Shown: positions 1 through 64,000 of the stretch, in pieces
Layout: each line of letters opens with the position of its first letter
Position numbering within the stretch: position 1 is the first letter of the stretch
Assembly: GCA_048500095.1 (NCBI GenBank)
Contig: JASNYQ010000003.1
Coordinates: 77,510 to 141,509 of the forward strand
DNA: 64,000 nt
Direction: 5' to 3'
From: Thermoanaerobaculia bacterium
GTDB taxonomy: Bacteria > Acidobacteriota > Thermoanaerobaculia > Multivoradales > JAGPDF01
The notes under the pieces: model-generated
What the model was told of the DNA's origin: nothing
The model's input: only the letters and a program-made list of their open reading frames with translations
Database searches by the model: none
Made by a program: the position numbers and the translations under genes

Positions 1-672
1 GACGCCGTCGGCCTGGCCGTTGAAGGCGCCGAGCGCCAGGACCAGGCGCCCCTGCCAGGGCTCGGCGCTCGCCTGGACGCCGACGTCGCGCACCGGCGCC
101 AGGGCGGAGGGGAGGCCGCGCTCGGCGAACGGCAGGTGGGCGTCGGAGAGCAGCGCCTCGAGGCCCACCGGCACCTTGAACTTGCCGGCCCGGAGGCGCA
201 GCGCCGGGGTGACCTTCCAGTCGAGGTGGGCGTCGAGCAGCTCGCTCTTGCCGTTGCCGAAGTCGGGCATCAGGCGCAGCTCGAAGTCTCCGGCGAACAC
301 CGCCTCGACGATCGGCCGGGCGCGGCGGACGAGCAGGGTGTCGGTTCCCGGCCGCCGGTCGTCGGAGAGGAAGAAGCGGCCGTCGGTCTGGAGCAGGCCC
401 CGGAGCCTGAGCTGGAAGGCGCCGTCGGCCGACCGCCAGCCGAAGCCGTCCGCGCCGGCGAGGACGGTGGGTGCGGCCTCTTCCGTCGCCTCGCCCGGGG
501 TTGCGCCGGCGCGCGAGAGCGCGCGCTCGAGCGTCTCGAGCCGCAGCGCGAGCTCCTCGGGCGCCGGCGGGTCCCCGCTCGCCGGAGCGGTTCCCGTCTG
601 CTGGCCGGCGGCGGCGCTGCCGAGCAGGAGCGCTGCGATCGAGAGGACGAGGCGGAGCGGACGGCCGTTCAT
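1..672 (-). CDS. OprO/OprP-family phosphate-selective porin, N-terminal part (3' end runs off the window)
   Basis: Own reverse-strand translation from ATG 672-670. It gives MNGRPLRLVLSIAALLLGSAAAGQQ (signal peptide), then GFGWRSADGAFQLRLRGLLQTDGRFF and LLVRRARPIVEAVF, a porin O/P-like pattern. It is absent from the ORF track because the ORF is open at position 1. ATGA overlap (669-672) with the stop of the upstream ABC gene. Confidence 0.7.
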   Translation of the reverse strand, partial: MNGRPLRLVLSIAALLLGSAAAGQQTGTAPASGDPPAPEELALRLETLERALSRAGATPGEATEEAAPTVLAGADGFGWRSADGAFQLRLRGLLQTDGRFFLSDDRRPGTDTLLVRRARPIVEAVFAGDFELRLMPDFGNGKSELLDAHLDWKVTPALRLRAGKFKVPVGLEALLSDAHLPFAERGLPSALAPVRDVGVQASAEPWQGRLVLALGAFNGQADGV

Positions 673-2516
673 GGGGACTCCTCGAAGCTGCGCACGACGA
701 GCAGCGGCGCGTCGCCGGTGCGCGAGACCAGGCGGCCGGCGATGCCGTCGAGCGCGACCTCGCCGGCCCCCTTCGGGAGCGGCACGCCGAGCACCAGCAG
801 ATCGTGGCCGCCGGCCAGGGCGGCGAGAATCTCCTCCTCGGTGGCGCCGAGCCCGAGGCGCGTCTCGGTCGCCACCCCGAGCGGCTCGAGGGTGCGCGCG
901 CTCGCCTGCAGGAAGCGCTCGGCCTGGGCGCGGGCGACGGCGGGGCTCGACTCGGGGAGCACCGTGAGCACCGTGACGCCGGCCCCGAGATGGCGCACGA
1001 GGCGGCCGGTGAACGCCACGTCCTCCTTGCCCGGCTCGCCGACCGCGGCGCAGACCAGCACGCGAGCGGGGAGCGGACGCGGGCCGCGCACCAACAGCAG
1101 GTGGTGGTCGCCCGAGGCGAGCAGGCTCTCGGCGAGCGGGGTGCCCCGCCCCGCGGGGGCGCCCGCGATCACGAGGTCGGGCCCGGTGAGCCGGGCGGCC
1201 TCCGGCACCGCCGCCACCGCGCCACCGCGCGCCGGGCGGAAGGTGAGCTCGCCGAGGCCGCGCCCGAGCCGCTCGCGGGCGGTCGCCTCGTCGAGTCCGG
1301 CCAGGATCACTGCCAGCCGGGCGTGCGTGCGCCGGGCGAGCTCGCCGGCGAAGGCGACCGCCTCGAGCCCTTCCGCCGAGGGCTCGGCGAGGAGCAGGAA
1401 CTGGAGACCCGGGTGGGCGAGGGCGTGGAGGCGGCGCACCGCGACGCGGACCGGATCGCCGGGGGCGAGGGGCAGCTTCCGGGCCTCGTGCGGCGGCCGG
1501 CTGGCGACCACCGCGAAGGCGCCCGCCCCGAACGGCACCGGCGGGGCGATCGCGCGCACCCCCACGAACGGCGGCAGCCGCAGCCGCAGATGCTCGAAGG
1601 CGCCCGCGAAGGAGCAGCTCTCGACCGTGCCCGTGCCCAGGACCGGGAGCGCCCCTGCCTCCTGCTCGCCGAGCAGGGCGACGTCCTCGGGGCGGAACAG
1701 GACCTGCACCCGCCGGCGCGCCGGCTCGGACTCCCCGCGGTGCTCGAGCGGGAAGTCGACGGGGCCGATGCGGACCCCCTGCTCGGTCGCCTCGCCCACC
1801 AGGAGGTTGGCGGCGCCGAGGAAGGTGGCCACGAACTCCGTCTGCGGGCGCAGGTAGAGCTCGCGCGGCGGCCCCACCTCGACCAGCCGGCCGAGCGCCA
1901 TCACCGCGATCCGGTCGCCGAGCGCGAACGCCTCCTCCTGGTCGTGGGTCACGAACAGGGTGGCGATGCCGAGCTCGCGCTGGATCTCGCGCAGGCTGCG
2001 GCGTAGCTCGGTGCGGATGCGGGCGTCGAGGGCGCCGAACGGCTCGTCGAGGAGCAGCACCTCGGGCCGGTGGGCCAGCGCGCGGGCGAGCGCCACCCGC
2101 TGCTGCTGGCCGCCGGAGAGCTGCCGCGGCAACCGCTTGCCGAGGCCCGCGAGGCCGACCAGCTCGAGCAGCTCCTCGACCCGGTGGCGGCGCTCGGCGC
2201 GCGCCACGCCGCGCACCGCGAGCGCGAAGCCGACGTTCTCGGCCACCGTCATGCCGCGGAAGAGGGCGTAGCTCTGGAAGACGAAGCCGGCGCCGCGCGC
2301 CTGGGGGGGGAGCTCCGAGACGTCGCGGCCGTGCAGGAAGACGCGTCCCCGGTCGGCCGCGAGCAGGCCGGCGATGATCCGCAGCACCGTGCTCTTGCCG
2401 CTGCCGGAGGGTCCGAGCAGCACGCAGAGCTCGCCCGCCGGCAGCTCGAGCGAGAAGTCGGAGACGACGGGATGCCCGTCGTAGAGCTTCGCGAGGCCTT
2501 CGAGGCGGATCGACAC
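669..2516 (-). CDS. ABC transporter ATP-binding protein (CysA/PotA-like, TOBE-type domain) fused to two C-terminal universal-stress-protein-like domains
   Basis: 615-aa ORF. It has Walker A GPSGSGKST, signature LSGGQQQRVALARAL and Walker B LLLDEPFGALD. A TOBE-like beta segment follows (VQVLFRPEDVALL...). The C-terminus carries two USP-like repeats ending DLVIAGAP...HHLLLVR and DLLVLGVP...APLLVVR. Confidence 0.85.
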   Translation of the reverse strand: MSIRLEGLAKLYDGHPVVSDFSLELPAGELCVLLGPSGSGKSTVLRIIAGLLAADRGRVFLHGRDVSELPPQARGAGFVFQSYALFRGMTVAENVGFALAVRGVARAERRHRVEELLELVGLAGLGKRLPRQLSGGQQQRVALARALAHRPEVLLLDEPFGALDARIRTELRRSLREIQRELGIATLFVTHDQEEAFALGDRIAVMALGRLVEVGPPRELYLRPQTEFVATFLGAANLLVGEATEQGVRIGPVDFPLEHRGESEPARRRVQVLFRPEDVALLGEQEAGALPVLGTGTVESCSFAGAFEHLRLRLPPFVGVRAIAPPVPFGAGAFAVVASRPPHEARKLPLAPGDPVRVAVRRLHALAHPGLQFLLLAEPSAEGLEAVAFAGELARRTHARLAVILAGLDEATARERLGRGLGELTFRPARGGAVAAVPEAARLTGPDLVIAGAPAGRGTPLAESLLASGDHHLLLVRGPRPLPARVLVCAAVGEPGKEDVAFTGRLVRHLGAGVTVLTVLPESSPAVARAQAERFLQASARTLEPLGVATETRLGLGATEEEILAALAGGHDLLVLGVPLPKGAGEVALDGIAGRLVSRTGDAPLLVVRSFEESP

Positions 2517-2586
2517 CGGGCGCTCCCGTCCCGGAGCCTATCCGGCGGGAGGACCTCCTGTCAGGCGAGCGGAAGAGCGGAGACGG

Positions 2587-2612
2587 CGAGGGCCCCGTCG
2601 CCGGGGCCCTCG
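2587..2612 (-). terminator. GC-rich hairpin downstream of the metallopeptidase gene (possible terminator, no U-tract)
   Basis: Perfect 11-bp stem cgagggccccg / cggggccctcg (2587-2597 / 2602-2612) with a 4-nt loop, 26 nt after the stop at 2638. Confidence 0.3.
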
Positions 2613-2637
2613 GGGTGCGGGCGGGAGGAGCCGGATC

Positions 2638-3330
2638 TCAGTCGCGGCGGCCGCCGAGCAGGCCGGCGCGGAAGAGGAAGTAGAGCAGCGTGAGCAGGGT
2701 CGAGATCGCGGCCGCGACGTAGGTGAGGGCGGCGGCGTTGAGCACCCGGTCCATCCCCTCCCGCTCCTGCGGCATCACGATCCCCTGGGCGACCGCCAGC
2801 TGCTTGGCGCGGGCCGAGGCGTCGAACTCCACCGGCAGGGTGACGATCTGGAAGAGGAGCACGGCCGAGAAGAGCACGGCGCCGAAGAGGACCATGTTCA
2901 CCGAGGAGAGGAAGATCCCGAAGACCATCACCAGGTAGCCGAGCGTCGAGCCGATGTTGGCGGTCGGCACCAGCAGCGAGCGCAGCGCCAGCGGCCCGTA
3001 CTTCGTGGCGTGCTGGATGGCGTGGCCGGCCTCGTGGCAGGCGACGCCGACGGCGGCGATCGAGGGCACGCCGTAGACCTGCTCGGAGAGCGCCAGCGTC
3101 TTGGTCATCGGGTTGTAGTGGTCGGTCAGCATCCCCCGGTGGGCGACCACCTTCACGTCCCGGATGCCGGCGCTCGCCAGCAGGCGCTCGGCCGCCTCGG
3201 CGCCGGTCAGGCCGGTGGCCACGCGCACCTTGGAGTACTTGTTGAAGGCGCTCTTGGTGCGGAAGCTCGCCCAGAGCGAGAGCAGCAGGGCCGGGGCGAG
3301 GAAGACGAAGTAGATCGGGTCGAACATCAT
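2638..3330 (-). CDS. YugP-type neutral zinc metallopeptidase (Zn_peptidase_2 family membrane protein)
   Basis: Real start taken at MMFDPIYF (ATGATG at 3330-3325). HEAGHAIQH zinc motif and hydrophobic N- and C-terminal helices. The 285-aa upstream extension of track ORF 2638..4188 is R/P/A-rich and was rejected. Confidence 0.85.
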   Translation of the reverse strand: MMFDPIYFVFLAPALLLSLWASFRTKSAFNKYSKVRVATGLTGAEAAERLLASAGIRDVKVVAHRGMLTDHYNPMTKTLALSEQVYGVPSIAAVGVACHEAGHAIQHATKYGPLALRSLLVPTANIGSTLGYLVMVFGIFLSSVNMVLFGAVLFSAVLLFQIVTLPVEFDASARAKQLAVAQGIVMPQEREGMDRVLNAAALTYVAAAISTLLTLLYFLFRAGLLGGRRD

Positions 3331-3494
3331 GGCGTCGGGTACCTCCGAGTCACCCTGGGGAACGGGGCCGGGGGAGCGGATATTCCGCGCCGCCGGCCGG
3401 CGCCGGGCGGGTCCTTCCGGGACCCCTCCCTCGCCGCATTCTACGTGGCCCGCCGCGGGGCGGATCGCGGGGGCGCGCGGCGCCTGCCGCCCCC

Positions 3495-4661
3495 TCAGGC
3501 GAGGGCGAAGCGCGCGGCGAGGCCGTCGGCCACCGCCAGGCCCCGCGGCGTCGGCCGCAGCCGGCCGCCGGCGAGCTCCGCCAGGCCGTCGGCCGCCAGC
3601 TGGGCGAGGAGCGCCCGGTTGGCGGCGGCGAGATCGAGGCCGTAGCGCTCCCGGAACCGCGCGAGGTCGATCCCCTCGGCGGTGCGCAGGCCGAGGAGCA
3701 CCGTCTCCAGCCGCAGCGCGGCGAGGTCGAGCGTCTCCTCCCCGGCCAGCGGGCGCTCCCCGGCCGCCACCTGGGCCGTCCAGGGGCGGATCTTCCGCTC
3801 GTTCCACCAGCGCCGCGCCCCGCGCTCGTCCCAGGCGAACGAGTGCGCCCCCAGGCCGATCCCGAGGTACGGCGTGTGGTTCCAGTACTTGCGGTTGTGC
3901 CGGGAGCGGTGCTCGGGTCGGCGGGCGAAGTTGGAGACCTCGTAGGCGGGAAAGCCAAGCAAAGACAAGACTTTCTGGGTAAGGGAGAAGAGGCGGGCCT
4001 GGGCCGGTTCGGGGGCCTCGGCGAGCTCGCCGCGCGCTGCCCGGTATCCGAAGGGGGTGCGCTCGTGGATCGTGAGCTGGTAGCAGGAGAGGTGGTGGGG
4101 GGCGAGCGCGACGGCGGTCTCCAGGTTCCGCCGCCACGCTTCCTCGCTCTGGCCGGGCAGGCCGTAGATCAGGTCGAGCGAGACCCAAGGGAACCCGGCG
4201 GCCAGGGCGGTGCGCACGGAGGAGGCTCCCTGGTCCGGGTCATGTCCCCTACCCAGAAAAGCGAGGTCGGCCGCGTCGAAGGACTGGACCCCGAGCGAGA
4301 GGGCCGCGATGCCGAGATCCCGCCACTCGATGCAGGCCTCCGGTGTGACGTGCTCGGGGTTCGCCTCCAGGGTGATCCAGGCGTCGGGGCGGGCGCCGAG
4401 CAGGTCGCGCGCGCCTTCCAGCAGCCGTCCGATCTCCTGCGGCGGGGCGAGGGAGGGGGTGCCGCCGCCGAGGTAGACGGTGTCGAAGGCGGCGCCGGCG
4501 AAACTCCCCTCGGCGCGCGCCAGGCGCATCTCGGCGAGCAGCAGGTCGACGTGGGCGGCGAGCTGCGCCGGGCGGCCGGGCAGGACCGCGAAGTCGCAGT
4601 AGGGGCAGATCCGGGCGCAGTAGGGGAGGTGGAGGTAGAGCCCGGGGGCGGCGATCGCTAC
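3495..4661 (-). CDS. hemW: Radical SAM heme chaperone HemW (HemN-like oxygen-independent coproporphyrinogen oxidase family)
   Basis: LYLHLPYCARICPYCDF radical-SAM CxxxCxxC motif, YLGGGTPS, and a HemN_C-like tail. Classic position directly after lepA. The start is uncertain: there is no ATG/GTG/TTG between 4661 and 4799, and the nearest in-frame GTG is at 4802-4800, inside lepA. Confidence 0.85.
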   Translation of the reverse strand, partial: VAIAAPGLYLHLPYCARICPYCDFAVLPGRPAQLAAHVDLLLAEMRLARAEGSFAGAAFDTVYLGGGTPSLAPPQEIGRLLEGARDLLGARPDAWITLEANPEHVTPEACIEWRDLGIAALSLGVQSFDAADLAFLGRGHDPDQGASSVRTALAAGFPWVSLDLIYGLPGQSEEAWRRNLETAVALAPHHLSCYQLTIHERTPFGYRAARGELAEAPEPAQARLFSLTQKVLSLLGFPAYEVSNFARRPEHRSRHNRKYWNHTPYLGIGLGAHSFAWDERGARRWWNERKIRPWTAQVAAGERPLAGEETLDLAALRLETVLLGLRTAEGIDLARFRERYGLDLAAANRALLAQLAADGLAELAGGRLRPTPRGLAVADGLAARFALA

Positions 4662-6496
4662 GCCTCCTCCTCGTCGGAGCGCAGCACGGCGACGAACGCC
4701 TCCTGCGGGATCTCGACCGCGCCGACGATCTTCATCCGCTTCTTGCCCTCCTTCTGCTTCTCGAGCAGCTTGCGCTTGCGGCTGATGTCGCCGCCGTAGC
4801 ACTTGGCGGTGACGTCCTTGCGGTAGGCGTTGATCGTGGTGCGGGCGATGATCTGGCCGCCGATCGCCCCCTGCACCGCGATCTTGAACTGCTGGCGCGG
4901 GATCGTCTTGGCCAGCCGCTCGCAGTAGCGCAGCGCCCGCGGCCGCGCGAACTCCCGGTGCACGAGCTGGGAGAGCGCGTCCACCTTCTCGCCGTTGACC
5001 AGGATGTCGACTTTCACCAGGTCCCCCGGCCGGTAGTCGACGAGCTCGTAGTCGAACGAGCCGTACCCCTGGGTGATCGACTTCAGGCGGTCGTAGAAGT
5101 CGAAGAGCACCTCGGCCAGCGGCAGCTCGCTCGTCATCTCGATCCGCCCGGCGGCGACGTAGTTGAACGTCGGCTGGCTGCCGCGCCGCTCGCGGCAGAG
5201 CTCCATCACCGTGCCGAGGTAGCGCTCGGGCATCCAGAGGGAGGCCCGGATGTACGGCTCGTGGACCTGCTTGATCGCCGACGGGTCGGGGTAGTAGCTG
5301 GGGTTGTCGACCTCGATCTCGCGGCCCTCCTCGAGCTCGACCCGGTAGCGGACCGAGGGGGCGGTGAGGATGAGCGAGAGGCCGTACTCGCGCTCGAGCC
5401 GCTCCTGCACCACGTCGAGGTGGAGGAGGCCGAGGAAGCCGCAGCGGAAGCCGAAGCCGAGCGCGGCCGAGGAGTCCTTCTCGTAGATCAGCGCCGCGTC
5501 GTTGAGCTTCAGCTTCTCGAGCGCCTTGGTCAGCTCCTCGTAGTCGTCGGTGGCCATCGGGTAGATCGAGGAGAAGACCACCGGCTTGGCCTCCCGGTAG
5601 CCGGGGACCGGCCCGGCGGCGGGGCGCGCCGACTCGGTCAGGGTGTCGCCGATGGCCAGACCGGCGAGGCTCTTGATGCCGGCGATGACGTAGCCGACCT
5701 CGCCCGCCACGAGCTCGTCGGAGGGCACCCGCTTCAGGCGCAGCCGGCCCACCTCCTCGACCCGGTGCTCGGCGTCCGAGTGCATCAGGCGCACCGTCAG
5801 CCCCGGGCGCAGCCGCCCGGCCATCACCCGCACGAGCAGGACCGCGCCGCGGTACGGGTCGTACTGGGCGTCGAAGAGGAGCGCCTGGAGGGGCGCCTCC
5901 GGGTCGCCCTGCGGGGCGGGCAGGTGGGCGACGATCGCCTCGAGCAGCTCGTCGACCCCGGTGCCGAGCTTGGCCGAGACCTGCACCGAGGCGAACGGGT
6001 CGAGGCCGAGGTCGCGGTCGATCTCCTCCATGGCGCGCTCGACGTCGGCCGACGGGAGGTCGATCTTGTTGATCACCGGCAGCACCTCGAGGCCGTACTC
6101 GACCGCGAGGAAGAGGTTGGCGACGGTCTGCGCCTCCACCCCCTGCGAGGCGTCGACCACCAGGAGCGCCCCCTCGGCGGCCATCAGCGAGCGGCGCACC
6201 TCGTGGGAGAAGTCGACGTGCCCCGGGGTGTCGATGAGGTTGAGCTCGAAGCTGCGCCCGTCGCGCGCCGTGTAGGGGAGGCTGATGGTGTTCGACTTGA
6301 TGGTGATGCCGCGCTCGCGCTCCAGCTCCATGGTGTCGAGCAGCTGGTCGCGGAACTCCCGCGCCTCGACCCCGCCGCAGCGCTGGATCAGGCGGTCGGC
6401 GAGCGTCGACTTGCCGTGGTCGATGTGGGCGATGATGCAGAAGTTGCGGATCTGTTCCACGGTCGTAGGCGCCCCGCCCGGCGGGGCCGGGCGCAT
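4658..6496 (-). CDS. lepA: Translation elongation factor 4 (LepA)
   Basis: 612 aa. [22 protein letters not shown]1 motif, [13 protein letters not shown], and a conserved LepA C-terminal domain ([48 protein letters not shown]). Confidence 0.97.
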
Positions 6497-6532
6497 GATA
6501 CCCCGCCTCGGGAGGCCAGGGAGGAGCCTCGG

Positions 6533-7675
6533 TCAACCGGCACGGCGGGGGCGGCCGCCCTGGGCGGCGCCCGCGGGGCCCGGGGCGGCGAGCTCGGTGT
6601 TCGGCTGCTTGATCCGCGCCGACTCGTCGAGGCCGGAGACGATCTCGATCCGGATCCCGTCCGAGAGGCCGACCTCCACCGGCCGCTTCTCGAAGAGCTG
6701 CTCGCCGACCTCGACCTCGACGAAGGGCTTGCCGTCCTCGAACTGGAGCAGGCTCTCGTCGATCGCCAGCACGTCGTCGCGGCGGTCGAGGACGATGTCG
6801 GCGTTGGCGCTGTAGTTGGCGCGCAGGAAGAGGCCGGACTGCGGCGCGACGGCGGCCCGGATCTCGAACTGGATGGCGCCGCTGTCCTCGACCCCCTTGG
6901 GCGCGATGTGCTCGAGCGTGGCCTCGAAGGTGGCCCGCTCGATGGCGCCGATGGTCAGCAGCAGCTGCATGCCGGTGCGGATCTTGCCGACCTCCGACTC
7001 GTCGACCTTCCCCTTGAAGATCATGTCGTCCATGTCGGCGACGGTGGCGATGGTGGTGCCCTCGTTGAAGGTGTTCGCCTCGATCACCGAGCGGCCGAGC
7101 TCGACCGGCACTTCGAGCACCATGCCGGAGACGGTGGCGCGCACCAGGGTGTTGGTGGAGGTGGCGAGCTTGCCGGTCGTCCCCTTCTCGATGATGTCGA
7201 GGTTGTCGCGGGCGGCGGCGAGCTCCTCGCGCGCGGTGCGCAGCGCGATCTCGTACTGGTCGAGCTGGGCGCGGGAGACCGTCCCGTCGGCGAAGAGCGC
7301 GCGGTAGCGCCCGTGGTCGGCCTCCGCCTGCTCGAGCGCGATCTTGGCGCGCTCCACGCGGCTCTGGGCGGAGTTGAGGTTGACCATGTTCGGCACCACC
7401 CGCACCCGCGCCACGAGGTCGCCGGCCTTCACCAGCTGCCCCGCCTCGACGTGCAGCTGGTCGAGGATCCCGGAGACCTGCGGCTTGATCGCGACCTCCT
7501 GCCGGGGGACGACGGCGCCGGTGGCGACCGCCTTCTTGAGGATCGTCGAGCGCACCGGCGCCTCGGTGCGGAAGACCACCGGCGGCTTCTGCGAGCGCTT
7601 GTAGAGCAGGTAGCCGGAGCCGCCGACGGCGCCGAGGAAGAGGAGGGCGAGCAGGATACCGAAGAGCTTCTTCAT
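6533..7675 (-). CDS. Efflux periplasmic adaptor subunit (HlyD/MacA family)
   Basis: Start at [13 protein letters not shown] (ATG 7675-7673), which is a signal anchor. Biotinyl-lipoyl-like hairpin ([23 protein letters not shown]), a coiled-coil segment and beta-barrel domains. Last gene of the ABC efflux operon. Confidence 0.9.
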
Positions 7676-7677
7676 GG

Positions 7678-8952
<1,275 letters not shown>

Positions 8953-8959
8953 CGCGGGC

Positions 8960-10192
8960 TCATTCGTCGCGCAGCGCCTCGATCGGGCGGATGGCGGCGG
9001 CGCGGCGGGCGGGGAAGAAGCCGGCGAGCGCGCCGGCCACGACCAGCAGCAGGGTGGCCGAGAGGGCGACGCCGAGGTCGACCTGCGGGCTGCGGAAGAA
9101 GTCGGCCTCGGGCAGCGCGCGAGCGAGCCCCTCGAGGGTGAAGACGCCGAGCACGAGCCCGGCGTAGCCGGCGATGGCGGTGATCAGCACCGTCTCCTCG
9201 AGCACCAAACGGACCACCGAGAAGGGGGTGGCGCCGACCGCCTTGCGGATCCCGATCTCGCGCGTCCGCTCCTTGACCGCGATCATCATGATGTTCGAGA
9301 CCCCGACCACGCCGGCGACCAGGGTGCCGATGCCGACCACCCAGATGAACGCCCGGATCCCGGCCATGAGCGAGGCGAAGCGCTGGAAGTTCTCGACGTT
9401 GTTGGTGACGAACAGGGCGCGCGGGTCGGCGGGGTCGAAGAGGTGGCGGTTGGCGAGCAGCTCCTTGACCGAGAGCTCCATCTCCTGGCTCTCCTCGAGC
9501 GTCGCGTCGCCGGTGGTGAAGAGGATCTGGGCCAGCCGGTCGCGGCCGCCGAAGGCGCGCTGGGCGGTGGAGACCGGCACGTAGACGAGCTCGCGCTCCT
9601 GCTCGGAGCCGTCGTCGTCGAACACGCCGACGACCTGGAAGACGACGCCGTTGATCTCGATCTCGCGGCCGATCGCCGGGCTCTTGCCGAAGAGCGCCTC
9701 CGCGACGAGGGTGCCGATCACCGCGCTCTTGCGGAACTCGCGCTGGTCGAGCTCGTTGAGGAAGCGGCCCTGGCGGACCAGCGTCTTCTCGATGAACTGG
9801 TGGCCCGGGTGGACCGCCCGCACGCTGAAGTTCCCGCTCTCGTCGCGGTAGCGCACGATGGTCGAGCCGCGGATGAAGGCCCGGCCGCTCGAGTGCTCGA
9901 CGCCGGGGACGCGGTCGCGCACCGTGTCGTAGTCGCGGGTGTCGAACTGCACGTCGCGCCCCGGGCGCATCCCCTGGTGCGGCAGGCTGGTGCGGCCGGC
10001 GCGCACGAAGATCGAGTTCGTGGCGTCGTCCCGGAACTGGTACTCGACCCCCTGCTGAAGGCCCGTCCCCGAGCCCAGCAGGACGACCAGCATGAAGATC
10101 CCCCACGCCACCGAGAAGCCGGTGAGCGCGGTCCGCAGCTTGTTGCGGCGGACGGTGTCGAGGATCTCCTGCCAGAGGTCGAAGTCGATCAT
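8960..10192 (-). CDS. ABC transporter permease, MacB/FtsX family (paralog of 7678..8952)
   Basis: 410 aa with the same architecture. KERTREIGIRKAVGA motif. 4-nt overlap with the upstream ATPase gene. Confidence 0.9.
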   Translation of the reverse strand: MIDFDLWQEILDTVRRNKLRTALTGFSVAWGIFMLVVLLGSGTGLQQGVEYQFRDDATNSIFVRAGRTSLPHQGMRPGRDVQFDTRDYDTVRDRVPGVEHSSGRAFIRGSTIVRYRDESGNFSVRAVHPGHQFIEKTLVRQGRFLNELDQREFRKSAVIGTLVAEALFGKSPAIGREIEINGVVFQVVGVFDDDGSEQERELVYVPVSTAQRAFGGRDRLAQILFTTGDATLEESQEMELSVKELLANRHLFDPADPRALFVTNNVENFQRFASLMAGIRAFIWVVGIGTLVAGVVGVSNIMMIAVKERTREIGIRKAVGATPFSVVRLVLEETVLITAIAGYAGLVLGVFTLEGLARALPEADFFRSPQVDLGVALSATLLLVVAGALAGFFPARRAAAIRPIEALRDE

Positions 10193-10938
10193 GGCAGGGC
10201 GGTGGCCTCGCGCGGCGGCGGGAGCTGGGTGCCGGGCACCGGCACGTCGAAGGCGGCCCGCCGCTCCTGCCGGCGGTCGCTCTCGATCTCGCCGTCCACG
10301 AGGTGGACGACGCGGTCGGTCATCTCGGCGATGTCGTGCTCGTGGGTGACGATGACCACCGCCACCCCCTCGTCCTGGACGCCCTGGAGCACCGCCATCA
10401 CCTCGCGCGAGGTCTGGGAATCCAACGCCCCGGTGGGCTCGTCGGCGAGCAGGATGCGGGGCTGGGAGATGAGCGCCCGGGCGATCGCCACCCGCTGCTG
10501 CTGGCCGCCGGAGAGCTCGCGCGGCAGGTGGGTGGCGCGGTCGGAGAGGCCGACCTTGTCGAGGTACTCGGCGGCGAGGCGGAGGCGCTGCCGGCGCGGC
10601 ACTTTCCGGTAGTAGAGCGGCAGCGCCACGTTCTCGAGCGCGGTCTTGAACGGGATCAGGTGGAACGACTGGAAGACGAAGCCGATCCGCTCGCCCCGCA
10701 CCCGCGCGGCGCGGGTCTCGGAGAGGTCCTTGAGCAGCTCGCCGTCGAAGCGGTACTCCCCCTCGTCGTAGTTGTCGAGCAGGCCGAGGACGTTCATCAG
10801 GGTCGACTTCCCCGACCCCGACGCTCCCATGATCGAGATGAACTCGCCCGGCGCGATCGCGAGGTCGATCCCCCGCAGCACGTGCAGGCGGTTCGCCCCC
10901 ATCCAGTAGCTCTTGTGGATGCCGCGCAGTCGGATCAT
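10189..10938 (-). CDS. ABC transporter ATP-binding protein (MacB/LolD-type)
   Basis: 249 aa. Walker A GASGSGKSTLMN, LSGGQQQRVAIARAL and ILLADEPTGALD. Confidence 0.93.
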   Translation of the reverse strand: MIRLRGIHKSYWMGANRLHVLRGIDLAIAPGEFISIMGASGSGKSTLMNVLGLLDNYDEGEYRFDGELLKDLSETRAARVRGERIGFVFQSFHLIPFKTALENVALPLYYRKVPRRQRLRLAAEYLDKVGLSDRATHLPRELSGGQQQRVAIARALISQPRILLADEPTGALDSQTSREVMAVLQGVQDEGVAVVIVTHEHDIAEMTDRVVHLVDGEIESDRRQERRAAFDVPVPGTQLPPPREATALP

Positions 10939-11056
10939 GGTCGCTCTTCGGGCCGCCCCGGGGCGGTCCTCTCCCCAGGGGCGGGTGGCCCGTCTCCCGG
11001 TTCTACGGCCGGAGGCGGGAAATGGTTGCCCCCGGGGCCCCCTGGGGTGGGAGTGG

Positions 11057-12427
11057 TCAGTGGCCGCCCGCGACCGGGGGGCCGATGAGGGCGACGAGCT
11101 CGTCGCGCTTGGCGGCCATGAGCTCGGGGGTGGCGGCCTCGCAGACCAGGCGCAGCAGCGGCTCGGTGTTCGAGGGGCGGACGTTGCACCACCAGTCGGG
11201 GTACTGGATCGTGATCCCGTCGAGGTAGTCGATCTCGGCGTCGGCGTAGCGCGCCGCGAGCTGGCGGATCATCCCCTCCTTGTCCTCGACCTCGAAGTTG
11301 GTCTCCGGGGTCTTGGCGTAGCGGTGGAGGGGAGCGACGAGCTCGGACATCCGCTTGCCGGAGCCCCAGAGGAGGTTGAGCACCTCGACGACCGCCAGCA
11401 CCGCGCAGTCGGCGTAGTAGTTGTCCCGGAAGTAGTAGTGGCCGGCGAGCTCGCCGCCGAAGATGCCGGCGTGCTGGCGCAGGGTCGCCTTCATGAACGA
11501 GTGGCCGACCCGCTCGCGGACCGGGATCCCGCCCTGCTCGCGGATGTACTCGGCCACCGCGCGCGAGGAGCGCAGGTCGTAGAGGACGTGCTTGCCCGGC
11601 TCGCGGGAGAGGAGCTCGCCGCCGATCAAGCCCGTGATCAGGTCGGAGCCGATCGGCTCGCCGGTCTCGTCGACGAACGCCGAGCGGTCGTAGTCGCCGT
11701 CGCAGGAGACGCCGAGGTCGGCCCCGGTCTCGCGCACCTTGGCCATCAGGTCGCGGAGGTTCTCGAGCACCAGCGGGTTCGCCTCGTGGTTGGGGAAGGA
11801 GCCGTCGAGCTCGAAGTAGAGCGGAAGGATGTCGATCCCCATCGCCTCGAAGATCGGCCGGTCGATCGTCCCCATGCCGTTGGCGGCGTCGATCACCACC
11901 TTGAGCGGCCGCGCCCCGGCCGGGCGGCGCAGGAACGAGAGCACGTGCGCCTGGTAGGCGGCGAAGACGTCGGCGGTGGAGACGGAGCCGGGCGTCGCGG
12001 CGCGCGGCAGGTCCCCCTCGGCCACGCTCTTCTCGAGGAGCGGAATCCCGTGGTCCCCCGACACCGGCCGCGCCTCGTGCTTGCTGAACTTGAGGCCGTT
12101 GTACTGGGCCGGGTTGTGGGAGGCGGTGACCTGCACCCCGCCGGCCGCCTGCAGGTGGCCGATCGCGAAGTAGTTCATCGGCGTGGTGGCGAGGCCGATG
12201 TCGACGACGTCGAGCCCGGCGGCGGTCAGGCCCTCGATCAGGGCCGCGGTGAGCGGCACCGAGGAAGGCCGCATGTCGCGCGAGACGACCACCTTCGTCC
12301 CCCCGTGCGCGCGGTCCTCCGCGTCGAGCAGGTGGGAGAAGGCCACCCCGATGTCGCCGGCGATCGCCTCGTCGAGCTGGGTCGGGTAGATGCCGCGGAC
12401 GTCGTACGCCTTGTAGATACCGGCCAT
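11057..12427 (-). CDS. Phosphomannomutase/phosphoglucomutase (alpha-D-phosphohexomutase family)
   Basis: Start at MAGIYKAYDVRGIY (ATG 12427-12425). Active-site loop TASHNPAQYNGLK and metal-binding DGDYDR. The N-terminal extension of track ORF 11057..12982 was rejected. Confidence 0.92.
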   Translation of the reverse strand: MAGIYKAYDVRGIYPTQLDEAIAGDIGVAFSHLLDAEDRAHGGTKVVVSRDMRPSSVPLTAALIEGLTAAGLDVVDIGLATTPMNYFAIGHLQAAGGVQVTASHNPAQYNGLKFSKHEARPVSGDHGIPLLEKSVAEGDLPRAATPGSVSTADVFAAYQAHVLSFLRRPAGARPLKVVIDAANGMGTIDRPIFEAMGIDILPLYFELDGSFPNHEANPLVLENLRDLMAKVRETGADLGVSCDGDYDRSAFVDETGEPIGSDLITGLIGGELLSREPGKHVLYDLRSSRAVAEYIREQGGIPVRERVGHSFMKATLRQHAGIFGGELAGHYYFRDNYYADCAVLAVVEVLNLLWGSGKRMSELVAPLHRYAKTPETNFEVEDKEGMIRQLAARYADAEIDYLDGITIQYPDWWCNVRPSNTEPLLRLVCEAATPELMAAKRDELVALIGPPVAGGH

Positions 12428-12544
12428 GGTCGATCCTCGTCGGGAACCGGACGGGGCAGGCCGCCCGGGACCTGTGAGGTTATCAGCCCGCACCCGGACC
12501 GCGCCCGGAACCGGCCCGCCGGCCGACCGCGGGGCGCGAGACCG

Positions 12545-12846
12545 CCAGGCCAGGTCCCTCCCCTCCAAAGGCATGGAGGCCGCCAGCGCTCCCCCCGCCG
12601 GTCTCCGCCAGCTCGACCCGCTCCCCCACGAGCCCCGCCGCCGGCCTCGCCAAGCCGGCCTCCAGCCACACCCTTCGACACCGCTTCGCCACCCACCTGC
12701 TCGAGCCGAGCGACGACCTCCGCGCTGTCCAGGAGCTGCGCGGTCACCGCGACCTCGCGACCACCATGATCCACACCCACACCCTGAATCGCGGGGAGCG
12801 CGCCGTTCGCAGCCCGACCGGCGACCTCGGAGCACCGCCAGACTAG
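12545..12846 (+). pseudogene. Remnant of an integron-integrase-type (IntI-like) tyrosine recombinase, C-terminal ~70-100 codons only
   Basis: Own translation of the frame ending at TAG 12844-12846 gives [64 protein letters not shown]. This matches box II plus the NRG..V.SP tail typical of IntI proteins. The catalytic Tyr position reads His (cac). There is no start codon, upstream similarity (LPSKG.., RQLDP..) is in another frame, and the N-terminal two thirds are missing. The 5' limit is approximate. Confidence 0.6.
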
Positions 12847-12978
12847 ACGGCAGACCCCGTCGTGTTTGCCGCCGCCCGGCGGCTCGTGTACCATCGCCCA
12901 AGCTTCTGGAGATAAATGACTTCGGTGCCACGAGCCGCCAGCCACCGCGCCAGTTTCGACGGCCCTTTCTGCCGTCTA
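12844..12978. repeat. Nested long-range inverted repeat immediately after the integrase remnant
   Basis: Outer arms tagacggcaga (12844-12854) / tctgccgtcta (12968-12978) are 11/11 complementary. Next come ccgtcg (12857-12862) / cgacgg (12957-12962). The inner arms ggcggctcgtg (12878-12888) / cacgagccgcc (12929-12939) are 11/11 complementary, around an AT-richer 40-nt loop. Confidence 0.5.
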
Positions 12979-13043
12979 ACATCGCCCAAAGCCGTCGGCC
13001 GGTGTGATCGAATTACAAGTTGGGGCGACCCGAGGGAAGAACG

Positions 13044-13970
13044 ATGACGCGAGACTGGGAGAACGCTTTTTCCTTTTGGGCGCAGTCACCCAGCAACTCG
13101 GAGCAAGAGCGCACTGAGCGGGTTATCCGAGCCATCCGCACCGCCGTCAGCAACAGCCCCAAGTTGCAGGCGAGAAAGACTTTGGTCTTTGTGCAGGGCT
13201 CATTTCGTAACCGCGTCAATGTTCGTCGGGAGAGCGACGTCGATGTCGGTGTGATGCTCTACGAGTGCTTCCTCGCTCAGTATCCGAGCGGGAAGGCAGA
13301 CGCCGATTTTGGCAACTTCGACGCTAACTACCCGTTCTCTCAGTTCAAGGACGAACTTGAGGGGGCGCTCGTCGCGCACTTCGGTCGCGCGGCGGTGAAA
13401 CGCAGCAACAAGGCATTCGATATCAAGGCCGCACAAGCGCAGGTTGAAGCCGATGTCGTGCCACTGTTCGAGTTCAGGCAGTATTGGGAGAATGGGAGTT
13501 ACCGTGCCGGCGTAGCACTGATCCCAGACAACAGTAGCCGGCGTATCGTGAACTACCCTGAACGCCTCGTTGACTACTGGCCGCACACGCCTCTTCACTA
13601 CGAAAACGGTGTTTCTAAGAATGCCGTGACCCAACGGCGCTTCAAAGGCATGGTGCGCATCCTGAAGAAGCTGCGGATCGAACTGGCGGACGCAGGAAAC
13701 ACCCACGCTGCAAGCGTTCCTGGCTACCTGGCTGAGTGCCTGGTTTGGAACGCTCCAGACTGGTGCTTCGGGCACGCCACATGGGAGGAGCGCGTCCAGT
13801 CGGTACTGTGTTTCCTCTGGCAGAACACGAGGGAGCCGTCCCTTTGCACGGGGTGGTGCGAGGTCGATGCAATCAAGTACCTATTCCATGGCTCGCAGCC
13901 GTGGACGCGCGACCAGGCGCACGCCTTCGTCAACGAGGCATGGGACTTTGTCGGGGTGAAGCCCGTATGA
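13044..13970 (+). CDS. CBASS cyclic oligonucleotide synthase (CD-NTase / SMODS nucleotidyltransferase)
   Basis: 308 aa from ATG 13044, with GAGGGAAG 5 nt upstream. Pol-beta-type NTase signature G52-S53 (VFVQGSFRNR), D65-x-D67 (ESDVDVGV) and a third Asp in VEADVVPLF (D137). Helical C-terminal lobe. ATGA overlap with the next gene. Lower GC than the flanks. Confidence 0.85.
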   Translation: MTRDWENAFSFWAQSPSNSEQERTERVIRAIRTAVSNSPKLQARKTLVFVQGSFRNRVNVRRESDVDVGVMLYECFLAQYPSGKADADFGNFDANYPFSQFKDELEGALVAHFGRAAVKRSNKAFDIKAAQAQVEADVVPLFEFRQYWENGSYRAGVALIPDNSSRRIVNYPERLVDYWPHTPLHYENGVSKNAVTQRRFKGMVRILKKLRIELADAGNTHAASVPGYLAECLVWNAPDWCFGHATWEERVQSVLCFLWQNTREPSLCTGWCEVDAIKYLFHGSQPWTRDQAHAFVNEAWDFVGVKPV

Positions 13971-14626
13971 AGCTCGAGCGTCTCCAAATCACCGCCTTTG
14001 TCATCCTTGCGGCGGCCATCTGGCTGGCAGTACTCCTGTTCCAGGGTACGCCGGTCGAGTGGGTGCACGCCCAGCCATTCGGTATTGTGGTGAGCGCCTT
14101 GGTCGGTGTCGGCGTGCTTCTGGAGTTCGTGCTGTGGCGGCAGGCGTGGCTACACGGTTGGTTTATTGACCGCCCCGACCTTCGTGGTACGTGGCGCGTC
14201 GAGCTGCAGTCGAGCTACGGGCGGCCTGAGACCAACGAGCGTGTGCCGATGATCGTCTGCTACATGGGCGTGAAGCAGACCCTTTCGAAGCTCCAGATGC
14301 ATTTGATGACTCCCGAATCAGAGTCTTGGCTTGTCGCTGACCACGTTCGGCCGTCCCCCAGCGGCCACGGCTTCCAAGTGATTGGGGTCTATTCCAATGA
14401 ACCTAACGTTCATCTCCGACACGAGCGGATCAGCGAGATGCACCAAGGGGCCATCATCGTCGAAACTCATGGGCCTAGCCTCCGGCCAACGACGCTAACA
14501 GCGAAGTACTGGACTGACCGCCAGACCACAGGAACAATGGAGTTCACCGTCCGCATCAACGACCTGTGCACGCGATTCGAAGACGCTCAAACCTCACTCT
14601 CGGCGCACGAAGGCAAGAATGCCTGA
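13967..14626 (+). CDS. CBASS effector, 2-TM + beta-strand-rich C-terminal domain (Cap15 / S-2TMbeta-like)
   Basis: 219 aa from ATG 13967. Two N-terminal TM helices (ITAFVILAAAIWLAVLLF, FGIVVSALVGVGVLLEFVLW). A beta-rich domain follows, starting LRGTWRVEL and ending AKYWTDRQTTGTMEFTV, as in SMODS-associated 2TM-beta effectors. Confidence 0.75.
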   Translation: MKLERLQITAFVILAAAIWLAVLLFQGTPVEWVHAQPFGIVVSALVGVGVLLEFVLWRQAWLHGWFIDRPDLRGTWRVELQSSYGRPETNERVPMIVCYMGVKQTLSKLQMHLMTPESESWLVADHVRPSPSGHGFQVIGVYSNEPNVHLRHERISEMHQGAIIVETHGPSLRPTTLTAKYWTDRQTTGTMEFTVRINDLCTRFEDAQTSLSAHEGKNA

Positions 14627-14653
14627 CTCGACGGCGTGGGCGCGTCACGTGCG

Positions 14654-14713
14654 TCCTAACAACAGCATGCAGCGGCCGGCGCTCCGCGCCGCCGCTGATG
14701 CTGAGCGTTAGGC
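14654..14713 (+). other. attC-like integron recombination site (cassette boundary)
   Basis: TCCTAAC (R''-like, 14654-14660) and GTTAGGC (R', matches GTTRRRY, 14707-14713). Stem pairs are cctaac/gttagg, cagcat/atgctg and cagcggc/gccgctg, with an unpaired spacer (aa vs agc), one extrahelical G (14670) and a 14-nt apical region. It lies 28 nt after the Cap15-like stop and 13 nt before the next ATG. Confidence 0.6.
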
Positions 14714-14725
14714 GCCAGAGGAACC

Positions 14726-15811
14726 ATGGCCCTTTCACGACCTCTTCTTGAACGACTGATCGCAGCGAAGTACCTCTTAAGGGCGGCGCGCGAAACGGTA
14801 GCCACCCACAGTCCGTACCGCGCAGGACGAGCAGTTCTTCATCTTCAGGACGCTGCCGAGATGCTTCTGCGAGTTGCTGCTGAACACCTTCATGCGCAGG
14901 TTTCGGAGAAGAGCGCCTTCGATCAGCTCGTCGAGGCTGTGGTGAAAGCCGCTCCAGTCCCACTCACGCATCGCACCGCGCTGAATCAACTCAACAAGGC
15001 ACGAGTTGCCTTCAAGCATTTCGGCCTCGAACCAAAGCCAGAGGACGTTGCAAAGGTGCTGGCAGACATGGACAGTTTCTTTCCAGAGACCGTGCAGTCG
15101 ATCCTTGGCGCCGACCTCGCTGAACTCAGTCTTAGGTCGCTGGTCGGCCACAGGCGGACCGAGAACTGGCTTGCAAAGGCAGAGCAAGCCCTCGCCGCAG
15201 GGGACTTCGATGCCTCCATCAATGCCTCGGCGGTCGCATTCGCGGTGATTCGCCATCACTGCGCTGGCACACACGACTTCTCCCGGCTGGATCCCTCTGG
15301 TCGTTTCAGGGAAGGCGAGTTGCGCGCGGCCCTTGAGGCAGTAGAGCAGAAGTTCAAGGCGCTAGAGGCGGACCTTGACCTGTTTGCGCTCGGCGTTGAC
15401 CCCGCCGAGTACAGGCGATTCAGAAGGTACACGCCACGCGCGAGGCTTACGATGGCTGCGACCGTTATTCTCCAGAGGGGAATGAGCGAGACGCCGGTAG
15501 TAGGAGCCGATGAAGCGGCGTTTTGTGCCCGGTTTACGCTAGACGCGGCACTCGCAATGCAGTCAAACATCCTCCCGCCACGCTGGCCGATTCCGCGACC
15601 GGACAAAGCGGTCCGCGTTGTTCGCGAATGCGATCTCGTCGTCTGGCCTGGGGAGGGCGCGGAAGTGATCCGCCAGGTGAGCGTCGGTGAGCAACTGGCG
15701 GCCTTCTCAGGAGGCAGGCAATTGGACGGGCACATACAAGTCGTCGAATCTGGAGACGGCGCGTTCGTCCCGGCAGACGCGGTGGAGGAAGGTGGGTCCG
15801 CTGGCGCCTGA
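14726..15811 (+). CDS. Hypothetical protein; helical N-terminal domain with HEPN-like Rx4H motif, second helical domain, SH3-like C-terminus (no confident family assignment)
   Basis: 361-aa ORF with ATG 13 nt after the attC-like GTTAGGC. LNKARVAFKHFG (R93-x4-H98, nt 15002-15019). The C-terminal ~60 aa are beta-rich (VVRECDLVVWPGEGAEVIRQVSVGEQL...GHIQVVESGDGAFVPADAV). The composition looks coding and is not R/P-rich. Confidence 0.7.
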   Translation: MALSRPLLERLIAAKYLLRAARETVATHSPYRAGRAVLHLQDAAEMLLRVAAEHLHAQVSEKSAFDQLVEAVVKAAPVPLTHRTALNQLNKARVAFKHFGLEPKPEDVAKVLADMDSFFPETVQSILGADLAELSLRSLVGHRRTENWLAKAEQALAAGDFDASINASAVAFAVIRHHCAGTHDFSRLDPSGRFREGELRAALEAVEQKFKALEADLDLFALGVDPAEYRRFRRYTPRARLTMAATVILQRGMSETPVVGADEAAFCARFTLDAALAMQSNILPPRWPIPRPDKAVRVVRECDLVVWPGEGAEVIRQVSVGEQLAAFSGGRQLDGHIQVVESGDGAFVPADAVEEGGSAGA

Positions 15812-15921
15812 CAGCTATCAGGCCCCCTCTTGTCAAGGGGTAGGCGATCCCCAGGGCGGGCGTTGAGCCAGCCGAGCTGGTTGAAGGACTGCCTCCCTAC
15901 CTGATCGTCGCTGACTTCGCT

Positions 15922-16211
15922 TCACGTTCTGGTGCGGCGCTTCTGGCGCATGCCGAGGGCGTGGCCGGGGGCGAAGGCGATGCTCTCGTCCTCGCAGAGA
16001 TCGGCGAGCCAGTACCAGCAGAAGATGCACTCGCAGCCGACGACGAGGCCGTCGCGGAAGGGCGCCGGTGCCTCGAGCACGGCCCCGGGTTGCACGGCAG
16101 ATAGCGATGCAGGACAATCTGACCGGAGCCGTCGAGCAGACAGAGGTAGAGGGCGCGCCCGTGGAGATCGACGCCGCAGGCGAACGCGTGGGACCGGGAA
16201 TGGAATCGCAT
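15922..16211 (-). pseudogene. IS110-family transposase, N-terminal fragment with frameshift (truncated)
   Basis: From ATG 16211 the translation is MRFHSRSHAFACGVDLHGRALYLCLLDGSGQIVLHRYLPCNPGP. After a frameshift near 16080 it continues VLEAPAPFRDGLVVGCECIFCWYWLADLCEDESIAFAPGHALGMRQ, then a stop at 15922-15924. This is the DEDD_Tnp_IS110 N-domain pattern, and the C-terminal catalytic half is absent. Weak degenerate similarity may continue to about 15815. Confidence 0.7.
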
Positions 16212-16304
16212 GCAGTGCCTCCTCTGGCTTGCGTGAGTGCCACCGCGAGAGCTACCGCGTGGGTAGCCCCAGAGGGGGCCTGCATGGGCTTCAAGCCGAT
16301 GAGG

Positions 16305-16351
16305 CCGACCGTCGCTTGCGGCGCCCGCAGCTCATCGGCAGGGCGTTAGGC
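16305..16351 (+). other. Partial/degenerate attC-like site (right half with R' GTTAGGC)
   Basis: GTTAGGC at 16345-16351, 17 nt before the next start codon. L-box-like pair gccgatgag (16305-16313) / ctcatcggc (16331-16339). No matching RYYYAAC partner on the left, where IS110-derived sequence begins. Confidence 0.35.
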
Positions 16352-16367
16352 GGCGTTACGATCGGTT

Positions 16368-16718
16368 GTGGACTTCGCCTACTCCGCAGGGCTGCTGATG
16401 TCTCTGCTTGGTGGTGCTGCCTCATTGGTCTGTCTATTCAGCGCAGCGGTGCTGCGTTCCAGCGCGGTTGCAGCGCGAATGCGCGTGGCGGGCTCAGCGC
16501 TTCTCGCTCTTGGGTTCGTTTCCTGTGTAGTTGCGCTCGTTGTCCACCGTGTCTGGGGTCATGGCGCCCGGAGCCCCGAGCCGATGCACCTCCGGCAGTT
16601 TCTCGGCAGCCATCCCGCTTTCGTCATTGTGGGCTGCTTGCTCCTCGCGGGGTTCCTACTGATTCTCGTCGCGCGTGCGAAGAGCGCCCGGCACGAGCGC
16701 TCTCGAGACGCCGCCTGA
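16368..16718 (+). CDS. Small membrane protein (3 predicted TM helices), hypothetical
   Basis: 116 aa with a GTG start. Hydrophobic segments GLLMSLLGGAASLVCLFSAAVL, SALLALGFVSCVVALVV and AFVIVGCLLLAGFLLILV, then a basic tail. Confidence 0.5.
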   Translation: MDFAYSAGLLMSLLGGAASLVCLFSAAVLRSSAVAARMRVAGSALLALGFVSCVVALVVHRVWGHGARSPEPMHLRQFLGSHPAFVIVGCLLLAGFLLILVARAKSARHERSRDAA

Positions 16719-16935
16719 GAGACCGCGGAGGAACCGGTCAGTGGAGGGACGCGGGGGAGCGCCGGGGGCGACCCGGGCGCGGAGAGCGCGGCCACCGCGA
16801 AAGGGGATTCGCCAGGTCCACCGCAATCGTCGTATCGTGGCCCGCGATTCCTGAAGGAGAAGGCCACTCTCGACCGCTTCGTGGGAAGCCACTTTGCGTC
16901 GACAGCAGGTCGGGTCATTCGAGGAGAGATCGGTC

Positions 16936-17652
16936 ATGACCGTTGGAAACGAATTGCAGCAGGGCATCGCGCAGTCCGTCGCCCGCGCCCGGTGGGTGAC
17001 GATCCTCCTCGCCGGTTGCGTCTCGGGCGCCGCCCTCGGCGTCCTCACGGGTGTCCGTCAACTCGACCTGCTGCATCGTGTTGTGGCTGGCGAGGTCATT
17101 TCGGAGTCCGAAGCGAGCTGGAACGACACGCTCTACGGCGGCATCGGGCTCGTCCAGACGGCCATGTTCGTGGCCTGTAGCGTCCTCTGGCTCGTGTGGC
17201 TCAAGAGAGCCTATGCAAACCTCCTTCTCGTGGGCACCCGCACGGCTCGCTTCTCTCCCGGCTGGGCGGTTGGCTACTGGTTCGTCCCGGTGGTGAACCT
17301 GGTACGTCCCTACCAGGTCATGAAGGACCTTTCCGTGCGAAGTGCGCAACGCAACGAGCACGACGGCATGATGGCGGCGGGGACCACGACGCTCGTGGGC
17401 TTGTGGTGGTTCGCCCACCTGGCATCCGGGATCGCCGGTCGGGTCTTCTTCCGCCAGGCGCTCGGTGCTGACGAAGTGCAGGGGTTCATCGCTTTGACCC
17501 AGGCAGGACTCGTCACCGACGCCGCAACGATCCTCTCTGGTGTGCTCGCGCTGGTCATGATCCGCGGCATCACCCGGAGTCAGAGCGCGTGGCCGAACGA
17601 GGCGAATGCCGCTGCAGTGGTCCCACCATCGATCGAGCCCAGTTCCATCTAG
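16936..17652 (+). CDS. DUF4328 domain-containing membrane protein
   Basis: Start at MTVGNEL (ATG 16936), with GAGGAGAG 7 nt upstream. The motif FSPGWAVGYWFVPVVNLVRPYQVMKDL is typical of DUF4328. Multiple TM segments. Confidence 0.75.
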   Translation: MTVGNELQQGIAQSVARARWVTILLAGCVSGAALGVLTGVRQLDLLHRVVAGEVISESEASWNDTLYGGIGLVQTAMFVACSVLWLVWLKRAYANLLLVGTRTARFSPGWAVGYWFVPVVNLVRPYQVMKDLSVRSAQRNEHDGMMAAGTTTLVGLWWFAHLASGIAGRVFFRQALGADEVQGFIALTQAGLVTDAATILSGVLALVMIRGITRSQSAWPNEANAAAVVPPSIEPSSI

Positions 17653-17656
17653 CTGC

Positions 17657-18100
17657 ATGGTCGGTGCCCCGCATCACGTCGTCGATCGGGTTCTGCCCCC
17701 CGTCCTCGTGCTCCTCCATGCGGGGCTCTTCCTCTGGGCGTCCGTCGGCTTGGTCGAGTGGCTGGTACCCGGCGTGGCGTGGCGACCGGTGAGCAATGCG
17801 CTCTTTCCCCGGTGGCTGCTGCTGCTGCACTGGCTCGCGGTTCTGAACGCCGCGGCCATCTTCCTGGCCGGCTACGTGCGGCGGTGGCCGAGGACCCCTG
17901 TGCTCCTGGTACCGGCGTACGCCTTCATGGCGGGGGTCTGCACCGTCGAGACCTTCTTCTATCTCACCCATCCGCTGCGCTACGTCGCCATGGCGCTCGA
18001 GCTCGCCGCGTACGTGCTGATCCCGCTCGCGCTCTACCGGGTGCCCGGCCTCGCGCGGCGATTCGGGTCGAGACGGGCGATCGAACGGCAGTCGACATGA
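17657..18100 (+). CDS. Hypothetical integral membrane protein (about 4 TM helices)
   Basis: ATG 17657, 4 nt after the DUF4328 stop. Hydrophobic helices VLPPVLVLLHAGLFLWASVGLV, WLLLLHWLAVLNAAAIFLAGYV, VLLVPAYAFMAGVCTV and VAMALELAAYVLIPLALY. Confidence 0.6.
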   Translation: MVGAPHHVVDRVLPPVLVLLHAGLFLWASVGLVEWLVPGVAWRPVSNALFPRWLLLLHWLAVLNAAAIFLAGYVRRWPRTPVLLVPAYAFMAGVCTVETFFYLTHPLRYVAMALELAAYVLIPLALYRVPGLARRFGSRRAIERQST

Positions 18101-18203
18101 TGCCGGACGCCGCGCAGCGCTCGATCGGCAGGCCGGCTGGCGCTGCGACCGCGGCAGGCCTCGAGTGCACGATGCGGCCACGGCACCTCGGAAGGAGAGC
18201 GAC

Positions 18204-18650
18204 ATGGGAACGGCCACGAAGACCCCGGAGCGACTCAGTGTGTTCGGCGATCCGGCGGTGTCGCCGACCGACGACGAGGTCCGCGCCGCTCTCGGGCCGG
18301 CCGTCGCCGCCTGGATGGCGCTGATCGAGCACGTCACCCGCACCTACCCGCCCGCGAGCCACGCCTGGAACTTCGCGGGCGCCAGATACGGCTGGTCGCT
18401 CCGCCTGCGGCAGGCAGAGAGGGTCGTGCTCTACCTCATCCCGCAGCGAGGCCGGTTCCTCGTCGGCATCGTCCTGGGCGCCAGCGCGGTGGCGGCCTCC
18501 CGGGAGGCCGACCTTCCCGCGGATGTGCGGCGCACGATCGCGGAGGCGCCGCGATACAGCGAAGGCACCGGTGTTCGCCTCGCCGTCTCGTCGGAGGACG
18601 AGCTCGCGGCGATCACGGCCCTGGCCGCCCTCAAGATGGCGCGGCGTTGA
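18204..18650 (+). CDS. DUF3788 domain-containing protein
   Basis: ATG 18204 preceded by GGAAGGAGAG. WNFAGARYGWSLRLRQAERVVLYLIPQRGRFLVGIVLG matches my recollection of the DUF3788 pattern. Confidence 0.7.
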   Translation: MGTATKTPERLSVFGDPAVSPTDDEVRAALGPAVAAWMALIEHVTRTYPPASHAWNFAGARYGWSLRLRQAERVVLYLIPQRGRFLVGIVLGASAVAASREADLPADVRRTIAEAPRYSEGTGVRLAVSSEDELAAITALAALKMARR

Positions 18651-18782
18651 CGGGCCTGCGCCGGCCACCCCCGGACGTGCGGGCGGGCGACCCGGGAGGA
18701 CGGAGCGCGAGCCCGGGACCAGAGGTGCCGCGGTGACCTGCCCCCGAGCGGCGGCAGAGAGACCGCAGGAACGCCGGCCGGC

Positions 18783-18920
18783 TCAGACGAGCGCGCGGCC
18801 CGGCACGTCCTCGAAGTCCGCGCGGTTCAGGGTCCAGAGCGCGGCGCCGCGCGCCAGGGCGCAGGCGGCGATCGCGAGGTCGAGCTCGCGGCCGCGGGGG
18901 CGGGCTCGCGGGCAGGAGCG
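18783..18920 (-). pseudogene. PIN-domain (VapC-like) toxin, C-terminal fragment only
   Basis: The tail of track ORF 18783..19364 reads RGRELDLAIAACALARGAALWTLNRADFEDVPGRALV. This is the conserved last strand-helix of VapC (D..IAA.A...G..L.T.N..DF..VPG). No N-terminal PIN residues and no start codon. Confidence 0.5.
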
Positions 18921-18969
18921 GCGCGACGCCGTGAGGCCGGGCCGGGGCGGGCCCTTGGGCGGGTCCGCC

Positions 18970-19569
18970 TCAGCCGCGGCGCTCGGCGGCGAGCTCTTCG
19001 AGAGCGTCGCGGCGCAGGCCGGGGAGCGAGCGGCGCAGCTCCGGGCGGAGAGCCGCCTCGAGCCGGAGGTAGTCGTCCTCCGCGAGCGGCTTGAGGAGGG
19101 CGACCACGTCGGCGAGGTCCTGGTGGCGGCCGGCGGTGAGCTTGAGGTCCACGAGCGCGGGCAGCGCGACGACGTCCGGCTCCCGCTCGCTGCGGCCGAG
19201 GCTGCGGGGATCGGGGTAGGGCGGGACGCCGGGTCGCGGGCGAGCCTCGCCGGCGAAGAGGAGGTCGACCTCGGCGCCGGTGGCGCGGTGGCGGAGGCGG
19301 TGCTCCGCGAGGCGCAGGAAGCCCGCGCGCTCCAGCTCCGGCAGCGCCCGCACCAACTCCTCACGCCCCACGAGCAGGTCGAGGTCGCGGGTGGTCCGGA
19401 GGTAGCCGTGGTGGATCACCGCCAGCCCGCCGACCAGGGCGTAGGGGACCGCGGCCCGCCCGAGGGCCTCCCGCAGGGCGGCGAGGGCCTCGTCGAAGGC
19501 GGGCAGGTCCGGGCGCATGGCGCGGGCGAAGGCGGTCACCCCGGCGAGCGCCGCCGCGGTGCTCTCCAT
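18970..19569 (-). CDS. Nucleotidyltransferase-fold protein (MNT/AbiEii-like), function unknown
   Basis: Start at MESTAAAL (ATG 19569). VPYALVGGLAVIHHGYLRTTRDLDLLV is the G-G...D-x-D minimal NTase core. About 199 aa. Confidence 0.7.
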   Translation of the reverse strand: MESTAAALAGVTAFARAMRPDLPAFDEALAALREALGRAAVPYALVGGLAVIHHGYLRTTRDLDLLVGREELVRALPELERAGFLRLAEHRLRHRATGAEVDLLFAGEARPRPGVPPYPDPRSLGRSEREPDVVALPALVDLKLTAGRHQDLADVVALLKPLAEDDYLRLEAALRPELRRSLPGLRRDALEELAAERRG

Positions 19570-19651
19570 GCGGGCATTGTACGGCAGGGGCTCGGGCCCG
19601 CTCCGGGGCGCCCTCCCCGTCCCCGCGCCCCCTGTGGTAGACAAGGGCGCG

Positions 19652-20203
19652 ATGCCGATCTACGAGTTCTACTGCCCCGACTGCCACACGGTCTTCAGCT
19701 TCTTCTCCGCCACCGTGAACACCGAGGCGCGGCCGGCCTGCCCGGCTTGCGGGCGGCCGGAGCTGGGGCGGCGGCCCTCGCGCTTCGCGACCGTCCGGGC
19801 CGGGCGCGCGGGCGGGGAGGGGGAGGAGGAGAGCGGGGGCGGCGAGCTCTTCCCGGGCATGGACGAGCAGCGGATGGAGCGGGCGATGGAGCAGCTCGCC
19901 GGGGAGATGGGGGAGCTCGGGGGCCTCGACGGCTCCGATGACGCCGCGCCCGACCCGCGGCAGATCGCGCGCTTCATGCGCCGCTTCGGGGAGGTCGCGG
20001 GGCTCGAGCCGGGGCCGAAGCTCCAGGAGATGATCCGCAAGCTCGAGAGCGGCGCCGATCCCGACTCGCTCGAGGACGACTTCCCGGAGGACGGGGAGGA
20101 CGACGCGGCGGCGTTCGCCGAGCTCTTCCAGATCAAGAAGGCGGGGGGGAAGGGCGCCCGCCGCGGCCGGCCCCGGGTCGACGAGACCCTCCACTTCCTG
20201 TGA
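19652..20203 (+). CDS. FmdB-family zinc-ribbon protein with long acidic C-terminal region
   Basis: MPIYEFYCPDCHTVFSFF...RPACPACG (CxxC...CxxC, FmdB/CxxC_CXXC_SSSS pattern). ATG 19652. Confidence 0.8.
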   Translation: MPIYEFYCPDCHTVFSFFSATVNTEARPACPACGRPELGRRPSRFATVRAGRAGGEGEEESGGGELFPGMDEQRMERAMEQLAGEMGELGGLDGSDDAAPDPRQIARFMRRFGEVAGLEPGPKLQEMIRKLESGADPDSLEDDFPEDGEDDAAAFAELFQIKKAGGKGARRGRPRVDETLHFL

Positions 20204-20739
20204 ACGGGTCGCTGGAGAACACCCCGCTCTTCCTCGAGCGCCAGTGGCTGCCCACCTGGGCCCTGGTGCTGATCGTCGCGGCGCCGCTGCCGGTGCTCGC
20301 CTCGCTCCTGGCAGTCGCCTCGCGGGAGCCCGGCCCGGCGCGCACCGAGGCCCTCTGGGCGGCGGGGGTGGGGATCGGCGTCTGCGCGCTGGTCCTCGTG
20401 CTCGTCGGCTCGATGCGCACCCGGGTCGACACGAGCGGGCTGCTCGTCACCTTCGGCTTCCCCGGGTGGCTGCGCTTCCGCTTCCGGCGCGAGGAGATCG
20501 AGGCCGCCGGGGCGCGCCGCTACCGGCCGATCCGGGAGTTCGGGGGCTGGGGGATCCGCGGCCTGGGGGCGAAGCGGGCCCTCAACATGCGGGGCGACGA
20601 GGGGGTGGAGCTCACGGTGCGCCGGAAGGGCCGGACCGGCACGGTGATGATCGGCAGCCAGCGCCCGCGGGAGCTGGAGCACGCCCTGCGCCTCCTCGAG
20701 ATCCCGCCCCCCGAGGGGCGAGCGCTCGACCCCGTCTGA
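20200..20739 (+). CDS. Hypothetical membrane protein (2 TM + beta-rich, PH-like C-terminal domain by inference)
   Basis: GTG 20200 overlaps the FmdB-gene stop (GTGA). TM helices WALVLIVAAPLPVLASLLAV and ALWAAGVGIGVCALVLVLVG. Confidence 0.55.
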   Translation: MNGSLENTPLFLERQWLPTWALVLIVAAPLPVLASLLAVASREPGPARTEALWAAGVGIGVCALVLVLVGSMRTRVDTSGLLVTFGFPGWLRFRFRREEIEAAGARRYRPIREFGGWGIRGLGAKRALNMRGDEGVELTVRRKGRTGTVMIGSQRPRELEHALRLLEIPPPEGRALDPV

Positions 20740-20878
20740 CCCCCCGAAGTCGCCGGGCCGTCACCCCGGACGGGCTCCCGCCCGGCTCCCGGACGGGTAG
20801 AATCCGAAAGTTCTCGCACCGCCGGCGCCGCCCCGTCCCCGGGACCCCGCCCGCTGCCGCTCTCTGGAGGGAAACCAC

Positions 20879-23800
20879 GTGAAAACCCGCCTGCTCGTCC
20901 TGTTCGCCCTGCTCGCTCTGTTGCCGGCGTTCGCTCACGGCCAGTGCGTGAGCATCACCAGCGGAGGGACCCCGTTCTCCGAGAACTTCGACACGCTGGC
21001 GAACACCGGCACCTCGAGCACCACCCCGGCCGGCTGGTACTTCGCCGAGACGGGCACGAACGCGAACACGACTTACACCGCGGGGACCGGCTCGGGTACC
21101 GCCGGGGATACGTACAGCTTCGGGGCGGCAGGGAACTCGGAAAGGGCCTTCGGTGGGCTGCTCAGCGGGACCCTGACGCCGACGATCGGGGCCTGCTTCA
21201 CGAACAATACCGGCGCACCGATCGGCTCGCTAGCCATCGCGTACACCGGCGAGCTGTGGCGCTTGGGCGCGGCCGGTCGTACCGACCGCCTCGACTTCCA
21301 GTACAGCCTCGACGCGACGTCGCTTCTGGCGGTTGCCACCTGGGTCGATGTCGACACCCTCGACTTCACCACCCCGAACACGACCGGTACGGCCGGCGCC
21401 CGCAACGGCAACGATCCCGCCTATCGCACGGCGATCAGCCAGTCGATCGGCTCGCTCGCCATCGCCAACGGAGCGACCTTCTGGATCCGGTGGACGGAGT
21501 TCAATCCCACCGGAGCGGACGACGGGCTGGCGGTCGACGATTTTTCCCTCACCGCCACGCTGGCGGGTGATGCGGCCCCCTCCGTCGACTCCACCGTCCC
21601 CGCCAACGGCGCCACCGGCGTGGCGATCGACGCGAACCTCACGATCACCTTCAGCGAGGCGGTGAACGTCGCGGGGACGTGGTTCACGATCTCCTGCTCG
21701 AGCTCGGGGGCGCATGCGGCGGCGGTCTCCGGCGGGCCGGTCACCTTCGTCCTCGACCCGACGGTCGACTTCGCGAACTCCGAGACCTGCACCGCGACCG
21801 TCGTCGCGGCGCAGGTGACCGACCAGGACGCGAACGATCCGCCGGACAACATGGCGGCGGACTACGTCTGGTCGTTCACCACCCTGAGCCTGGCCTCGAT
21901 CTCGATCGAGAAGTCGACGAACGGCCAGGACGCCGACACGCCGCCGGGGCCGACCATCCCGGTGGGGGCGCCGGTCGTCTGGACCTACGTGGTCACGAAC
22001 ACCGGCGCCGACCAGCTCACCGGCATCACCGTGACCGACGACCAGGGCGTGACCGTCACCTGCCCGGCCACCGCGCTCGCCGCCGGGGAGTCGATGACCT
22101 GCACCGGCAACGGCGTCGCCGGCGCCGGACAGTACGCGAACGTCGGCACCGCCACCGGCACGCCGCCGTCGGGCCCGGCGGTGAGCGACACCGACCCCAG
22201 CCACTACTTCGGGGCGACGTTCGTGATCAACGAGATCCACGCCGACCCGCACTCGACCCAGGGCGACGCCAACGGCGACGGGGTGGTGAGCGCGACCGAC
22301 GACGAGTTCGTGGAGCTGGTCAACGCCACCGCCGGGCCGATCGACATCTCCGGCTGGACGCTCTCCGACGCCGTCGGAGTCCGCCACACCTTCCCGGCCG
22401 GCACGGTGGTGCCGGGCGGCTGCGCGGCGGTGGTCTTCGGCGGCGGGGGCCTCGTCGCCTACTTCGGCGGCAGCGTCGCCCAGGTCGCCTCGAGCGGCAC
22501 GCTCGGCCTGAACAACACCAACGAGACCGTCACCCTGCGCGATGGCGCCTCTGCGATCGTGGCCGCCGCGGCCTACGCCGCCGAGGGGGGCAACGACCAG
22601 TCGATCACCCTGGTGCCGGACGTGACCGGCACCCTCCCCTGGGTGCAGCACACGACCGCCCCCGGCTCGGGCGGCCTGCGCTACTCGCCGGGACGGAGGG
22701 TCGACCGCACCCTCTTCGGCGGCTGCGGCGCGCCGCCGCTCTCCTTCGTGCACGACGTCCAGGGGGCGGGCGCGGTCTCGCCGCTCGCCGGCCTGCCGGT
22801 GCGCGTCGAGGGCGTGGTGACCGGCCTGAAGTCGAACGGCTTCTTCCTCCAGGAGGAGGTGAGCGACTACGACGCCGACCCCGCCACCTCCGAGGGGATC
22901 TACGTCTTCACCAGCTTCGCCCCGCCGGCGGCGGTCGCGGTCGGCAACGTGGTGAGCGTGGTCGGCGTGGTGGCCGAGTACGTACCGTCGGCCGACCCGC
23001 TGCAGCCGCCGCTGACCGAGATCGTCACCCCCGGCATCACCTTCGTCTCCGCCGGCAACCCGCTCCCGACACCGGTCATCCTCCTCACCATCTTCCCCGA
23101 CCCCGCCGGGCCGTTCGACCAGCTCGAGCGGTACGAGGGGATGCGGGTGTCGGTCCCGTCGATGACGGTGGTCGCCCCCACGCGGGGGAACATCTCCGAG
23201 CCGAACGCCACCGCCACCGGCAACGGCATCTTCTCCGGTGTCGTCACCGGCGTGGCGCGGCCGTTCCGCGAGACCGGCATCCAGCAGCCGGACCACGGCC
23301 TCTGGCCGGCGCCACCGACCGTGCCGATGTGGGACAACAACCCGGAGACAATCACCGTGGACAGCGACGCCCTCGGCGGCCCGCAGCTCGACGTGGGCAC
23401 CGGCGCCGTCGTCACCGGCCTCGTCGGCCCGCTCGACTACGGCTTCCGGCGCTACACGCTGCTCCCCGACCCGGGGCTCACGCTGGGGATCACCGGCGGC
23501 CCGGCGCCGGCCGCGGTGACGCCTCCCGGGGCGGGCGAGATCACGGTCGCCACCTACAACGTGCAGCGCTTCTTCGACACCGTCAACGACCCGGCGACCT
23601 CGGATCCGGTGCTCACCCCGGCCGCCTTCGACCTCCGGCTGGCGAAGCTCTCCGACGGGGTGCGCAACTACCTCCGCTTCCCGGACGTCCTCGGGCTGCA
23701 GGAGGTCGAGAACCTGACGACCCTGCAGGCGATCGCGGCGCGGATCAGCGCCGACGCCGTGGGCGCCGGCCAGGGCGACCCGCTCTACGTCGCCTACCTC

Positions 23801-25888
23801 TCGGAGGGCAACGACATCGGCGGCATCGACGTCGGCTTCCTGGTCAAGACGGCGCAGGTCGCGCCGGGGGTGCCCCGCGTCTCCGGCATCGCGGTGACGC
23901 AGGTCGGCCTCAACGGGCCGGGCGCAGAGTGGGACGACCCGGGCGACGGGCTCAACGGCGTGCTCGTGCCGTTCAACGACCGCCCGCCGCTGGTCCTCGT
24001 GGCGACCGTGAACGCGGCCAACGGGGCCACCTTCCCGCTCACCGTGATCGCCAACCACCTGCGCTCGTTCGGCGACGTCGGCGACCCGACGCCACTCACC
24101 CCGCCGGGGGTGGGAACGGCCAGCCAGCGGGCCGAGCGGAAGCGGCTGCTGCAGGCGCAGTACCTCGCGAACCTGGTGCAGACGCGGCAGAGCGCCAACC
24201 CGGCGGAGCGGATCGTGGTGATCGGCGACATGAACGCCTACGAGTTCAGCGACGGCTTCGTCGACTCGCTCGGCACCATCGCTGGCACCCCGGTGCCCGA
24301 CGACCAGACGATCGTCCCGGGCGACGGCACCGACCTCGTGAACCCGGACCTCGTCAACCTGCTCTCGACCGCCCCCGCGGCCGAGCGCTACTCCTACTCC
24401 TTCGACGGCCAGGCGCAGACGATCGACCACGTGCTCGTCAACGCCGTGACCGTGACCGACACCGCGGCCCGCCGCATCGAGCACGCGCGCATCAACGCCG
24501 ATTTCCCGGAGGTGGTGCGCGACGACGCCCCCGACGCGCGGCGGCTCTCCGACCACGACCCGGTGGTCCTCTACCTCGCGCCGCTCGGCTTCGCCACGGC
24601 GGATCTCTCGATCGCCAAGACCGACGCCCCCGACCCGGTGGTCGCGGGCACGAACCTCACCTACACGATCACGGTCGGCAACGCCGGGCCGGATCCGGGG
24701 ACCACCATCACCTGGGCCGACACCCTGCCGACGAACACCACCTTCGTTTCGCTGACTTCGCCCGCCGGCTGGACCTGCACGACGCCCGCGGTCGGCGCCG
24801 CCGGCACCGTCACCTGCGGCGTGCCGGCGCTCGCCGTCGGCTCCGCCGCCTTCACCCTGGTGGTGAACGTGGCGCCGACGGTGGCGACCGGCACGGTGAT
24901 CTCGAACATCGCGGCGATCACCGGCGCGAGCTCGACCGACCCGAATCCCGGCAACAACAGCGCCACCGCCACCACCACGGCGCGGAGCGAGGCGAACTTC
25001 GCGCTGACGAAGGCGGCCTCGCCCGAGCCGGTGACGGTGGGCAACCTCCTCACCTACACCCTCACCGTCGTCAACCCCGGCCCGAGCCACCTGCTGGGCG
25101 CGAGCCTGACCGACCCGCTGCCCGCCGGGCTGGCGCTCCAGTCGGTCAACGCGCCGGCAGGGTGGAGCTGCGCCGGGGCGGTGACCTGCACCAACCCGTC
25201 GGTGCCGGTCGGCGCGCACGTGATCACGATCGCGGCGCTCGTCGACCCGGCGCTCGCGGGCGGCACGGTCCTCACCAACACGGCGCTCCTCGCCGCCGCG
25301 ACGCTCGACCCGGTCCCGGGCGACACGCAGCCGTCCGCGACCTCCACGGTGGTGGCGCCGGTCGCCTTCACCGCCACCAAGTCGGTGGCCGGGAGCTTCG
25401 GGCCGGGCGGGATCGTCACCTACACGATCGCGCTCACCAACGCCGGGCCGGGGAGTCAGCCCGACCTCGCCGGCGACGAGCTGGTGGACGTGCTGCCGGC
25501 CGAGCTCGCGCTGCTCTCGGCGAGCGCGGACAGCGGCACCGCGGTGGCGGATCCGCCGAGCGGGACGGTGACCTGGAACGGCGCGCTCGCGGCCGGCGCC
25601 ACGGTCACGATCACGATCCAGGCCCGGATCGGGCTGCTGATCCCGACCGGGACCGTGATCGCGAACCAGGCGACGTTCTTCTTCGACGGCGACGGCAACG
25701 GCACGCCGGAGGCGTCGGGGGTGAGCGACGACCCGGGCGTGGGCGGCGCGGCGGACCCGACCGAGTTCGAGGTCGGGCAGGAGTCGGTGCTGGAGATCCC
25801 GGCCCTCGGTCCGGCGGGCCTGGCGCTCCTGGCGCTCCTGCTCGCAGCGGCCGCGGCGGTCCTGCTGCGGCGGCGCCGCACCGCCTGA
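20879..25888 (+). CDS. ExeM/NucH-family extracellular nuclease, giant multidomain form with IPTL-CTERM-like sorting tail
   Basis: 1669 aa. Signal peptide MKTRLLVLFALLALLPAFAHG. Lamin-tail domain (FVINEIHADP...DDEFVELVN, ~22220). Endonuclease/exonuclease/phosphatase domain (ITVATYNVQRFFD ~23540 to LSDHDPVVLYL ~24580). Several DUF11-type repeats (LSIAKTDAPDPVVAGTNLTYTITVGNAGPD etc.). C-terminus VLEIPALGPAGLALLALLLAAAAAVLLRRRRTA. Confidence 0.9.
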   Translation: MKTRLLVLFALLALLPAFAHGQCVSITSGGTPFSENFDTLANTGTSSTTPAGWYFAETGTNANTTYTAGTGSGTAGDTYSFGAAGNSERAFGGLLSGTLTPTIGACFTNNTGAPIGSLAIAYTGELWRLGAAGRTDRLDFQYSLDATSLLAVATWVDVDTLDFTTPNTTGTAGARNGNDPAYRTAISQSIGSLAIANGATFWIRWTEFNPTGADDGLAVDDFSLTATLAGDAAPSVDSTVPANGATGVAIDANLTITFSEAVNVAGTWFTISCSSSGAHAAAVSGGPVTFVLDPTVDFANSETCTATVVAAQVTDQDANDPPDNMAADYVWSFTTLSLASISIEKSTNGQDADTPPGPTIPVGAPVVWTYVVTNTGADQLTGITVTDDQGVTVTCPATALAAGESMTCTGNGVAGAGQYANVGTATGTPPSGPAVSDTDPSHYFGATFVINEIHADPHSTQGDANGDGVVSATDDEFVELVNATAGPIDISGWTLSDAVGVRHTFPAGTVVPGGCAAVVFGGGGLVAYFGGSVAQVASSGTLGLNNTNETVTLRDGASAIVAAAAYAAEGGNDQSITLVPDVTGTLPWVQHTTAPGSGGLRYSPGRRVDRTLFGGCGAPPLSFVHDVQGAGAVSPLAGLPVRVEGVVTGLKSNGFFLQEEVSDYDADPATSEGIYVFTSFAPPAAVAVGNVVSVVGVVAEYVPSADPLQPPLTEIVTPGITFVSAGNPLPTPVILLTIFPDPAGPFDQLERYEGMRVSVPSMTVVAPTRGNISEPNATATGNGIFSGVVTGVARPFRETGIQQPDHGLWPAPPTVPMWDNNPETITVDSDALGGPQLDVGTGAVVTGLVGPLDYGFRRYTLLPDPGLTLGITGGPAPAAVTPPGAGEITVATYNVQRFFDTVNDPATSDPVLTPAAFDLRLAKLSDGVRNYLRFPDVLGLQEVENLTTLQAIAARISADAVGAGQGDPLYVAYLSEGNDIGGIDVGFLVKTAQVAPGVPRVSGIAVTQVGLNGPGAEWDDPGDGLNGVLVPFNDRPPLVLVATVNAANGATFPLTVIANHLRSFGDVGDPTPLTPPGVGTASQRAERKRLLQAQYLANLVQTRQSANPAERIVVIGDMNAYEFSDGFVDSLGTIAGTPVPDDQTIVPGDGTDLVNPDLVNLLSTAPAAERYSYSFDGQAQTIDHVLVNAVTVTDTAARRIEHARINADFPEVVRDDAPDARRLSDHDPVVLYLAPLGFATADLSIAKTDAPDPVVAGTNLTYTITVGNAGPDPGTTITWADTLPTNTTFVSLTSPAGWTCTTPAVGAAGTVTCGVPALAVGSAAFTLVVNVAPTVATGTVISNIAAITGASSTDPNPGNNSATATTTARSEANFALTKAASPEPVTVGNLLTYTLTVVNPGPSHLLGASLTDPLPAGLALQSVNAPAGWSCAGAVTCTNPSVPVGAHVITIAALVDPALAGGTVLTNTALLAAATLDPVPGDTQPSATSTVVAPVAFTATKSVAGSFGPGGIVTYTIALTNAGPGSQPDLAGDELVDVLPAELALLSASADSGTAVADPPSGTVTWNGALAAGATVTITIQARIGLLIPTGTVIANQATFFFDGDGNGTPEASGVSDDPGVGGAADPTEFEVGQESVLEIPALGPAGLALLALLLAAAAAVLLRRRRTA

Positions 25889-25907
25889 GCGGCGGCCGGC
25901 AGGCACG

Positions 25908-25947
25908 GCGGCCCGGATCGTTCCGCGATCCGGGCCGCTTCCTCTCT
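25908..25947 (+). terminator. Rho-independent terminator between convergent genes
   Basis: Perfect 13-bp stem gcggcccggatcg / cgatccgggccgc (25908-25920 / 25926-25938), a 5-nt loop, then ttcctctct. It lies 20 nt after the nuclease stop. Confidence 0.65.
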
Positions 25948-25955
25948 GGAGGAGC

Positions 25956-27407
25956 TCAGCGCAGCGCGGGCGGGAGCGCTGAGGCGCCGGGCGCGGCGGT
26001 GGCCGGCGGCCGCGCCTCCGGGTAGCGCTCGGCGAGGAGGGTCTCGAGGCAGTCGCCCACGAGCTCGGCGAGCGGCGTCTCGAGATCGCGGCCGGCCTCC
26101 GGCTCGCCGCGCCCCGCGGCCTTCCAGAGCCGCCGCAGCTCCCCCTCGCGCGCCGCGAGCGCCGCTTCCACCGGCTCCACCCAGCTCTCCGGCTCGGCCA
26201 GCTCGCGCAGCTCGCCGCGCCCGCGCCCCCAGTGCGCCACCGCGAGGTAGCGCAGGAGCGCCTGCCGGGCGAGGCCGTCGAGGAACGGCGCGGCCCAGGA
26301 GACCTGCGGCGCGCCGCCGAGTTGCACGAGCTCGGCGGCGCGCGAGAGGCCGGCGCCCCCGAGCGCGCCGAGCAGCGCCCCGGCCACGAGCCCGCCGCCG
26401 AAGGTGAGACCGCCGGCGAGGAGGTCGGCCGCGAGGCCCCCCATCGCCCCCGAGACGGCCCCGCCGAGGAGTGCCCCCTTCTGGGGGGTGAGCTCGACCG
26501 TGCCGCGCTCCGCGAGATCGCCGAGGCGCCGCTCGAGCGCCGCGGGGGGGTCGCCGGCGATCCCGTGGAGGGCGAGGAGGCGGGCCATCAGCTCCCGGGT
26601 CGACCGCTCGAGCCGGCGCCCGAGCGCGTCGAGCGCGCGGCGCTTCTCGAGCCGCCCGGCGCGCGGGCCGGAGAGCGGTTGGCGCGCCGCGGCCGCACCG
26701 GCGAGGTAGGCGGCGAGCGCGCCCACCGCCTCGCGGAAGCGCGCCCACCCCGCGGCGTCCCAGGCGCGGGCGAGTTCGGCCATCGCCGCCCGCTTCTCCG
26801 GGGCGAGGAGCGGGGCGAGGCGGGCGAAGAGGACCGTCTCCTCGACCCAGCAGCGGGTGAAGGCATCGAGGGGGAGGACTCCCCCGACGATCGGCCAGGG
26901 GGCGGCGAACCGCTCCCAGGCGGTCGCGAGGCGCGCGAGCTCGGCGCCCTCGCCCGCCCCGGTCTGGTTGAGCAGCAGCAGCACCGGCCGGCCGATCCAG
27001 GCGAGGAGGTCGAGCTCGTGGCGGACGTAGCCGAGGGCCCCCGGCTCCTCGGTGGCGTTGACGAGGTAGAGGACGGCGTCGGAGCGCTCCTGCACGTGCC
27101 GGGCCGCCTGCTGCGAGGCCCAGAGGCCGCGGTCGCGGAAACGGTCCCAGACCTGGGCCCAGAGCCAGCCGAGCGGCCGCTCCTGGGCACGGAGCAGGCC
27201 GAGCAGCCGCGCCGTGTCGCCGAAGCCGGGGGTGTCCCAGAGCAGCAGCCGGTGGTCGCCGGCGGCGGCGAGCGCGAACTCCTCGGCCCGCTCCGTGACG
27301 TGCGGGGCGTCGCGGACCTCGCCCACGTCGCGCTGGAGCAGGGTGCGGGCGAGCGCGGTCTTGCCGACGTTGGTGTGGGAGACGAGGGAGAGGTGGATCT
27401 CGGTCAC
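25956..27407 (-). CDS. GTPase / DUF3482 domain-containing protein
   Basis: 483 aa. G1 SHTNVGKTALARTLL, G3 WDTPGFGD and NQTG (a variant of NKxD). The C-terminal half has glycine-rich hydrophobic helices (GGAVSGAMGGLAADLLAGGLTFGGGLVAGALLGALGGAG). Confidence 0.8.
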   Translation of the reverse strand: MTEIHLSLVSHTNVGKTALARTLLQRDVGEVRDAPHVTERAEEFALAAAGDHRLLLWDTPGFGDTARLLGLLRAQERPLGWLWAQVWDRFRDRGLWASQQAARHVQERSDAVLYLVNATEEPGALGYVRHELDLLAWIGRPVLLLLNQTGAGEGAELARLATAWERFAAPWPIVGGVLPLDAFTRCWVEETVLFARLAPLLAPEKRAAMAELARAWDAAGWARFREAVGALAAYLAGAAAARQPLSGPRAGRLEKRRALDALGRRLERSTRELMARLLALHGIAGDPPAALERRLGDLAERGTVELTPQKGALLGGAVSGAMGGLAADLLAGGLTFGGGLVAGALLGALGGAGLSRAAELVQLGGAPQVSWAAPFLDGLARQALLRYLAVAHWGRGRGELRELAEPESWVEPVEAALAAREGELRRLWKAAGRGEPEAGRDLETPLAELVGDCLETLLAERYPEARPPATAAPGASALPPALR

Positions 27408-27414
27408 GGGCCGC

Positions 27415-28824
27415 TCACTTCGAGACGGCTTCGGCGGCCGCGAGCTGACGGGCCGCCTGCTCCGGCTCCGCGAGCTCGAGGTCGACGACCGCGAGCCGTC
27501 GTCCGGCCGCCGCCATCGCCTCCTCCCAGAGCCGTCGCCGCTCCTCGAGCCGGCCGGGGGCGCCGGCGCCGAGCCGGGCCCGCAGCGAGGAGGCGTCGGC
27601 GGCGAGGAGCCAGGCGGGGGAGGCGGCGCGGGCGAGGGCGCCGTGCACCTCGGGCTCGGGGGTCTGGGCGAGCGGGAAGAGGAGGATCCCGGCCGCGGCC
27701 TCCTCGCCGAGCGGCGGCAGCGCCCCCTCGCCGTACGGGAGCGGCGCGAGCCAGGCGCAGCCGGTCTCCGGCCCGTGGAGCGCCCGCAGCGCGCGCGCCA
27801 GCGCCTCCCGGGCGGCGGGCGACGGGTCGAACGAGTACGGCTGGACGAGCACCCGCAGGGGGCCGCGGGCGAGCAGGCGCCGGAAGTAGGGGGCGTCGAG
27901 GTCGAGCGGGAGGCCGCGGGCGAGCCGCGCCGCGCGGATCGACTCGACGAGCGCGAGCAGCAGGCGCGGCGCGACGACCAGGAGCGCCACCGTGGCGGCG
28001 AGCAGGTGGATCCAGGGGGCGGCGTCGCCGTCGGCCGGGGCGCGCAGCGCCGCGATCGGCCCCGTCTCGACGTCCACCAGCAGCCGCCCGGGGGCGACCA
28101 GGGCGCCGATCAGCGCCTCCGCGGCACGCGGCGAGAGGAAGGTCGACTCCCAGGTGGCGCGGTACTCGAAGGCGAGGCCGCGCAGGTAGATGCCGCCGAG
28201 CATGCCGAGCGCCAGCGCCGCCGCCGCGAGGTGGAAGAGGCGGCGCCCGCGCGCCATCACGAGCGGCGCCGCGAGCGGCCGCCAGACGTCGAGGAAGGCG
28301 GAGAGGGCGCGGCCCACGAGCCGGGCGCTGCCACCGGGGAGCACCCGGCCGATCTCTCCCGAGAGGCGCCGGACCTGGGCGAGCAGCGCCGCCGCCGGAA
28401 GCAGGCGGGCGAGGCCGCCGCCGGGCTCGAGACGGCCGCGGAGGAGCCAGCCGAGGCCCGCCGCGAGATAGACCGCGAGGTTCCAGGCGACGAGGCCGAG
28501 GAGCGGGAGCGAGAGCAGGTTGACCCGCGCGGCGGGACCCAGCGCGCTCGTCGCCAGCCCCACGGCGAGCGCGGCGAGGGCCACCCCCGCGCCGAGGCGC
28601 GGGGAGAGGCCGGCGGTGCGCCGCAGCGTGGGCAGGAAGGGGAAGCGCGAGTCGAGGGCGGCGAGCAGGGGCCGGGCCCGGCCGGCGAGGCGGGCGCCGG
28701 GGCTTCCCTCCGCCGGCGTCGCGGCGGCCGGGAGCGCGAGCTCGCCCTCGCGATCGACCTCCTCGAAAGCGCGCACGAGGAGGATCGCCCGGGCGTCCTC
28801 CTCGCGCAGCCGTGTGGTTCCCAT
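27415..28824 (-). CDS. DUF2868 domain-containing membrane protein (partner of the DUF3482 GTPase)
   Basis: 469 aa with multiple TM helices, 8 nt upstream of the GTPase gene on the same strand. The family call rests on recalled gene-pair context and overall architecture, not on a computed search. Confidence 0.7.
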   Translation of the reverse strand: MGTTRLREEDARAILLVRAFEEVDREGELALPAAATPAEGSPGARLAGRARPLLAALDSRFPFLPTLRRTAGLSPRLGAGVALAALAVGLATSALGPAARVNLLSLPLLGLVAWNLAVYLAAGLGWLLRGRLEPGGGLARLLPAAALLAQVRRLSGEIGRVLPGGSARLVGRALSAFLDVWRPLAAPLVMARGRRLFHLAAAALALGMLGGIYLRGLAFEYRATWESTFLSPRAAEALIGALVAPGRLLVDVETGPIAALRAPADGDAAPWIHLLAATVALLVVAPRLLLALVESIRAARLARGLPLDLDAPYFRRLLARGPLRVLVQPYSFDPSPAAREALARALRALHGPETGCAWLAPLPYGEGALPPLGEEAAAGILLFPLAQTPEPEVHGALARAASPAWLLAADASSLRARLGAGAPGRLEERRRLWEEAMAAAGRRLAVVDLELAEPEQAARQLAAAEAVSK

Positions 28825-28878
28825 GGGGCGATCTTACGCGGGGCAGGCAGGAAGGAAGGTCCCGGCCACCTTCCCGAA

Positions 28879-28905
28879 GGGCGCGTCGCGACGCGCCCCT
28901 ACAGG
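28879..28905. repeat. REP-like palindromic repeat, copy 1
   Basis: gggcgcgtcgcgacgcgcccctacagg. The core gggcgcgtcgcgacgcgccc is a perfect 20-nt palindrome. Confidence 0.7.
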
Positions 28906-28967
28906 TTCGGGGCACGGTTGGCGGTGGGAGCTGTCGGGACGGAACCGCGGGTGCTGGCCTCGCCCGC

Positions 28968-28998
28968 GTAGGGGCGCGTCGCGACGCGCCCCTACAGG
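28968..28998. repeat. REP-like palindromic repeat, copy 2
   Basis: gtaggggcgcgtcgcgacgcgcccctac is a perfect 28-nt palindrome (28968-28995). 27 nt are identical to copy 1 (28972-28998). It lies 11 nt downstream of the hppA stop and could act as its terminator hairpin. Confidence 0.7.
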
Positions 28999-29008
28999 GG
29001 TAGCGAGG

Positions 29009-31228
<2,220 letters not shown>

Positions 31229-31449
31229 GTGCGGTGGGCTCCCTCGGTTCGGAGGATCGCGACGGACTCCAGAAAGGCGGCGGAATTATCTCACAGCAAA
31301 CCGCGCCGGCGCGGTCCGTTCCGGCCGGCGGCGGGCCCCCCGGAGCTCCTCGGCGATGGTGTAGCATCCGGCGGTTGGCGATCGGACTCGGCGGCGCGCC
31401 GGGCGGGCCCGAGGCCCGAACCGGCGCTGGCTGCGCGCGTGGGGGCGGC

Positions 31450-33054
31450 ATGGCAGAGGATCGGCAGCAACCGGAGCAGTGGGGCACCCGCCTGGGCGTG
31501 ATCCTGGCGGTCGCCGGTTCGGCGGTGGGGCTCGGGAACTTCCTGCGCTTCCCCGGCCAGGCGGCGCAGAACGGGGGCGGGGCGTTCATGATCCCCTACT
31601 TCTGCGCCCTCCTCCTGCTCGGCATCCCGATCGGGTGGGCGGAGTGGACGATGGGCCGCTACGGCGGCCGCAAGGGGTTCCACTCCGGGCCGGCGATCCT
31701 CGGCGTCTTCGGCGGCCGCTCGGCGGGCCGCTACCTGGGCTCGATCAGCGTCCTGATCCCGCTCGCGGTCTCCTACTACTACATCTACGTCGAGTCCTGG
31801 TGCCTGGCGTACTTCTGGAAGTACCTCACCGGCGGTCTCGGCATCGACCCCACGGCCCCGGTGGCGGCCCAGGTGGCGACCTCCACCGGCTTCTTCCGCG
31901 AGTTCGTGGGGGCATCGGCCAACGGCGTGCTCGAGGCCGGGCACGGGACGACGATCTTCTTCTTCGCCCTCACCGTGGCGGTGAACCTCTTCCTCGTCTA
32001 CCGGGGCCTGAACAAGGGGATCGAGAAGTTCGTCACCTGGGCGATGCCGCTGATGGCGGCCTGCGCGCTGGTGGTGCTGGTGCGGGTACTGACCCTCGGC
32101 ACCCCGGACCCGGCCAACCCGGGCCAGAACGTGCTGGGCGGCCTCGGCTACATGTGGAACCCGGACTTCGCGGCGCTCGGGAGCTTCCAGACCTGGCTGG
32201 CCGCCGCGGGGCAGATCTTCTTCAGCCTCTCGGTGGGCTTCGGCGTGATCCTGAACTACGCCTCGTACATGAAGAAGAAGGACGACGTGGTGCTCTCGGG
32301 GCTCACCGCCTCGGCCACCAACGAGGTCTTCGAGGTCGGCTTCGGCGGCATGATCACGCTCACCGCCTCGTTCGTCTTCCTCGGCCTGTCGGGGACGATC
32401 GCCGCGGTGCAGACCGGCTCCTTCGGCCTCGGCTTCAACACCCTGCCGGTGGTCTTCGCGCAGATGGGGGCGCTCGGCAACTTCATCGGCGCCACCTGGT
32501 TCCTCATGCTCTTCCTGGCGGCCATCACCTCGTCGCTCTCGATGTACCAGCCGACGATCGCCTTCCTGCGCGAGGCGCTCGGCGTCTCGCGCAAGATGGC
32601 CACCACGGGGATGGCGCTGCTCGCGGTGGCCGGCGGCTGGCTGGTGATGTACTTCAGCCGCGAGCTGATCTTCTTCGACACCCTCGACTTCTGGGTCGGC
32701 ACTTTCCTGATCTTCATCCTCGCGGCGCTGCAGATCGTGCTCTTCTCCTGGTTCTTCGGCGCGGAGCGAGCGCTCGCGGAGGCGCACGAGGGCTCGCACA
32801 TCCGGATCCCGGGGCCGCTGCGCTTCGTCATGAAGTGGGTGACCCCGGTCTACCTGATCGTGGTCTTCGTCGGCTTCAGCGTGCAGAACCTGCGGGGCTC
32901 GCTCGCCAAGGCGATGGCGAACCCGGAGGCGCAACTGGCGCTGGGCTGGGTGCTGCTGAACCTGCTGCTGCTGCTGGTGCTGGTCTGGCGCGGAGAGCGC
33001 CGCTGGCGGGCCGCGGGCCTCGACCTCGACGGCCGCCGCCCGGCCGACGACTGA
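31450..33054 (+). CDS. Sodium-dependent transporter, neurotransmitter:sodium symporter (NSS/SNF) family
   Basis: Start at MAEDRQQPEQWGTRLGVILAVAGSAVGLGNFLRFP (ATG 31450), which is the NSS TM1 signature. 12 TM helices. Confidence 0.93.
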   Translation: MAEDRQQPEQWGTRLGVILAVAGSAVGLGNFLRFPGQAAQNGGGAFMIPYFCALLLLGIPIGWAEWTMGRYGGRKGFHSGPAILGVFGGRSAGRYLGSISVLIPLAVSYYYIYVESWCLAYFWKYLTGGLGIDPTAPVAAQVATSTGFFREFVGASANGVLEAGHGTTIFFFALTVAVNLFLVYRGLNKGIEKFVTWAMPLMAACALVVLVRVLTLGTPDPANPGQNVLGGLGYMWNPDFAALGSFQTWLAAAGQIFFSLSVGFGVILNYASYMKKKDDVVLSGLTASATNEVFEVGFGGMITLTASFVFLGLSGTIAAVQTGSFGLGFNTLPVVFAQMGALGNFIGATWFLMLFLAAITSSLSMYQPTIAFLREALGVSRKMATTGMALLAVAGGWLVMYFSRELIFFDTLDFWVGTFLIFILAALQIVLFSWFFGAERALAEAHEGSHIRIPGPLRFVMKWVTPVYLIVVFVGFSVQNLRGSLAKAMANPEAQLALGWVLLNLLLLLVLVWRGERRWRAAGLDLDGRRPADD

Positions 33055-33072
33055 GAGGGGAGGAGAGGGGAG

Positions 33073-33207
33073 ATGCGGATCAGCGGCTGGATCTTTCTCG
33101 TGCTCTCGACGGGCTTCGTCGTGGGCCTGACCGCCTGGTGCTACTACAAGGTGCTCACCCTCCCGGAAGACGGAGTCGTCAAGCCCCCCGACATGCTCGG
33201 CGGCTGA
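33073..33207 (+). CDS. Small single-TM protein downstream of the NSS transporter (MetS-like accessory subunit candidate)
   Basis: Own translation: MRISGWIFLVLSTGFVVGLTAWCYYKVLTLPEDGVVKPPDMLGG (44 aa). GGAGAGGGGAG lies directly upstream and the ORF starts 18 nt after the transporter stop. Below the ORF-track length cut-off. Confidence 0.55.
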   Translation: MRISGWIFLVLSTGFVVGLTAWCYYKVLTLPEDGVVKPPDMLGG

Positions 33208-33225
33208 GCGCGCCGCCGCATCCCG

Positions 33226-35148
33226 TCACATCCGCTCGGGCTCCTCGATCCCGAGCAGCTCGCAGAGCCCGGCGAGGGCCCGCATCGCCACCTGGAAGGC
33301 GGCCTGACGGACGGCCCGCAGCCCCGGGTCCGCCTCGTGCAGGACCGGATGGTGGTGGTAGAGGGCGTGGAAGCGCTGCGCCAGCTCGAGGGCGTGGCGG
33401 GCGACGAGCGAGAGCTCGAGCGTGGCCGCCGCCTTCTCGACCGCCTCGGTGGCGCCGGCGGCGAGGTGGACCAGCTCCCAGAGGTCGTCGCTCCAGAGCT
33501 CCTCGGGGAGCGCCGCCACCGCCGCCTCGTCGAGCGCCGCGGGGAGCCCCGCCCCGGCGAGCTTGCGTTGGATGTTGCGCCCGCGGACCAGCGAGTACTG
33601 CAGGTAGGGTCCGGTCTCCCCCTCGAACGCGAGCGCCTCGTCGAGGTCGAAGACGATGACGCGCGTGGTCGTCGCCTTGGCCATGAAGAAGCGCAGGGCC
33701 GCGGCGGCGATCTGCTCGGCGAGCCGCTGCAGCTCGGGGCGCCCGAGCTCGCGGTGGCGCTGGGCGATCTGGTCGCGCGCCTTCTCGACCAGGCGGTCGA
33801 GGAGGTCGTCGGCCTTGACGCCGATCCCCTTGCGCCCCGACATCTCGACGCTCCGGCCCTCCTCCTCGGCGACCGTCATGCCGAGCTGGCGGGCGGTCGC
33901 GGCGGAGAGCGAGACCATCTCGTAGGCGAAGTGGACCGAGCGCTCGGCGGCGTCCTGGTGTCCGAGCGCTTCCAGGCCGGCGCGGACGATCTTCTGCAGG
34001 TAGCTCTGGCGGGCGTCGATGACGTTGATCACCCGTCCGGCGCGGCCGAAGGCGGGCGGGCTCTCGGCCCCCTCCCGCGCGGTCTCCCAGAGCCCGGCCT
34101 CCATCCAGTAGCGGTAGGCGAAGTCCCTGCCGAGCAGGCCGAACTTCCAGAGCTGGTAGGCGATGTCCTTGCCGACGTAGGTCACCGTGCCATCGGAGCG
34201 GACGATCACCTTGTCGGGATCCTCCAGCCCCGCGAACTCGGCCGACTCGGCGAGCGGCATCACCCAGCAGCCTTCGTTCTTCCCCTCCGCCTCGAGCCGG
34301 ATCGCCCCGCTCTCCTGGAGCTTCCCGAAGGCGTGGTCGAAGAAGTGGAGGCCGAGGATGTCGCTCTCGTGGGTGAGCAGGTCGTAGCCGATGCCGAGCC
34401 GCGCCATGGTGCGCAGGTGGCGTCCGACGATCCGGCGGGCGATCAGGCGGGCCGCCTGCGCCCGCTCCCCTTCGCCGGCCTCGAGCGCGTGGAGCGTCTT
34501 GCGGCGCAGCTCGAGCCGCGCCGGGTCCTCCTCGTACCAGCGCCCGACCCGGGCGTAGAGGTCCCAGCAGACGTAGTCGAACGGCTCGGGGATCGCCTTG
34601 ATGTCGGCGAGCGAGGTGGGCTCGAGGTCCAGGAAGGCGACGACCACGTCGGCGAGCTGGACGCCGGTGTCGTCGATGTAGTTCTGCACCTCGACCGGGT
34701 GGCCCAGCGCGCGCAGGCAGCGCACCAGCAGGTCGCCCAGCACCGCGTTGCGCAGGTGCCCGACGTGGGCCGCCTTGTTCGGGTTGATGTTGGTGTGCTC
34801 GACGACGATCTTCTCCGCCCCCTCGGGCGCGGTCGGCAGCACCGGGGGGGCGGCCAGCAGCCGGGCGGCGAAGGCGCTGCGGGCGAGCGAGACGTTCAGG
34901 TAGCCGGCCCCCTCGACCTTGAGCGCCAGCACCCCCGCGGGCAGCTCCCAGCCCTCGGCCAGCTCCTCGGCGATCTTCCGGGGCGGGCGGCCGAGCTGCC
35001 GGGCGAGGTGGAGCGGGGCGGGGAAGGCGAGGTCGCCGAGCGAACGGCGCGGCGGCACCTCGGCGACCGGCCGGTGCTCGATGCCGAACCGGTCCCGGAT
35101 CCGGCCCGCGAGCGATGCCGAGAGGGTCTGCTTCCAGGTCGAGAGCAT
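33226..35148 (-). CDS. argS: Arginine--tRNA ligase
   Basis: 640 aa. Class I HIGH-type motif NPNKAAHVGHLRN, and a DALR anticodon-binding C-terminal domain (LALAQRFHALYHH). Confidence 0.95.
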   Translation of the reverse strand: MLSTWKQTLSASLAGRIRDRFGIEHRPVAEVPPRRSLGDLAFPAPLHLARQLGRPPRKIAEELAEGWELPAGVLALKVEGAGYLNVSLARSAFAARLLAAPPVLPTAPEGAEKIVVEHTNINPNKAAHVGHLRNAVLGDLLVRCLRALGHPVEVQNYIDDTGVQLADVVVAFLDLEPTSLADIKAIPEPFDYVCWDLYARVGRWYEEDPARLELRRKTLHALEAGEGERAQAARLIARRIVGRHLRTMARLGIGYDLLTHESDILGLHFFDHAFGKLQESGAIRLEAEGKNEGCWVMPLAESAEFAGLEDPDKVIVRSDGTVTYVGKDIAYQLWKFGLLGRDFAYRYWMEAGLWETAREGAESPPAFGRAGRVINVIDARQSYLQKIVRAGLEALGHQDAAERSVHFAYEMVSLSAATARQLGMTVAEEEGRSVEMSGRKGIGVKADDLLDRLVEKARDQIAQRHRELGRPELQRLAEQIAAAALRFFMAKATTTRVIVFDLDEALAFEGETGPYLQYSLVRGRNIQRKLAGAGLPAALDEAAVAALPEELWSDDLWELVHLAAGATEAVEKAAATLELSLVARHALELAQRFHALYHHHPVLHEADPGLRAVRQAAFQVAMRALAGLCELLGIEEPERM

Positions 35149-35282
35149 GCGGGGAGTCTACTGCAGGGGGTACCCGGCCCCCGCCTTGATATGATTCCGA
35201 TCCGTAGCGTCGGCGGCGAAGTGCCGCCCACCCGAGATCGTAACCGGGGGCCGTGGCGCCCCCCGTCAGGGGACCGCCGGCC

Positions 35283-35846
35283 ATGTCAGAAGCGATGTCC
35301 GAGAAGAGAGAACGGCGACTGGTCATCAAGCTGAACGACACCTCCCTGGAGCTCGTCGAGGGCGACATCACCGAGCAACAGGTCGAGGCGATCGTCAACC
35401 CGGCCAACGAGCAGCTGCAGCTGATCGGCGGCGTGGCCGGGGTCATCAAGGAGAACGGCGGGCCGGCGGTACAGGAGGAGTGCAACCGGATCGGCGGCAC
35501 GGCGGTGGGCACGGCGGTGATCACCGGCGCCGGCAAGATGCGCTTCAAGCACGTGATCCACGCCGTCGGACCCCGCTTCGGCGAGGGGGACGACGACCGC
35601 AAGCTGGCCTCGGCGGTGCGCGCCTCGCTCGCGCTCGCCGACCGCCACGGCCTGAAGTCGCTCGCGATACCGGCGATCTCCACCGGCAACTTCGGCTTCC
35701 CCCTCGACCGCTGCGCCCGCATCCTGCTCACCGAGGTCCATCGCTACCTGCAGGGCGGCACCAAGCTGCAGCAGGTCGTGGTGGTGCTCGCCGGCGACGA
35801 GGCCTTCACCGCCTTCACCCGCGAGCTGCGCCGCGGTTTCCGCTGA
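35283..35846 (+). CDS. Macro domain protein (ADP-ribose / O-acetyl-ADP-ribose binding or hydrolase)
   Basis: LVEGDITEQQVEAIVNPANEQLQLIGGVAGVI and AIPAISTGNFGFP motifs. ATG 35283 was chosen over the upstream alternative at 35253. Confidence 0.9.
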   Translation: MSEAMSEKRERRLVIKLNDTSLELVEGDITEQQVEAIVNPANEQLQLIGGVAGVIKENGGPAVQEECNRIGGTAVGTAVITGAGKMRFKHVIHAVGPRFGEGDDDRKLASAVRASLALADRHGLKSLAIPAISTGNFGFPLDRCARILLTEVHRYLQGGTKLQQVVVVLAGDEAFTAFTRELRRGFR

Positions 35847-35954
35847 AGGCCGGGCCCCGGGCCCCGGGGCGGCCGCCGGCACACCCGAATCCCGAGCCCT
35901 CGGCGGCGGCCCAGCGCGGCCCCGCCGGAGGGGCGTCGTCGCGGCCGGGAGGGG

Positions 35955-37172
35955 TCAGGCGCCGAACTTCTGGAGCCGCCCGGCGTGGGCCAGGAGCAGC
36001 CCGAGCAGCTCGCGCGAGGGGAAGGTGCCGAGGTGGCCCCCGATCGCCGCCGATTCGCCGAAGCTCCGGCAGTCGTCGACGAAGGCGAGCGGAGCGTGGA
36101 GGAGCAGCGGCACCGGGTGCCAGCTGTGCGCCTTCATCGGCACCGGGGTCGAGTGGTCGCCGGTCACCGCCAGCACCGTCGGGCGCAGGGCGAGCAGGCG
36201 CGGCAGCGCCGCGTCGACCTCCTCGAGGGCGGCGACCTTGGCGTCGAAGTCGCCGTCCTCCCCCGCCTGGTCGGTCTGCTTGACGTGGAGGAAGAAGAAG
36301 TCGAACCGCTCCCAGGCGGCGGCCACGGCGTCGAGAATCTCGCCGATCCGCTTGCCGCAGGGGACCACCTCCATGCCGCAGGCCGACGCCACCCCGCGGT
36401 AGAGCGGGTAACCCGCGAAGGCGCCGCAGCGCATCCGGTAGAGCTCGGGCAGCGCGGGCAGGTCGGGGAGCCGCGAGAAGCCGCGCAGCAGCACCCGGTT
36501 CGCCTTCGGCTCGTCGGCGATCGCCGCCTCGATGCGGGCGACGGCCGCGGCCACCAGCGCGGCGGTCGCCGCCCCCGCGGGCGCGCTGGCCTGCACCGGG
36601 AGCGGCGGCACGCCGAGCGCCTGCGGATCGGTGTCCGCGACCTCGGCGCCGAGCCCCTCGCCGCGGGCGAGGAGGACGAAGCGGTGCGCCTCGCCGGGGA
36701 CGAGCTCGACGCGGCCGCCCGGCAGGTCGGCGAGCGCCGCGGCCGCCCGGGCGGTGACCCGCCGGCACTCCTCGCTCGGGATCCGGCCGGCGCGGCGGTC
36801 GGTCAGGTTCCCCGCGGCGTCGGCGGTGGCGTAGTTGCCGCGCGCCGCCACGTCGCCGGGGGCGAGCTCGAGGCCGAGGCCGAGCGCCTCCAGGATGCCG
36901 CGCCCGATGTCGGCCTCGGGGCTCGCCGGGTCGTAGCCGAAGAGGGCGAGATGGCCGGGGCCGCTGCCCGGGGTCACACCGGTCGCCACCGGCACGATGC
37001 GGCCGAGCGCGCCGGTGGCGGCGAGCTCGTCGAGCACCGGCGTGCGGGCGGCCTCGAGCGGGGTGCGGAACTGGGCCGCGGTGCGCAGGTCGCCGACCCC
37101 GTCGAGGACGAGGAGGACGATCTTGCCCTCGGCGGGCTGGGCGAGGCGGGCGAGGAGCTCGTGGTGGCGCAC
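35955..37172 (-). CDS. apgM: Cofactor-independent phosphoglycerate mutase, archaeal type
   Basis: 405 aa. IVLLVLDGVGD...TPLEAARTPVLDELA...GSGPGHLALFGYDP and the C-terminal metalloenzyme motif TGDHSTP. Confidence 0.88.
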   Translation of the reverse strand: MRHHELLARLAQPAEGKIVLLVLDGVGDLRTAAQFRTPLEAARTPVLDELAATGALGRIVPVATGVTPGSGPGHLALFGYDPASPEADIGRGILEALGLGLELAPGDVAARGNYATADAAGNLTDRRAGRIPSEECRRVTARAAAALADLPGGRVELVPGEAHRFVLLARGEGLGAEVADTDPQALGVPPLPVQASAPAGAATAALVAAAVARIEAAIADEPKANRVLLRGFSRLPDLPALPELYRMRCGAFAGYPLYRGVASACGMEVVPCGKRIGEILDAVAAAWERFDFFFLHVKQTDQAGEDGDFDAKVAALEEVDAALPRLLALRPTVLAVTGDHSTPVPMKAHSWHPVPLLLHAPLAFVDDCRSFGESAAIGGHLGTFPSRELLGLLLAHAGRLQKFGA

Positions 37173-37201
37173 GGGATAGGTCTCCGGGGTCCGGGAACGG
37201 C

Positions 37202-37621
37202 TCAGGCGACGAGGTAGGCGCTGGCGCGCACCTGGATCCGGGTCCGCGGCTCGAAGCCGTTGCCGACCAGGGCCCAGGCGCTGCGGGAGGCCATCACCGG
37301 CAGCACGATCCAGCCGTCGAACGTCTCGCCGCCGCCGTAGGGGGCGACCACCGGCTCGATCTCGGCGAGCTTCGTCCAGTGGTCCTCCTCGGGGTCGAAC
37401 GCCCCCTGCAGCTCCAGATAGGCGCGGTCGAGGTCGATCGTCTTCTGGCCCGAGGGGTGCCAGACGGAGAAGACGAACCGGACCTCGTCGAACGGCTCGG
37501 TCTCGACGTCGCCGTTGCCGTCCACGAGCAGGGGGAAGACGAAGCCGCCGCCACTGTCGGTGGCGAAGATCTCGGCGGTGGGATCGAAGTTCAGGTGAAG
37601 TGAGCGATTCGGGCGGATCAT
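37202..37621 (-). CDS. Hypothetical protein (139 aa, beta-rich, no recognisable family)
   Basis: ORF with non-shadow-like composition (MIRPNRSLHLNFDPTAEIFATDSGGGFVFPLLVDGNGDVETEPFDEVRFVFSVWHPSGQK...), between the trmH-like and apgM genes on the same strand. Confidence 0.55.
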   Translation of the reverse strand: MIRPNRSLHLNFDPTAEIFATDSGGGFVFPLLVDGNGDVETEPFDEVRFVFSVWHPSGQKTIDLDRAYLELQGAFDPEEDHWTKLAEIEPVVAPYGGGETFDGWIVLPVMASRSAWALVGNGFEPRTRIQVRASAYLVA

Positions 37622-37681
37622 GGCACCTGCGGAAGGGTGGGGGCCGGGGGTGGCCCGGGGGTCGAACGGCCGTTCAGTCTA

Positions 37682-38446
37682 TCACTCCTCCCGCGGCCGG
37701 TGGGCGAGCGCGCCGGCCGTGCGGCGGACCATCCCGCGGAGGATCCGCAGCTCGCGCGAGCTCGGCGCGGCGCGGGCGAGGAGGGCCCCGAGATCCCGCT
37801 CCACCCCGGCGTAGGTGTCGTCGCGGGCGAAGCCGGTGCGCCCGGCGAGCTCCCGGATCTGGGCGAGCAGCCCGGCGAGCTCCTCCCGCGTGGCCGGCGG
37901 CTCGCTCCGGCTGGCGGTGTTCCCGGCGCCGCCGGCGATCCAGAGCTCGTAGGTCACGAGCAGCACCGCCTGGGCGAGGTTCAGGGTCGGCTGCGCGGTG
38001 GCGCAGGGGATGCGCACCAGGGCCGAGGCGAGCGCCAGCTCCTCGGCCGTCAGCCCCGAGCGCTCGGGCCCGAAGACGAGCGCCGTGGGGGTGCCGGGCG
38101 GGTCGGCGGCGAGCAGCGCGGGCAGCTCGCGCGCGGTCGCGACCGGCACCGAGATGGCGCGATCCCGGCCGGAGGTCGTCGCCACCACGCGCCGGAAGGG
38201 GGCGAGCGCGGAGGCGAGGTCGGGCAGGCGCCGGGCGCCGTCGAGGATCGCCCCGGCGCCGACCGCGAAGGCGCGCGCGGTGGCGCCGAGCGGCGCCGCC
38301 GGCTCGACGAGCAGCAGGCTCGAGACCCCGGTGTTGGCCATCGCGCGCGCCGCGGCGCCGACGTTCCCCTCCTCCTGCGGGCGGACGAGGACGACCGCGA
38401 GGTCGGGGGCCGCGCCAATCGGGGCGAGCGAGGTCGGGGCAGACAC
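37682..38446 (-). CDS. SpoU/TrmH-family RNA 2'-O-methyltransferase (TrmJ-like)
   Basis: 254 aa. AVVLVRPQEEGNVGAAARAMANTG, LVFGPERSGLT and IPCATAQPTLNLAQAVLLVTYEL (SPOUT knot motifs). Confidence 0.88.
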   Translation of the reverse strand: MSAPTSLAPIGAAPDLAVVLVRPQEEGNVGAAARAMANTGVSSLLLVEPAAPLGATARAFAVGAGAILDGARRLPDLASALAPFRRVVATTSGRDRAISVPVATARELPALLAADPPGTPTALVFGPERSGLTAEELALASALVRIPCATAQPTLNLAQAVLLVTYELWIAGGAGNTASRSEPPATREELAGLLAQIRELAGRTGFARDDTYAGVERDLGALLARAAPSSRELRILRGMVRRTAGALAHRPREE

Positions 38447-38455
38447 CCGGGGCCC

Positions 38456-40426
38456 TCAGCCGGCGGCGGCTTCGGCCCGCGCCGCGAGCCACGCGAGGGC
38501 GCCGTCGGTCGCCGCCCAGAGCGGGCGGGCCTCGGTGGCGTAGACCCACGCCTCGAGGGGGCTTCCGTGGGCGATCCCGTCGCCGTCGTCTGCCCCCTCC
38601 TCGCCGTCCGGGCCGGGCTCCCCGCCGGCGTGATCGTGGTCGTGCCCGCAGCCGCAACCGGCCCCGTGCGGCCCGTCCTCCTCCTCCCCGTCCGGCGGAT
38701 CGGGGTCCTCGGCGAGCAGGTAGCCGGCGACCCGCGGCCGCACCGCCAGCGCGCGGGCGAGGGCGCCCTCCGCCGCCGCGGCGCGCCCGCTCCGCAGCAG
38801 CGCCAGGACGCGCCCCCACACCACCTCGGGGAGCTCGTCGTCGGCGAGCCGTTCGGCCAGCGCCAGGACCGCCGCGTCCTCGCCGAGCGCGAGACGCCAG
38901 GTCAGGAGATCGCCGCGCAGCTCCTGGCCGTCCTCCGGGTCGAGCTCGAGGAGCCGCGCCAGGGCGGCGGCTGCGGCGGCCGGCTCGCCGCGGCGGTGGA
39001 GGCGGTAGGCGCGGTCCACGAGCAGCCGCCGGGCCGGCCGGTTCTCCGGCTCTCCCCAGGGGAGGGCGGCGCCGGGCCGGGCGGCCAGGAGCGGGCCGAC
39101 GATCGCCTCGGCGCGGTCGGTGAGCGGGGCGAGGAGCCGCTCGTCGAACCAGGCGCTCCCCGCCTGCTCGAGCGCCGCCACGGCGCGGGCGAGGTCGTCG
39201 AGGATGCGGAGCGAGTCGCCCGCCTCGGGGTGGCGGGCGAGGAAGCCGAGCCAGCGGGCAGCGGCCGCATCGACCCAGGCGTCCTCGTCGTCCGGGGAGC
39301 GGAGGGAGGTCCCCTCCGGCCGGCGGAGCGGCCAGACCCCCTCCCACGCGGCCTCGAGCGCGAGGAGCGACTCCGGGGTGACGAGCCGCGCGTCGAGCCG
39401 CGCGTCGGGATTCGATCGCGCCTCCTCGGCCACCTCGTAGGCGGGCAGCTCCCGGGAGGCGAAGGCCAGCAGGAGCGCCGCGAGCCCCTCGATCTGGGCC
39501 GGCTCGGCGGCGTTGAAGAAGACCGCCAGGGCGGCCTCCGGGTCGTTGGCGGCCCGCCGGTGGAAGGAGCGGGGGGGCTCGTCCTCGGGGTAGCCGGCGC
39601 GCCGCAGCTCGGCGTCGGCGCGGGCGGCGCGCGCGCGGGCCTCGGCGAGCCGTCCCTCCGCCGCGAGCAGCTGCACCTCGAGGGCGGCGGCCCCGGGATG
39701 GGCGGCGGCCCGCTCCCCGGCCCGCGCGAACGCCTCGCGCGCCGCGGCGGCGTCGCCCGCCTCGAGCGCATGCGCGGCGAGGCCGAGCTCGAACGCCGGC
39801 GTCAGGGCGGGCGGCAGCTCGCGCCGCAGGCGCTCGACCCACCGGCGCCGGTCGGCCTTGCGGGGCAGCGAGAGCACCGCCTCGGTCAGCGGCTCGAGGA
39901 GCTCCTCGTGGCGCGCGTCGAGGGCGCCGGCGGTGTCGACGAACGGCGCGAGCAGGGCGAGCGTCGCCTCGCCCCCCGCCGCGGCGAGAAAGCGGGCCGC
40001 GACCTCGGTGAGAACCGCCGGCGGGACGGCGCCGGAGGCCGCCAGCGCCGCGAGCTCGGTGCCCGGGAGGCGGTCGACGACCAGGAGCCAGAGGTCGGCG
40101 GCGTCGATCTCGGGTAGCGGCGGGCCGGCGACGCCGCAGCAGCGCTTGTGCTTCGTCCCCGAGCCGCAGGGGCAGGGGTCGTTGCGATCCGGGCGGGGGA
40201 GCGGCGCGGGGCGGAAGCGCTGCCGCGGCAGCGGCACCCGGTTCCAGATCTCGAGGCCGAGCCGGGTGGCGAGCCGCCGGAGCTCCTCGTCGTCCGCCGG
40301 GAGCCCGAGCGCGCGCGCCGCGCCGCGCGCCCCCTCGGCGCGCATCCAGGCGAGGAACGGAGCGCTCTCCCCCTCCTCGAGGGCCACCCCGACCGCTTCG
40401 CTGAGCCACTCGAGCCACGCCGACAT
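38456..40426 (-). CDS. SEC-C motif protein with helical-repeat (TPR-like) body and C-terminal Cys/His/Asp cluster
   Basis: 656 aa. NDPCPCGSGTKHKRCCG SEC-C metal-binding motif near the N-terminus. Ala/Leu-rich helical repeats. PHGAGCGCGHDHDHAGGEPGPDGEEGADDGDG near the C-terminus. Confidence 0.8.
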   Translation of the reverse strand: MSAWLEWLSEAVGVALEEGESAPFLAWMRAEGARGAARALGLPADDEELRRLATRLGLEIWNRVPLPRQRFRPAPLPRPDRNDPCPCGSGTKHKRCCGVAGPPLPEIDAADLWLLVVDRLPGTELAALAASGAVPPAVLTEVAARFLAAAGGEATLALLAPFVDTAGALDARHEELLEPLTEAVLSLPRKADRRRWVERLRRELPPALTPAFELGLAAHALEAGDAAAAREAFARAGERAAAHPGAAALEVQLLAAEGRLAEARARAARADAELRRAGYPEDEPPRSFHRRAANDPEAALAVFFNAAEPAQIEGLAALLLAFASRELPAYEVAEEARSNPDARLDARLVTPESLLALEAAWEGVWPLRRPEGTSLRSPDDEDAWVDAAAARWLGFLARHPEAGDSLRILDDLARAVAALEQAGSAWFDERLLAPLTDRAEAIVGPLLAARPGAALPWGEPENRPARRLLVDRAYRLHRRGEPAAAAAALARLLELDPEDGQELRGDLLTWRLALGEDAAVLALAERLADDELPEVVWGRVLALLRSGRAAAAEGALARALAVRPRVAGYLLAEDPDPPDGEEEDGPHGAGCGCGHDHDHAGGEPGPDGEEGADDGDGIAHGSPLEAWVYATEARPLWAATDGALAWLAARAEAAAG

Positions 40427-40506
40427 GGCGGGGAAGGTAGCACAGGCTATGATCGCGGCCGCATTCCGGAAGGCAACTCGGCCACGCCGCGACGGCGCGG
40501 GGGAGG

Positions 40507-42282
40507 ATGGCGATGCAGGGCACGGTGGGAGAGCTCTTCGCTCGTACGGCGGCGGCGCACGCGGCGCGGCCGGCGCTCCAGTGGAAAGAGGCTGGGGTCT
40601 GGCGAACCGCGACCTGGGGGGAGTACCGGGCGCGGGTGGAGCGGACCGCGCGCGCGCTCGTCGCGCTCGGCGTCGCGCCGGGCCGCGGCGTCGCGATCAT
40701 GGGTTTCAACCGGCCGGAGTGGTTCCTGGCCGACCTCGGCGCCATCCACGCCGGGGCGATCCCGACCGGGATCTACACCACGAGCACCGCCGAGCAGGTG
40801 CGCTACATCGCCGAGCACTGCGAGGCGGCGGTGGTCGTGGTGGAGGACGCGCGCTACCTCGAGCTCTTCGCGGCCCTCCGCCCCGCGCTGCCCCATCTGC
40901 GCGCCATCGTGGCGATGGAGGGCGTGGCGACCGCGGGAGACGTCTACGCCTGGGCCGACTTCGAGCGGCTGGGCGACGGGGTGGCGGAGAGCGAGCTCGC
41001 GGCGCGCCTCGCGGCCCAACGGCCCGACGACCCCGCGACGCTGATCTACACCTCGGGCACCACCGGCGCGCCGAAGGCGGTGATGATCTCCCACCGCAAC
41101 ATCACCTGGCTCGGCGCGGCCACCGTCGAGGCGTTCGCGCTCGTGCCCGACGACCGCTTCCTCTCCTATCTGCCGCTCTCCCACATCGCCGAGCAGTGCG
41201 TTTCGGTCTACATGCCGATGGTCTCGGGCGGCTGCACGGCGTTCGCGGAGAGCCTCGAGAAGCTGCCGGAGAACCTGCGCGAGGTGCGCCCGACCGTCTT
41301 CTTCGGCGTCCCCCGGGTGTGGGAGAAGATCCAGGCGCGCATGCAGGCCGCCGGGGCCGAGGCGCCCTGGCTGCGCCGGAAGATCGTCGCCTGGGCACGG
41401 GCCCAGGGGCTCGCGGGCGGCTACGCGGCGCAGCAGGGCCGGCCGCTCCCGCCCCTCCACGGCCTCGCCAAGAAGCTCGTCTTCGACAAGGTGCGCGAGC
41501 GGCTCGGCCTCGACCGCGCCCGCGCCTGCCTCACCTCGGCGGCGCCGATCTCGCTCGGCACGCTCGAGTTCTTCCTCTCGCTCGGGATCCCGATCCTCGA
41601 GGTCTACGGGATGAGCGAGTGCACGGGGCCGGCCACCTTCTCGCTCCCGGGGCGCTATCGCACGGGTCGCGCCGGCTTCGCCATCCCCGGCACCGAGGTG
41701 CGGCTCGCCGAGGACGGCGAGGTCTGGATGCGCGGGCCGCACGTCTTCCTCGGCTACTACAAGGACGAGGCGGCGACGCGCGAGACGCGCGACGCGGAGG
41801 GCTGGCTGCACTCGGGCGACATCGGCGAGCTCGACGCGGACGGGTTCCTGCGCATCACCGACCGGAAGAAGGAGCTGCTCATCACCTCGGGGGGGAAGAA
41901 CGTGGCGCCGGCGCCGATCGAGGCGCGCCTGAAGACGATCCCCGGCGTGGCGCAGGCGGTCCTGGTCGGCGATCGCCGTCCGTACTGCGCGGCGCTCCTC
42001 GCCCTCGATCCGGAGCGCGTCGCCGAGGTCGCGGCGAGGGCGGGGAGCCCGGCGCGCGACGTCGCCGCGGCGCGCGAGGACGCCGCCTTCCGCGCCTACC
42101 TCGAGGGCGAGATCGAGAAGCTCAACGCCACCCTGGCGCGCTACGAGACGGTGCGCCGCTTCGCGCTCCTGCCGGCCGAGCTCACGATCGACTCGGGCGA
42201 GCTCACGCCGACCATGAAGCTCAAGCGGCGCGTCGTTCACGAGCGCCACGCGGCGGCGATCGAGGAGCTCTACCGGGAGTGA
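40507..42282 (+). CDS. Long-chain fatty acid--CoA ligase (AMP-dependent synthetase/ligase family)
   Basis: 591 aa. AMP-binding motif LIYTSGTTGAPKAVMISH, GYGMSE-type EVYGMSEC, and TGDIGELDADGFLRITDRKKELLITSGGKNVAP. Confidence 0.93.
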   Translation: MAMQGTVGELFARTAAAHAARPALQWKEAGVWRTATWGEYRARVERTARALVALGVAPGRGVAIMGFNRPEWFLADLGAIHAGAIPTGIYTTSTAEQVRYIAEHCEAAVVVVEDARYLELFAALRPALPHLRAIVAMEGVATAGDVYAWADFERLGDGVAESELAARLAAQRPDDPATLIYTSGTTGAPKAVMISHRNITWLGAATVEAFALVPDDRFLSYLPLSHIAEQCVSVYMPMVSGGCTAFAESLEKLPENLREVRPTVFFGVPRVWEKIQARMQAAGAEAPWLRRKIVAWARAQGLAGGYAAQQGRPLPPLHGLAKKLVFDKVRERLGLDRARACLTSAAPISLGTLEFFLSLGIPILEVYGMSECTGPATFSLPGRYRTGRAGFAIPGTEVRLAEDGEVWMRGPHVFLGYYKDEAATRETRDAEGWLHSGDIGELDADGFLRITDRKKELLITSGGKNVAPAPIEARLKTIPGVAQAVLVGDRRPYCAALLALDPERVAEVAARAGSPARDVAAAREDAAFRAYLEGEIEKLNATLARYETVRRFALLPAELTIDSGELTPTMKLKRRVVHERHAAAIEELYRE

Positions 42283-42290
42283 ACCGTCAG

Positions 42291-42375
42291 CAATCCGGTG
42301 ACAGTTTACTTATTGCCTTCGCGGTGGTCCTGGGGCAGGGCGCGTCGGGGCAATAAGTAAACTGTCACCCGATTG
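42291..42375. terminator. Long AT-richer inverted repeat between convergent genes (bidirectional terminator or protein-binding palindrome)
   Basis: The arms caatccggtgacagtttacttattgcc (42291-42317) and ggcaataagtaaactgtcacccgattg (42349-42375) are 26/27 complementary, with a 31-nt loop. The right arm covers the stop and last codons of the M16 gene. Confidence 0.5.
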
Positions 42376-43606
42376 CGGCGGGCAGGCCGAGGGTGACGGC
42401 GAGGCGCGACGGGTCGAGGTGCCGGCAGGCGGCGGCCACCTCGTCGCGCGTGACCGCCCGGAGCCGGGCCGTGACCCAGGCCGGGTCGTCCAACGGCTGG
42501 CCGGTGAGCGCCGCGGCCGCGAGCAGGTCGGCCCACTGCCGCGCCGTCTCGCGGCGGAACGGCTCGCGCCCGAGCAGGTAGGAGCGCGCCTCCTCGACCT
42601 CGTCCGCGGTCGGCCCTTCGGCGAAGAGCCGGGCCAGCTCCTCGCGCACCGCGGCCTCCGCCCGCGCCGCGGTGGCGGGCGAGGTCCCGACGTAGCAGAC
42701 GAGCCGGCCGCGGTCGCGCGCCGCGCCGGCGGCCGCCTCCGCCGAGGCGGCGTAGGCGAGCCCCTCCCGCTCGCGGATGCGGGTCGGGATGCGCCCGGCG
42801 AGGCCGCTGCCCGCGCCGAGGACGACCCCGAGCAGCTCGAGCGCCGGCAGCTCCGGGTCGTCGCGGTGGACGGTGAGGCGGCCGAGGTAGAGGTGGGCCT
42901 GGTCGAGGGCGCGGGTCGCGATCTCGCGGCGCGGCTCGGGGTCGCCCGGGGGCGGCGGGGGCTCCGGCGGCGCGCCCGACCCCGCCGGCAGCGCGGCGGC
43001 GAGCTCGGCCAGGCGGGTACCGACCCGCTCCTCGTCGATCGCCCCGGCCACGGTGAGCGCGCCCCCCCACCCGAGCGCGCGGCGGTGGTGGCGGGCGGCG
43101 TGGTCCGGGGTGAGCGCCGCGATCCCCGCGCTCGTCCCCTGGAGCGGCCGGCCGCGCGGGTGGGGGGCGTAGAGCTGGTCGAGGAAGGCGCGGCCGGTCG
43201 CGAGATCGGCCTGGTCGGCTTGGCTCGCGAGCTCCCCCTCCGCCTGGCGCCGCAGGAGGTCGCAGCGGTCGGCGGGGAAGGCCGGCTCGAGCAGGAGCTC
43301 GGCGAGCCAGTCGAGGGCGACCTCCCAGTCGCCGGCGAGCGCGTCGAGTGCTACCGCGTGCCCCTCGAAGCCGGCGAGCCCCTGGAGGAGCATGCCGCGG
43401 GCCTCGGTCTGCTCGGCCAGGGTGCGCCAGTCGCGGCGCCGGGTCCCTTCGGCGAGGAGCCGGCCCGCGAGGTAGCACTGGCCCGGGATCTCTTCCGAGC
43501 GCACGCCGCCGCGCAGCCAGGCGCGCACCGCCACCAGCGGCGCCCCCTCGACGCGGCGCACGCGCAGCGCCCAGCCGGGCGGTGCCGGGCTCACGGCAGC
43601 GACCAT
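42365..43606 (-). CDS. M16-family peptidase subunit lacking the HxxEH zinc motif (non-catalytic partner)
   Basis: Start at MVAAVSP (ATG 43606), overlapping the upstream M16 gene by 16 nt. Peptidase_M16/M16_C-like sequence with no HxxEH. Confidence 0.82.
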   Translation of the reverse strand: MVAAVSPAPPGWALRVRRVEGAPLVAVRAWLRGGVRSEEIPGQCYLAGRLLAEGTRRRDWRTLAEQTEARGMLLQGLAGFEGHAVALDALAGDWEVALDWLAELLLEPAFPADRCDLLRRQAEGELASQADQADLATGRAFLDQLYAPHPRGRPLQGTSAGIAALTPDHAARHHRRALGWGGALTVAGAIDEERVGTRLAELAAALPAGSGAPPEPPPPPGDPEPRREIATRALDQAHLYLGRLTVHRDDPELPALELLGVVLGAGSGLAGRIPTRIREREGLAYAASAEAAAGAARDRGRLVCYVGTSPATAARAEAAVREELARLFAEGPTADEVEEARSYLLGREPFRRETARQWADLLAAAALTGQPLDDPAWVTARLRAVTRDEVAAACRHLDPSRLAVTLGLPAAIG

Positions 43607-44871
43607 CCGAGGACCCCGCCCCGCTCCGGGTCGAGGAAGGCGCGGGCCGCGGCGTGGATCTCCTCGGGCCCGGCGGCGAGGGTGGCGGCGAGGGTGCGGC
43701 GCGGCTCGTCGAGGTCGAAGAGGGCGAGCGCGCCGCCGGCCACCAGCGCCTGCTCGTGGATCCGCTCGTGGGCGAGCACCCAGTCGGCGAGGAGCACCTG
43801 GCGCGCCCGCGCCACCTCGGCCTCCCCGGGCGGCTCGGCGCCGCAGCGGGCGAGCTCGGCGAGGAGCTCCCCTTCGACCCGCGCCGGCTCGACCCCGGGG
43901 AGCGCCTCCGCGGCGATCGCCAGGAAGCCGGCCTCGGCGCCGTCGTGGAGGTGCGCCGAGACCGCGAGGCAGGAGGGCTCCTCCTCGACCAGCCGCCGCT
44001 GCAGGCGGCTCGCCCGCCCGGAGGCGAGGAGCGCGGCGAGCAGGCGCAGCGGCGGGTGCGCCGGGTCGGAGGCGGGCGGAGCGGGCAGCGCCAGGAGGAG
44101 GCGCGGGACCTCCCCCTGGTGCCGCTCGACGCGCTGGAGCCCGGCGAGCGCCGGCAGCGGCGGAAGCGGCGGGCGGGCCGCCCCCCGGGACGGCAGCGGG
44201 CCGAACGCCTCCTCGATCCAGGCGCCGGCCTGCGGCCCGACGTCGCCCGCCACCACCAGCACCGCGTTGTCCGGGCCGTAGAAGCGGCGGTGGAAGTCCG
44301 CCAGCTCGGCCGGCCCGGTCGCCTCGAGGTCGGCGGCGTGGCCGAGGATCGGCCGGCCGAACGGATGGCCGGGGAAGAGGGCGGCGAGCACCGCCATCTC
44401 CAGGGCGTCCCACGGCTCGTCCTCGAACATCGCGATCTCTTCCAGGATCACCTGCCGCTCGCTCGCCACCTCGGCCGGGTCGAGGGTGAGCGCCGCCATC
44501 CGGTCGGCCTCCACCGCCAGCGCGCGGCGCCAGCGGTCGGCGCCGAACGCGAAGTAGTAGGCGGTCAGGTTGTGCCCGGTGAAGGCGTTGTTCAGGCCCC
44601 CGGCCGCCTGCGTGAGCCGGTCCACCTCCCCCGGCCCGAAGCCGGGCGAGCCCTTGAACATCAGGTGCTCGAGGAAGTGGGCGAGCCCGGCGTGGCCGGG
44701 CGGCTCGTCGCGCCCGCCGGCGCGGTAGAAGAGGGCGGTGGTGACGAGCTCCGCCTGCCGGTTCGGGAGCAGGCAGACCTCCAGCCCGTTGGCGAGGCGG
44801 CCGAGCGCGGCGCGCCGGAGCCAGGGGAGAGGGTCGGTCGGGGAGGGAGAGGGCGCGGGAGGGGTCGTCAA
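43591..44871 (-). CDS. M16-family (pitrilysin-like) zinc peptidase, catalytic subunit
   Basis: 426 aa. Inverted zinc motif HFLEHLMFKG. Confidence 0.9.
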   Translation of the reverse strand: MTTPPAPSPSPTDPLPWLRRAALGRLANGLEVCLLPNRQAELVTTALFYRAGGRDEPPGHAGLAHFLEHLMFKGSPGFGPGEVDRLTQAAGGLNNAFTGHNLTAYYFAFGADRWRRALAVEADRMAALTLDPAEVASERQVILEEIAMFEDEPWDALEMAVLAALFPGHPFGRPILGHAADLEATGPAELADFHRRFYGPDNAVLVVAGDVGPQAGAWIEEAFGPLPSRGAARPPLPPLPALAGLQRVERHQGEVPRLLLALPAPPASDPAHPPLRLLAALLASGRASRLQRRLVEEEPSCLAVSAHLHDGAEAGFLAIAAEALPGVEPARVEGELLAELARCGAEPPGEAEVARARQVLLADWVLAHERIHEQALVAGGALALFDLDEPRRTLAATLAAGPEEIHAAARAFLDPERGGVLGWSLP

Positions 44872-44878
44872 CCGCGGC

Positions 44879-46881
<2,003 letters not shown>

Positions 46882-46885
<4 letters not shown>

Positions 46886-47133
46886 CGGGCGGCGTCGTCC
46901 TCGGGGGCGGGCTCGGCGTCCTCGCGGCTGGCGAGCAGCGCCTCGGCCTCCGCGAGGCGGTCCGCGGGGACGTTGACGCGGATCTCGCTCAGGCCCCCGA
47001 AGTCGACCGGGGCCTGGGTGAAGCGCAGCGACTCGATGCGGGTGGGGATCCCCTGATTCTCCAGGAAGCCGGCGACCAGGGTCGCCTCCTCCTCGGAGCC
47101 CAGCACCTCGACCGTCTGCCACTCGTCGCTCAT
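46882..47133 (-). CDS. DUF2007-type putative signal-transducing protein
   Basis: 83 aa (VEVLGSEEEATLVAGFLENQGIPTRIES...). 4-nt overlaps with both neighbours. Confidence 0.7.
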
Positions 47134-48002
47134 CGCCCCTCCTCCCGTCGTGTCCTGCCGGTTGCGGCTCGGATGATATCGCCGGCCGCCGCGGCCGGGG
47201 GACGCCGGCGGGGGAAGCGATGGCGCTCCCGCTCGGCGAAGCGCCCGGACGCCGGGTCGTGGCGGAGCATCGAGAGCGCGATCGCCTCCCCGTCGATCTC
47301 GATCCAGGTGCAGCTGTGGGCCCGCCGCTCGCGGCCGCGGCCGCGGTCCGAGGTCGTGGTCCCGCAGTGGACGATCAGGAACGGCGGACCGAGGCCGGGG
47401 AACGCCTCGTCGCTCGGGAGCACGAACGCCTCGTGGAGGTGGCCCGAGACGACGAGCTCGACGCCGGCGCGGGCGTAGGCCGCGGCGACCGCCTGCGCCC
47501 GGCGCATCGCCACGCGGCTGCGCGCCCCGGGGGCGGGCACCAGCTGGTGGTGCGCGACCACGATCCGGCAGCGGCCCGGGGGCTCGCCGGCGAAGAACGC
47601 GGCGAGCCCGGCGAGCTGGCGGCGGCGGAGGCGGCCGTTCTTGAGGGTCCAGGCGTGGGCGGTGTTGACCCCCGCCACGGCGAGCTCCTCGTCGCGGAAG
47701 ACCGGCTCGAGCTCGCGGGCGAAGTGCCGCCGGTAGGCGCCGAAGGGGGCGAAGAGGCGCTCCCAGACGCGGTAGAGGGGAACGTCGTGGTTGCCGGGGA
47801 CGACGAGGACGGGCCGCGCGAGGCCGTCCACGAAACTCCGCGCCGCGCGGAACTGGGCCGGTTTGGCGCGCTGGGTCAGGTCGCCCGAGAGCAGGACGAG
47901 GTCGGGCTGGCGCTCGGCGACCAGTGCCGCGGCGGCGCGCGCCACCTCGGGCTGGTGGTGCGGGCCGAAGTGGACGTCGGAGAGGTGGAAGAGACGGCGC
48001 AC
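47130..48002 (-). CDS. Metallophosphoesterase (calcineurin-like)
   Basis: 290 aa. LSDVHFG, SGDLTQ, GNHD and GHLH motifs. Confidence 0.9.
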   Translation of the reverse strand: MRRLFHLSDVHFGPHHQPEVARAAAALVAERQPDLVLLSGDLTQRAKPAQFRAARSFVDGLARPVLVVPGNHDVPLYRVWERLFAPFGAYRRHFARELEPVFRDEELAVAGVNTAHAWTLKNGRLRRRQLAGLAAFFAGEPPGRCRIVVAHHQLVPAPGARSRVAMRRAQAVAAAYARAGVELVVSGHLHEAFVLPSDEAFPGLGPPFLIVHCGTTTSDRGRGRERRAHSCTWIEIDGEAIALSMLRHDPASGRFAERERHRFPRRRPPAAAAGDIIRAATGRTRREEGR

Positions 48003-48010
48003 GGTCCGGC

Positions 48011-48253
48011 CTACGCGCCGTCCTCCCCGAGCAGCTCCCCGAACTGGGCGGTGACGCGGGCGGCGGCGAGCGAACCGATCGCGCCGAGGAGCGCCGGCCC
48101 CCGGCTGCGGGCGAGGAGGAAGCCTCCGAGCGCCGCCACGGCCAGGCTCGTCTTCGGGTAGGACCGCACCAGGCGCACCCAGTCGAGCTCCTCGGGCATC
48201 ACCTCGTCGAGGAGCTCGTCGGCGAGCGAGGGCGGCCGCATGCCGCGCTCCAT
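48011..48253 (-). CDS. Small hypothetical membrane protein
   Basis: 80 aa from ATG 48253 (MERGMRPPSLADELL...TSLAVAALGGFLLA...). 8 nt downstream of the DUF883 gene. Confidence 0.45.
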   Translation of the reverse strand: MERGMRPPSLADELLDEVMPEELDWVRLVRSYPKTSLAVAALGGFLLARSRGPALLGAIGSLAAARVTAQFGELLGEDGA

Positions 48254-48261
48254 CGCCGCTC

Positions 48262-48645
48262 TCAGTCGTCGCGCCGCGGGCGCAGCAGCAGGCCGAGCAC
48301 GAACCCGACCGCCGCCGCGATCAGGACCGACTTGCCCGGGTTGTCGCGCACGTACTCGTTGACGTCGGTCGACAGCTCGCCCACGTCCTTGCGCACCCGG
48401 TCGTAGCCGTGGCGCAGGCTCTCCTTGGCGTGCTCGACGCGCTCCTTCGAGTACGCGCGCGCGGCCTCGGCCCGGCGCTTCACCGTCTGGCCCACGTCCT
48501 GCACCTTCCCGCCGACCTCGTCGGCGAGCTCCTCGAACCGCTCGCGGGCCCGGCCGAGCCCCTCGTCGATCCCCTCGCGCGCTCCTTCGATCGCTTCGAC
48601 GACCGCTTCCTTCGCGCGATCGACCGTCTTGGTGGTGTCTGCCAT
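48262..48645 (-). CDS. DUF883 family (ElaB/YqjD-like) membrane-anchored stress protein
   Basis: 127 aa. Charged helical N-region and a C-terminal anchor NPGKSVLIAAAVGFVLGLLLR. Confidence 0.85.
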   Translation of the reverse strand: MADTTKTVDRAKEAVVEAIEGAREGIDEGLGRARERFEELADEVGGKVQDVGQTVKRRAEAARAYSKERVEHAKESLRHGYDRVRKDVGELSTDVNEYVRDNPGKSVLIAAAVGFVLGLLLRPRRDD

Positions 48646-48752
48646 CTCGCTCCTCCTCGCGCCGGCGTCGTCGAACGGGCCGTGCGCAGGCTCCGATGAT
48701 ACCCGGTTCGCGCGGAAACCGTCTGTTACACTGCCGCGGGAGGTTTCGGCTC

Positions 48753-50150
48753 ATGGGCGAAGTGCGATTCCTGGGGGCGTGCGGCACCGTCACCGGCTCT
48801 TGCACCCTGCTGCGCTGGGGCGGTTTCCGGCTCCTCCTCGACTGCGGCCTCTACCAGGGGGACGAGGAGACGGAGGCCCTGAACTGGCAGCCGTTCCCGT
48901 TCTCTCCCGGGGAGATCGACGCCGTCGTCCTCACCCACGCGCATCTCGACCACAGCGGCCTCCTCCCGAAGCTGGCGAGCGAGGGATTCGAGGGGCCGAT
49001 CTACTCCTCGCGGCCCACCCGCGCGCTGGCCTCGCTGGTATTGCGCGACGCCGCCGAGCTGCAGGAGGAGGAGGCCCGCTTCGCCAGGAAGAAGGGGTAC
49101 AGCCGCCACGCCGAGCCGCGGGCGCTCTTCGGGCCGCGCGACGCGAAGCGGGCGCTCGGCCTCTTCCAGCCGCTCCCCTTCGATCAGGACCGCGAGATCT
49201 CGCCCGGCATCGTCGTGCGGCTGCGGCGCGCCGGGCACCTGCTCGGCGCGGCCTCGGTGGAGGTGAGCGCCAAGGGGGGCGACGGAGAGCGGAGGCGCTG
49301 GCTCTTCTCCGGCGACGTCGGACGCTACGACGTGCCGATCCTGCACGACCCGGCGCCGCCGGCAGCCCCGCCCGCGGCGGTGCTGCTCGAGTCGACGTAC
49401 GGCAACCGGCTCCACTCCGACGAGCAGCCGCTCGAGGCGCTGCGGACGGTGATCGCCCGCACCTTCGCGCGCGGCGGCAGCGTGGTGATCCCGGCCTTCG
49501 CGCTCGGCCGCACGCAAGACGTCCTCTACCACCTCTCGGCGCTCGCCGACGAGGGGTTCCTCGACCCGGACGTGGTCTACGTCGACAGCCCGATGGCGAT
49601 CGAGGCGACCGAGATCTACCGCAACGCCGCCTCGGAGTTCGACGAGGACCTCCAGGAGCTGGTGCGCAACGGCGCCAACCCGCTCGCCGCGGACCGCTTC
49701 CAGCGCTGCCGCACCAGCGACCAGTCGCGCGAGCTCAACGACCGCCGGGAGTCGCTCGTCATCGTGGCGGCGAGCGGCATGGCGGCGGGCGGGCGCGTGG
49801 TGCACCACCTCAAGCACCGCCTCGCGGACCGCCGCAACACCGTCCTCTTCTCCGGCTACCAGGCGGCGGGCACCCGCGGCCGCGCGATCCTCGAAGGGGC
49901 CGACACGGTGGCGATCCACGGCCACCAGATCCGCGTCGCGGCCGAGGTGCTGGCCCTCCAGAGCCTGTCGGCGCACGCCGACCGCGAGGAGCTGCTGCGC
50001 TGGTGCCGGGCGCTGCCGGCGCCGCCGGCGCGGCTCTTCCTCAACCACGGCGAGGATCCGGCGCGCAAGGCGCTGGCGGTGGCGGTGGCCGCCGAGCCCG
50101 GGTGGCCCCGCGCCGTGCTGCCGCTGCGCGGTCACACCGTTCCGTGGTGA
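48753..50150 (+). CDS. MBL-fold metallo-hydrolase of the beta-CASP (RNA-metabolising) type
   Basis: Start at MGEVRFLGACGTVTGSC (ATG 48753). HAHLDHSG motif. Beta-CASP and C-terminal motifs (SAHADREEL). Confidence 0.9.
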   Translation: MGEVRFLGACGTVTGSCTLLRWGGFRLLLDCGLYQGDEETEALNWQPFPFSPGEIDAVVLTHAHLDHSGLLPKLASEGFEGPIYSSRPTRALASLVLRDAAELQEEEARFARKKGYSRHAEPRALFGPRDAKRALGLFQPLPFDQDREISPGIVVRLRRAGHLLGAASVEVSAKGGDGERRRWLFSGDVGRYDVPILHDPAPPAAPPAAVLLESTYGNRLHSDEQPLEALRTVIARTFARGGSVVIPAFALGRTQDVLYHLSALADEGFLDPDVVYVDSPMAIEATEIYRNAASEFDEDLQELVRNGANPLAADRFQRCRTSDQSRELNDRRESLVIVAASGMAAGGRVVHHLKHRLADRRNTVLFSGYQAAGTRGRAILEGADTVAIHGHQIRVAAEVLALQSLSAHADREELLRWCRALPAPPARLFLNHGEDPARKALAVAVAAEPGWPRAVLPLRGHTVPW

Positions 50151-51490
50151 AGGGCCCGCCCCGCCCCGCACTCTCCGCACTCGCGCGGCGGGCGGCGCGG
50201 GCGGTGCGGGCGGTGCGAGAAGCCGGCCGGCTGCTGCGATTCGCCTGGCGTCGCGCCGGCGAGCAGTCGATCGGCGTGCGCGCCTCCGCCCTCGCCTTCA
50301 CCAGCGTCGTCTCCCTGGTGCCGCTGCTCGCCGCCTTCACCTTCGTGGGCGCGCGGGCGTTCGCCGAGTACCAGAGCCAGCTCCAGCGCTTCCTGGTCGA
50401 GATCCTGCCGTACTCCGAGCAGGCGATCCTCGAGACCCTCGATCGCTTCGTCTCGCAGGCCGAGCAGGTGCGCGGCCCCGGCATCGTCGGCTTCGCGGTG
50501 GTGGCGCTCGGCATCCTGCTCGCGGTCGAGGAGACGATCAACCGCACCTGGGAGGCCTCGGCGACGCGCCCGTGGCGGATGCGCCTGCTCTCCTACCTGC
50601 TCGTGCTCCTCTTCGGCCCGCTCCTGATCGGCGGCGCGCTCTCGCTCTGGTTCGTCCTCGAGCGGCAGGCGGGGATCACCGGCATGCCGCTGCGCGGCCT
50701 GCTGCCGCCGTCGGCCACCTTCGCGGGGCTGGCCCTGCTCTACTGGCTCGTCCCCAACACCCGGGTGCGCCTCGCCAGCGCCGCGCTGGGAGCGGCCGCG
50801 GCGACCGCGGCGCTCGAGCTGCTGCGCCGCGGCTTCACGGCCTACTTCGACCTCTTCGGGCGCACCAACCAGCTCGTCTACGGCAGCTACGCGGTGGCCC
50901 TCTTCTTCATGCTCTCGCTGCAGGTGGGCTGGTGGCTGGTGCTCGGCGGCAACGTGCTCGCCTACTGCCACCAGCACCGCCGCGCCATGCTGCGCGGCCC
51001 GGAGAGCGAGCGCCGCTCGCTCGCGAGCGACCCCTGGCTGGCGTTCGCGGCGCTCTCGCTGCTCGCCGAGCGGGCCGGAGAGCCCGGACGGCGGCCGCGG
51101 GAGATCGGCCTCTCCTCGCTCGCCGAGGAGCTCGCGATCTCGCCCGCCCGCCTGCAGCGTGCGCTCGCGCCGCTGGAACGGGCGGGCTGGGTGCGGCGGA
51201 GCCGCTCCTACTCCCCCCGCCTCGCGGCGCCTCCGGAGGTCCTCGCCCGGCCGCTCGCCGACCTCTTCGCGCTCTTCGAGGCCGAGGCGGCCGACGAGCT
51301 GCCGGCGACCGGCGCGCTCGCCGGGATCGCCGCCCTGCGCAGCCGGTTCCTGCGCGAGTGGGCCGCCAGCACGGGGGCCGCCACCCTCGGCGAGGCGATC
51401 CGCGGCCTCCCGCCGGCGAGCCCCGGACCGCCCCTTGCCGGCGCCGAGGGAGCGGGGATAGACTCCGCTCCTCCCGCCGTGGGGCAGTAG
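50147..51490 (+). CDS. YihY/BrkB (virulence factor BrkB / RNase BN-like) family membrane protein with C-terminal HTH-like extension
   Basis: GTG 50147 overlaps the preceding stop (GTGA). ASALAFTSVVSLVPLLA is typical of YihY. 6 TM helices. The last 10 nt overlap the tRNA-Ala gene. Confidence 0.85.
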   Translation: MKGPPRPALSALARRAARAVRAVREAGRLLRFAWRRAGEQSIGVRASALAFTSVVSLVPLLAAFTFVGARAFAEYQSQLQRFLVEILPYSEQAILETLDRFVSQAEQVRGPGIVGFAVVALGILLAVEETINRTWEASATRPWRMRLLSYLLVLLFGPLLIGGALSLWFVLERQAGITGMPLRGLLPPSATFAGLALLYWLVPNTRVRLASAALGAAAATAALELLRRGFTAYFDLFGRTNQLVYGSYAVALFFMLSLQVGWWLVLGGNVLAYCHQHRRAMLRGPESERRSLASDPWLAFAALSLLAERAGEPGRRPREIGLSSLAEELAISPARLQRALAPLERAGWVRRSRSYSPRLAAPPEVLARPLADLFALFEAEAADELPATGALAGIAALRSRFLREWAASTGAATLGEAIRGLPPASPGPPLAGAEGAGIDSAPPAVGQ

Positions 51491-51556
51491 CTCAGCTGGG
51501 AGAGCACCACGTTCGCAACGTGGGGGTCGAGGGTTCGAATCCCTTCTGCTCCACCA
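51481..51556 (+). tRNA. tRNA-Ala (anticodon CGC), CCA encoded
   Basis: Hand-folded cloverleaf. Acceptor ggggcag/ctgctcc with the G3:U70 Ala identity pair. D arm gctc/gagc. Anticodon stem ccacg/cgtgg with loop ttCGCaa. T arm gaggg-ttcgaat-ccctt. Discriminator A plus CCA. Confidence 0.95.
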
Positions 51557-51624
51557 ATGTCTCCTCTTCGAGTCGACGATCCTCCGGGGCTCGGATCCGG
51601 CGGCCGGTGATGGCTGCCGGATAG

Positions 51625-51644
51625 CGACTCCCTTCCGCTCCACC
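51625..51644 (+). repeat. Direct repeat of the tRNA-Ala 3' end (possible att scar)
   Basis: cgactcccttccgctccacc versus tRNA 51536-51555 cgaatcccttctgctccacc: 18/20 identical, 89 nt apart. Confidence 0.45.
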
Positions 51645-51812
51645 GAGAGTCCCTCCGGGACTCCCGTCCTCGGGCGGGGATTCGGATTCTGCGGCCCTGA
51701 ACGGGCCTGGAAGGGCGACCGCCCTCGCGGTTCGCGACTTCCGATCTCACGCGGCTGCGAAGGCTCCAGCTTCGGGGGCGCAGGCCGCTGTGCTACCGTG
51801 CCGCCACCGCGC

Positions 51813-53522
51813 ATGCCCGGAAGGACGCTCTACCGGTTCGCTGGCTTCGAGCTCGATCCGCTCGCGCTCGAGCTGCGGCGAGCGGGAGCGCGGATTCCCG
51901 TGCAGGAGCATCCCCTCCGGCTCCTGCTGGCGCTGCTGCGGCGGCCGGGGGAGGTGGTGCGGCGCGAGGAGCTGGCGGCCGCGCTCTGGTCGCCCGGCAC
52001 CCACGTCGACGCCGAGCACGGCCTCAACACCGCCATCCGCAAGCTCCGGCGTGCGCTCGGCGAGTCGCGGGAGCATCCCGTCCTGCTCGAAACGGCGAAG
52101 CGGCGCGGCTACCGCCTCGCGGCGGAGGTCGAGATCGTGACCCCCGCCTCCGGACCGTCGGTCGCGGTGCTCCCGCTCTCCGGTCCGACCGCGGCCGGGG
52201 AGCACGCCCACCTGGCCGAGGGCCTCGCGGAGGAGCTCGGTCAGACGCTGCGCACGATCCCCGGCCTCCACGTCGCCTCGCACCGCGCCGCGCTGCGCTC
52301 GCGCGACGCGAGGCCGGAGGACGCCGGGCTCGCTCTCGGCGTCCGCCACGTCCTCACCGGGAGGCTCCGGATCGAGGCGGATCGCTGTCGAGTCGGTTGG
52401 CATCTGATCGAGGTGGCGACCGGCCGCGAGGTCTGGACCGGTCGCTTCGAACGGCGTCTCGCCGACCTGCTCGCGCTCGAGGAGGAGATCGCGCGCGAGG
52501 TCGCGCGGTCGGTCGTCGCCCACCTGGTGCCGGAGTCCGGCGTGCCGAGCCCGCAGGCCCGGCGCCCGGCCAGCGTCACCGCCTACGATCTCTACCTGCG
52601 CGCGCGCGCCGCCTGGCGCCTGCGCGGGCACTCGACGCTGCGCGCGATATCGCTGCTCGAGCGAGCCCTCGAGGTCGAGCCCGGCCATCCCCCGGCGCTC
52701 CAGACCCTGGCCGCCTGCTACTACTCCGCGGCGGCGGGGGGCCACCTGCCGTCGTTGGAAGCCGCACACCGCATGGCCTGGGCTGCCCAGCGGAGCCTCG
52801 CCGTCGCGCCCCGGGAGGGTGCCTCGTGGACGGTGGAGGGGATGCGCCGCGAGTGGCTGGAGGGCGCGCCGCGCCGGGCCGAGGAGGCCTACCGCACCGC
52901 CCTCGCGCACGCCCCGGACGACGCGCTGGCCCACGGCTGGCTGGCCCTGCTGCTGGCCTCGCGCGGTCGCTTCGAAGAGGGGATCGCGGCCGCCCGGCAG
53001 GGCCATGCCCTCGACCCGGACGCCCCGTCCACCGCGGCCTATCTCGGCTGGGCGCTCTTCTTCGCGCGCCGTTTCGACGACGCCCTGGCCGTGTGGGAAC
53101 CCGCGCCGGACTTCGCCGTGGCCTGGATCGCGCGCGCCTGGGTCCTGGAGCGCACGGGCCGGCCCGAGGCGGCTCTCGCCGCGCTCGACGAGGCCGTGGC
53201 CACCCACGAGAGCCGCTGGGCACGGCGCGAGCGCGTCCGGATCCTGGCGGTCCTCGGGCGCTCCGAGGAGGCCCGCGCCGCCTTCGACGCCCTGGTCGAG
53301 CTCGGTGCCCTCTTTCCCCCTTTCGAGCGCGGCCTGCTGGCTCTGGCCCGCGGCGACCGCGAGCGGGCGCTCGCCGAGCTCGCCCTCGCCCACGCCGAGC
53401 GCGACCCCTGGACGCGCTTCTGGCGGGTCGACCCGCGCCTCGACGCGCTGCGCGAGGGGCCCGGTTTCCGCCTGCCGAGCCTCAGAGCCGGGGCTCCAGG
53501 TCGAAGAACAGCGAGACCGTGA
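51813..53522 (+). CDS. Winged-helix (OmpR/CadC-type) DNA-binding regulator with C-terminal TPR region
   Basis: YRFAGFELDPLALELRRAGARIPVQEHPLRLLLALLRRPGEVVRREELAAALW...RGYRL (Trans_reg_C), followed by TPR-like repeats. Start at ATG 51813 or GTG 51798. Confidence 0.85.
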   Translation: MPGRTLYRFAGFELDPLALELRRAGARIPVQEHPLRLLLALLRRPGEVVRREELAAALWSPGTHVDAEHGLNTAIRKLRRALGESREHPVLLETAKRRGYRLAAEVEIVTPASGPSVAVLPLSGPTAAGEHAHLAEGLAEELGQTLRTIPGLHVASHRAALRSRDARPEDAGLALGVRHVLTGRLRIEADRCRVGWHLIEVATGREVWTGRFERRLADLLALEEEIAREVARSVVAHLVPESGVPSPQARRPASVTAYDLYLRARAAWRLRGHSTLRAISLLERALEVEPGHPPALQTLAACYYSAAAGGHLPSLEAAHRMAWAAQRSLAVAPREGASWTVEGMRREWLEGAPRRAEEAYRTALAHAPDDALAHGWLALLLASRGRFEEGIAAARQGHALDPDAPSTAAYLGWALFFARRFDDALAVWEPAPDFAVAWIARAWVLERTGRPEAALAALDEAVATHESRWARRERVRILAVLGRSEEARAAFDALVELGALFPPFERGLLALARGDRERALAELALAHAERDPWTRFWRVDPRLDALREGPGFRLPSLRAGAPGRRTARP

Positions 53523-53651
53523 CCTCGGGAGCCGACGCGGTGCCCCGGCGCGGCCGGGCTCCGAGAGCCCGCGTCGCCGCTGCCCGCGGAGGACGCGACG
53601 GCGAACGCTGTCGAAATCACCCCCGCGCGAGAGGCGGGAGGCGCATCGCGA

Positions 53652-54248
53652 TCAGCTGCCGGGAGTCGAGTCGACCAGGTCGTATTCGACCTGGAGCTCC
53701 AGCGGCGGCAGCGTCTCCGGGTGGCGGACGATGAGGATCGTTCCAGTTCCCCGGATGGCGAGCTCGGCCCCACCCGTAGGTTCGGGCAGACGCATCCGCC
53801 GGGCGACGAGCGCCGAGTTGGGCGGCACGCAGCTCGCCGCGAAGGACCAGTCCGAGACGCTCCAGTCGCAATAGGGATAGAGATCGAGGTCGAGGTAGCC
53901 GCCGCCCGCACCGACCACGCGGGCGCTGCAGCCGGTGCCCGCCACGTTGAGGAAGGCCGAGCTGTAGTAGGTCCCGACCCAGGATCCGTCGCCGGCCCGC
54001 TCGAGCCCCACCTCCAGCTGGAACCGGGAGCCGGCCTGTTCGGCGAGCCGGTCGCCGACGCAGTCGCCGGTCGGACCGGCGCCGAGGATCGTGACCGGCC
54101 CCACGAAGCCGCCATACGTCGGCGCTGGCGGTGCCACCGGCGGCACCGGCGGGGCGGTGGGGCTGAGGCGGACCGAGTCGCGGTCACACGCGCAGACCAG
54201 AATGGCAACTGCCACGAGCATCGAGAGTCGATGGTGCCTGCCGATCAT
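53652..54248 (-). CDS. Hypothetical secreted protein / lipoprotein
   Basis: 198 aa from ATG 54248. Signal sequence MIGRHHRLSMLVAVAILVCAC with a lipobox-like VCAC. Confidence 0.55.
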   Translation of the reverse strand: MIGRHHRLSMLVAVAILVCACDRDSVRLSPTAPPVPPVAPPAPTYGGFVGPVTILGAGPTGDCVGDRLAEQAGSRFQLEVGLERAGDGSWVGTYYSSAFLNVAGTGCSARVVGAGGGYLDLDLYPYCDWSVSDWSFAASCVPPNSALVARRMRLPEPTGGAELAIRGTGTILIVRHPETLPPLELQVEYDLVDSTPGS

Positions 54249-54345
54249 GAGAACCCCCTTTCGATGTCGGGGGAGTGTAGGGGGCCGCGGGCCGCGTGGA
54301 GCGGCCGCGAAGGTGAACCGGAGGTGAACCGTGGCGGGGCGCCGC

Positions 54346-55737
54346 TCAGCCGGCCGGCGGGATGTTGGCGTTGATCCGGAAGAGGTTGTCGGGATCGTAC
54401 CGGCGCTTGATGGCGCGCAGGCGGTCGTGCTTGGCTTCACCGAAGGCGCGGCGCACGTCCGCGGCGCCGCTCTCGCCGAGGAAGTTGAGGTAGGTGCGAT
54501 CGGTGGCCAGCGAGGAGAGGCGCGCCCGCCCCTCGCGCGCCCAGTCGCGCGCCCGCTCGTCGTCGGCCGGGTCGGTCCAGGTGGCGATCAGGTGAACGAC
54601 CCAGGCGGCGTCGCGGCCGGCGTAGGCGGTCGCGATCTCCTCGACGCGCGCGACCGCGCCGCCCAGCTGGTGGAGGTGGATCTGGCAGAGCGGGGTCGGG
54701 CGCCGCGCCGCGAGATCGCAGAGCAGGTCGATCTCCGCCTCCGAGAGCGCCGCGAGGTTGACGCCGAGGCCGTACTGGCGAAGCCCGCGGGGCGCTCCCG
54801 CGTCGAACATCCGCTGCTGCTCGACGTAGGGCTGGCGGCGCACGAGGTCGGCGAGCGGAGCCGCCAGCTCGCACAGCGGCCGCACGCGCGCCTCGGCCTC
54901 GTCCGCTCGGCCGATGTCGCAGACCGCGAGCGCCAGCGCCGGCGCGAAGTGCAGGCTCGCGGCCAGGAAGGGCAACGGCGGCACGCTCACGAACGCGGCC
55001 AGCGCCGAGGTCTGGTCCGGCATCGCGGCGCCGAGCTCGGCGAGCCGTCTCAGCACCCGCCCGGCCGCAGCGACCGGGTAGAGCACCATGCCGCCGAGCA
55101 CCTCGCCCGCCGCGGGCAGCGCGCCGAGGCGGAAGTCGAAGCGCGTGACGACGCCGAAGTTGCCGCCGCCGCCGCGCAGGGCCCAGAGGAGCTCCGGCTC
55201 CTCCCGCTCGTCGGTGCGGACCACACGGCCGTCGGCCAGCACCACCTCGGCGCCGGTCATCTGGTCGCAGGCGAGCCCGTAGGCGCGGGAGAGCCACCCG
55301 ATGCCCCCGCCCAGGGTGAGACCGCCGACGCCCGTGGTCGAGACGAGACCGCCGGGGACTGCGAGCGCGTGGGGAGCGGTCGCCGCGTCCAGCGCCCCCC
55401 AGGTCGCGCCGCCGCCGACCGCGGCGCGGCGCTCCCTCTCGTCGACGCGGACCTCGCCGAGCGGCCCGAGGTCCACCACGACGCCGCCGTCGCAGGTGCC
55501 GTAGCCGGGGAACGAGTGTCCGCCGCCGCGCACCGCGAGCGGCAGGCCGCTGTCGCGGGCGAACCGGACGGCGGCCGCGACCTCCGCGGCGGAGGCGCAG
55601 CGCAGGATCCACTCGGGACTGCGGTCGTGCCAGCCGTTCCAGACGCGACGGCTGGTCTCGTAGCCGGTGTCGCCCCGGCCGATCGGCGGAAGCCGGAAGC
55701 CCCCCGGGGGGCGGAGGGAACGCGGAGCCGAGCTCAC
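54346..55737 (-). CDS. FAD-linked oxidase with berberine-bridge-enzyme-like C-terminus
   Basis: GTG start at 55737 inferred. FAD_binding_4 motifs (LAVRGGGHS, GGLTLGGGIGWLSRAYG, LWALRGGGGNFGVVT) and a BBE tail RRYDPDNLFRINANI. The upstream part of track ORF 54346..57339 was rejected. Confidence 0.88.
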   Translation of the reverse strand: MSSAPRSLRPPGGFRLPPIGRGDTGYETSRRVWNGWHDRSPEWILRCASAAEVAAAVRFARDSGLPLAVRGGGHSFPGYGTCDGGVVVDLGPLGEVRVDERERRAAVGGGATWGALDAATAPHALAVPGGLVSTTGVGGLTLGGGIGWLSRAYGLACDQMTGAEVVLADGRVVRTDEREEPELLWALRGGGGNFGVVTRFDFRLGALPAAGEVLGGMVLYPVAAAGRVLRRLAELGAAMPDQTSALAAFVSVPPLPFLAASLHFAPALALAVCDIGRADEAEARVRPLCELAAPLADLVRRQPYVEQQRMFDAGAPRGLRQYGLGVNLAALSEAEIDLLCDLAARRPTPLCQIHLHQLGGAVARVEEIATAYAGRDAAWVVHLIATWTDPADDERARDWAREGRARLSSLATDRTYLNFLGESGAADVRRAFGEAKHDRLRAIKRRYDPDNLFRINANIPPAG

Positions 55738-55898
55738 GCGGCGGCTCCGGGTCGAGCGACGTCCTGGGGTGTCTGCATGGGACCCCTCCGCGATGCTCTG
55801 TGCCCGTGTGGTGCGGCGGGATCCTAGCAGGGACGTCGCGCGCGCGGGCGATGCCGCTGGTGAGAACCGCTCTCCCCGCCGCGAAACCGTCCCGCCCG

Positions 55899-57541
55899 CT
55901 ACGGCACCTCGACCGCGCCGGGGGTGCAGGGGACGGGGCGGGGGCGGCCGGTCTGGTCGGTGGGCAGGCAGGAGGCGCTCGCGGCGCCGGCGACGGCCGG
56001 GCTCCGGGGGCGGATCGTCGGCGTGGCGCCGGCGTCGTGAGCGAGGCGGGCGAGCAGCGGGTCGAGGAAGACTGTCTCGCCGCCGCCGACACAGGCGAGC
56101 TCGCTCTGGCCGCCGGCGTTCGTTTGGGGCCACTGGATCGCGTCGGCGCCGGCGTGGCTGCGGTTGCAGCTCGTGTTCTCCCAGACGAAGACCTTGAGGT
56201 TGTCGGCGACGAGGCTGTTGACGATCGCGAGCGAATCGCCGCCGGCCAGCGCGCTCGCGAACGAGGCGGAGCCGAGGTTGGCGTTGCCGGCCAGCGTCAC
56301 GTGGTGGAGCGTGCCGGTGATCGCGGCGGCGACGGCCATGCCGGCGCCGAGCCCGGTGCGCGCGACGTTGCCCGCCACCGTGCTGTTGGTCATCGCGAGC
56401 GTCTGGCTCCCCGGGTTGGTGGCGACGAAGATCCCTCCCGTGCTCGACGCGACGTTGCGGGCGATCGTCGAGCGGTCGATCGTGAGCTGCAGCCCCTGGA
56501 GATAGAGCCCGCCGGCCTGGCTGTCGGGTCCGTCCGGGATCCGGTTGCCGTAGACGAGAGAGCGGTCGATCGCCATCGGCCCCACGCCGTTGTTCGAGAC
56601 GCGGAACAGTCCGCCGCCGCGGGCGTTGGCGGCGTTGGCGACGAGGCGGGTGCCGCAGAGCGCGACGCTCTGGTCGTTGCCGTCGACGTAGATCGCCCCG
56701 CCGTTGCCGCCGTTGCCCGGGTTGCCGCCGCTGCCGGTGGCGGCGTTGTGGGCGAGGACGCTGTTGACGACCGTGAGGTGGTTGCCGTCGACGCCGAGCG
56801 CCCCGAGGGCGCCGCCGCTGCTGCAGCGGTTGCCGAGAAAGGTGCTGCCGACGATCGTGGTCGTCCCGACGCCGAACGAGTAGATCGCTCCGCCCGCGAC
56901 GTCCTGGCCGGTCGCGGGGCCGACGTTGTTCTCGAAGCGGCAGCCGATGACCTCGAGGTGGCCGCCGCTCGCCCGGTAGACCGCCGCTCCGCCGCTCGCC
57001 GTCGTCGTGCCGGGGAGGTCGCCAGTGAAGCCGTCGCGCAGGGCGAGCTGCTGGAGGGTGAGCGTGGGCAGCCCTGCGCCCGGGCGGAAGCCGAGGATGC
57101 GGGTCGTGCCGCCCCCGGAGAGCGCGATCGTGCCGCCGCCGTCGAGCACGAGACCCGACGTCACCGTCTTCTCGCCGGTGACCACGATGGTGTGCGGCGC
57201 CGCGCCGCAGTCGAAACGGATCTGGCCGTTGTGCGAGGCGAGCGCCAGGTCGAGCGCCGCCTCGTCGCAGCTGCCGGGCGTGCCGTCGCCGACCACGGTC
57301 GCCCCCTGCGTGTCCACGGAAGCGAGCGGCACCGCGCACGGCGCGAAGGGCGGGTAGCCGGTCGAGTGCGGATCCCAGGCGACGATGCTCCCGGCCTCGA
57401 AGGCGTCGGCGAAGACCGCGGCGGGGAGCCCCGCCTGGGCGGCGAGCGCAGTGGCGCTGCCGCCGAGGAGGAGCGCGGCGACGATGCGAGCGGCGCCGCG
57501 CGTTGCGCGCTCGCGGTACCAGCCGGCCAACCCTGCTCTCG

Positions 57542-57545
<4 letters not shown>
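55899..57545 (-). CDS. Secreted right-handed parallel beta-helix repeat protein (Pmp/choice-of-anchor-Q-like)
   Basis: 548 aa with a signal peptide. Repeated GGAxY / N-x-A/G-x-GGG segments (GGAVYRASGGHLEVIGCRFENN, GGAIYSFG, GGAIYVDG). The ATG overlaps the czcA stop (ATGA, 57542-57545). Confidence 0.8.
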
Positions 57546-60739
<3,194 letters not shown>

Positions 60740-60746
60740 GGCGGCC

Positions 60747-61997
60747 TCAGTGACCGTGCCCGCCGCCCAGCTCTTCGCGGGCGAGCTCCGACTTCACGAA
60801 GAAGGCGCCGTCGACGACGACCGGCTCACCGGCGGCGACGCCCTCGAGCACCTCGACGAAGCCCTCGCCGCGGCGGCCGAGCTTCACAGTGCGCGGCTCG
60901 AACCGTCCCTCACCGAGCGCCACGAAGACGACCGAGCGAGCGCCGTCTCGTTGCACCGCCGCCTCGGGGACGGCGATCCCTTCGACGGGACCCGGCGATT
61001 CGGCGGAGGCGTGGGGATCGAAGATGCGTACCCGCGCGAACATCCCCGGCCGCAGGCGCCCGTCCGGATTCGGCACCTCGATCCTCGCCCGAGCCGTGCG
61101 CGTCTCGATCTGGACGCTACTGCCGAGATAGACCACCTCGCCTGTGAAAGGGGTGCCAGGATGGGCGTCGACCTCGACCGTGACCTCGTCGCCGAGGTGT
61201 ACGCGAGCGAGGTCGCGCTCGTAGACGTCGATCCAGACCCAGAGGCGCGACAGGTCCGCGACCTGGAAGAGCTGACTCTGCGGCTCGACCATCTCGCCAC
61301 GCGTCACCTCCTTGGCGACGATCGTGCCGGCGAACGGGGCGCGAACCTCGTAGATGGAGACGCGTGGCTGGTCGTAGTCGAGCTTCGCGACCTCGTCGTT
61401 GGACAGTCCGAGCAGGTGCAGCCGCTCCTCGGCGCCGCGCAGCGCCGCGTCGGCTTCGCGGGACGCGGCGCGGGCACCGAGCATCTCCTGCTCCGAGGAG
61501 ACCCGCTCGCGGAAGAGCCGCTCCTCGCGCGCCAACGTCTCGCGCGCCAGCTCGGCCCGCGCGCGGCTCTGCAGGTAGTCGCCGACCGCCTGGCCGAGCT
61601 CGATCGAGTCGATGCGCGCGAGCAGCTCTCCGGTCCGGACCCGGTCACCGAGCTCGACGGGGACGGATTCCACCCGGCCGCCGACGCGGGGGCTCACGTG
61701 GGCGAAGCGCCGCTGGTCGAAGTCCACCGCGCCGGTGGTCTCGAGCTCGGCACGCAGCGGTCGGCGCTCCGCGGGTGCGGTGACGATGCCGGCGGCCGCG
61801 ACGGCCTCGGGCGAGAGCGCGACGGCCTCGCCCACCTCGGGACCGTCCTCGTCGTGCTCTCCCTCGTGGCTCTCGGTTCCGGTCCCGGAATCGTCCGCGG
61901 CGGAGTCTGCCGAAGGGCCGCGTCCGCCGCAGGCGGCGAGCGCCAGGAGTACCAGCAGGGGAAGGGTCAGGGCGGGAAGGCGAAGCGCAGCGTTCAT
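60747..61997 (-). CDS. Efflux RND periplasmic adaptor subunit (CzcB-like)
   Basis: 416 aa. Lipoprotein-like signal (LLALAACGG), HlyD_D23/beta-barrel pattern, and a C-terminal GGGHGH. Confidence 0.9.
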   Translation of the reverse strand: MNAALRLPALTLPLLVLLALAACGGRGPSADSAADDSGTGTESHEGEHDEDGPEVGEAVALSPEAVAAAGIVTAPAERRPLRAELETTGAVDFDQRRFAHVSPRVGGRVESVPVELGDRVRTGELLARIDSIELGQAVGDYLQSRARAELARETLAREERLFRERVSSEQEMLGARAASREADAALRGAEERLHLLGLSNDEVAKLDYDQPRVSIYEVRAPFAGTIVAKEVTRGEMVEPQSQLFQVADLSRLWVWIDVYERDLARVHLGDEVTVEVDAHPGTPFTGEVVYLGSSVQIETRTARARIEVPNPDGRLRPGMFARVRIFDPHASAESPGPVEGIAVPEAAVQRDGARSVVFVALGEGRFEPRTVKLGRRGEGFVEVLEGVAAGEPVVVDGAFFVKSELAREELGGGHGH

Positions 61998-63355
61998 CGT
62001 GAGCTCTCCGGGGAACGGGTACGGCCGGTGTCGGGAGGGACGGGGGTGGTGCCGGTGGCCAGATCGAGCTCGATCCGCGCCAGCCAGGCGTCGGCGGCGG
62101 CCTCGATCAGCTCGCGGCGGCTGTCGATCAGCTCACGCCGGAAGACCAGGACCTCGCTGCCGCGCAACTTCCCGGCCGCGAGACCACGCTGGACGAGGTC
62201 GAGGTTCTCCTCGAGGGTTCCGGCGACCGTCTGGAGAAAGACCGCTAGGGCCCGGGAAGTCGCCTCGGCCCGACTCCACGCGGCGGTGACTTCGCGGCGC
62301 ACGGCGAGCTCGGCTCCGGCGAGCTGGGCGGACAGCACACCCTCTTCCGCACGCGCGGTGGCGATGCCGCCCTGGTTGCGTTGGAAGAGTGGAATCGCGA
62401 AGCCCGCGCGCACGGTGTCGAGGTCTTCGCGATCGGCCTCGCGGCCCTTCGCCAGCCCGATCACCAGGTTCGGAGTCGCCAGCGAGCGCTCGAGGCGAAT
62501 GCGGGAGGTCGCCGCCTCGACCTCGGCGCGCAGGGCGAGCAGGTCGCTTCGCTGGTCGAGCGCGAGGCGCTCGAGCTCCGCGAGCGCCGCTGGCGCTGGC
62601 CAGGCATCCGGGAGCCTCCCGGCCGCGGCCGGGAGGTCCGACACGGGGAGCGCCACGACCTCGGCCAGGGACGCACGAGCCGCCGCTTCGTCGGCGAGGG
62701 CGAGGGCCACGCGACGTGCCGCGCGACCTTCCGCGGCGCGCGTGACGTTGAGGTCGATCAGCGTGCCGGCGCCGGCATCGAATCGACGCTGCTCGAAGGC
62801 CGCGAGCTCCGTGGCGACCTCGCGCTCGAACGCGGCGAGTGCCGCGAGCTCGCGAGCACGCAACACCGCTGCGAAGGCCGATGTCACTCCCGCCGCCAGC
62901 TCCTGGCGCGATCGGGTGAAGGCTGCGCGTGCCGCCTCGGCGGCGGCATTCGCGGCCGCCACCCGCTTGCCGCGCTGGCCCGCGATCTCGATCTCCTGCG
63001 AGAGGGCGATCTCGCGGTCGGAGGTGCGCGCGGCGCCGTCGTCCCGCGAGGCGCGCTCGGTTTCGAGAACGGGGTTGAAGGGGTAGGTGCGGGCGCCGAG
63101 GAGGGCGCCCTCCGCGAGCGCGACGCGCGCGGCGCTCTCGCGAAGGAGGGGACTGCGCTCGAGGGCCAGCGCCAGGGCCTGCTCGAGCGTGATCGCGTCG
63201 GCGCCTTTCGGCGGCGGAGCGGGAGGCTGCGCGGGGAGCGGCGCCGGCAGCGACACCGCCAGCGACACCGCCAGCGATGCCGCCATCGAGATGGGGGCGA
63301 AGAGGCCCGCGGTAAGGCGCCGGCAGGACCGGCGCGGGGCGGCGGCTGGAATCAA
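61994..63355 (-). CDS. TolC-family outer membrane efflux protein (CzcC-like)
   Basis: 453 aa with two OEP repeats. 4-nt overlap with the adaptor gene. Confidence 0.87.
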   Translation of the reverse strand: MIPAAAPRRSCRRLTAGLFAPISMAASLAVSLAVSLPAPLPAQPPAPPPKGADAITLEQALALALERSPLLRESAARVALAEGALLGARTYPFNPVLETERASRDDGAARTSDREIALSQEIEIAGQRGKRVAAANAAAEAARAAFTRSRQELAAGVTSAFAAVLRARELAALAAFEREVATELAAFEQRRFDAGAGTLIDLNVTRAAEGRAARRVALALADEAAARASLAEVVALPVSDLPAAAGRLPDAWPAPAALAELERLALDQRSDLLALRAEVEAATSRIRLERSLATPNLVIGLAKGREADREDLDTVRAGFAIPLFQRNQGGIATARAEEGVLSAQLAGAELAVRREVTAAWSRAEATSRALAVFLQTVAGTLEENLDLVQRGLAAGKLRGSEVLVFRRELIDSRRELIEAAADAWLARIELDLATGTTPVPPDTGRTRSPESSR

Positions 63356-63493
63356 GGTGCGATCTCCGGAGAGGGCCGCGCGCGCGGCCGGGGCATGCGC
63401 GCGGCGCTGCCGGCAGGGGCGAGGGCTCAGCGCACGGCGCCGACACCCCGGCCTGGGGAGACCCCCGGGCCCCTGCGGGTCGCTGGCCGGAGA

Positions 63494-63823
63494 TCAGGTG
63501 CGGGGAGGGCGCCGGGTGCCGGGGAGATCGACGTCGAGCGGGCGGGGCGCGAGCCGCGCGGGATCGAGATCCCGGGTGGGCGCGCCCGTGAGCCGGACGG
63601 CCAGGGAGAGGACGCCCGTGACCTGCGCGCAGCAGGAGCAGAGATGGAACGATCCGTTGCAGCCGTGCTCCGCCCCGGGGGCCCCGTGCCCGTGTCCGGT
63701 GCCCGCCGCGTGCGCCGCATGGCCGAAGCCGACGAGGTGCACCGCGTTCTCGATCGCCTCGCCCGCGCCCGGGAAGAGCGCGAGCAGAAGCACGATCGCG
63801 GCGAGAGTGCGGACCCAGCTCAC
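63494..63823 (-). CDS. Small secreted His/Cys-rich protein upstream of czcCBA (candidate periplasmic metal-binding or regulatory protein)
   Basis: GTG 63823 gives VSWVRTLAAIVLLLALFPGAGEA (signal), then HLVGFGHAAHAAGTGHGHGAPGAEHGCNGSFHLCSCCAQV. The alternative upstream start is at 63865. Confidence 0.5.
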   Translation of the reverse strand: MSWVRTLAAIVLLLALFPGAGEAIENAVHLVGFGHAAHAAGTGHGHGAPGAEHGCNGSFHLCSCCAQVTGVLSLAVRLTGAPTRDLDPARLAPRPLDVDLPGTRRPPRT

Positions 63824-64000
63824 GGCGCGGATGTTAGCAGGCGCTCCCCCAGTGGCGGTCCCCACGGCTCGGATAGGATCCCGCCGGGAGCTGTCCCTCC
63901 GCGGTAGACCCCGGCGTGAGCCGGCGCGGACGGCTCCCGAATGGCGAGTACCTTCTGCTTCACCACTCGGATCCCAGTACCGGGCAGCGCCCGGCAGATC

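Follow-up and report, generated by a model that had tools for sequence, protein, structure and literature searches.

The integrase remnant and the stretch behind it

The window, that is the whole 64-kb stretch of DNA analysed, comes from the chromosome of a member of the Thermoanaerobaculia (Acidobacteriota) and contains, upstream of manB, the end of an integrase gene followed by a short array of cassettes. All features lie on the plus strand unless stated otherwise. The integrase gene is represented by a pseudogene remnant (12637–12846) comprising the last ∼69 codons of intI, from box II to the NRG..VRSP tail and the stop codon; no convincing similarity to an integrase was found upstream of ∼12637. 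The translation of 12640–12843 was matched best among the NCBIfam models by TIGR02249, the integron integrase (82.3 bits, profile positions 253–312 of 315), whereas the XerC/D models gave at most 60.5 bits, ∼22 bits lower. Pfam PF00589 also matched the fragment (48 bits). The fragment is 53–76% identical to 97 IntI-type C-termini, and its closest relatives are IntI C-termini scoring 131–170 bits on TIGR02249 but no more than 103 on Xer models. Judged by these sequence comparisons, the fragment is that of an integron integrase and not of XerC/D, the IntI-specific additional domain belonging to the part of the gene that has been lost. The sequence-only reading had made the same assignment for 12640–12846, quoting the same translation, and had proposed PF00589 and the XerC/D models as checks; the outcome of each agreed with it. 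The codon at the catalytic tyrosine position is, as it had also noted, cac (His), at 12772–12774. With only the last ∼69 codons of intI left and histidine in place of the catalytic tyrosine, this copy cannot recombine anything. No second integrase or intact intI was found in the 64-kb window.

Between the integrase stop and the GTT of the first crossover lie 172 nt (12847–13018) which are either attI or what remains of an older, decayed attC. This stretch contains GTCTAAC at 12974–12980 and a 17-nt direct repeat (12885–12901 and 12973–12989). A gap of identical length, 172 nt, is present at loci L012 and L003, the sequence identity among the three loci compared being only at the random level. 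At both of these loci and in the P0009 contig intI also points in the same direction as the cassettes, which bears out the inverted-integrase layout proposed for the window.

The cassettes, their attC sites and an insertion sequence

The GC content is 0.59–0.67 at 13–18 kb against 0.70–0.80 in the surroundings, so the dip claimed earlier for the island is real. By part, it is 0.60 for cassette 1, 0.61 for cassette 2 and 0.71–0.72 for manB and the intI remnant.

Cassette 1 (13020–14707) runs from the TT of GTTGGGG (13019–13025) to the G of GTTAGGC at 14707 and encodes a predicted two-gene type I CBASS. The first gene (13044–13970) codes for a CD-NTase of 308 aa, the CBASS oligonucleotide cyclase (PADLOC Cyclase PDLC00801, 1.1e-107; PF26305 CD_NTase_C), in whose translation the GS...DVD motif is readable. 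The second (13967–14626) codes for a Cap15-type effector of 219 aa (PF18153 Cap15_CD_rec, 1.8e-12; PADLOC 2TM effector PDLC00694, 1.3e-57) with the layout of that type, two transmembrane segments and a cyclic-nucleotide receptor domain. As in type I CBASS with a Cap15 effector, the CD-NTase gene is followed by an overlapping 2TM and Cap15_CD_rec gene, here without Cap2/Cap3 or other accessory genes, and no structural difference from such systems was seen. The cargo is predicted to be still functional: the CD-NTase would respond to a phage by synthesising a cyclic oligonucleotide, whose binding to the receptor domain of Cap15 would lead to disruption of the membrane and to abortive infection. 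Upstream of the cassettes a sigma-70-like promoter was looked for and not found.

Behind the effector gene lies an intact attC, attC1 (14654–14713), consisting of R'' TCCTAAC, AA, CAGCAT, an extrahelical G, CAGCGG, an apical hairpin, CCGCTG, ATGCTG, AGC and R' GTTAGGC. It folds with −29.7 kcal/mol (z = −5.3), and no other site in the 64 kb has both YYYAAC...GTTRRR and a compact hairpin. In an attC-geometry scan calibrated with external attCs, it alone exceeded the background of the 64 kb (28 versus 25 or less); it has 9/9 L-box pairs on the plus strand, the minus strand scored 25.5, and this asymmetry agrees with the ORF direction. Sites of the same family follow unrelated genes in L012 and L019, and attC1 matches the non-orthologous L012 site at 84%. 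Across the family all changes in stem 1 are compensated (CAGCAT/ATGCTG, TGGCAT/ATGCCA, GCCGAT/ATCGGC) while the AA spacer and the extrahelical G are constant. In class 1 attC sites the extrahelical base is usually G; that of the attC1 family is C if read on the bottom strand, and this was counted against the reading. Rfam gave no hit. By its geometry, its polarity and its homology to sites bounding unrelated cassettes the hairpin is an attC, and the earlier description of a full attC here stands.

Cassette 2 (14708–16345) consists of ORF361 (14726–15811) and an IS-interrupted attC. Its first 20 nt are complementary to 15793–15812 at 17/20 positions, a match unique in the window (control P = 5e-5). 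ORF361 belongs to a small family of 25 proteins; it has a weak HEPN-like N-terminus, and a conserved Rx4-6H motif is absent. The ORF361 unit was found behind a different attC in L020, L021 and L022. The R'' box of attC2, GCCTGAC (15806–15812), overlaps the ORF361 stop codon. Directly 3' of it, on the minus strand, is a 480-bp remnant of an IS1111-like element of the IS110 superfamily (15813–16292). The remnant has 12-bp subterminal inverted repeats, CAGGCCCCCTCT, and keeps about 95 N-terminal transposase codons, frameshifted (15897–16211), with 42–49% identity to IS110 family transposases (tblastn, E ∼1e-26); its end at 16292/16293 is corroborated by a homology breakpoint with L020. Then follows the 3' part of an attC (16293–16351), AA-GCCGATGAG...CTCATCGGC-AGGGC-GTTAGGC, which shares 88.5% identity with the intact L019 attC and in the sister Thermoanaerobaculia genome GCA_027493395.1 belongs to the attC of a SIR2-kinase unit. 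Removing the IS in silico regained an attC1-like fold.

A second attC had been proposed at 16305–16351. The GTTAGGC and the stem GCCGATGAG/CTCATCGGC are indeed present, but they form a half-site only: the fold around the GTTAGGC at 16345–16351 is not significant (z = −1.3), no R'' was found near it, and the motif by itself is about as frequent in the window as expected by chance (2 found, 1.8 expected). This GTTAGGC is the 3' half of an attC whose R'' partner (15806–15812) lies on the other side of the IS remnant.

The IS copy in the window is a recombinant of the two copies that flank the SIR2-kinase unit in the sister genome. An IS1111-type element struck the ORF361 attC directly 3' of R'' and has since been reduced to the 480-bp remnant. 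Homologous recombination between IS copies probably removed the SIR2-kinase unit from the window locus, the same event joining an R'' and a 3' part that come from different attCs. ISKpn4 and ISPst6 of the IS1111 family are documented to attack attC sites at one end (PMC11187229); they are members of an IS1111-attC group for which that paper cites Tetu & Holmes 2008 and Post & Hall 2009. The element resembles this group in that its transposase is of the DEDD type of the IS110 superfamily, its inverted repeats are subterminal and it inserts at one attC end in fixed position and orientation, two attCs of the sister genome having been struck at an identical point. It differs in that just an internally deleted 480-bp remnant is left and in that its transposase is only 42–49% identical to annotated relatives.

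A third, decayed cassette is probable at 16346–16914, though the evidence is weak and its status uncertain. It contains ORF116, a membrane protein (16368–16718), an R''-like GCCTGAG (16713–16719) and a weak R'-like GTCGGGT at 16909; the unit start is complementary to the ORF116 stop region at 10/12 positions (control P = 0.008), no significant fold was found, and the unit is also present in the sister genome. The genes from DUF4328 to DUF3788 (16936–18650) are conserved flank and not cargo; the cassettes do not reach 18.65 kb, the part of the island that they occupy ending by about 16.9 kb. The earlier statement that all island ORFs up to 18650 are on the plus strand holds for the intact genes, but it overlooked the minus-strand IS110/IS1111 remnant (15897–16211) and took in the flank.

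Origin and present state of the array

The locus is very probably the fossil of a chromosomal integron with an ‘inverted’ (same-direction) integrase, and it still retains cassettes; this reading is well supported and the case is a further instance of biology already known. Conserved core synteny in relatives had been named as evidence to the contrary, but the genes do not belong to the core. The sister genome, with flanks 97% identical, has different cassettes, and L005, a more distant relative, has other cargo at the corresponding position. The CBASS cassette is itself shared with unrelated metagenomic contigs: by blastn, 13010–14712 of the window corresponds to 4265–5968 of L008 (96.0%) and to 223–1924 of L012 (82.8%). 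The L008 copy lies within a genuine attC array, each ORF being followed by a classical attC, and the L012 copy is the first unit after a same-direction IntI tail (NRGGLAVRSPLD... to the stop). The alignments drop off outside the GTT...GTTAG limits, homology beginning and stopping at the GTT crossovers. The cassettes would have been captured by IntI-mediated attC × attI recombination of folded bottom strands while an active integrase was present, be it here or in the segment's donor, and the array would now be frozen barring an integrase acting in trans.

The same object may never have been functional in this genome, a real possibility to which we give somewhat less than even weight. The region from ∼12537 to ∼14690, with the dead intI end, the attI-like stretch and the CBASS cassette, would then have been imported from a diverged relative by homologous recombination or another transfer route, and the differences between the sister genomes would all come from general recombination and IS activity, none from IntI. 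The platform is only ∼60% identical to its sister counterpart as against 97% for the flanks, which suggests that the remnant may have arrived already dead and not decayed in place. One of the differences is demonstrably an IS × IS deletion, no intact intI was found in the window or within 10 kb of the sister locus, and the sister has at most a faint LRH...LLGQRHV trace. However, the GC content of the intI remnant is host-like (0.72, versus 0.60 for the cassettes), suggesting long residence of the platform, and attC-bounded, cassette-sized differences between sister genomes are the expected product of integrase activity.

It is unlikely that the array is not frozen after all. Since attC1 is intact, an integron integrase encoded at another place in the genome, or by a visiting element, could still excise and reshuffle cassettes in trans; attC1 is complete in its geometry and folds stably, an identical cassette circulates among very different contigs, and integrase-less arrays (CALINs) are a recognised class. 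Against this, the 64-kb window holds no second integrase, attC2 is broken by the IS and attC3 is decayed. A generic defence island brought in by a phage- or ICE-type tyrosine recombinase, with the hairpin after cap15 as an operon terminator or REP-like element travelling with CBASS, is very improbable and was already disfavoured: some close homologues of the CBASS pair do occur outside integrons with no attC found (a Vibrio mobilisable element, a Pseudidiomarina chromosome) and the manB-adjacent locus is a general hotspot, but the recombinase tail is IntI-specific, the hairpin lacks a T-run and was not called as a terminator, it carries R''/R' boxes at canonical spacing and an extrahelical base, its family also stands behind unrelated genes and in an array of heterogeneous classical attCs, and homology breaks exactly at GTT.

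Relation to known integrons

Chromosomal integrons with inverted integrases are of the Treponema denticola type. As in these, intI and the cassettes of the fossil share one direction and the first crossover lies just past the intI stop; unlike them, the window keeps only the last ∼69 codons of intI, with the catalytic tyrosine lost, too short for phylogenetic placement in a clade. Within the soil/freshwater IntI clade the inverted integrases form a sub-clade (PMC8352920), and in the literature integrons of Acidobacteria are common enough for a taxon-specific attC model. The view of the sequence-only reading that an integron fossil with defence cargo is unusual could not be upheld, since Acidobacteria integrons, inverted IntIs, truncated intI genes, defence cassettes and attC-targeting IS1111 elements have all been published.

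The decayed Xanthomonas integrons downstream of ilvD (10.1101/2025.06.18.660453) are likewise chromosomal platforms at a fixed locus beside a housekeeping gene, with intI truncated or absent, a retained array that varies among close relatives, some defence cassettes and transposases nearby. The window differs from them in phylum, in its anchor gene manB, in the inverted integrase and in its much shorter array of 2–3 cassettes. Defence systems are known as integron cassettes (10.1101/2024.07.02.601686; 10.1101/2024.07.02.601719), and among them brc135 is a two-ORF CBASS type I-like cassette with a nucleotidyltransferase and a membrane effector (10.1101/2024.07.02.601719). The predicted defence cassette of the window differs from these in its setting, since the platform is dead and sedentary and the genome that of an environmental member of the Acidobacteriota, and in not occurring on sequenced plasmids, where its best match has 48% aa identity; it resembles them in being a compact one- or two-gene system in a single attC-bounded cassette, and brc135 in combining a nucleotidyltransferase with a membrane effector.

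An integrase remnant upstream of the cassettes

The recombinase fragment at 12637-12846 had been read as an IntI-type tail, and 12640-12843 does translate as quoted. The best of the NCBIfam models for this fragment was TIGR02249, the integron integrase, with 82.3 bits and a match reaching profile position 312 of 315. NF011946 gave 61 bits and the XerC, XerD and generic Xer models gave 58.5-60.5 bits; PF00589 (Pfam) also matches. A protein search with the fragment returned 97 C-terminal recombinase pieces at 53-76% identity, all of which (97/97) carry the tail ...YTHVLNRG..AVRSP, and five of the longer relatives scored 131-170 bits with TIGR02249 against 103 or less with the Xer models. These comparisons place the fragment in the IntI family. 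The loss of the catalytic Tyr noted from the sequence was also seen, the codon at this position being cac (His) at 12772-12774. The catalytic R-H-R-Y set is incomplete, only box II being present, and this together with the change of Tyr to His means that the element is a remnant and not a working integron. The fragment has lost the region of the additional domain specific to IntI proteins, in which ∼35 inserted aa bind the extrahelical bases. Nothing recognisable was found upstream of ∼12637, where an apparent extension of the integrase adds no real identity, and no other integrase-like sequence was found in the 64-kb window.

Homology of the first cassette with its copies on other contigs begins at GTTGGGG, position 13019. 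The distance from the integrase stop to the first GTT is exactly 172 nt in the window (12847-13018) and in two comparison contigs, L012 (59-230) and L003 (5102-5273). The equal spacing was not taken as evidence for a conserved attI, since the three 172-nt stretches, compared without gaps, match one another no better than random sequence and the proteins have tails of unequal length. The identical gap in three independent loci may be coincidence. Within the putative attI region there is a 17-nt direct repeat at 12885-12901 and 12973-12989 (CGTGTACCATCGCCCAA / CGTCTAACATCGCCCAA, 15/17), the second copy of which contains a perfect RYYYAAC, GTCTAAC. The two copies may be binding sites for the integrase or what is left of an earlier attC; direct repeats of this size are not rare in the GC-rich sequence of the window. 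A promoter and terminator scan found nothing; for sigma-70-like promoters it covered 12430-16400 and may not suit the promoters of Acidobacteriota.

The intact attC and the CBASS cassette

An attC site is recognised by its R''/R' boxes (RYYYAAC/GTTRRRY), pairing of L'' with L', canonical spacers and an extrahelical base that sets polarity. The site at 14654-14713, proposed as an attC from the sequence alone and here called attC1, has R' 7/7, R'' 6/7, spacers of 5 and 6 nt and 9/9 L-box pairs, and its extrahelical base aligns with that of the classical attCs on contig L008. Folded as DNA it gave -29.7 kcal/mol (z = -5.3), a stability reached by 0/200 shuffles. Searching the whole window for nnnAAC...GTTnnn pairs that close a hairpin yielded seven candidates, of which only 14654-14713 combined the YYYAAC/GTTRRR consensus with a compact stable hairpin. 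The site was also examined by a geometry scan (R'' of 7 nt, 5 nt, 3 bp, one extrahelical base, 6 bp, loop, 9 bp, 5-6 nt, R' of 7 nt) coded from the classical attCs of related loci and calibrated on external sites, where true attCs score 25.5-29.5 with 8.5-9 of 9 L-box pairs. Only 14654-14713 rose above background in the window, with a score of 28 and all nine L-box pairs on the + strand; on the - strand the same site gave 25.5 and 6.5/9 pairs. The higher + strand score means that the polarity agrees with the + strand ORFs. The GTTAGGC motif alone occurs at chance frequency in the window (2 found, 1.8 expected) and was therefore not used alone as evidence. An Rfam scan of 11-20 kb gave no match at E up to 10, an uninformative result for this region. 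Elsewhere in the window, among overlapping long ORFs, 31416-31522 forms an inverted repeat of 107 nt whose stem has 11 perfect bp at its base (CCGAACCGGCG...CGCCGGTTCGG); it was ruled out as an attC by its wrong consensus.

The site belongs to a family that also includes the second site of L012, a site on L019 and the second site of the window, attC2, described below. Stem 1 in this family is CAGCAT/ATGCTG, TGGCAT/ATGCCA or GCCGAT/ATCGGC, paired 6/6 throughout, while the AA spacer is constant and an extrahelical G is found at the same position in all four sites.

The first cassette, which attC1 closes, holds only two ORFs, both on the + strand: a CD-NTase at 13044-13970 (PADLOC cyclase PDLC00801, 1.1e-107) and a two-transmembrane Cap15 effector at 13967-14626 (PF18153; PADLOC PDLC00694, 1.3e-57). 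Type I CBASS consists of a CD-NTase cyclase with an adjacent nucleotide-sensing effector and lacks Cap2/Cap3 or HORMA/TRIP13 genes. On gene content the pair is thus a type I CBASS, with predicted anti-phage protection. Homologues of the CD-NTase with 70-94% identity are spread over very different lineages. The CBASS pair of L008 is 96.0% identical to that of the window over 1704 nt and lies among consecutive ORFs of one strand that each have a classical attC behind them (2441-2530, 3320-3388, 4215-4281); 3' of the pair there is a window-type hairpin at 5910-5969. L012 starts with an in-frame IntI tail, NRGGLAVRSPLDTPGETP and stop, followed by the 172 nt, GTTGGGA, a CBASS pair (82.8% nt identity) and an attC1-type hairpin. 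A second unit with AAA_11 and UvrD_C_2 genes then follows and is closed by a hairpin of the attC1 family. When the window, L008 and L012 are aligned, the similarity does not extend upstream of the GTT at window 13019, and on the other side it ends a few bases past the GTTAG of the hairpin. These shared edges show cassette 1 to be a genuine cassette, bounded at G|TT and present as the same unit in the L008 and L012 arrays; a circular-cassette junction would read ...GCTGAGCG|TTGGGGCGACC. Other copies of the CBASS pair occur in a mobilisable element of Vibrio and on a Pseudidiomarina chromosome, in the latter case without attC. Identity with plasmid-borne cassettes was rejected, since even the best match of the window cassette on sequenced plasmids is distant (48% aa).

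A second cassette with an IS-split attC

Of the 20 nt that follow the attC1 crossover (14707-14726), 17 are complementary to 15793-15812; no other place in the 64 kb reaches even 15/20, and 17/20 was reached by 5 of 100,000 random position pairs. The segment 15793-15812 ends in GCCTGAC and overlaps the stop codon of ORF361. This pairing indicates that it is the base of the second cassette's own attC. The unit follows a different attC in contigs L020 and L021, so that cassette 2 is likewise a unit bounded at G|TT and found in different arrays. The attC/ORF361-unit junction (L021, Logan SRR25580095_9195) was seen on contigs from at least 20 sequencing runs, thus either the Thermoanaerobaculia lineage or cassette 2 is widespread in public metagenomes.

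Between GCCTGAC and the GTTAGGC at 16345 lies a minus-strand fragment with 42-49% identity to IS110-family transposases (E ∼1e-26, a frameshift being bridged). Within the 480 bp at 15813-16292, perfect inverted repeats of 12 bp (CAGGCCCCCTCT) lie 7 and 10 nt in from the termini, and such subterminal repeats are the hallmark of IS1111-type elements. The insertion point is 3' of CCTGAC, common to two attCs, with the target junction CCTGAC|AAGCCGATGA. The DEDD transposase, subterminal repeats and site-specific insertion point to a member of the IS1111 family (IS110 superfamily), the remnant itself being defective. Two IS1111-family elements, ISKpn4 and ISPst6, target one end of attC sites (PMC11187229).

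A metagenome scan using the 24 nt preceding the end of GTTAGG as query matched a single unrelated contig, L019, whose intact attC, GTCCAAC-AA-GCCGATGA...CTCATCGGC-AGGGC-GTTAGGC, is 88.5% identical to window 16292-16352; in the window the homology ends where R'' would be expected. When 15813-16292 is excised in silico, GCCTGAC comes to lie next to AAGCCGATGAG... and the resulting 66-nt site folds like attC1. The end of the IS is independently confirmed by the breakpoint of homology with an IS copy, copy A, of a sister genome at window 16293. The proposal of a second attC at 16305-16351 can thus be retained in part: the site is real, although an intact attC there was rejected since no R'' is in range, and 16305-16351 is only the 3' part of an attC whose R'' (15806-15812) lies beyond the IS.

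The ORF361 family comprises the window protein (14726-15811) and its homologues P0219-P0242, 25 proteins found in all, with 28 invariant residues, for instance H82, R83, D107, H142 and R144. A HEPN RNase was rejected as its identity because the Pfam match is weak (E 0.0098) and the Rx4H motif is not conserved across the family. Neighbours of the family on L016-L018 are toxin-antitoxin, partition or recombinase genes, and no attC sites were found around the homologues on these contigs. The L016 integrase, a generic small recombinase, was rejected as integron evidence.

The sister genome GCA_027493395.1, a Thermoanaerobaculia MAG reached via the ORF361 protein, has the same chromosomal locus on contig JAOSKT010000001.1 (L022). 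Its left flank, LepA to manB, is 97.4% identical up to window 12536 and its right flank 95.7% identical over window 16083-18749, containing the attC 3' part, ORF116, DUF4328, a 147-aa ORF and DUF3788. The cassettes differ, and so the island genes are not conserved core synteny. The sister array runs from a 115-aa ORF after GTTGGGT through an IS5-like fragment, a 322-aa + DUF4325 pair whose closing attC is intact (score 27.5; L022:8495-9759), the ORF361 unit with IS copy A and a SIR2-kinase gene to a second R'' (ACCTGAC) with IS copy B and an attC 3' part. The SIR2 + protein kinase fusion (785 aa, L022:11565-13922) has PD-T4-6-like kinase matches. The fusion and the 322-aa + DUF4325 pair are absent from the window and are candidate defence cassettes. 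Neither the CBASS cassette nor any clear intI was found in the sister locus.

In a three-way alignment the left part of the window's IS agrees with sister copy A and its right part with copy B. The simplest account would be a deletion of the SIR2-kinase unit by IS x IS recombination in the window lineage, and attC2 of the window would then be a hybrid of two attCs from one family. The platform region is only ∼60% identical between window and sister, thus this part of the locus was exchanged rather than simply inherited. In L005, a more distant Acidobacteria MAG (manB 89% aa identity), the position upstream of manB (L005:1657-6744) is taken by an HsdM-like methylase fragment, an SNF2-type helicase of 964 aa and an AAA ATPase of 403 aa. 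This position is a hotspot at which cargo of the defence type recurs.

The drop in GC noted for the island was borne out: values at 13-18 kb are 0.59-0.67, while the sequence to the left and right has 0.70-0.80. By part, manB has 0.71 and the recombinase fragment 0.72, whereas cassette 1 has 0.60 and cassette 2 has 0.61. It is uncertain whether ORF116 is a third cassette: its unit shows start-to-end complementarity of 10/12 (control P = 0.008) and no significant fold was found for it. A fourth cassette was ruled out as there is no start/end complementarity. DUF4328, the 147-aa ORF and DUF3788 are conserved flank and not cassettes, because they lie in the 95.7% identical stretch common with the sister. 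Just to the right of the locus, 20879-25888 encodes a putative 1669-aa secreted repeat protein with a hydrophobic/Arg-rich C-terminal anchor like a PEP-CTERM-type sorting signal.

Published parallels and traffic between phyla

An integron fossil carrying defence cargo had been regarded as unusual, a view that the literature does not support, as each component of the locus is already known. An attC model specific to the integrons of Acidobacteria and a sub-clade of inverted IntIs have been described (PMC8352920), as have CALINs and IS1111 elements targeting attC (PMC11187229). Xanthomonas arrays have a truncated or missing intI, like the window, and the published defence cassettes of sedentary and mobile integrons include a two-ORF CBASS type I-like cassette resembling cassette 1. 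The integron reading is correct and well resolved, but the locus opens no new question. It is a clean, fully dissected example of the death of a chromosomal integron and of what remains: an integrase truncated and without its catalytic residue, one attC intact, one struck by an attC-targeting IS and one cassette probably removed by IS x IS recombination. The locus also documents that a type I CBASS, complete in its genes, travels as one integron cassette, with 83-96% nt identity among contigs whose origins are very different. This agrees with recent work in which integrons emerge as reservoirs of compact anti-phage systems, and it adds Acidobacteriota from environmental metagenomes to that view. 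The practical value lies in a defined attC family, a candidate defence cassette and a pointer to a possible Actinomycetota integron.

This pointer is L012 (CDIKIM010000276.1), a 37-kb contig binned to the Actinomycetota MAG GCA_975374965.1, in which L012:1-5610 holds the IntI tail and two attC-bounded cassettes. The binning of mobile DNA into MAGs is unreliable. The Actinomycetota assignment could be the one surprising item, and it lies outside the window. Complete integrons were not found in Actinobacteria (IntegronFinder 2.0 paper). It seems improbable that the inverted-integrase lineage exchanges multi-gene defence cassettes (CBASS-Cap15, the AAA_11/UvrD_C_2 helicase pair, SIR2-kinase) across phyla including Actinomycetota. 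If the bin is correct, L012 would be a genuine Actinomycetota integron and would indicate direct cassette traffic between Gram-negative and Gram-positive bacteria.

Follow-up and report, generated by a model that had tools for sequence, protein, structure and literature searches.

A probable minimal type I CBASS operon carried as a single integron cassette outside any integron

Two overlapping genes on the + strand of a 64-kb stretch of DNA (the window), a putative nucleotide synthase gene (ORF1, 13044–13970) followed by a putative membrane effector gene (ORF2, 13967–14626), raise the question of whether a whole phage-defence operon is packaged here as one mobile cassette and, if so, how it came to stand at this site. 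An initial annotation had read the pair as a two-gene integron cassette encoding a type I CBASS. We find it very probable that a minimal type I CBASS operon occupies the locus in the form of a single integron cassette, which is an orphan here with no integrase nearby. It would be a clear natural case in which 1.7 kb hold an entire cyclic-nucleotide immune system that integron recombination mobilises, with boundaries resolved to the nucleotide by comparing copies from distant phyla. It supports the recent view of integrons as libraries of compact phage defences, takes that view outside Vibrio and mobile integrons of clinical origin to Acidobacteriota-like genomes from the environment, and predicts a concrete signal that can be tested for, a cyclic di-pyrimidine. 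It reveals no new mechanism and no new class of element.

The limits of the unit are set by its relatives. Blocks of blastn homology extend over 13015–14713 in locus L003 (94%), 13019–14709 in L005 (86%), 13019–14660 in L004 (93%) and from 13019 to the end of the contig in L011 (86%). The left limit is thus 13019 in L004, L005 and L011 and 13015 in L003, and the right limit falls at 14709–14713 in the two relatives L003 and L005, with L004 stopping earlier and L011 running out of contig. In a multiple alignment the columns are conserved from GTT on and unalignable upstream. With homology starting at 13015–13019 and ending at 14709–14713, the limits are the G|TT points within GTTGGGG and within the attC, which delimits a two-gene cassette of 1688 bp (13020–14707, +) that begins with the TT of the 5' core and ends on the G in the R' box of the attC. 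The DNA that precedes the shared junction differs among six loci, being three different attC sites and three non-attC sequences. Three unrelated attC hairpins lie upstream of the conserved GTT in L004, L005 and L011; the junction adjoins non-attC DNA in L003, where the surrounding genes are apparently housekeeping, and in L019, as judged on 255 nt of upstream sequence. In at least two loci, the window and L003, the cassette stands outside any integron against a bare GTT.

Both recombination sites named in the initial annotation are present. The 5' core site GTTGGGG (13019–13025, +) has its boundary between G13019 and T13020, and the attC (14654–14713, +) is a 60-nt hairpin site comprising R'' TCCTAAC, an L''/L' stem with bulged bases and R' GTTAGGC, with the crossover at G14707/T14708. 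Six of the seven R' positions are complementary to R''. In a single-stranded DNA fold, the attC bottom strand gave −26.7 kcal/mol (z = −6.2; 0 of 200 shuffles as good), with the bulged bases on the arm expected for attC. Covariance model R1 scored the site at 72 bits on the + strand and 24 bits on the − strand, the 72 bits not being independent because the site belongs to the training set of the model; the attC of L019, which is outside the training set, scored 64.5 bits. Across 13 attC sites, 8 of the 12 stem pairs carry compensatory changes, and in L003, L005 and L019 the cassette likewise ends in a homologous attC. The GTTRRRY motif is not enriched in the window (29 found versus 29.8 expected), so the core motif alone is meaningless and the case for a cassette is carried by the hairpin and the comparative boundaries. 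The 5' core reads GTTAGGA or GTTGGGA in the relatives, and the TTGGGG of the window in place of TTAGGA would give two R-box mismatches in the excised bottom strand. A candidate short, degenerate attC at 12960–13025 (GTCTAAC...GTTGGGG) was rejected, as it folded no better than shuffles (z = −0.3), matched no model and had no homology to the upstream region of L019. Between the 5' core and ORF1, a 24-nt leader that is conserved in the relatives contains, as read from the sequence, a Shine-Dalgarno-like GAGGGAAG (13032–13039, +). A scan of 12400–16400 limited to the sigma-70 consensus found no promoter-like site in that interval, the cassette included, and the host may use other promoter types.

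Real integrons carry the same unit elsewhere. In L011 the order is intI, a GNAT cassette and then the CBASS cassette, which is second in a complete integron whose intI matches TIGR02249 with 172 + 201 bits across a frameshift. The attC covariance model found 11 co-oriented sites in L004, 7 of these outside the training set, together with 4 sites in L007 and 2 each in L019 and L021. Comparison thus shows exactly where the mobile unit begins and ends and that integrons elsewhere contain it, and the fold of the attC, the shared G|TT limits, the differing upstream attC sites and the L011 integron together bear out the integron-cassette reading. The family shares 86–94% nucleotide identity and is found in environmental MAGs of at least five phyla, with copies in Betaproteobacteria, Gammaproteobacteria (Lysobacterales), Acidobacteriota, Actinomycetota and Spirochaetota. 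An integron integrase would recombine the folded bottom strand of the attC at G|TT, and the excised 1688-bp circle could re-insert at attI, at another attC or at a genomic GWT site; this integron route would have carried copies into the MAGs of each of the groups just named. Cassette copies can also decay, as in L003 and L004, where the CD-NTase and the Cap15 gene, respectively, have in-frame stops.

In the window itself the cassette is the first element of a low-GC island of ~3–5 kb that adjoins a phosphomannomutase gene. A neighbouring protein with a 99% identical match suggests that the host is a Thermoanaerobaculia MAG. The GC content falls from 75% to 58% at 13019; that of the cassette is 57–63% as against 70–80% in the flanking genome, and the island (~13019–16350) lies at 57–68%, with intermediate values up to 18100, so that low-GC DNA continues for 1.6–3.4 kb past the attC. 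A regular-expression search of all six frames of the 64-kb window, which is a weak test, found no tyrosine-recombinase box motifs of an integron integrase. With filters off, the covariance model detected only the one attC in the window, and a home-made scanner for R''/R' boxes plus fold returned only high-GC coding background outside 14654–14713. The locus is not a complete integron, having no intI motif and upstream DNA that is not an att-like hairpin, and it has one attC where a CALIN has at least two close together; it qualifies as a SALIN instead of a CALIN. With neither intI nor an upstream attC, this copy is not in an integron and may be immobile, and its mobility would need IntI in trans. 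The claim that the module moves as one cassette of roughly 1.7 kb holds for the family, with its shared limits and the L011 integron, and need not extend to this copy.

Three further features lie in the island downstream of the attC. The next gene (14726–15811, +) starts 13 nt after the attC with its own ribosome-binding site and encodes a 361-residue HEPN-like protein (weak match to HEPN, E = 0.0098) whose family is rare, with only 25 homologues found. We rejected it as a further cassette or a CBASS accessory gene: it has no PADLOC match, its homologues in five other loci have no attC beside them, and the shared homology ends at 14713. On the − strand, 16086–16211 holds an N-terminal remnant of an IS110-family transposase found by tblastn, of which residues 1–42 are 45–49% identical to annotated IS110-family transposases on plasmids (E 9e-7 to 8e-9); Pfam and NCBIfam gave no match for the fragment. 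The only other GTTAGGC on the + strand falls within 16295–16351, where it follows an inverted repeat, GCCGATGAG/CTCATCGGC, with no R'' partner. As a second attC this segment, taken as 16285–16351, is supported neither by the covariance model, which did not match it, nor by its fold (z = −0.8), and it is kept as a possible relic. Rfam and tRNA scans returned nothing near the island.

How did the cassette reach this site? We give slightly better than even odds to decay from a former chromosomal integron or CALIN: the locus would be what is left at one end of an array that once held two or more cassettes and that lost its integrase and most of its attC sites to IS insertion and deletion. The low-GC island and its intermediate-GC extension suggest this, as do the next ORF, which is cassette-like in starting just past the attC with its own ribosome-binding site, and the IS110 remnant beside the half-hairpin and GTTAGGC of the possible relic. 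One group among the IS1111/IS110-type elements has attC sites as its targets, which also fits a decayed array; IS1111-attC elements are mentioned in PMC11187229. Against it, the covariance model gave no second attC even with filters off, the relic candidate folds no better than shuffles, the homologues of the next ORF lack attC flanks in five other loci, and the regular-expression search of the window saw no integrase remnant.

The alternative, which we consider credible though rather unlikely, is that an integrase inserted the excised circle directly at a non-integron site (attC × attG, GWT triplet), so that the cassette never was in an integron in this lineage. In keeping with such an event, the window shows no intI and no upstream attC, and on its left side the cassette meets otherwise host-like DNA of 72–75% GC at a bare GTT; non-attC DNA likewise meets the junction in L003 and, over its 255 nt, in L019. 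Both experiments and genomes document insertions of the attG type and single "SALIN" cassettes (bioRxiv 10.1101/2022.09.11.507474), and like the SALINs of Loot et al. in that work, the present locus has a lone attC behind a single CDS unit, a bare GTT on the left and neither an integrase nor another att site nearby. Unlike those SALINs, it has further foreign DNA past the attC and a possible second-site relic. The 1.6–3.4 kb of foreign low-GC DNA indicate that more than this cassette arrived, the perfect GTTAGGC R' box with its 6/7 complementarity to R'' is more readily explained by a following cassette than by random genomic DNA, and the second GTTAGGC with its half hairpin and the IS110 remnant (16086–16351) suggest a decayed two-cassette array. 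Taken together, these data make a decayed array no less likely than one attG insertion. We put forward only tentatively the wider idea that the CdnE–Cap15 unit is an unusually promiscuous defence cassette that has made independent attC × attG insertions into lineages without an integron. If it is true, integron integrases would seed stand-alone abortive-infection modules in integron-less lineages, and such modules would perhaps nucleate defence islands.

Two precedents bear on this packaging. The integron cassette brc135 confers bacteriophage resistance, has two ORFs and resembles type I CBASS; its attC recombines in a strand-specific manner, and carrying the cassette gives protection against phage and against prophage induction (Kieffer et al., bioRxiv 10.1101/2024.07.02.601719). 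The present unit shares with brc135, likened by description only, a nucleotidyltransferase and a membrane protein in one cassette and a place outside a mobile-integron context. Among plasmid-borne proteins, sought as a route to brc135 and mobile integrons, the closest relatives of this synthase are below 50% identity, the best match being 48.5% identical. In the accessible text of the survey of sedentary chromosomal integrons by Darracq et al. (bioRxiv 10.1101/2024.07.02.601686), Vibrio accounts for 73% of the defence systems carried by integrons, and the common systems are TA systems, Shedu, AbiV and PD-T7-4, with CBASS not among them. The cassettes described there are compact, with at most two genes, a size rule that the two overlapping genes and 1.7 kb of the present unit fit; unlike the Vibrio bias of the survey as described there, this family occurs in environmental MAGs of at least five phyla. 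Already known, then, are both the well-studied CdnE–Cap15 type I CBASS and, in brc135, a two-gene CBASS-like integron cassette. The CdnE–Cap15 comparators are the ClCdnE, LpCdnE and EfCdnE operons, Yersinia aleksiciae Cap15 and Staphylococcus schleiferi CdnE03–Cap15 (PMC10442399; PMC10686824). The order of a clade-E CD-NTase and then a 2TM beta-barrel effector with no ancillary genes is common to those systems and to this unit, which differs in its attC packaging, a feature of which the accessible parts of the CdnE–Cap15 literature make no mention.

The effector assignment rests on architecture, profile and fold. ORF2 begins at ATG 13967 and overlaps the ORF1 stop by ATGA (13967–13970), as first annotated. 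Its 219 residues form two N-terminal TM helices and a beta-barrel cyclic-dinucleotide receptor domain: hydrophobic segments fall at residues ~5–30 and ~36–58 (Kyte-Doolittle >2 over 19 residues), and the predicted structure (pLDDT 76) has helices at 3–25 and 32–54, then eight beta strands and a C-terminal helix. The early description of two TM helices and a beta-rich domain was correct; AKYWTDRQTTGTMEF, given there as the ending, is residues 179–193, near the end of the beta domain and not of the protein. ORF2 matched the PADLOC 2TM effector model PDLC00694 at 1.3e-57 and Pfam PF18153 (Cap15_CD_rec) with 48.1 bits against a gathering cut-off of 31.2. In a Foldseek search with the ORF2 model the top three matches were YaCap15 (7N34/7N35, TM 0.78–0.83), of which 7N34 gave E = 1.5e-6 and TM 0.83 at ~24% identity in the structural alignment. 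ORF2 is a Cap15-family 2TM/beta-barrel effector, in agreement with the S-2TMbeta/Cap15 architecture first proposed.

A protein of this family could in principle work in the opposite sense, a constitutive nucleotide restraining the 2TM beta-barrel effector until phage nucleotide sponges release it, as in the Panoptes module OptS–OptE, which is likewise a two-gene pairing of a nucleotide synthase and an S-2TM-beta effector. The S-2TM-beta family includes both ligand-activated Cap15 and ligand-inhibited OptE (PMC12657218), and the direction of the switch in ORF2 is not readable from sequence alone. We nevertheless judge this inverted logic very improbable here. Panoptes synthases are mCpol (minimal CRISPR polymerase) domains, whereas ORF1 is a CD-NTase that aligns at full length to CdnE; the best matches of ORF2 are Cap15_CD_rec and the YaCap15 structure; and the operons in which ClCdnE, LpCdnE and EfCdnE accompany Cap15, the closest to have been characterised, count as type I CBASS (PMC10442399).

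The synthase gene ORF1 (ATG at 13044, stop at 13968–13970) encodes 308 residues. Its translation contains Q51-G52-S53, D65-V-D67 and D137, and the G52-S53, D65-x-D67 and D137 set, correctly located in the initial annotation, matches the counterparts in ClCdnE and LpCdnE column for column. Fourteen PADLOC cyclase models match ORF1, among them PDLC00801 at 1.1e-107. The five best PDB sequences are ClCdnE (2.3e-62), LpCdnE (1.1e-53), EfCdnE (7.2e-53), EmCdnE and RmCdnE, and in a phmmer alignment ORF1 residues 5–301 pair with ClCdnE 5–291, the C-terminal lobe and the lid residues included. The CD_NTase_C family PF26305 is precomputed for ORF1 and all 120 homologues among the matches listed, and our own Pfam scan of ORF1 returned no family. 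Every one of the best 50 Foldseek matches listed is a CD-NTase or a cGAS-like enzyme, with ClCdnE, LpCdnE and EfCdnE first; the ORF1 model used is poor (pLDDT 60), and the structural argument for ORF1 rests on the sequence alignment to solved structures instead. By these nearest PDB relatives we assign ORF1 as a CdnE-like, clade-E CD-NTase with the CD-NTase C-terminal lobe, which names a clade that the initial annotation had left open. The Pol-beta GS...DxD...D signature alone is common to many NTases and the empty Pfam scan would suit a non-signalling nucleotidyltransferase (MNT antitoxin or KNT-type) that merely adjoins a membrane protein gene, but the PADLOC matches, the alignment to CdnE structures through the C-terminal lobe, PF26305 and the Foldseek matches refute this idea almost beyond doubt, and ORF1 does not group with MNT or KNT enzymes. 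Identity to the solved CdnE enzymes is only ~36% in structural alignments, and relative to ClCdnE there is a 10-residue insertion, L175–L184, between lid 1 and lid 2.

No Cap2/Cap3, HORMA/TRIP13, type IV or other ancillary genes were found on either side of ORF1–ORF2. The upstream gene is PGM/PMM, the downstream ORF has no PADLOC match, and the unit common to other genomes consists of the two genes only, in line with the first description. PADLOC, the CdnE alignment, Cap15_CD_rec, the Cap15 fold and the bare two-gene unit together support the assignment to type I CBASS.

The same alignment to solved CdnE enzymes points to a signal, which the initial annotation had called unknown. The specificity residues of ORF1 are Q51, N170, H185, E273 and Q285-P-W287. 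Of these, N170, E273 and Q285-P-W287 correspond to N169, E263 and R275-x-W277 of ClCdnE and to N173, E262 and Q274-x-W276 of LpCdnE (alignment and PMC10442399). ORF1 thus keeps the lid-1 Asn that reads uracil as well as the Glu and the (R/Q)xW gate that keeps purines out of the donor pocket. ClCdnE, LpCdnE and EfCdnE, which come from type I operons with Cap15, make cUU/cUC (PMC10442399); their determinants map through the alignment to Q51, N170, E273 and Q285-x-W287 of ORF1, which shares with them the catalytic triad, the lid-1 Asn and the (R/Q)xW pyrimidine gate, its own product being a prediction. The most likely product, predicted from Asn170 in the uracil lid and from the Glu273/Gln285-x-Trp287 gate for pyrimidines, is cyclic di-UMP or UMP-CMP.

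We infer the product, the trigger and the membrane-killing step at this locus from such comparisons. The CD-NTase would be inactive until phage infection. In one studied CdnE–Cap15 system the trigger is reportedly a structured phage RNA. Once activated, ORF1 would synthesise a cyclic dinucleotide, most likely cyclic di-UMP or UMP-CMP, which the beta-barrel of the co-translated Cap15-like ORF2 protein would bind; by analogy with YaCap15 and Ssc-Cap15 (work cited via PMC10686824 and PMC12657218), the two-helix anchor would then oligomerise and breach the inner membrane, so that the infected cell would die before the phage cycle completes. The copy in the window may be expressed and may still be mobile, and both of its genes are intact. 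Relative to three or four other copies, dN/dS is 0.10–0.25 for ORF1 and 0.13–0.28 for ORF2, and the catalytic and specificity residues of ORF1 are invariant in 29 homologues.

The pair consists of the synthase gene ORF1 (13044-13970, forward strand, 308 aa) and the effector gene ORF2 (13967-14626, forward strand, 219 aa), which are co-directional, with the start of ORF2 lying inside the ATGA that terminates ORF1. The coordinates in the initial annotation were all correct, and what it had read from them was recovered: the overlap at 13967-13970, the nucleotidyltransferase catalytic set of the first gene (Q51-G52-S53, D65-V-D67, and D137), and, in the second, two N-terminal transmembrane helices followed by a beta-rich domain. 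ORF2 is strongly hydrophobic at approximately residues 5-30 and 36-58, and the remainder is mostly predicted beta strand with a C-terminal helix; its AlphaFold model (pLDDT of 76) places a pair of long helices at the N terminus, together with a beta domain of eight strands. Between copies, purifying selection acts on both genes (dN/dS of 0.10-0.28).

These genes form a type I CBASS, as the initial annotation had proposed. In the PADLOC check that it had suggested, ORF1 matched 14 "Cyclase" models (best 1.1e-107) and ORF2 matched 16 "2TM effector" models (best 1.3e-57) of PADLOC-DB, each over the full length. ORF2 also scores 48.1 bits against the Pfam Cap15 cyclic-dinucleotide receptor domain (PF18153; gathering score 31.2), and in a Foldseek search of the PDB with its model, only the three chains of Yersinia aleksiciae Cap15 fell below 1e-3 (target-normalized TM scores of 0.78-0.83), which bears out a Cap15-like effector. 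A Pfam scan of the ORF1 protein returned no family; PF26305 (CD_NTase_C) is present in the precomputed annotation of ORF1 and of all 120 listed homologues. Among PDB sequences, ORF1 residues 5-301 align to ClCdnE (2.3e-62), followed by LpCdnE (1.1e-53), EfCdnE (7.2e-53), EmCdnE (1e-30), and RmCdnE (1e-27). Because this alignment to CdnE enzymes spans residues 5-301, ORF1 is by its sequence a clade-E CD-NTase with both lobes, which settles the clade left open earlier, and an MNT- or KNT-type enzyme is ruled out. The AlphaFold model of ORF1 is poor (pLDDT of 60); Foldseek placed ClCdnE, LpCdnE, and EfCdnE on top, and only CD-NTase/cGAS folds were among the matches listed. No Cap2/Cap3, HORMA/TRIP13, or other ancillary genes lie beside the pair, as had been claimed: the upstream neighbor is a phosphoglucomutase/phosphomannomutase gene on the opposite strand, and the ORF after the attC site has no PADLOC match. 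A Panoptes-like (OptS-OptE) reading is rejected because such systems are defined by an mCpol synthase, which ORF1 is not.

ClCdnE, LpCdnE, and EfCdnE are described in PMC10442399 as the cyclic di-pyrimidine synthases, each from a type I operon with Cap15. The same paper names as specificity determinants Gln51, a lid-1 Asn that hydrogen bonds the acceptor-site uracil, and a Glu and a C-terminal-loop (R/Q)xW motif that shut the donor pocket to purines. Mapped through the PDB-sequence alignment, the ORF1 equivalents are Gln-51, Asn-170, Glu-273, and Q285-P-W287, the last being the LpCdnE-like "QxW" version. The predicted signal is cyclic di-UMP, possibly with UMP-CMP, because these pyrimidine-specificity residues map to ORF1 and, together with the catalytic residues, are invariant in 29 homologues of 67-94% identity. 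In a staphylococcal CdnE03-Cap15 system, a structured phage RNA acts as the trigger (PMC10686824).

The pair is flanked, as first annotated, by a 5' core GTTGGGG (13019-13025), 24 nt ahead of the ORF1 start, and by an attC site at 14654-14713, 27 nt past the ORF2 stop, which is a 60-nt imperfect palindrome (TCCTAAC...GTTAGGC). The bottom strand of this site has a folding energy of -26.7 kcal/mol (z = -6.2), which none of 200 shuffles equaled, and bulged bases are present on one arm. Relatives were collected as ten loci from a scan of one genome per species and were compared with the window by blastn. The closest were a betaproteobacterial MAG (L003; window 13015-14713, 94%), a Lysobacterales MAG (L004; 13019-14660, 93%), an Acidobacteriota MAG (L005; 13019-14709, 86%), and a Spirochaetaceae contig (L011; 13019 to the contig end, 86%). 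In all four, blastn homology begins at about the GTT of 13019, and in L003 and L005 it extends as far as the GTT within 14654-14713 and no further; in a multiple alignment the sequences are conserved throughout from the GTT on (GTTAGGAcgacCcgagagaagaacgATG) and unalignable upstream. By sequence comparison with relatives, the limits of the cassette (13020-14707) are proven to the nucleotide. Upstream of the junction GTT, the hairpins of L004, L005, and L011 share an xxxTAAC...GTTAGGA frame but differ from one another, and the CBASS unit therefore follows three different attC sites. The R'' box of the cassette, TCCTAAC, is the exact complement of GTTAGGA, the sequence expected at the rejoined junction of the circle in these three loci. 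The shared G|TT limits, the attC fold, and the relatives in arrays support the earlier claim that the pair is an integron cassette.

A covariance model of attC was built from 13 sites, across which 8 of 12 stem pairs show compensatory changes. It reported 11 co-oriented sites over 9 kb in L004 (7 outside the training set), 4 in L007, and 2 each in L019 (64.5 and 54.9 bits) and L021. The integron of L011 is complete, in the order integron integrase, GNAT cassette with attC, and CBASS cassette; the integrase, on the opposite strand, matches TIGR02249 with 172 and 201 bits across a frameshift (model positions 2-164 and 171-315). The model also confirmed attC termination of the more distant pairs L007, L008, and L009 (68-70% nucleotide identity); in L020 and L021 the terminal site was seen by eye only and not reported by the model, and the most distant pairs, L010 and L012 (62-65%), have no terminal attC.

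The suggestion that the module moves as a cassette thus holds for relatives in integrons, but this copy lies outside any integron. A regular-expression search of all frames of the 64-kb window turned up no integrase motif, the covariance model with filters off matched only 14654-14713, and the DNA left of 13019 has neither an attC fold (z = -0.3) nor a model match. With these three observations, the locus is best described as an orphan cassette, which Loot et al. (bioRxiv 10.1101/2022.09.11.507474) would term a SALIN. At the left boundary, the GC content drops from 75 to 58%; it stays at 57-63% to approximately 15700 and at 64-69% as far as approximately 18100, and thereafter again exceeds 73%; because it remains low beyond the attC, the foreign island is larger than the cassette, which is its first element. 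Directly after the attC lies a 361-aa ORF (14726-15811, forward strand) whose N terminus weakly resembles HEPN (PF05168, E = 0.0098); it contains an RX4H motif (RVAFKH) and may be another small defense or toxin gene. Its family is rare (25 homologues among 5.8 billion proteins, one of 99% identity annotated as a Thermoanaerobaculia MAG); neighbors elsewhere are ParE-like, MazE, or Zeta-toxin genes, an integrase fragment, or ParAB, and no attC flanks the homologues at those loci.

On balance, the locus is probably the remnant of a short array. Insertion of a cassette at a genomic GWT site is possible but doubtful; the array remnant is preferred because foreign DNA extends beyond the attC and the right-hand core is a perfect GTTAGGC. 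Further right are an N-terminal remnant of an IS110-family transposase (16086-16211, reverse strand) and a half-hairpin, a 9-bp inverted repeat (16295-16303/16331-16339) followed by a second GTTAGGC (16345-16351). The stretch 16295-16351 could represent a second attC ruined by an IS1111/IS110-type element that targets attC sites; this candidate relic fails the fold test and the covariance model.

L003 resembles the window: it has a single attC, the DNA upstream of its cassette is not an attC, and the surrounding genes are apparently housekeeping ones. The L019 junction is similar (GTTGGGA after non-attC DNA), but the sequence upstream of it spans only 255 nt. Instead of an attC, L003 carries at 7900-7975 a direct repeat, GGGATGTTAACA(A/G)GCG twice, ahead of its junction GTT; the repeat is reminiscent of the direct repeats that integrases bind in attI sites, and no integrase lies within 8 kb of it.

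The cassette leader is 24 nt long and contains a ribosome-binding site, and a scan for the sigma-70 consensus found no recognizable promoter in the cassette. For this copy to be expressed, transcripts would have to read in from the 590-bp upstream region, where any promoter would need to lie. This apparently non-coding stretch between the pmm gene and the junction (12428-13018) has a host-like GC content of 68-75% and no family match.

CdnE-Cap15 CBASS and defense systems in integron cassettes are both already known. The former is well characterized in structure and function (PMC10442399; PMC10686824; Cap15 structures 7N34/7N35); for the latter, a survey (bioRxiv 10.1101/2024.07.02.601686) counts 783 systems of at most two genes each, mostly in Vibrio. 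The two-ORF integron cassette brc135, which resembles type I CBASS, carries an attC shown to be functional and confers protection from phage and from prophage induction (bioRxiv 10.1101/2024.07.02.601719). Among plasmid-borne relatives of ORF1, even the nearest fall below 50% identity. Of modest interest are the occurrence of one cassette across phyla at 86-94% nucleotide identity, an apparent host range that could be inflated by MAG binning errors, and its repeated position against bare GTT junctions.

Several relatives showed further features. The L003 synthase has an early in-frame stop (8001-8140, with the ORF resuming at 8139) and the L004 Cap15 gene (8924-9580) has one in-frame stop, which may reflect cassette decay in arrays or assembly errors. 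In L012, a Marinacidobacterales chromosome, a CRISPR array (5150-7990; at least 38 copies of the 36-nt repeat GCTCAACGAAGGCCGGGGCATCAACCCCGGCGACAC, period of approximately 74) ends directly upstream of the distant (62%) pair. A 70%-identical copy on a Vibrio alginolyticus contig (L018) lies outside the chromosomal integron and adjoins TrbL, relaxase, NikA-like, RepA_C, and AlpA genes, as is typical of an integrative or conjugative element; the attC model detected no site at this copy. In L021 (Alloalcanivorax), a gcvP-like gene is followed by two additional short ORFs with GcvP2_C matches (4978-5406 and 6299-6679) and then by the attC-flanked CBASS cassette, and 4978-6679 may represent repeated insertions at the gcvP 3' end. 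Directly after the CBASS cassette of L019, an Actinomycetota MAG contig, is a 3.5-kb two-gene unit (1979-5610), unusually large for a cassette, that encodes AAA_11/AAA_30 helicase-like and UvrD_C_2 proteins and is closed by a second strong attC (5553-5610, 54.9 bits); genes with SNF2/NOV_C, SLFN-AlbA_2, and DUF1156 domains follow, and the region looks like a defense island.

Follow-up and report, generated by a model that had tools for sequence, protein, structure and literature searches.

Background

A 64-kb stretch of bacterial DNA (the window) carries, directly behind a type I CBASS pair, a single open reading frame that seems to fill an integron cassette of its own. The question raised by this locus is what the encoded protein does and whether it acts with its CBASS neighbor. 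The original prediction described an orphan protein of no known family with a HEPN-like motif and an SH3-like tail, and proposed it as a candidate toxin or defence gene. HEPN RNases are recurrent effectors in bacterial immunity. HEPN pairs dimerise, and the two Rx4H motifs then form one metal-independent RNA-cleaving site. The manner in which solo HEPN proteins are silenced and switched on is known for very few of them, HepS being one example.

Gene and domain layout

The 361-aa reading frame was confirmed from the open reading frame list and the translation. It opens with ATG and closes with TGA at 15809-15811. The start at 14726 was backed by full-length homologs of ~360 aa, and the same ATG is kept in the copy from a sister genome (L011), where the NCBI start call was placed 45 codons later. 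In the translation, LNKARVAFKHFG falls at residues 89-100, which bears out the numbering of R93 and H98 used in the original prediction, and its second helical module, WLAKAEQALAAGDFDASINASAVAFAVIRHH, was located at residues 148-178.

An AlphaFold2 model of the protein (mean pLDDT 90.1, pTM 0.84) contained helices over residues 5-127, further helices with one beta-hairpin over 136-280, and a beta-barrel over 294-355. The three resulting domains are listed with the flanking features in Table 1.

Table 1 Features of the HEPN cassette and its flanks (window coordinates)
Feature	Position (nt)	Strand	Evidence
Type I CBASS, neighbor cassette upstream, not part of the gene	13020..14626	+	PADLOC, Pfam
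Intact attC, R'' TCCTAAC ... R' GTTAGGC, closing the CBASS cassette	14654..14713	+	Covariance model, DNA fold
Single cassette ORF, HEPN / helical domain / SH3-like protein	14726..15811	+	ORF list, full-length homologs
N-terminal HEPN domain, residues ~5-127; R93-x4-H98 (nt 15002-15019), invariant D42 and K97	14738..15106	+	Pfam, alignment, Foldseek
Middle helical domain, residues ~128-292; five helices and one beta-hairpin	15107..15601	+	AlphaFold2 models
C-terminal SH3-like (bacterial SH3b-type) beta-barrel, residues ~293-355	15602..15808	+	Foldseek PDB, BFVD
Putative R'' box GCCTGAC of the cassette's own attC, overlapping the stop codon	15808..15814	+	Pairing with R' box
Element X, decayed IS110/IS1111-family insertion sequence, ~480 bp	15815..16295	-	tblastn, inverted repeats
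Putative 3' part of split attC: L''/L' stem GCCGATGAG...CTCATCGGC and R' GTTAGGC	16296..16351	+	Fold

The N-terminal HEPN domain

The window protein itself matched the Pfam HEPN profile PF05168 at 16.5 bits (E = 0.0098), under the gathering cut-off of 22 bits, but two relatives exceeded that cut-off (P0003 at 26.5 bits and P0009 at 30.1 bits). The family consensus aligned with positions 2-115 of the 117 in the profile at 32.5 bits (E = 1.1e-7), so that at the family level the N-terminal ~125 residues match the profile from end to end. At the E limits applied, PF05168 was matched individually by 14 of 25 close relatives and by 8 of 53 diverse members. Profile searches of PDB sequences with the full-length protein and with domain 1 returned no HEPN entry and gave chance matches only.

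The AlphaFold2 helices of this region (residues 5-26, 32-54, 65-75, 83-99, and 105-127) were modelled at pLDDT ~87-98 over residues 1-130. Foldseek placed this all-helical bundle onto HEPN toxins and other HEPN proteins (7ae8, 7ae2, 1wwp, and 1ylm), with TMt values of 0.41-0.63 and probabilities of 0.84-0.99, albeit at weak E values of 0.2-0.3.

Both R93 and H98 were kept in 163 of the 169 relatives that cover the motif (96%). When 53 diverse members (24-58% identity to the query) were aligned, no columns other than D42, R93, K97, and H98 were invariant, and the R-x4-H falls at the canonical place of the Pfam HEPN profile match. The residue after the arginine is Val or Ile, where a polar residue is common in HEPN RNases, and the invariant K97 directly before H98 lies outside the canonical motif. 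With the family-level PF05168 match, the conserved Rx4H, and the helical bundle in agreement, the HEPN call first offered as a hypothesis is upheld: the N-terminal domain belongs to the HEPN family, and nothing else in these proteins is under as strong a constraint as the R-x4-H dyad with D42 and K97.

The closest structural likeness is to the toxins of HEPN-MNT pairs, with 7ae8 and 7ae2 superposing on the N-terminus at TMt 0.55-0.58. Unlike those toxins, the window gene has no MNT partner and its protein is ~2.5 times longer, with a helical domain of its own and an SH3-like barrel fused C-terminally. The Val/Ile after the arginine and the extra invariant lysine before the histidine also set the family apart from them.

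The middle domain and the SH3-like barrel

The middle domain is present in all family members, whereas the barrel is optional and was found in 107 of 142 complete relatives. Conserved features of the middle domain are GHRRTEN, G223, Y229/F232/P237, and F266-C267-x2-F270. Modelled alone by AlphaFold2, it reached a pLDDT of 85; no Pfam family was found for it, and the best Foldseek match in the PDB had an E value of only ~1. A tandem-HEPN (Cas13-like) arrangement was considered and rejected: the HHalign probability between the middle domain and domain 1 was 0.2, the middle domain holds no conserved Rx4-6H, and in isolation it matched HEPN entries only at chance level (Foldseek E values of 3.6-7.8, probability ≤ 0.09).

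The strands of the barrel span residues 294-355. Foldseek matched it to bacterial SH3-like domains in the PDB at probability 1.00 (9ovi, TMt 0.77; 2krs, 0.66; 2kt8, 0.65), and every BFVD match to it was an endolysin-type SH3 domain, in keeping with the SH3-like tail that had been read from the translation. Pfam gave no sequence match to the barrel. The fold is thus shared with the bacterial SH3b domains of endolysins and cell-wall hydrolases at a sequence identity of 11-20%. In contrast to those enzymes, the barrel here belongs to a HEPN fusion protein that shows no evident signal peptide or membrane segment, and cell-wall binding is therefore unlikely.

A large unnamed family

The protein is not an orphan, as had been claimed, but a member of a large unnamed HEPN family. 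An exhaustive phmmer search recovered 1,692 cluster representatives (50% identity) at E ≤ 1e-3 and 770 at E ≤ 1e-10, hence at least 1,692 clusters. No functional name was found among the family members, and a second, word-indexed protein search likewise gave none. The PADLOC-DB v2.0 (2023) models returned 0 families for the window protein at E ≤ 1.

The family also matches phrog_37995 of PHROGs v4, whose function is unnamed. For a short-form relative (P0143), the alignment to this profile covered positions 9-287 of 299 (6.8e-41); for the window protein it covered positions 7-171 (2.2e-15). At 299 positions the profile has the length of the short form, without the SH3-like tail. Among GenBank phage records, tblastn found no relatives of P0143, and patterns taken from close relatives picked out no family member in IMG/VR viral contigs.

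Members occur in Acidobacteriota, Pseudomonadota, and Desulfobacterota, with distant relatives in Actinomycetota; species-representative genomes yielded three loci. Between the window gene and the copies at L011-L014 there are 11 differences (5 synonymous and 4 nonsynonymous codons), for which dN/dS is uninformative. The two relatives with a replaced R/H dyad whose context was examined (P0023 and P0025) share one fixed, housekeeping-like syntenic context.

Cassette boundaries and mobility

The attC upstream of the gene scored 64.8 bits (E = 3e-16) with a covariance model built from attC sites, with fold z-scores of -4.15/-4.54, and was the sole such site detected in the 64 kb. A strict scan for RYYYAAC...GTTRRRY had come up blank because the upstream R'' box reads TCCTAAC, and it was replaced by a relaxed scan and the covariance model. 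The G|TTAGGC crossover of this site (14707/14708) marks the start of the HEPN cassette. The ATG follows the attC core after only 18 nt, and at the other end the stop codon overlaps the next R''-like box.

This boundary is also visible by comparison with the sister genome. There, a different attC and upstream cassette precede the gene, yet the sequence is identical to the window from GTTAGGC onward; its copy is 99% identical, the cassette before it holds no CBASS, and a SIR2-kinase is among its neighbors. The two genomes differ by a cassette swap at one chromosomal site. Elsewhere, an attC-ORF-attC order was found at L009/L010 and L024, while at L019, L027, and L028 the gene has an attC beside it; in the homologs of L009/L010, L024, L019, and L027 the attC lies just past the stop codon. 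The gene is therefore mobile as a cassette.

In the window, fold and covariance-model scans found no intact attC after the stop codon. The attC-delimited slot of the original prediction is mostly confirmed, by the intact site at its upstream border and by the homologs that lie between attC sites. At the downstream border, the site appears to have been split by element X, a decayed IS110/IS1111 element. The R' box GTTAGGC at 16345-16351 has GCCTAAC as its complement, from which the GCCTGAC box differs by one base, and an attC-like 3' half site (...CTCATCGGCAGGGCGTTAGGC) ends at 16351, such that the cassette would end at G 16345. The 3' stem alone folds at -18.3 kcal/mol. With element X excised in silico, the R'' box and the 3' part formed a 72-76-nt hairpin of about -25 kcal/mol, the junction being chosen post hoc. 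A site split in this way escapes the covariance model.

Element X has 12-bp subterminal inverted repeats, read from the sequence at 15821-15832 and 16270-16281. Its minus strand holds the N-terminus of a transposase, truncated and frameshifted, from ~16211 to 15925. A stitched 96-aa peptide from this region had 44-49% identity to annotated IS110-family transposases (tblastn against annotated plasmids, E down to 7e-27); Pfam gave no match to the raw fragments or to the stitched peptide. Two further copies of the element occur in L011, each straight after a cassette ORF.

An integron integrase was not found in the 64-kb window by tblastn with two tyrosine recombinases from homolog loci, a search of low sensitivity, and none of the genes called within 10 kb in L011 is one. 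The locus thus resembles a set of attC sites without an integrase (CALIN-like). A consensus scan for promoters and terminators over 12400-16500 was blank.

Genomic neighborhood

The gene does lie right after a CBASS, as originally placed. The CD-NTase (13020-13970; PADLOC Cyclase, 1.2e-107) and a Cap15-like 2TM effector (13961-14626; PADLOC 2TM Effector, 1.3e-57; Pfam Cap15_CD_rec, 1.8e-12) form the pair immediately upstream. A CD-NTase neighbor was present at the window locus only.

Homologs were found in integron cassette arrays, with toxin-antitoxin (TA) genes, IS elements, conjugation genes, and defence genes adjoining. Their neighbors included PARIS AriAB (6.9e-139), PDC-S11, PDC-S31, TIR, patatin, and SNase, together with TumE, MazE, ParE-like, zeta toxin, IS21, and IS630. 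PADLOC 'pVip' matches among the neighbors were set aside as rSAM/SPASM peptide maturases rather than viperins. By raw tally the neighbors are mostly defence and mobile-element genes, in arrays of a type that carries many kinds of gene. Consistent embedding of homologs in housekeeping operons had been named as evidence against the original prediction; the homologs lie elsewhere, the exception being the small motif-dead subclade. The other two refuting observations named there, a structure model lacking the helical bundle and a loss of R93/H98 among homologs, were likewise not made. No conserved partner gene was found, as the neighbors vary at every locus examined. No MNT gene stands beside the gene at any of these loci, which rules out a HEPN-MNT TA pair; the nucleotidyltransferase upstream in the window is the CBASS CD-NTase, in a separate cassette.

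Proposed function and alternatives

From the conserved dyad and by analogy with known solo-HEPN systems, the gene most likely encodes a single-polypeptide HEPN-type RNase, carried as a one-gene integron cassette and probably serving as a conditionally activated toxic defence of the abortive-infection or growth-arrest type (probability roughly 0.55). HEPN domains of two copies of the protein would dimerise and bring their Rx4H motifs into a composite RNA-cleaving site, as in other HEPN proteins. Since the cassette has no room for an antitoxin, this activity would need to be kept in check inside the protein itself. Candidates for the restraint, and for sensing of a trigger (for instance, a phage protein or a nucleic acid), are the middle domain and the optional SH3-like barrel. 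Activation would lead to cleavage of cellular RNA (tRNA, rRNA, or mRNA) and a halt of growth.

Two described systems resemble this proposal. HepS, a 'HEPN solo' abortive-infection anticodon nuclease of the Gifsy-1 prophage, is by its description a single-gene HEPN protein with Rx4-6H and no co-occurring partner on a mobile element, and the proposed logic would be shared, with a constitutively present, auto-inhibited protein opened by a phage trigger (PMC13043305). The vehicle is a prophage there and an integron cassette here, and the extra domains of the window protein have no described counterpart in HepS; no chain labelled HepS was among the best 50 Foldseek matches. Esos, likened here by description, is a phage-protective integron cassette of Vibrio whose sole domain is HEPN-like, and it provides a precedent for solo-HEPN defence (bioRxiv 10.1101/2024.07.02.601686).

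The same domain could instead act as an addiction toxin, that is, a HEPN RNase that stabilises the integron array or mobile element, with an internal domain, or a small RNA or peptide that has escaped recognition, as its 'antitoxin'. PF05168-type domains are those of HEPN-MNT toxins, to which the best structural matches also belong, and several homologs adjoin TA components (ParE-like, MazE, zeta, and TumE). TA cassettes are described as stabilising chromosomal integrons (PMC13108822). Against this, the loci examined hold neither an MNT nor any other conserved neighbor, the cassette is one ORF with no space for a second, and a stable toxin with a fused antitoxin would be incapable of classical post-segregational killing, all of which makes addiction an unlikely role. 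A part in the adjoining CBASS, as accessory component or second effector, is suggested by the position of the gene, which follows the Cap15-like effector on the same strand after 100 nt. No CBASS family, however, was present among the 25 listed of 64 PADLOC families (66 neighbor ORFs, 14 loci). The attC between the two genes and the near-identical L011 gene, which follows a different cassette without CBASS, led to rejection of this reading, which is now highly improbable.

The fold might also serve without nuclease activity, the R/K/H/D cluster binding a ligand (nucleotide, RNA end, or protein) in a sensor, adaptor, or regulator. There are HEPN domains that lack catalytic activity or bind ligands, the C-terminal domain of kanamycin nucleotidyltransferase and sacsin being examples. 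The hydrophobic residue after R93 and the non-canonical invariant K97 would fit such a role, as would the motif-dead lineage, whose persistence in a stable genomic context indicates that the scaffold is useful without the dyad. The exact R-x4-H spacing at the canonical Pfam position and its 96% retention are instead what a catalytic dyad predicts, and the mobile, defence-rich setting suits an effector better than a regulator. Ligand binding without cleavage is accordingly judged improbable, to about the same degree as addiction, and a conditionally activated RNase is the preferred reading.

A broader and more tentative proposal extends this RNase reading to the whole family, which might comprise widespread, unrecognised single-protein anti-phage RNases spread by integrons. 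The middle domain could then be a new infection sensor or auto-inhibitor that gates the HEPN site, with the SH3-like barrel tuning trigger specificity, and the fixed motif-dead lineage could be a domesticated derivative with a different cellular role.

Conclusions

The locus offers, in nature, a clean case of defence cassettes exchanged at a single chromosomal site and, in its downstream half, an apparent example of an attC site disrupted by an attC-seeking IS. The family to which the gene belongs is large, unnamed, and outside PADLOC, and it is repeatedly packaged as a one-gene integron cassette near CBASS, SIR2-kinase, PARIS, and TA genes. If its members protect against phage, they would form a compact, easily transferred addition to integron-borne defence cassettes and would bring with them a new regulatory domain to study.

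The ORF and its start

The original prediction described a single 361-aa ORF with an R93-x4-H98 motif, and both the ORF and its residue numbers proved exact. Counted on the translation, LNKARVAFKHFG corresponds to residues 89–100 and provides R93 and H98, and the second helical block cited earlier corresponds to residues 148–178. The sole NCBI entry (P0001, a "hypothetical protein" from a Thermoanaerobaculia MAG) is 99% identical and 316 aa long, with an annotated start 45 codons late. The P0001 genome retains the 14726 ATG, and full-length relatives align over residues 1–45 (R10 and D42 conserved). On this alignment the NCBI start for P0001 is too late, and the window counterpart of the missed stretch is 14726–14860.

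Coordinates of features at the window locus and at loci with homologs (window positions unless indicated)
Feature	Location	Strand	Detail
CD-NTase (CBASS)	13020–13970		PADLOC Cyclase, 1.2e-107
Cap15-like two-transmembrane effector (CBASS)	13961–14626		PADLOC 2TM, 1.3e-57; Pfam Cap15_CD_rec, 1.8e-12
attC hairpin TCCTAAC...GTTAGGC	14654–14713		60 nt, intact; DNA fold
ORF	14726–15811	+	ATG start, 361 aa
Helical bundle	helices at residues 5–26, 32–54, 65–75, 83–99, 105–127		AlphaFold2
Second helical domain with one beta-hairpin	residues 136–280		AlphaFold2
Beta-barrel	strands within residues 294–355		AlphaFold2
Left flank of element X, GCCTGAC	15808–15814		overlaps stop codon
Element X, window copy	15815–16295	-	directly after cassette ORF
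Element X, sister-genome locus L011	~10955–11434, ~14025–14668		each directly after cassette ORF
X subterminal inverted repeats, 12 bp	CAGGCCCCCTCT 15821–15832; AGAGGGGGCCTG 16270–16281
Right flank of element X, GCCGATGAG...CTCATCGGCAGGGC-GTTAGGC	ends 16351
Dyad-lost gene	L005 4274–5407 (L005/L006/L007); L033 2345–3436

Domain architecture

The protein was modelled using AlphaFold2 with a 25-sequence alignment (mean pLDDT 90.1, pTM 0.84), which gave three parts. The helical N-terminus, originally proposed as a HEPN candidate, was modelled as helices within residues 5–127. Pfam HEPN (PF05168) matched residues 14–119 of the window protein (profile 8–111/117) at 16.5 bits against a cut-off of 22, which was passed by the relatives P0003 (26.5 bits) and P0009 (30.1 bits) and by the domain-1 profile consensus (32.5 bits, E 1.1e-7, positions 2–115/117). 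HEPN was matched individually by 14 of the 25 close relatives (best 5.8e-7). The Foldseek list for the full model against PDB included the HEPN proteins 7ae8/7ae2 (toxin of a HEPN-MNT pair), 1wwp and 1ylm at target-normalised TM 0.41–0.63 and probability 0.84–0.99, with E-values of only 0.2–0.3 because matches to the C-terminal barrel dominate the list. A HEPN-like bundle was thus recovered by structure comparison, at weak E-values, and the N-terminal domain belongs to HEPN at the family level.

Across 53 diverse members (24–58% identity to the query), only D42, R93, K97 and H98 are invariant, and both R93 and H98 are kept in 163/169 retrieved relatives covering the motif. Conservation of R93/H98, D42 and K97 is the pattern that would be expected for a catalytic HEPN dyad. 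As first pointed out, the arginine is followed by Val and not the usual polar residue; this hydrophobic R+1 (V or I) and the invariant lysine just before the histidine are unusual features of the family.

The predicted second helical module was also modelled, and this middle domain (~128–292) is present in every member, with conserved residues comprising GHRRTEN around H142–R144, G223, Y229, F232, P237 and F266-C267-x2-F270. Foldseek of the domain alone (its own AlphaFold model, pLDDT 85) against PDB returned nothing better than E~1, and on this model the domain is taken to be helical, with no recognisable relative. A degenerate second HEPN domain (Cas13-like) was rejected: HHalign against domain 1 gave a probability of 0.2, and HEPN entries appeared only at chance level in the Foldseek list. 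The tail is SH3-like as proposed, with the barrel matching bacterial SH3-like structures (9ovi, TMt 0.77; 2krs, 0.66; 2kt8, 0.65; probability 1.0) and, in a viral structure library, endolysin-type SH3 domains only. It is optional: of the 142 relatives that extend over the whole middle domain, the barrel occurs in 107 (median length 367 aa) and is missing from 35 (median length 299 aa).

Family size

The ORF had been called an orphan of no assignable family, and this was overturned. Searching 5.8 billion proteins by word index gave 25 relatives, nearly all 356–377 aa and aligned end-to-end at 34–58% identity. Exhaustive phmmer against 1.84 billion cluster representatives returned 1,692 matches at E ≤ 1e-3, 770 at E ≤ 1e-10 and 92 at E ≤ 1e-30, which places the protein in a large family. 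No functional name was found for its members, each source name seen being "hypothetical protein", and the window protein had no match in NCBIfam or PADLOC. The PHROGs match was phrog_37995 ("unknown function"), whose 299 positions agree with the length of the short form.

Cassette boundaries and exchange

The ORF was said to occupy its own attC-delimited slot directly after CBASS. The position was confirmed, ~100 nt downstream of the two-gene CBASS, in a lower-GC island (~12.9–17.8 kb; 58–66% vs 70–78% background) that holds CBASS, the ORF and a few downstream genes. The slot stands at its upstream end, with an intact attC and a cassette swap in a sister genome, and is only suggested at its downstream end, where the attC appears interrupted and fold and covariance-model scans found no intact site 3' of the stop codon.

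The upstream hairpin folded at z -4.15 and -4.54 (two strands) relative to shuffled sequence. An attC covariance model was built from this site and six sites of L009, a homolog locus that is a typical cassette array with a 56–63-nt attC in each intergenic gap. The window attC scored 64.8 bits (E 3e-16), partly by construction since it is in the training set; no other attC was significant in the 64-kb window, including an unfiltered scan across the island. Since the two-gene unit closes with an intact 60-nt attC, CBASS itself is packaged as an integron cassette. The CBASS genes overlap by 10 nt, and the complete type I system including its attC spans 13020–14713. For the 5' boundary of the CBASS cassette, which would fall in 12537–13019, GCCGTCTAAC...GTTGGGG (~12968–13021; no fold or score) may be a degenerate site.

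The sister-genome locus L011, a 4.09-Mb contig from a related Thermoanaerobaculia MAG, carries a 99%-identical ORF copy between common flanks (PGM/PMM upstream, 97.4%; DUF4328 and DUF3788 downstream, 95.7%). Its upstream cassette differs, encoding a 322-aa unknown protein and DUF4325 and closing with a different 76-nt attC, and identity to the window starts at the GTTAGGC core and runs onward. Identity from this core after different cassettes bears the signature of integrase-mediated cassette exchange and puts the 5' end of the HEPN cassette at 14707/14708, just 18 nt upstream of the ATG. The PGM/PMM–DUF4328 interval is a hotspot for defence-cassette swapping. A low-sensitivity tblastn search, using two recombinases taken from homolog loci, found no tyrosine recombinase in the window, and in L011 the genes called within 10 kb include none. 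The locus looks like a small group of attC sites lacking an integrase.

At the matching chromosomal site, L011 carries the 322-aa protein and DUF4325 (STAS-like) upstream, at 6954–9830; downstream, at 11565–13922, it has a fusion of SIR2_2 and a protein kinase (785 aa, PD-T4-6-like). Elsewhere in the window (genome ~70% GC), an AT-rich 28-nt inverted repeat lies at 42290–42376 (GCAATCCGGTGACAGTTTACTTATTGCC / GGCAATAAGTAAACTGTCACCCGATTGC; 96% complementary, 31 nt between arms) and a 35-nt inverted repeat at 28879–28991 (GGGCGCGTCGCGACGCGCCCCTAC...; 86% complementary, 43 nt between arms).

Element X downstream of the ORF

A ~480-bp decayed insertion sequence of the IS110/IS1111 family, element X, starts just after the stop codon. 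Its minus strand holds a frameshifted, truncated reading frame in which Pfam made no detection; the stitched 96-aa product is 44–49% identical to annotated IS110-family transposases (E down to 7e-27). The two L011 copies, which follow the HEPN gene and the SIR2-kinase gene respectively, are 86–88% mutually identical. Subterminal inverted repeats occur in the IS1111 group, some members of which target integron attC (PMC11187229, citing Post & Hall 2009 and Tetu & Holmes 2008), and the X flanks fit such an insertion. In-silico removal of X joined the flanks into a 72–76-nt attC-like hairpin (~-25 kcal/mol); because the junctions were picked by best-fold scan, this is suggestive rather than proven evidence of an attC split by X downstream of the ORF. 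All three copies are consistent with an attC-targeting IS1111-type element, later decayed and apparently inside attC.

After the putative R' core (16345–16351), a 116-aa membrane-protein-like ORF (16368–16718; no significant Pfam match) is a candidate for the next cassette; DUF4328 (16894–17652) and DUF3788 (18165–18650), both common to L011, come after it.

Genomic context of relatives

Among the loci with homologs, the covariance model placed attC sites on both sides of the homolog at L009 and L010, just downstream at L019 and L027, and just upstream at L028. At L024, a 74-bit attC lies 30 nt after the homolog, with five more downstream and one near the contig start. Because the model is narrow, the count of attC-adjacent loci is a lower bound. 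Several more unannotated ORFs lie in the L009 (3115–4113 and others) and L024 arrays, and two rSAM/SPASM maturase genes lie upstream of the L024 homolog.

Homologs also adjoin a ParE-like pair (L001), a truncated Xer/integron-type recombinase with MazE and plasmid ParAB/RPA genes (L003), a zeta toxin (L008), conjugation genes (L032), and IS21 and IS630 transposases. In a raw tally of 66 neighbour ORFs from 14 loci, PARIS AriAB (6.9e-139), PDC-S11, PDC-S31, a PD-T4-6-like kinase, TIR, SIR2, patatin, SNase, TumE and AAA_21/DUF4435 were among the matches listed. Neighbours labelled "pVip" by PADLOC were rejected as viperins, being in fact rSAM/SPASM maturases. Since the loci have no neighbour in common, the gene stands alone as a unit; in Embleya and Rhizobium, distant homologs on plasmids are also isolated "hypothetical proteins". 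Homolog contexts (cassettes, toxin-antitoxin, IS, conjugation, defence) were non-housekeeping, bar the relatives P0023 and P0025, and the gene is a one-gene mobile unit without a partner gene in surroundings rich in defence and mobile elements.

In P0023 and P0025, R93, K97 and H98 are replaced (...AAAAAFLAAG...). The context that both share, in ~72% GC genomes, is conserved and housekeeping-like (SurA-like, TP_methylase, gene, CbiA/ParA-like ATPase, HATPase_c_4 +/- AlbA_2). Genes with an intact dyad are mobile and the dyad-lost lineage is fixed in place, and the latter appears to be a branch of this otherwise mobile gene that became domesticated and catalytically dead.

Proposed function

The HEPN call, offered initially as a hypothesis, is supported by family-level PF05168 matches and dyad conservation. 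HEPN dimerisation brings two Rx4-6H motifs together as a metal-independent RNase site (PMC13043305 and the review cited there, PMC7856873). By analogy with HEPN biology, the protein would dimerise via its HEPN domain and be autoinhibited by its middle domain, along with the SH3-like barrel in those members that have one. An infection cue would release activity, and cellular RNA would be cleaved, with growth arrest or abortive infection following. The closest functional precedents, likened by description, would be HepS and Esos. HepS is an anticodon nuclease of the solo HEPN type that a phage tail-tip protein opens (PMC13043305); Esos, which has a HEPN-like domain only, is a Vibrio integron cassette that halts growth upon infection (bioRxiv 10.1101/2024.07.02.601686).

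We favour a defence or conditional-toxin RNase, at a probability of roughly 0.55. An addiction toxin is unlikely; several homologs sit beside toxin-antitoxin genes, and the gene travels without a partner. Similarly doubtful is a non-catalytic HEPN protein, as the dyad-lost relatives may be; the window protein itself has kept R93 and H98. A CBASS accessory role, suggested by position, is very improbable, and the sister-genome copy follows a different cassette. For the favoured defence or conditional-toxin RNase, HEPN effectors, solo HEPN defence proteins and integron defence cassettes are already known. What is new is a large unnamed family combining HEPN, a helical domain without a structural relative and an optional SH3-like barrel, together with evidence that this family circulates as an integron cassette.
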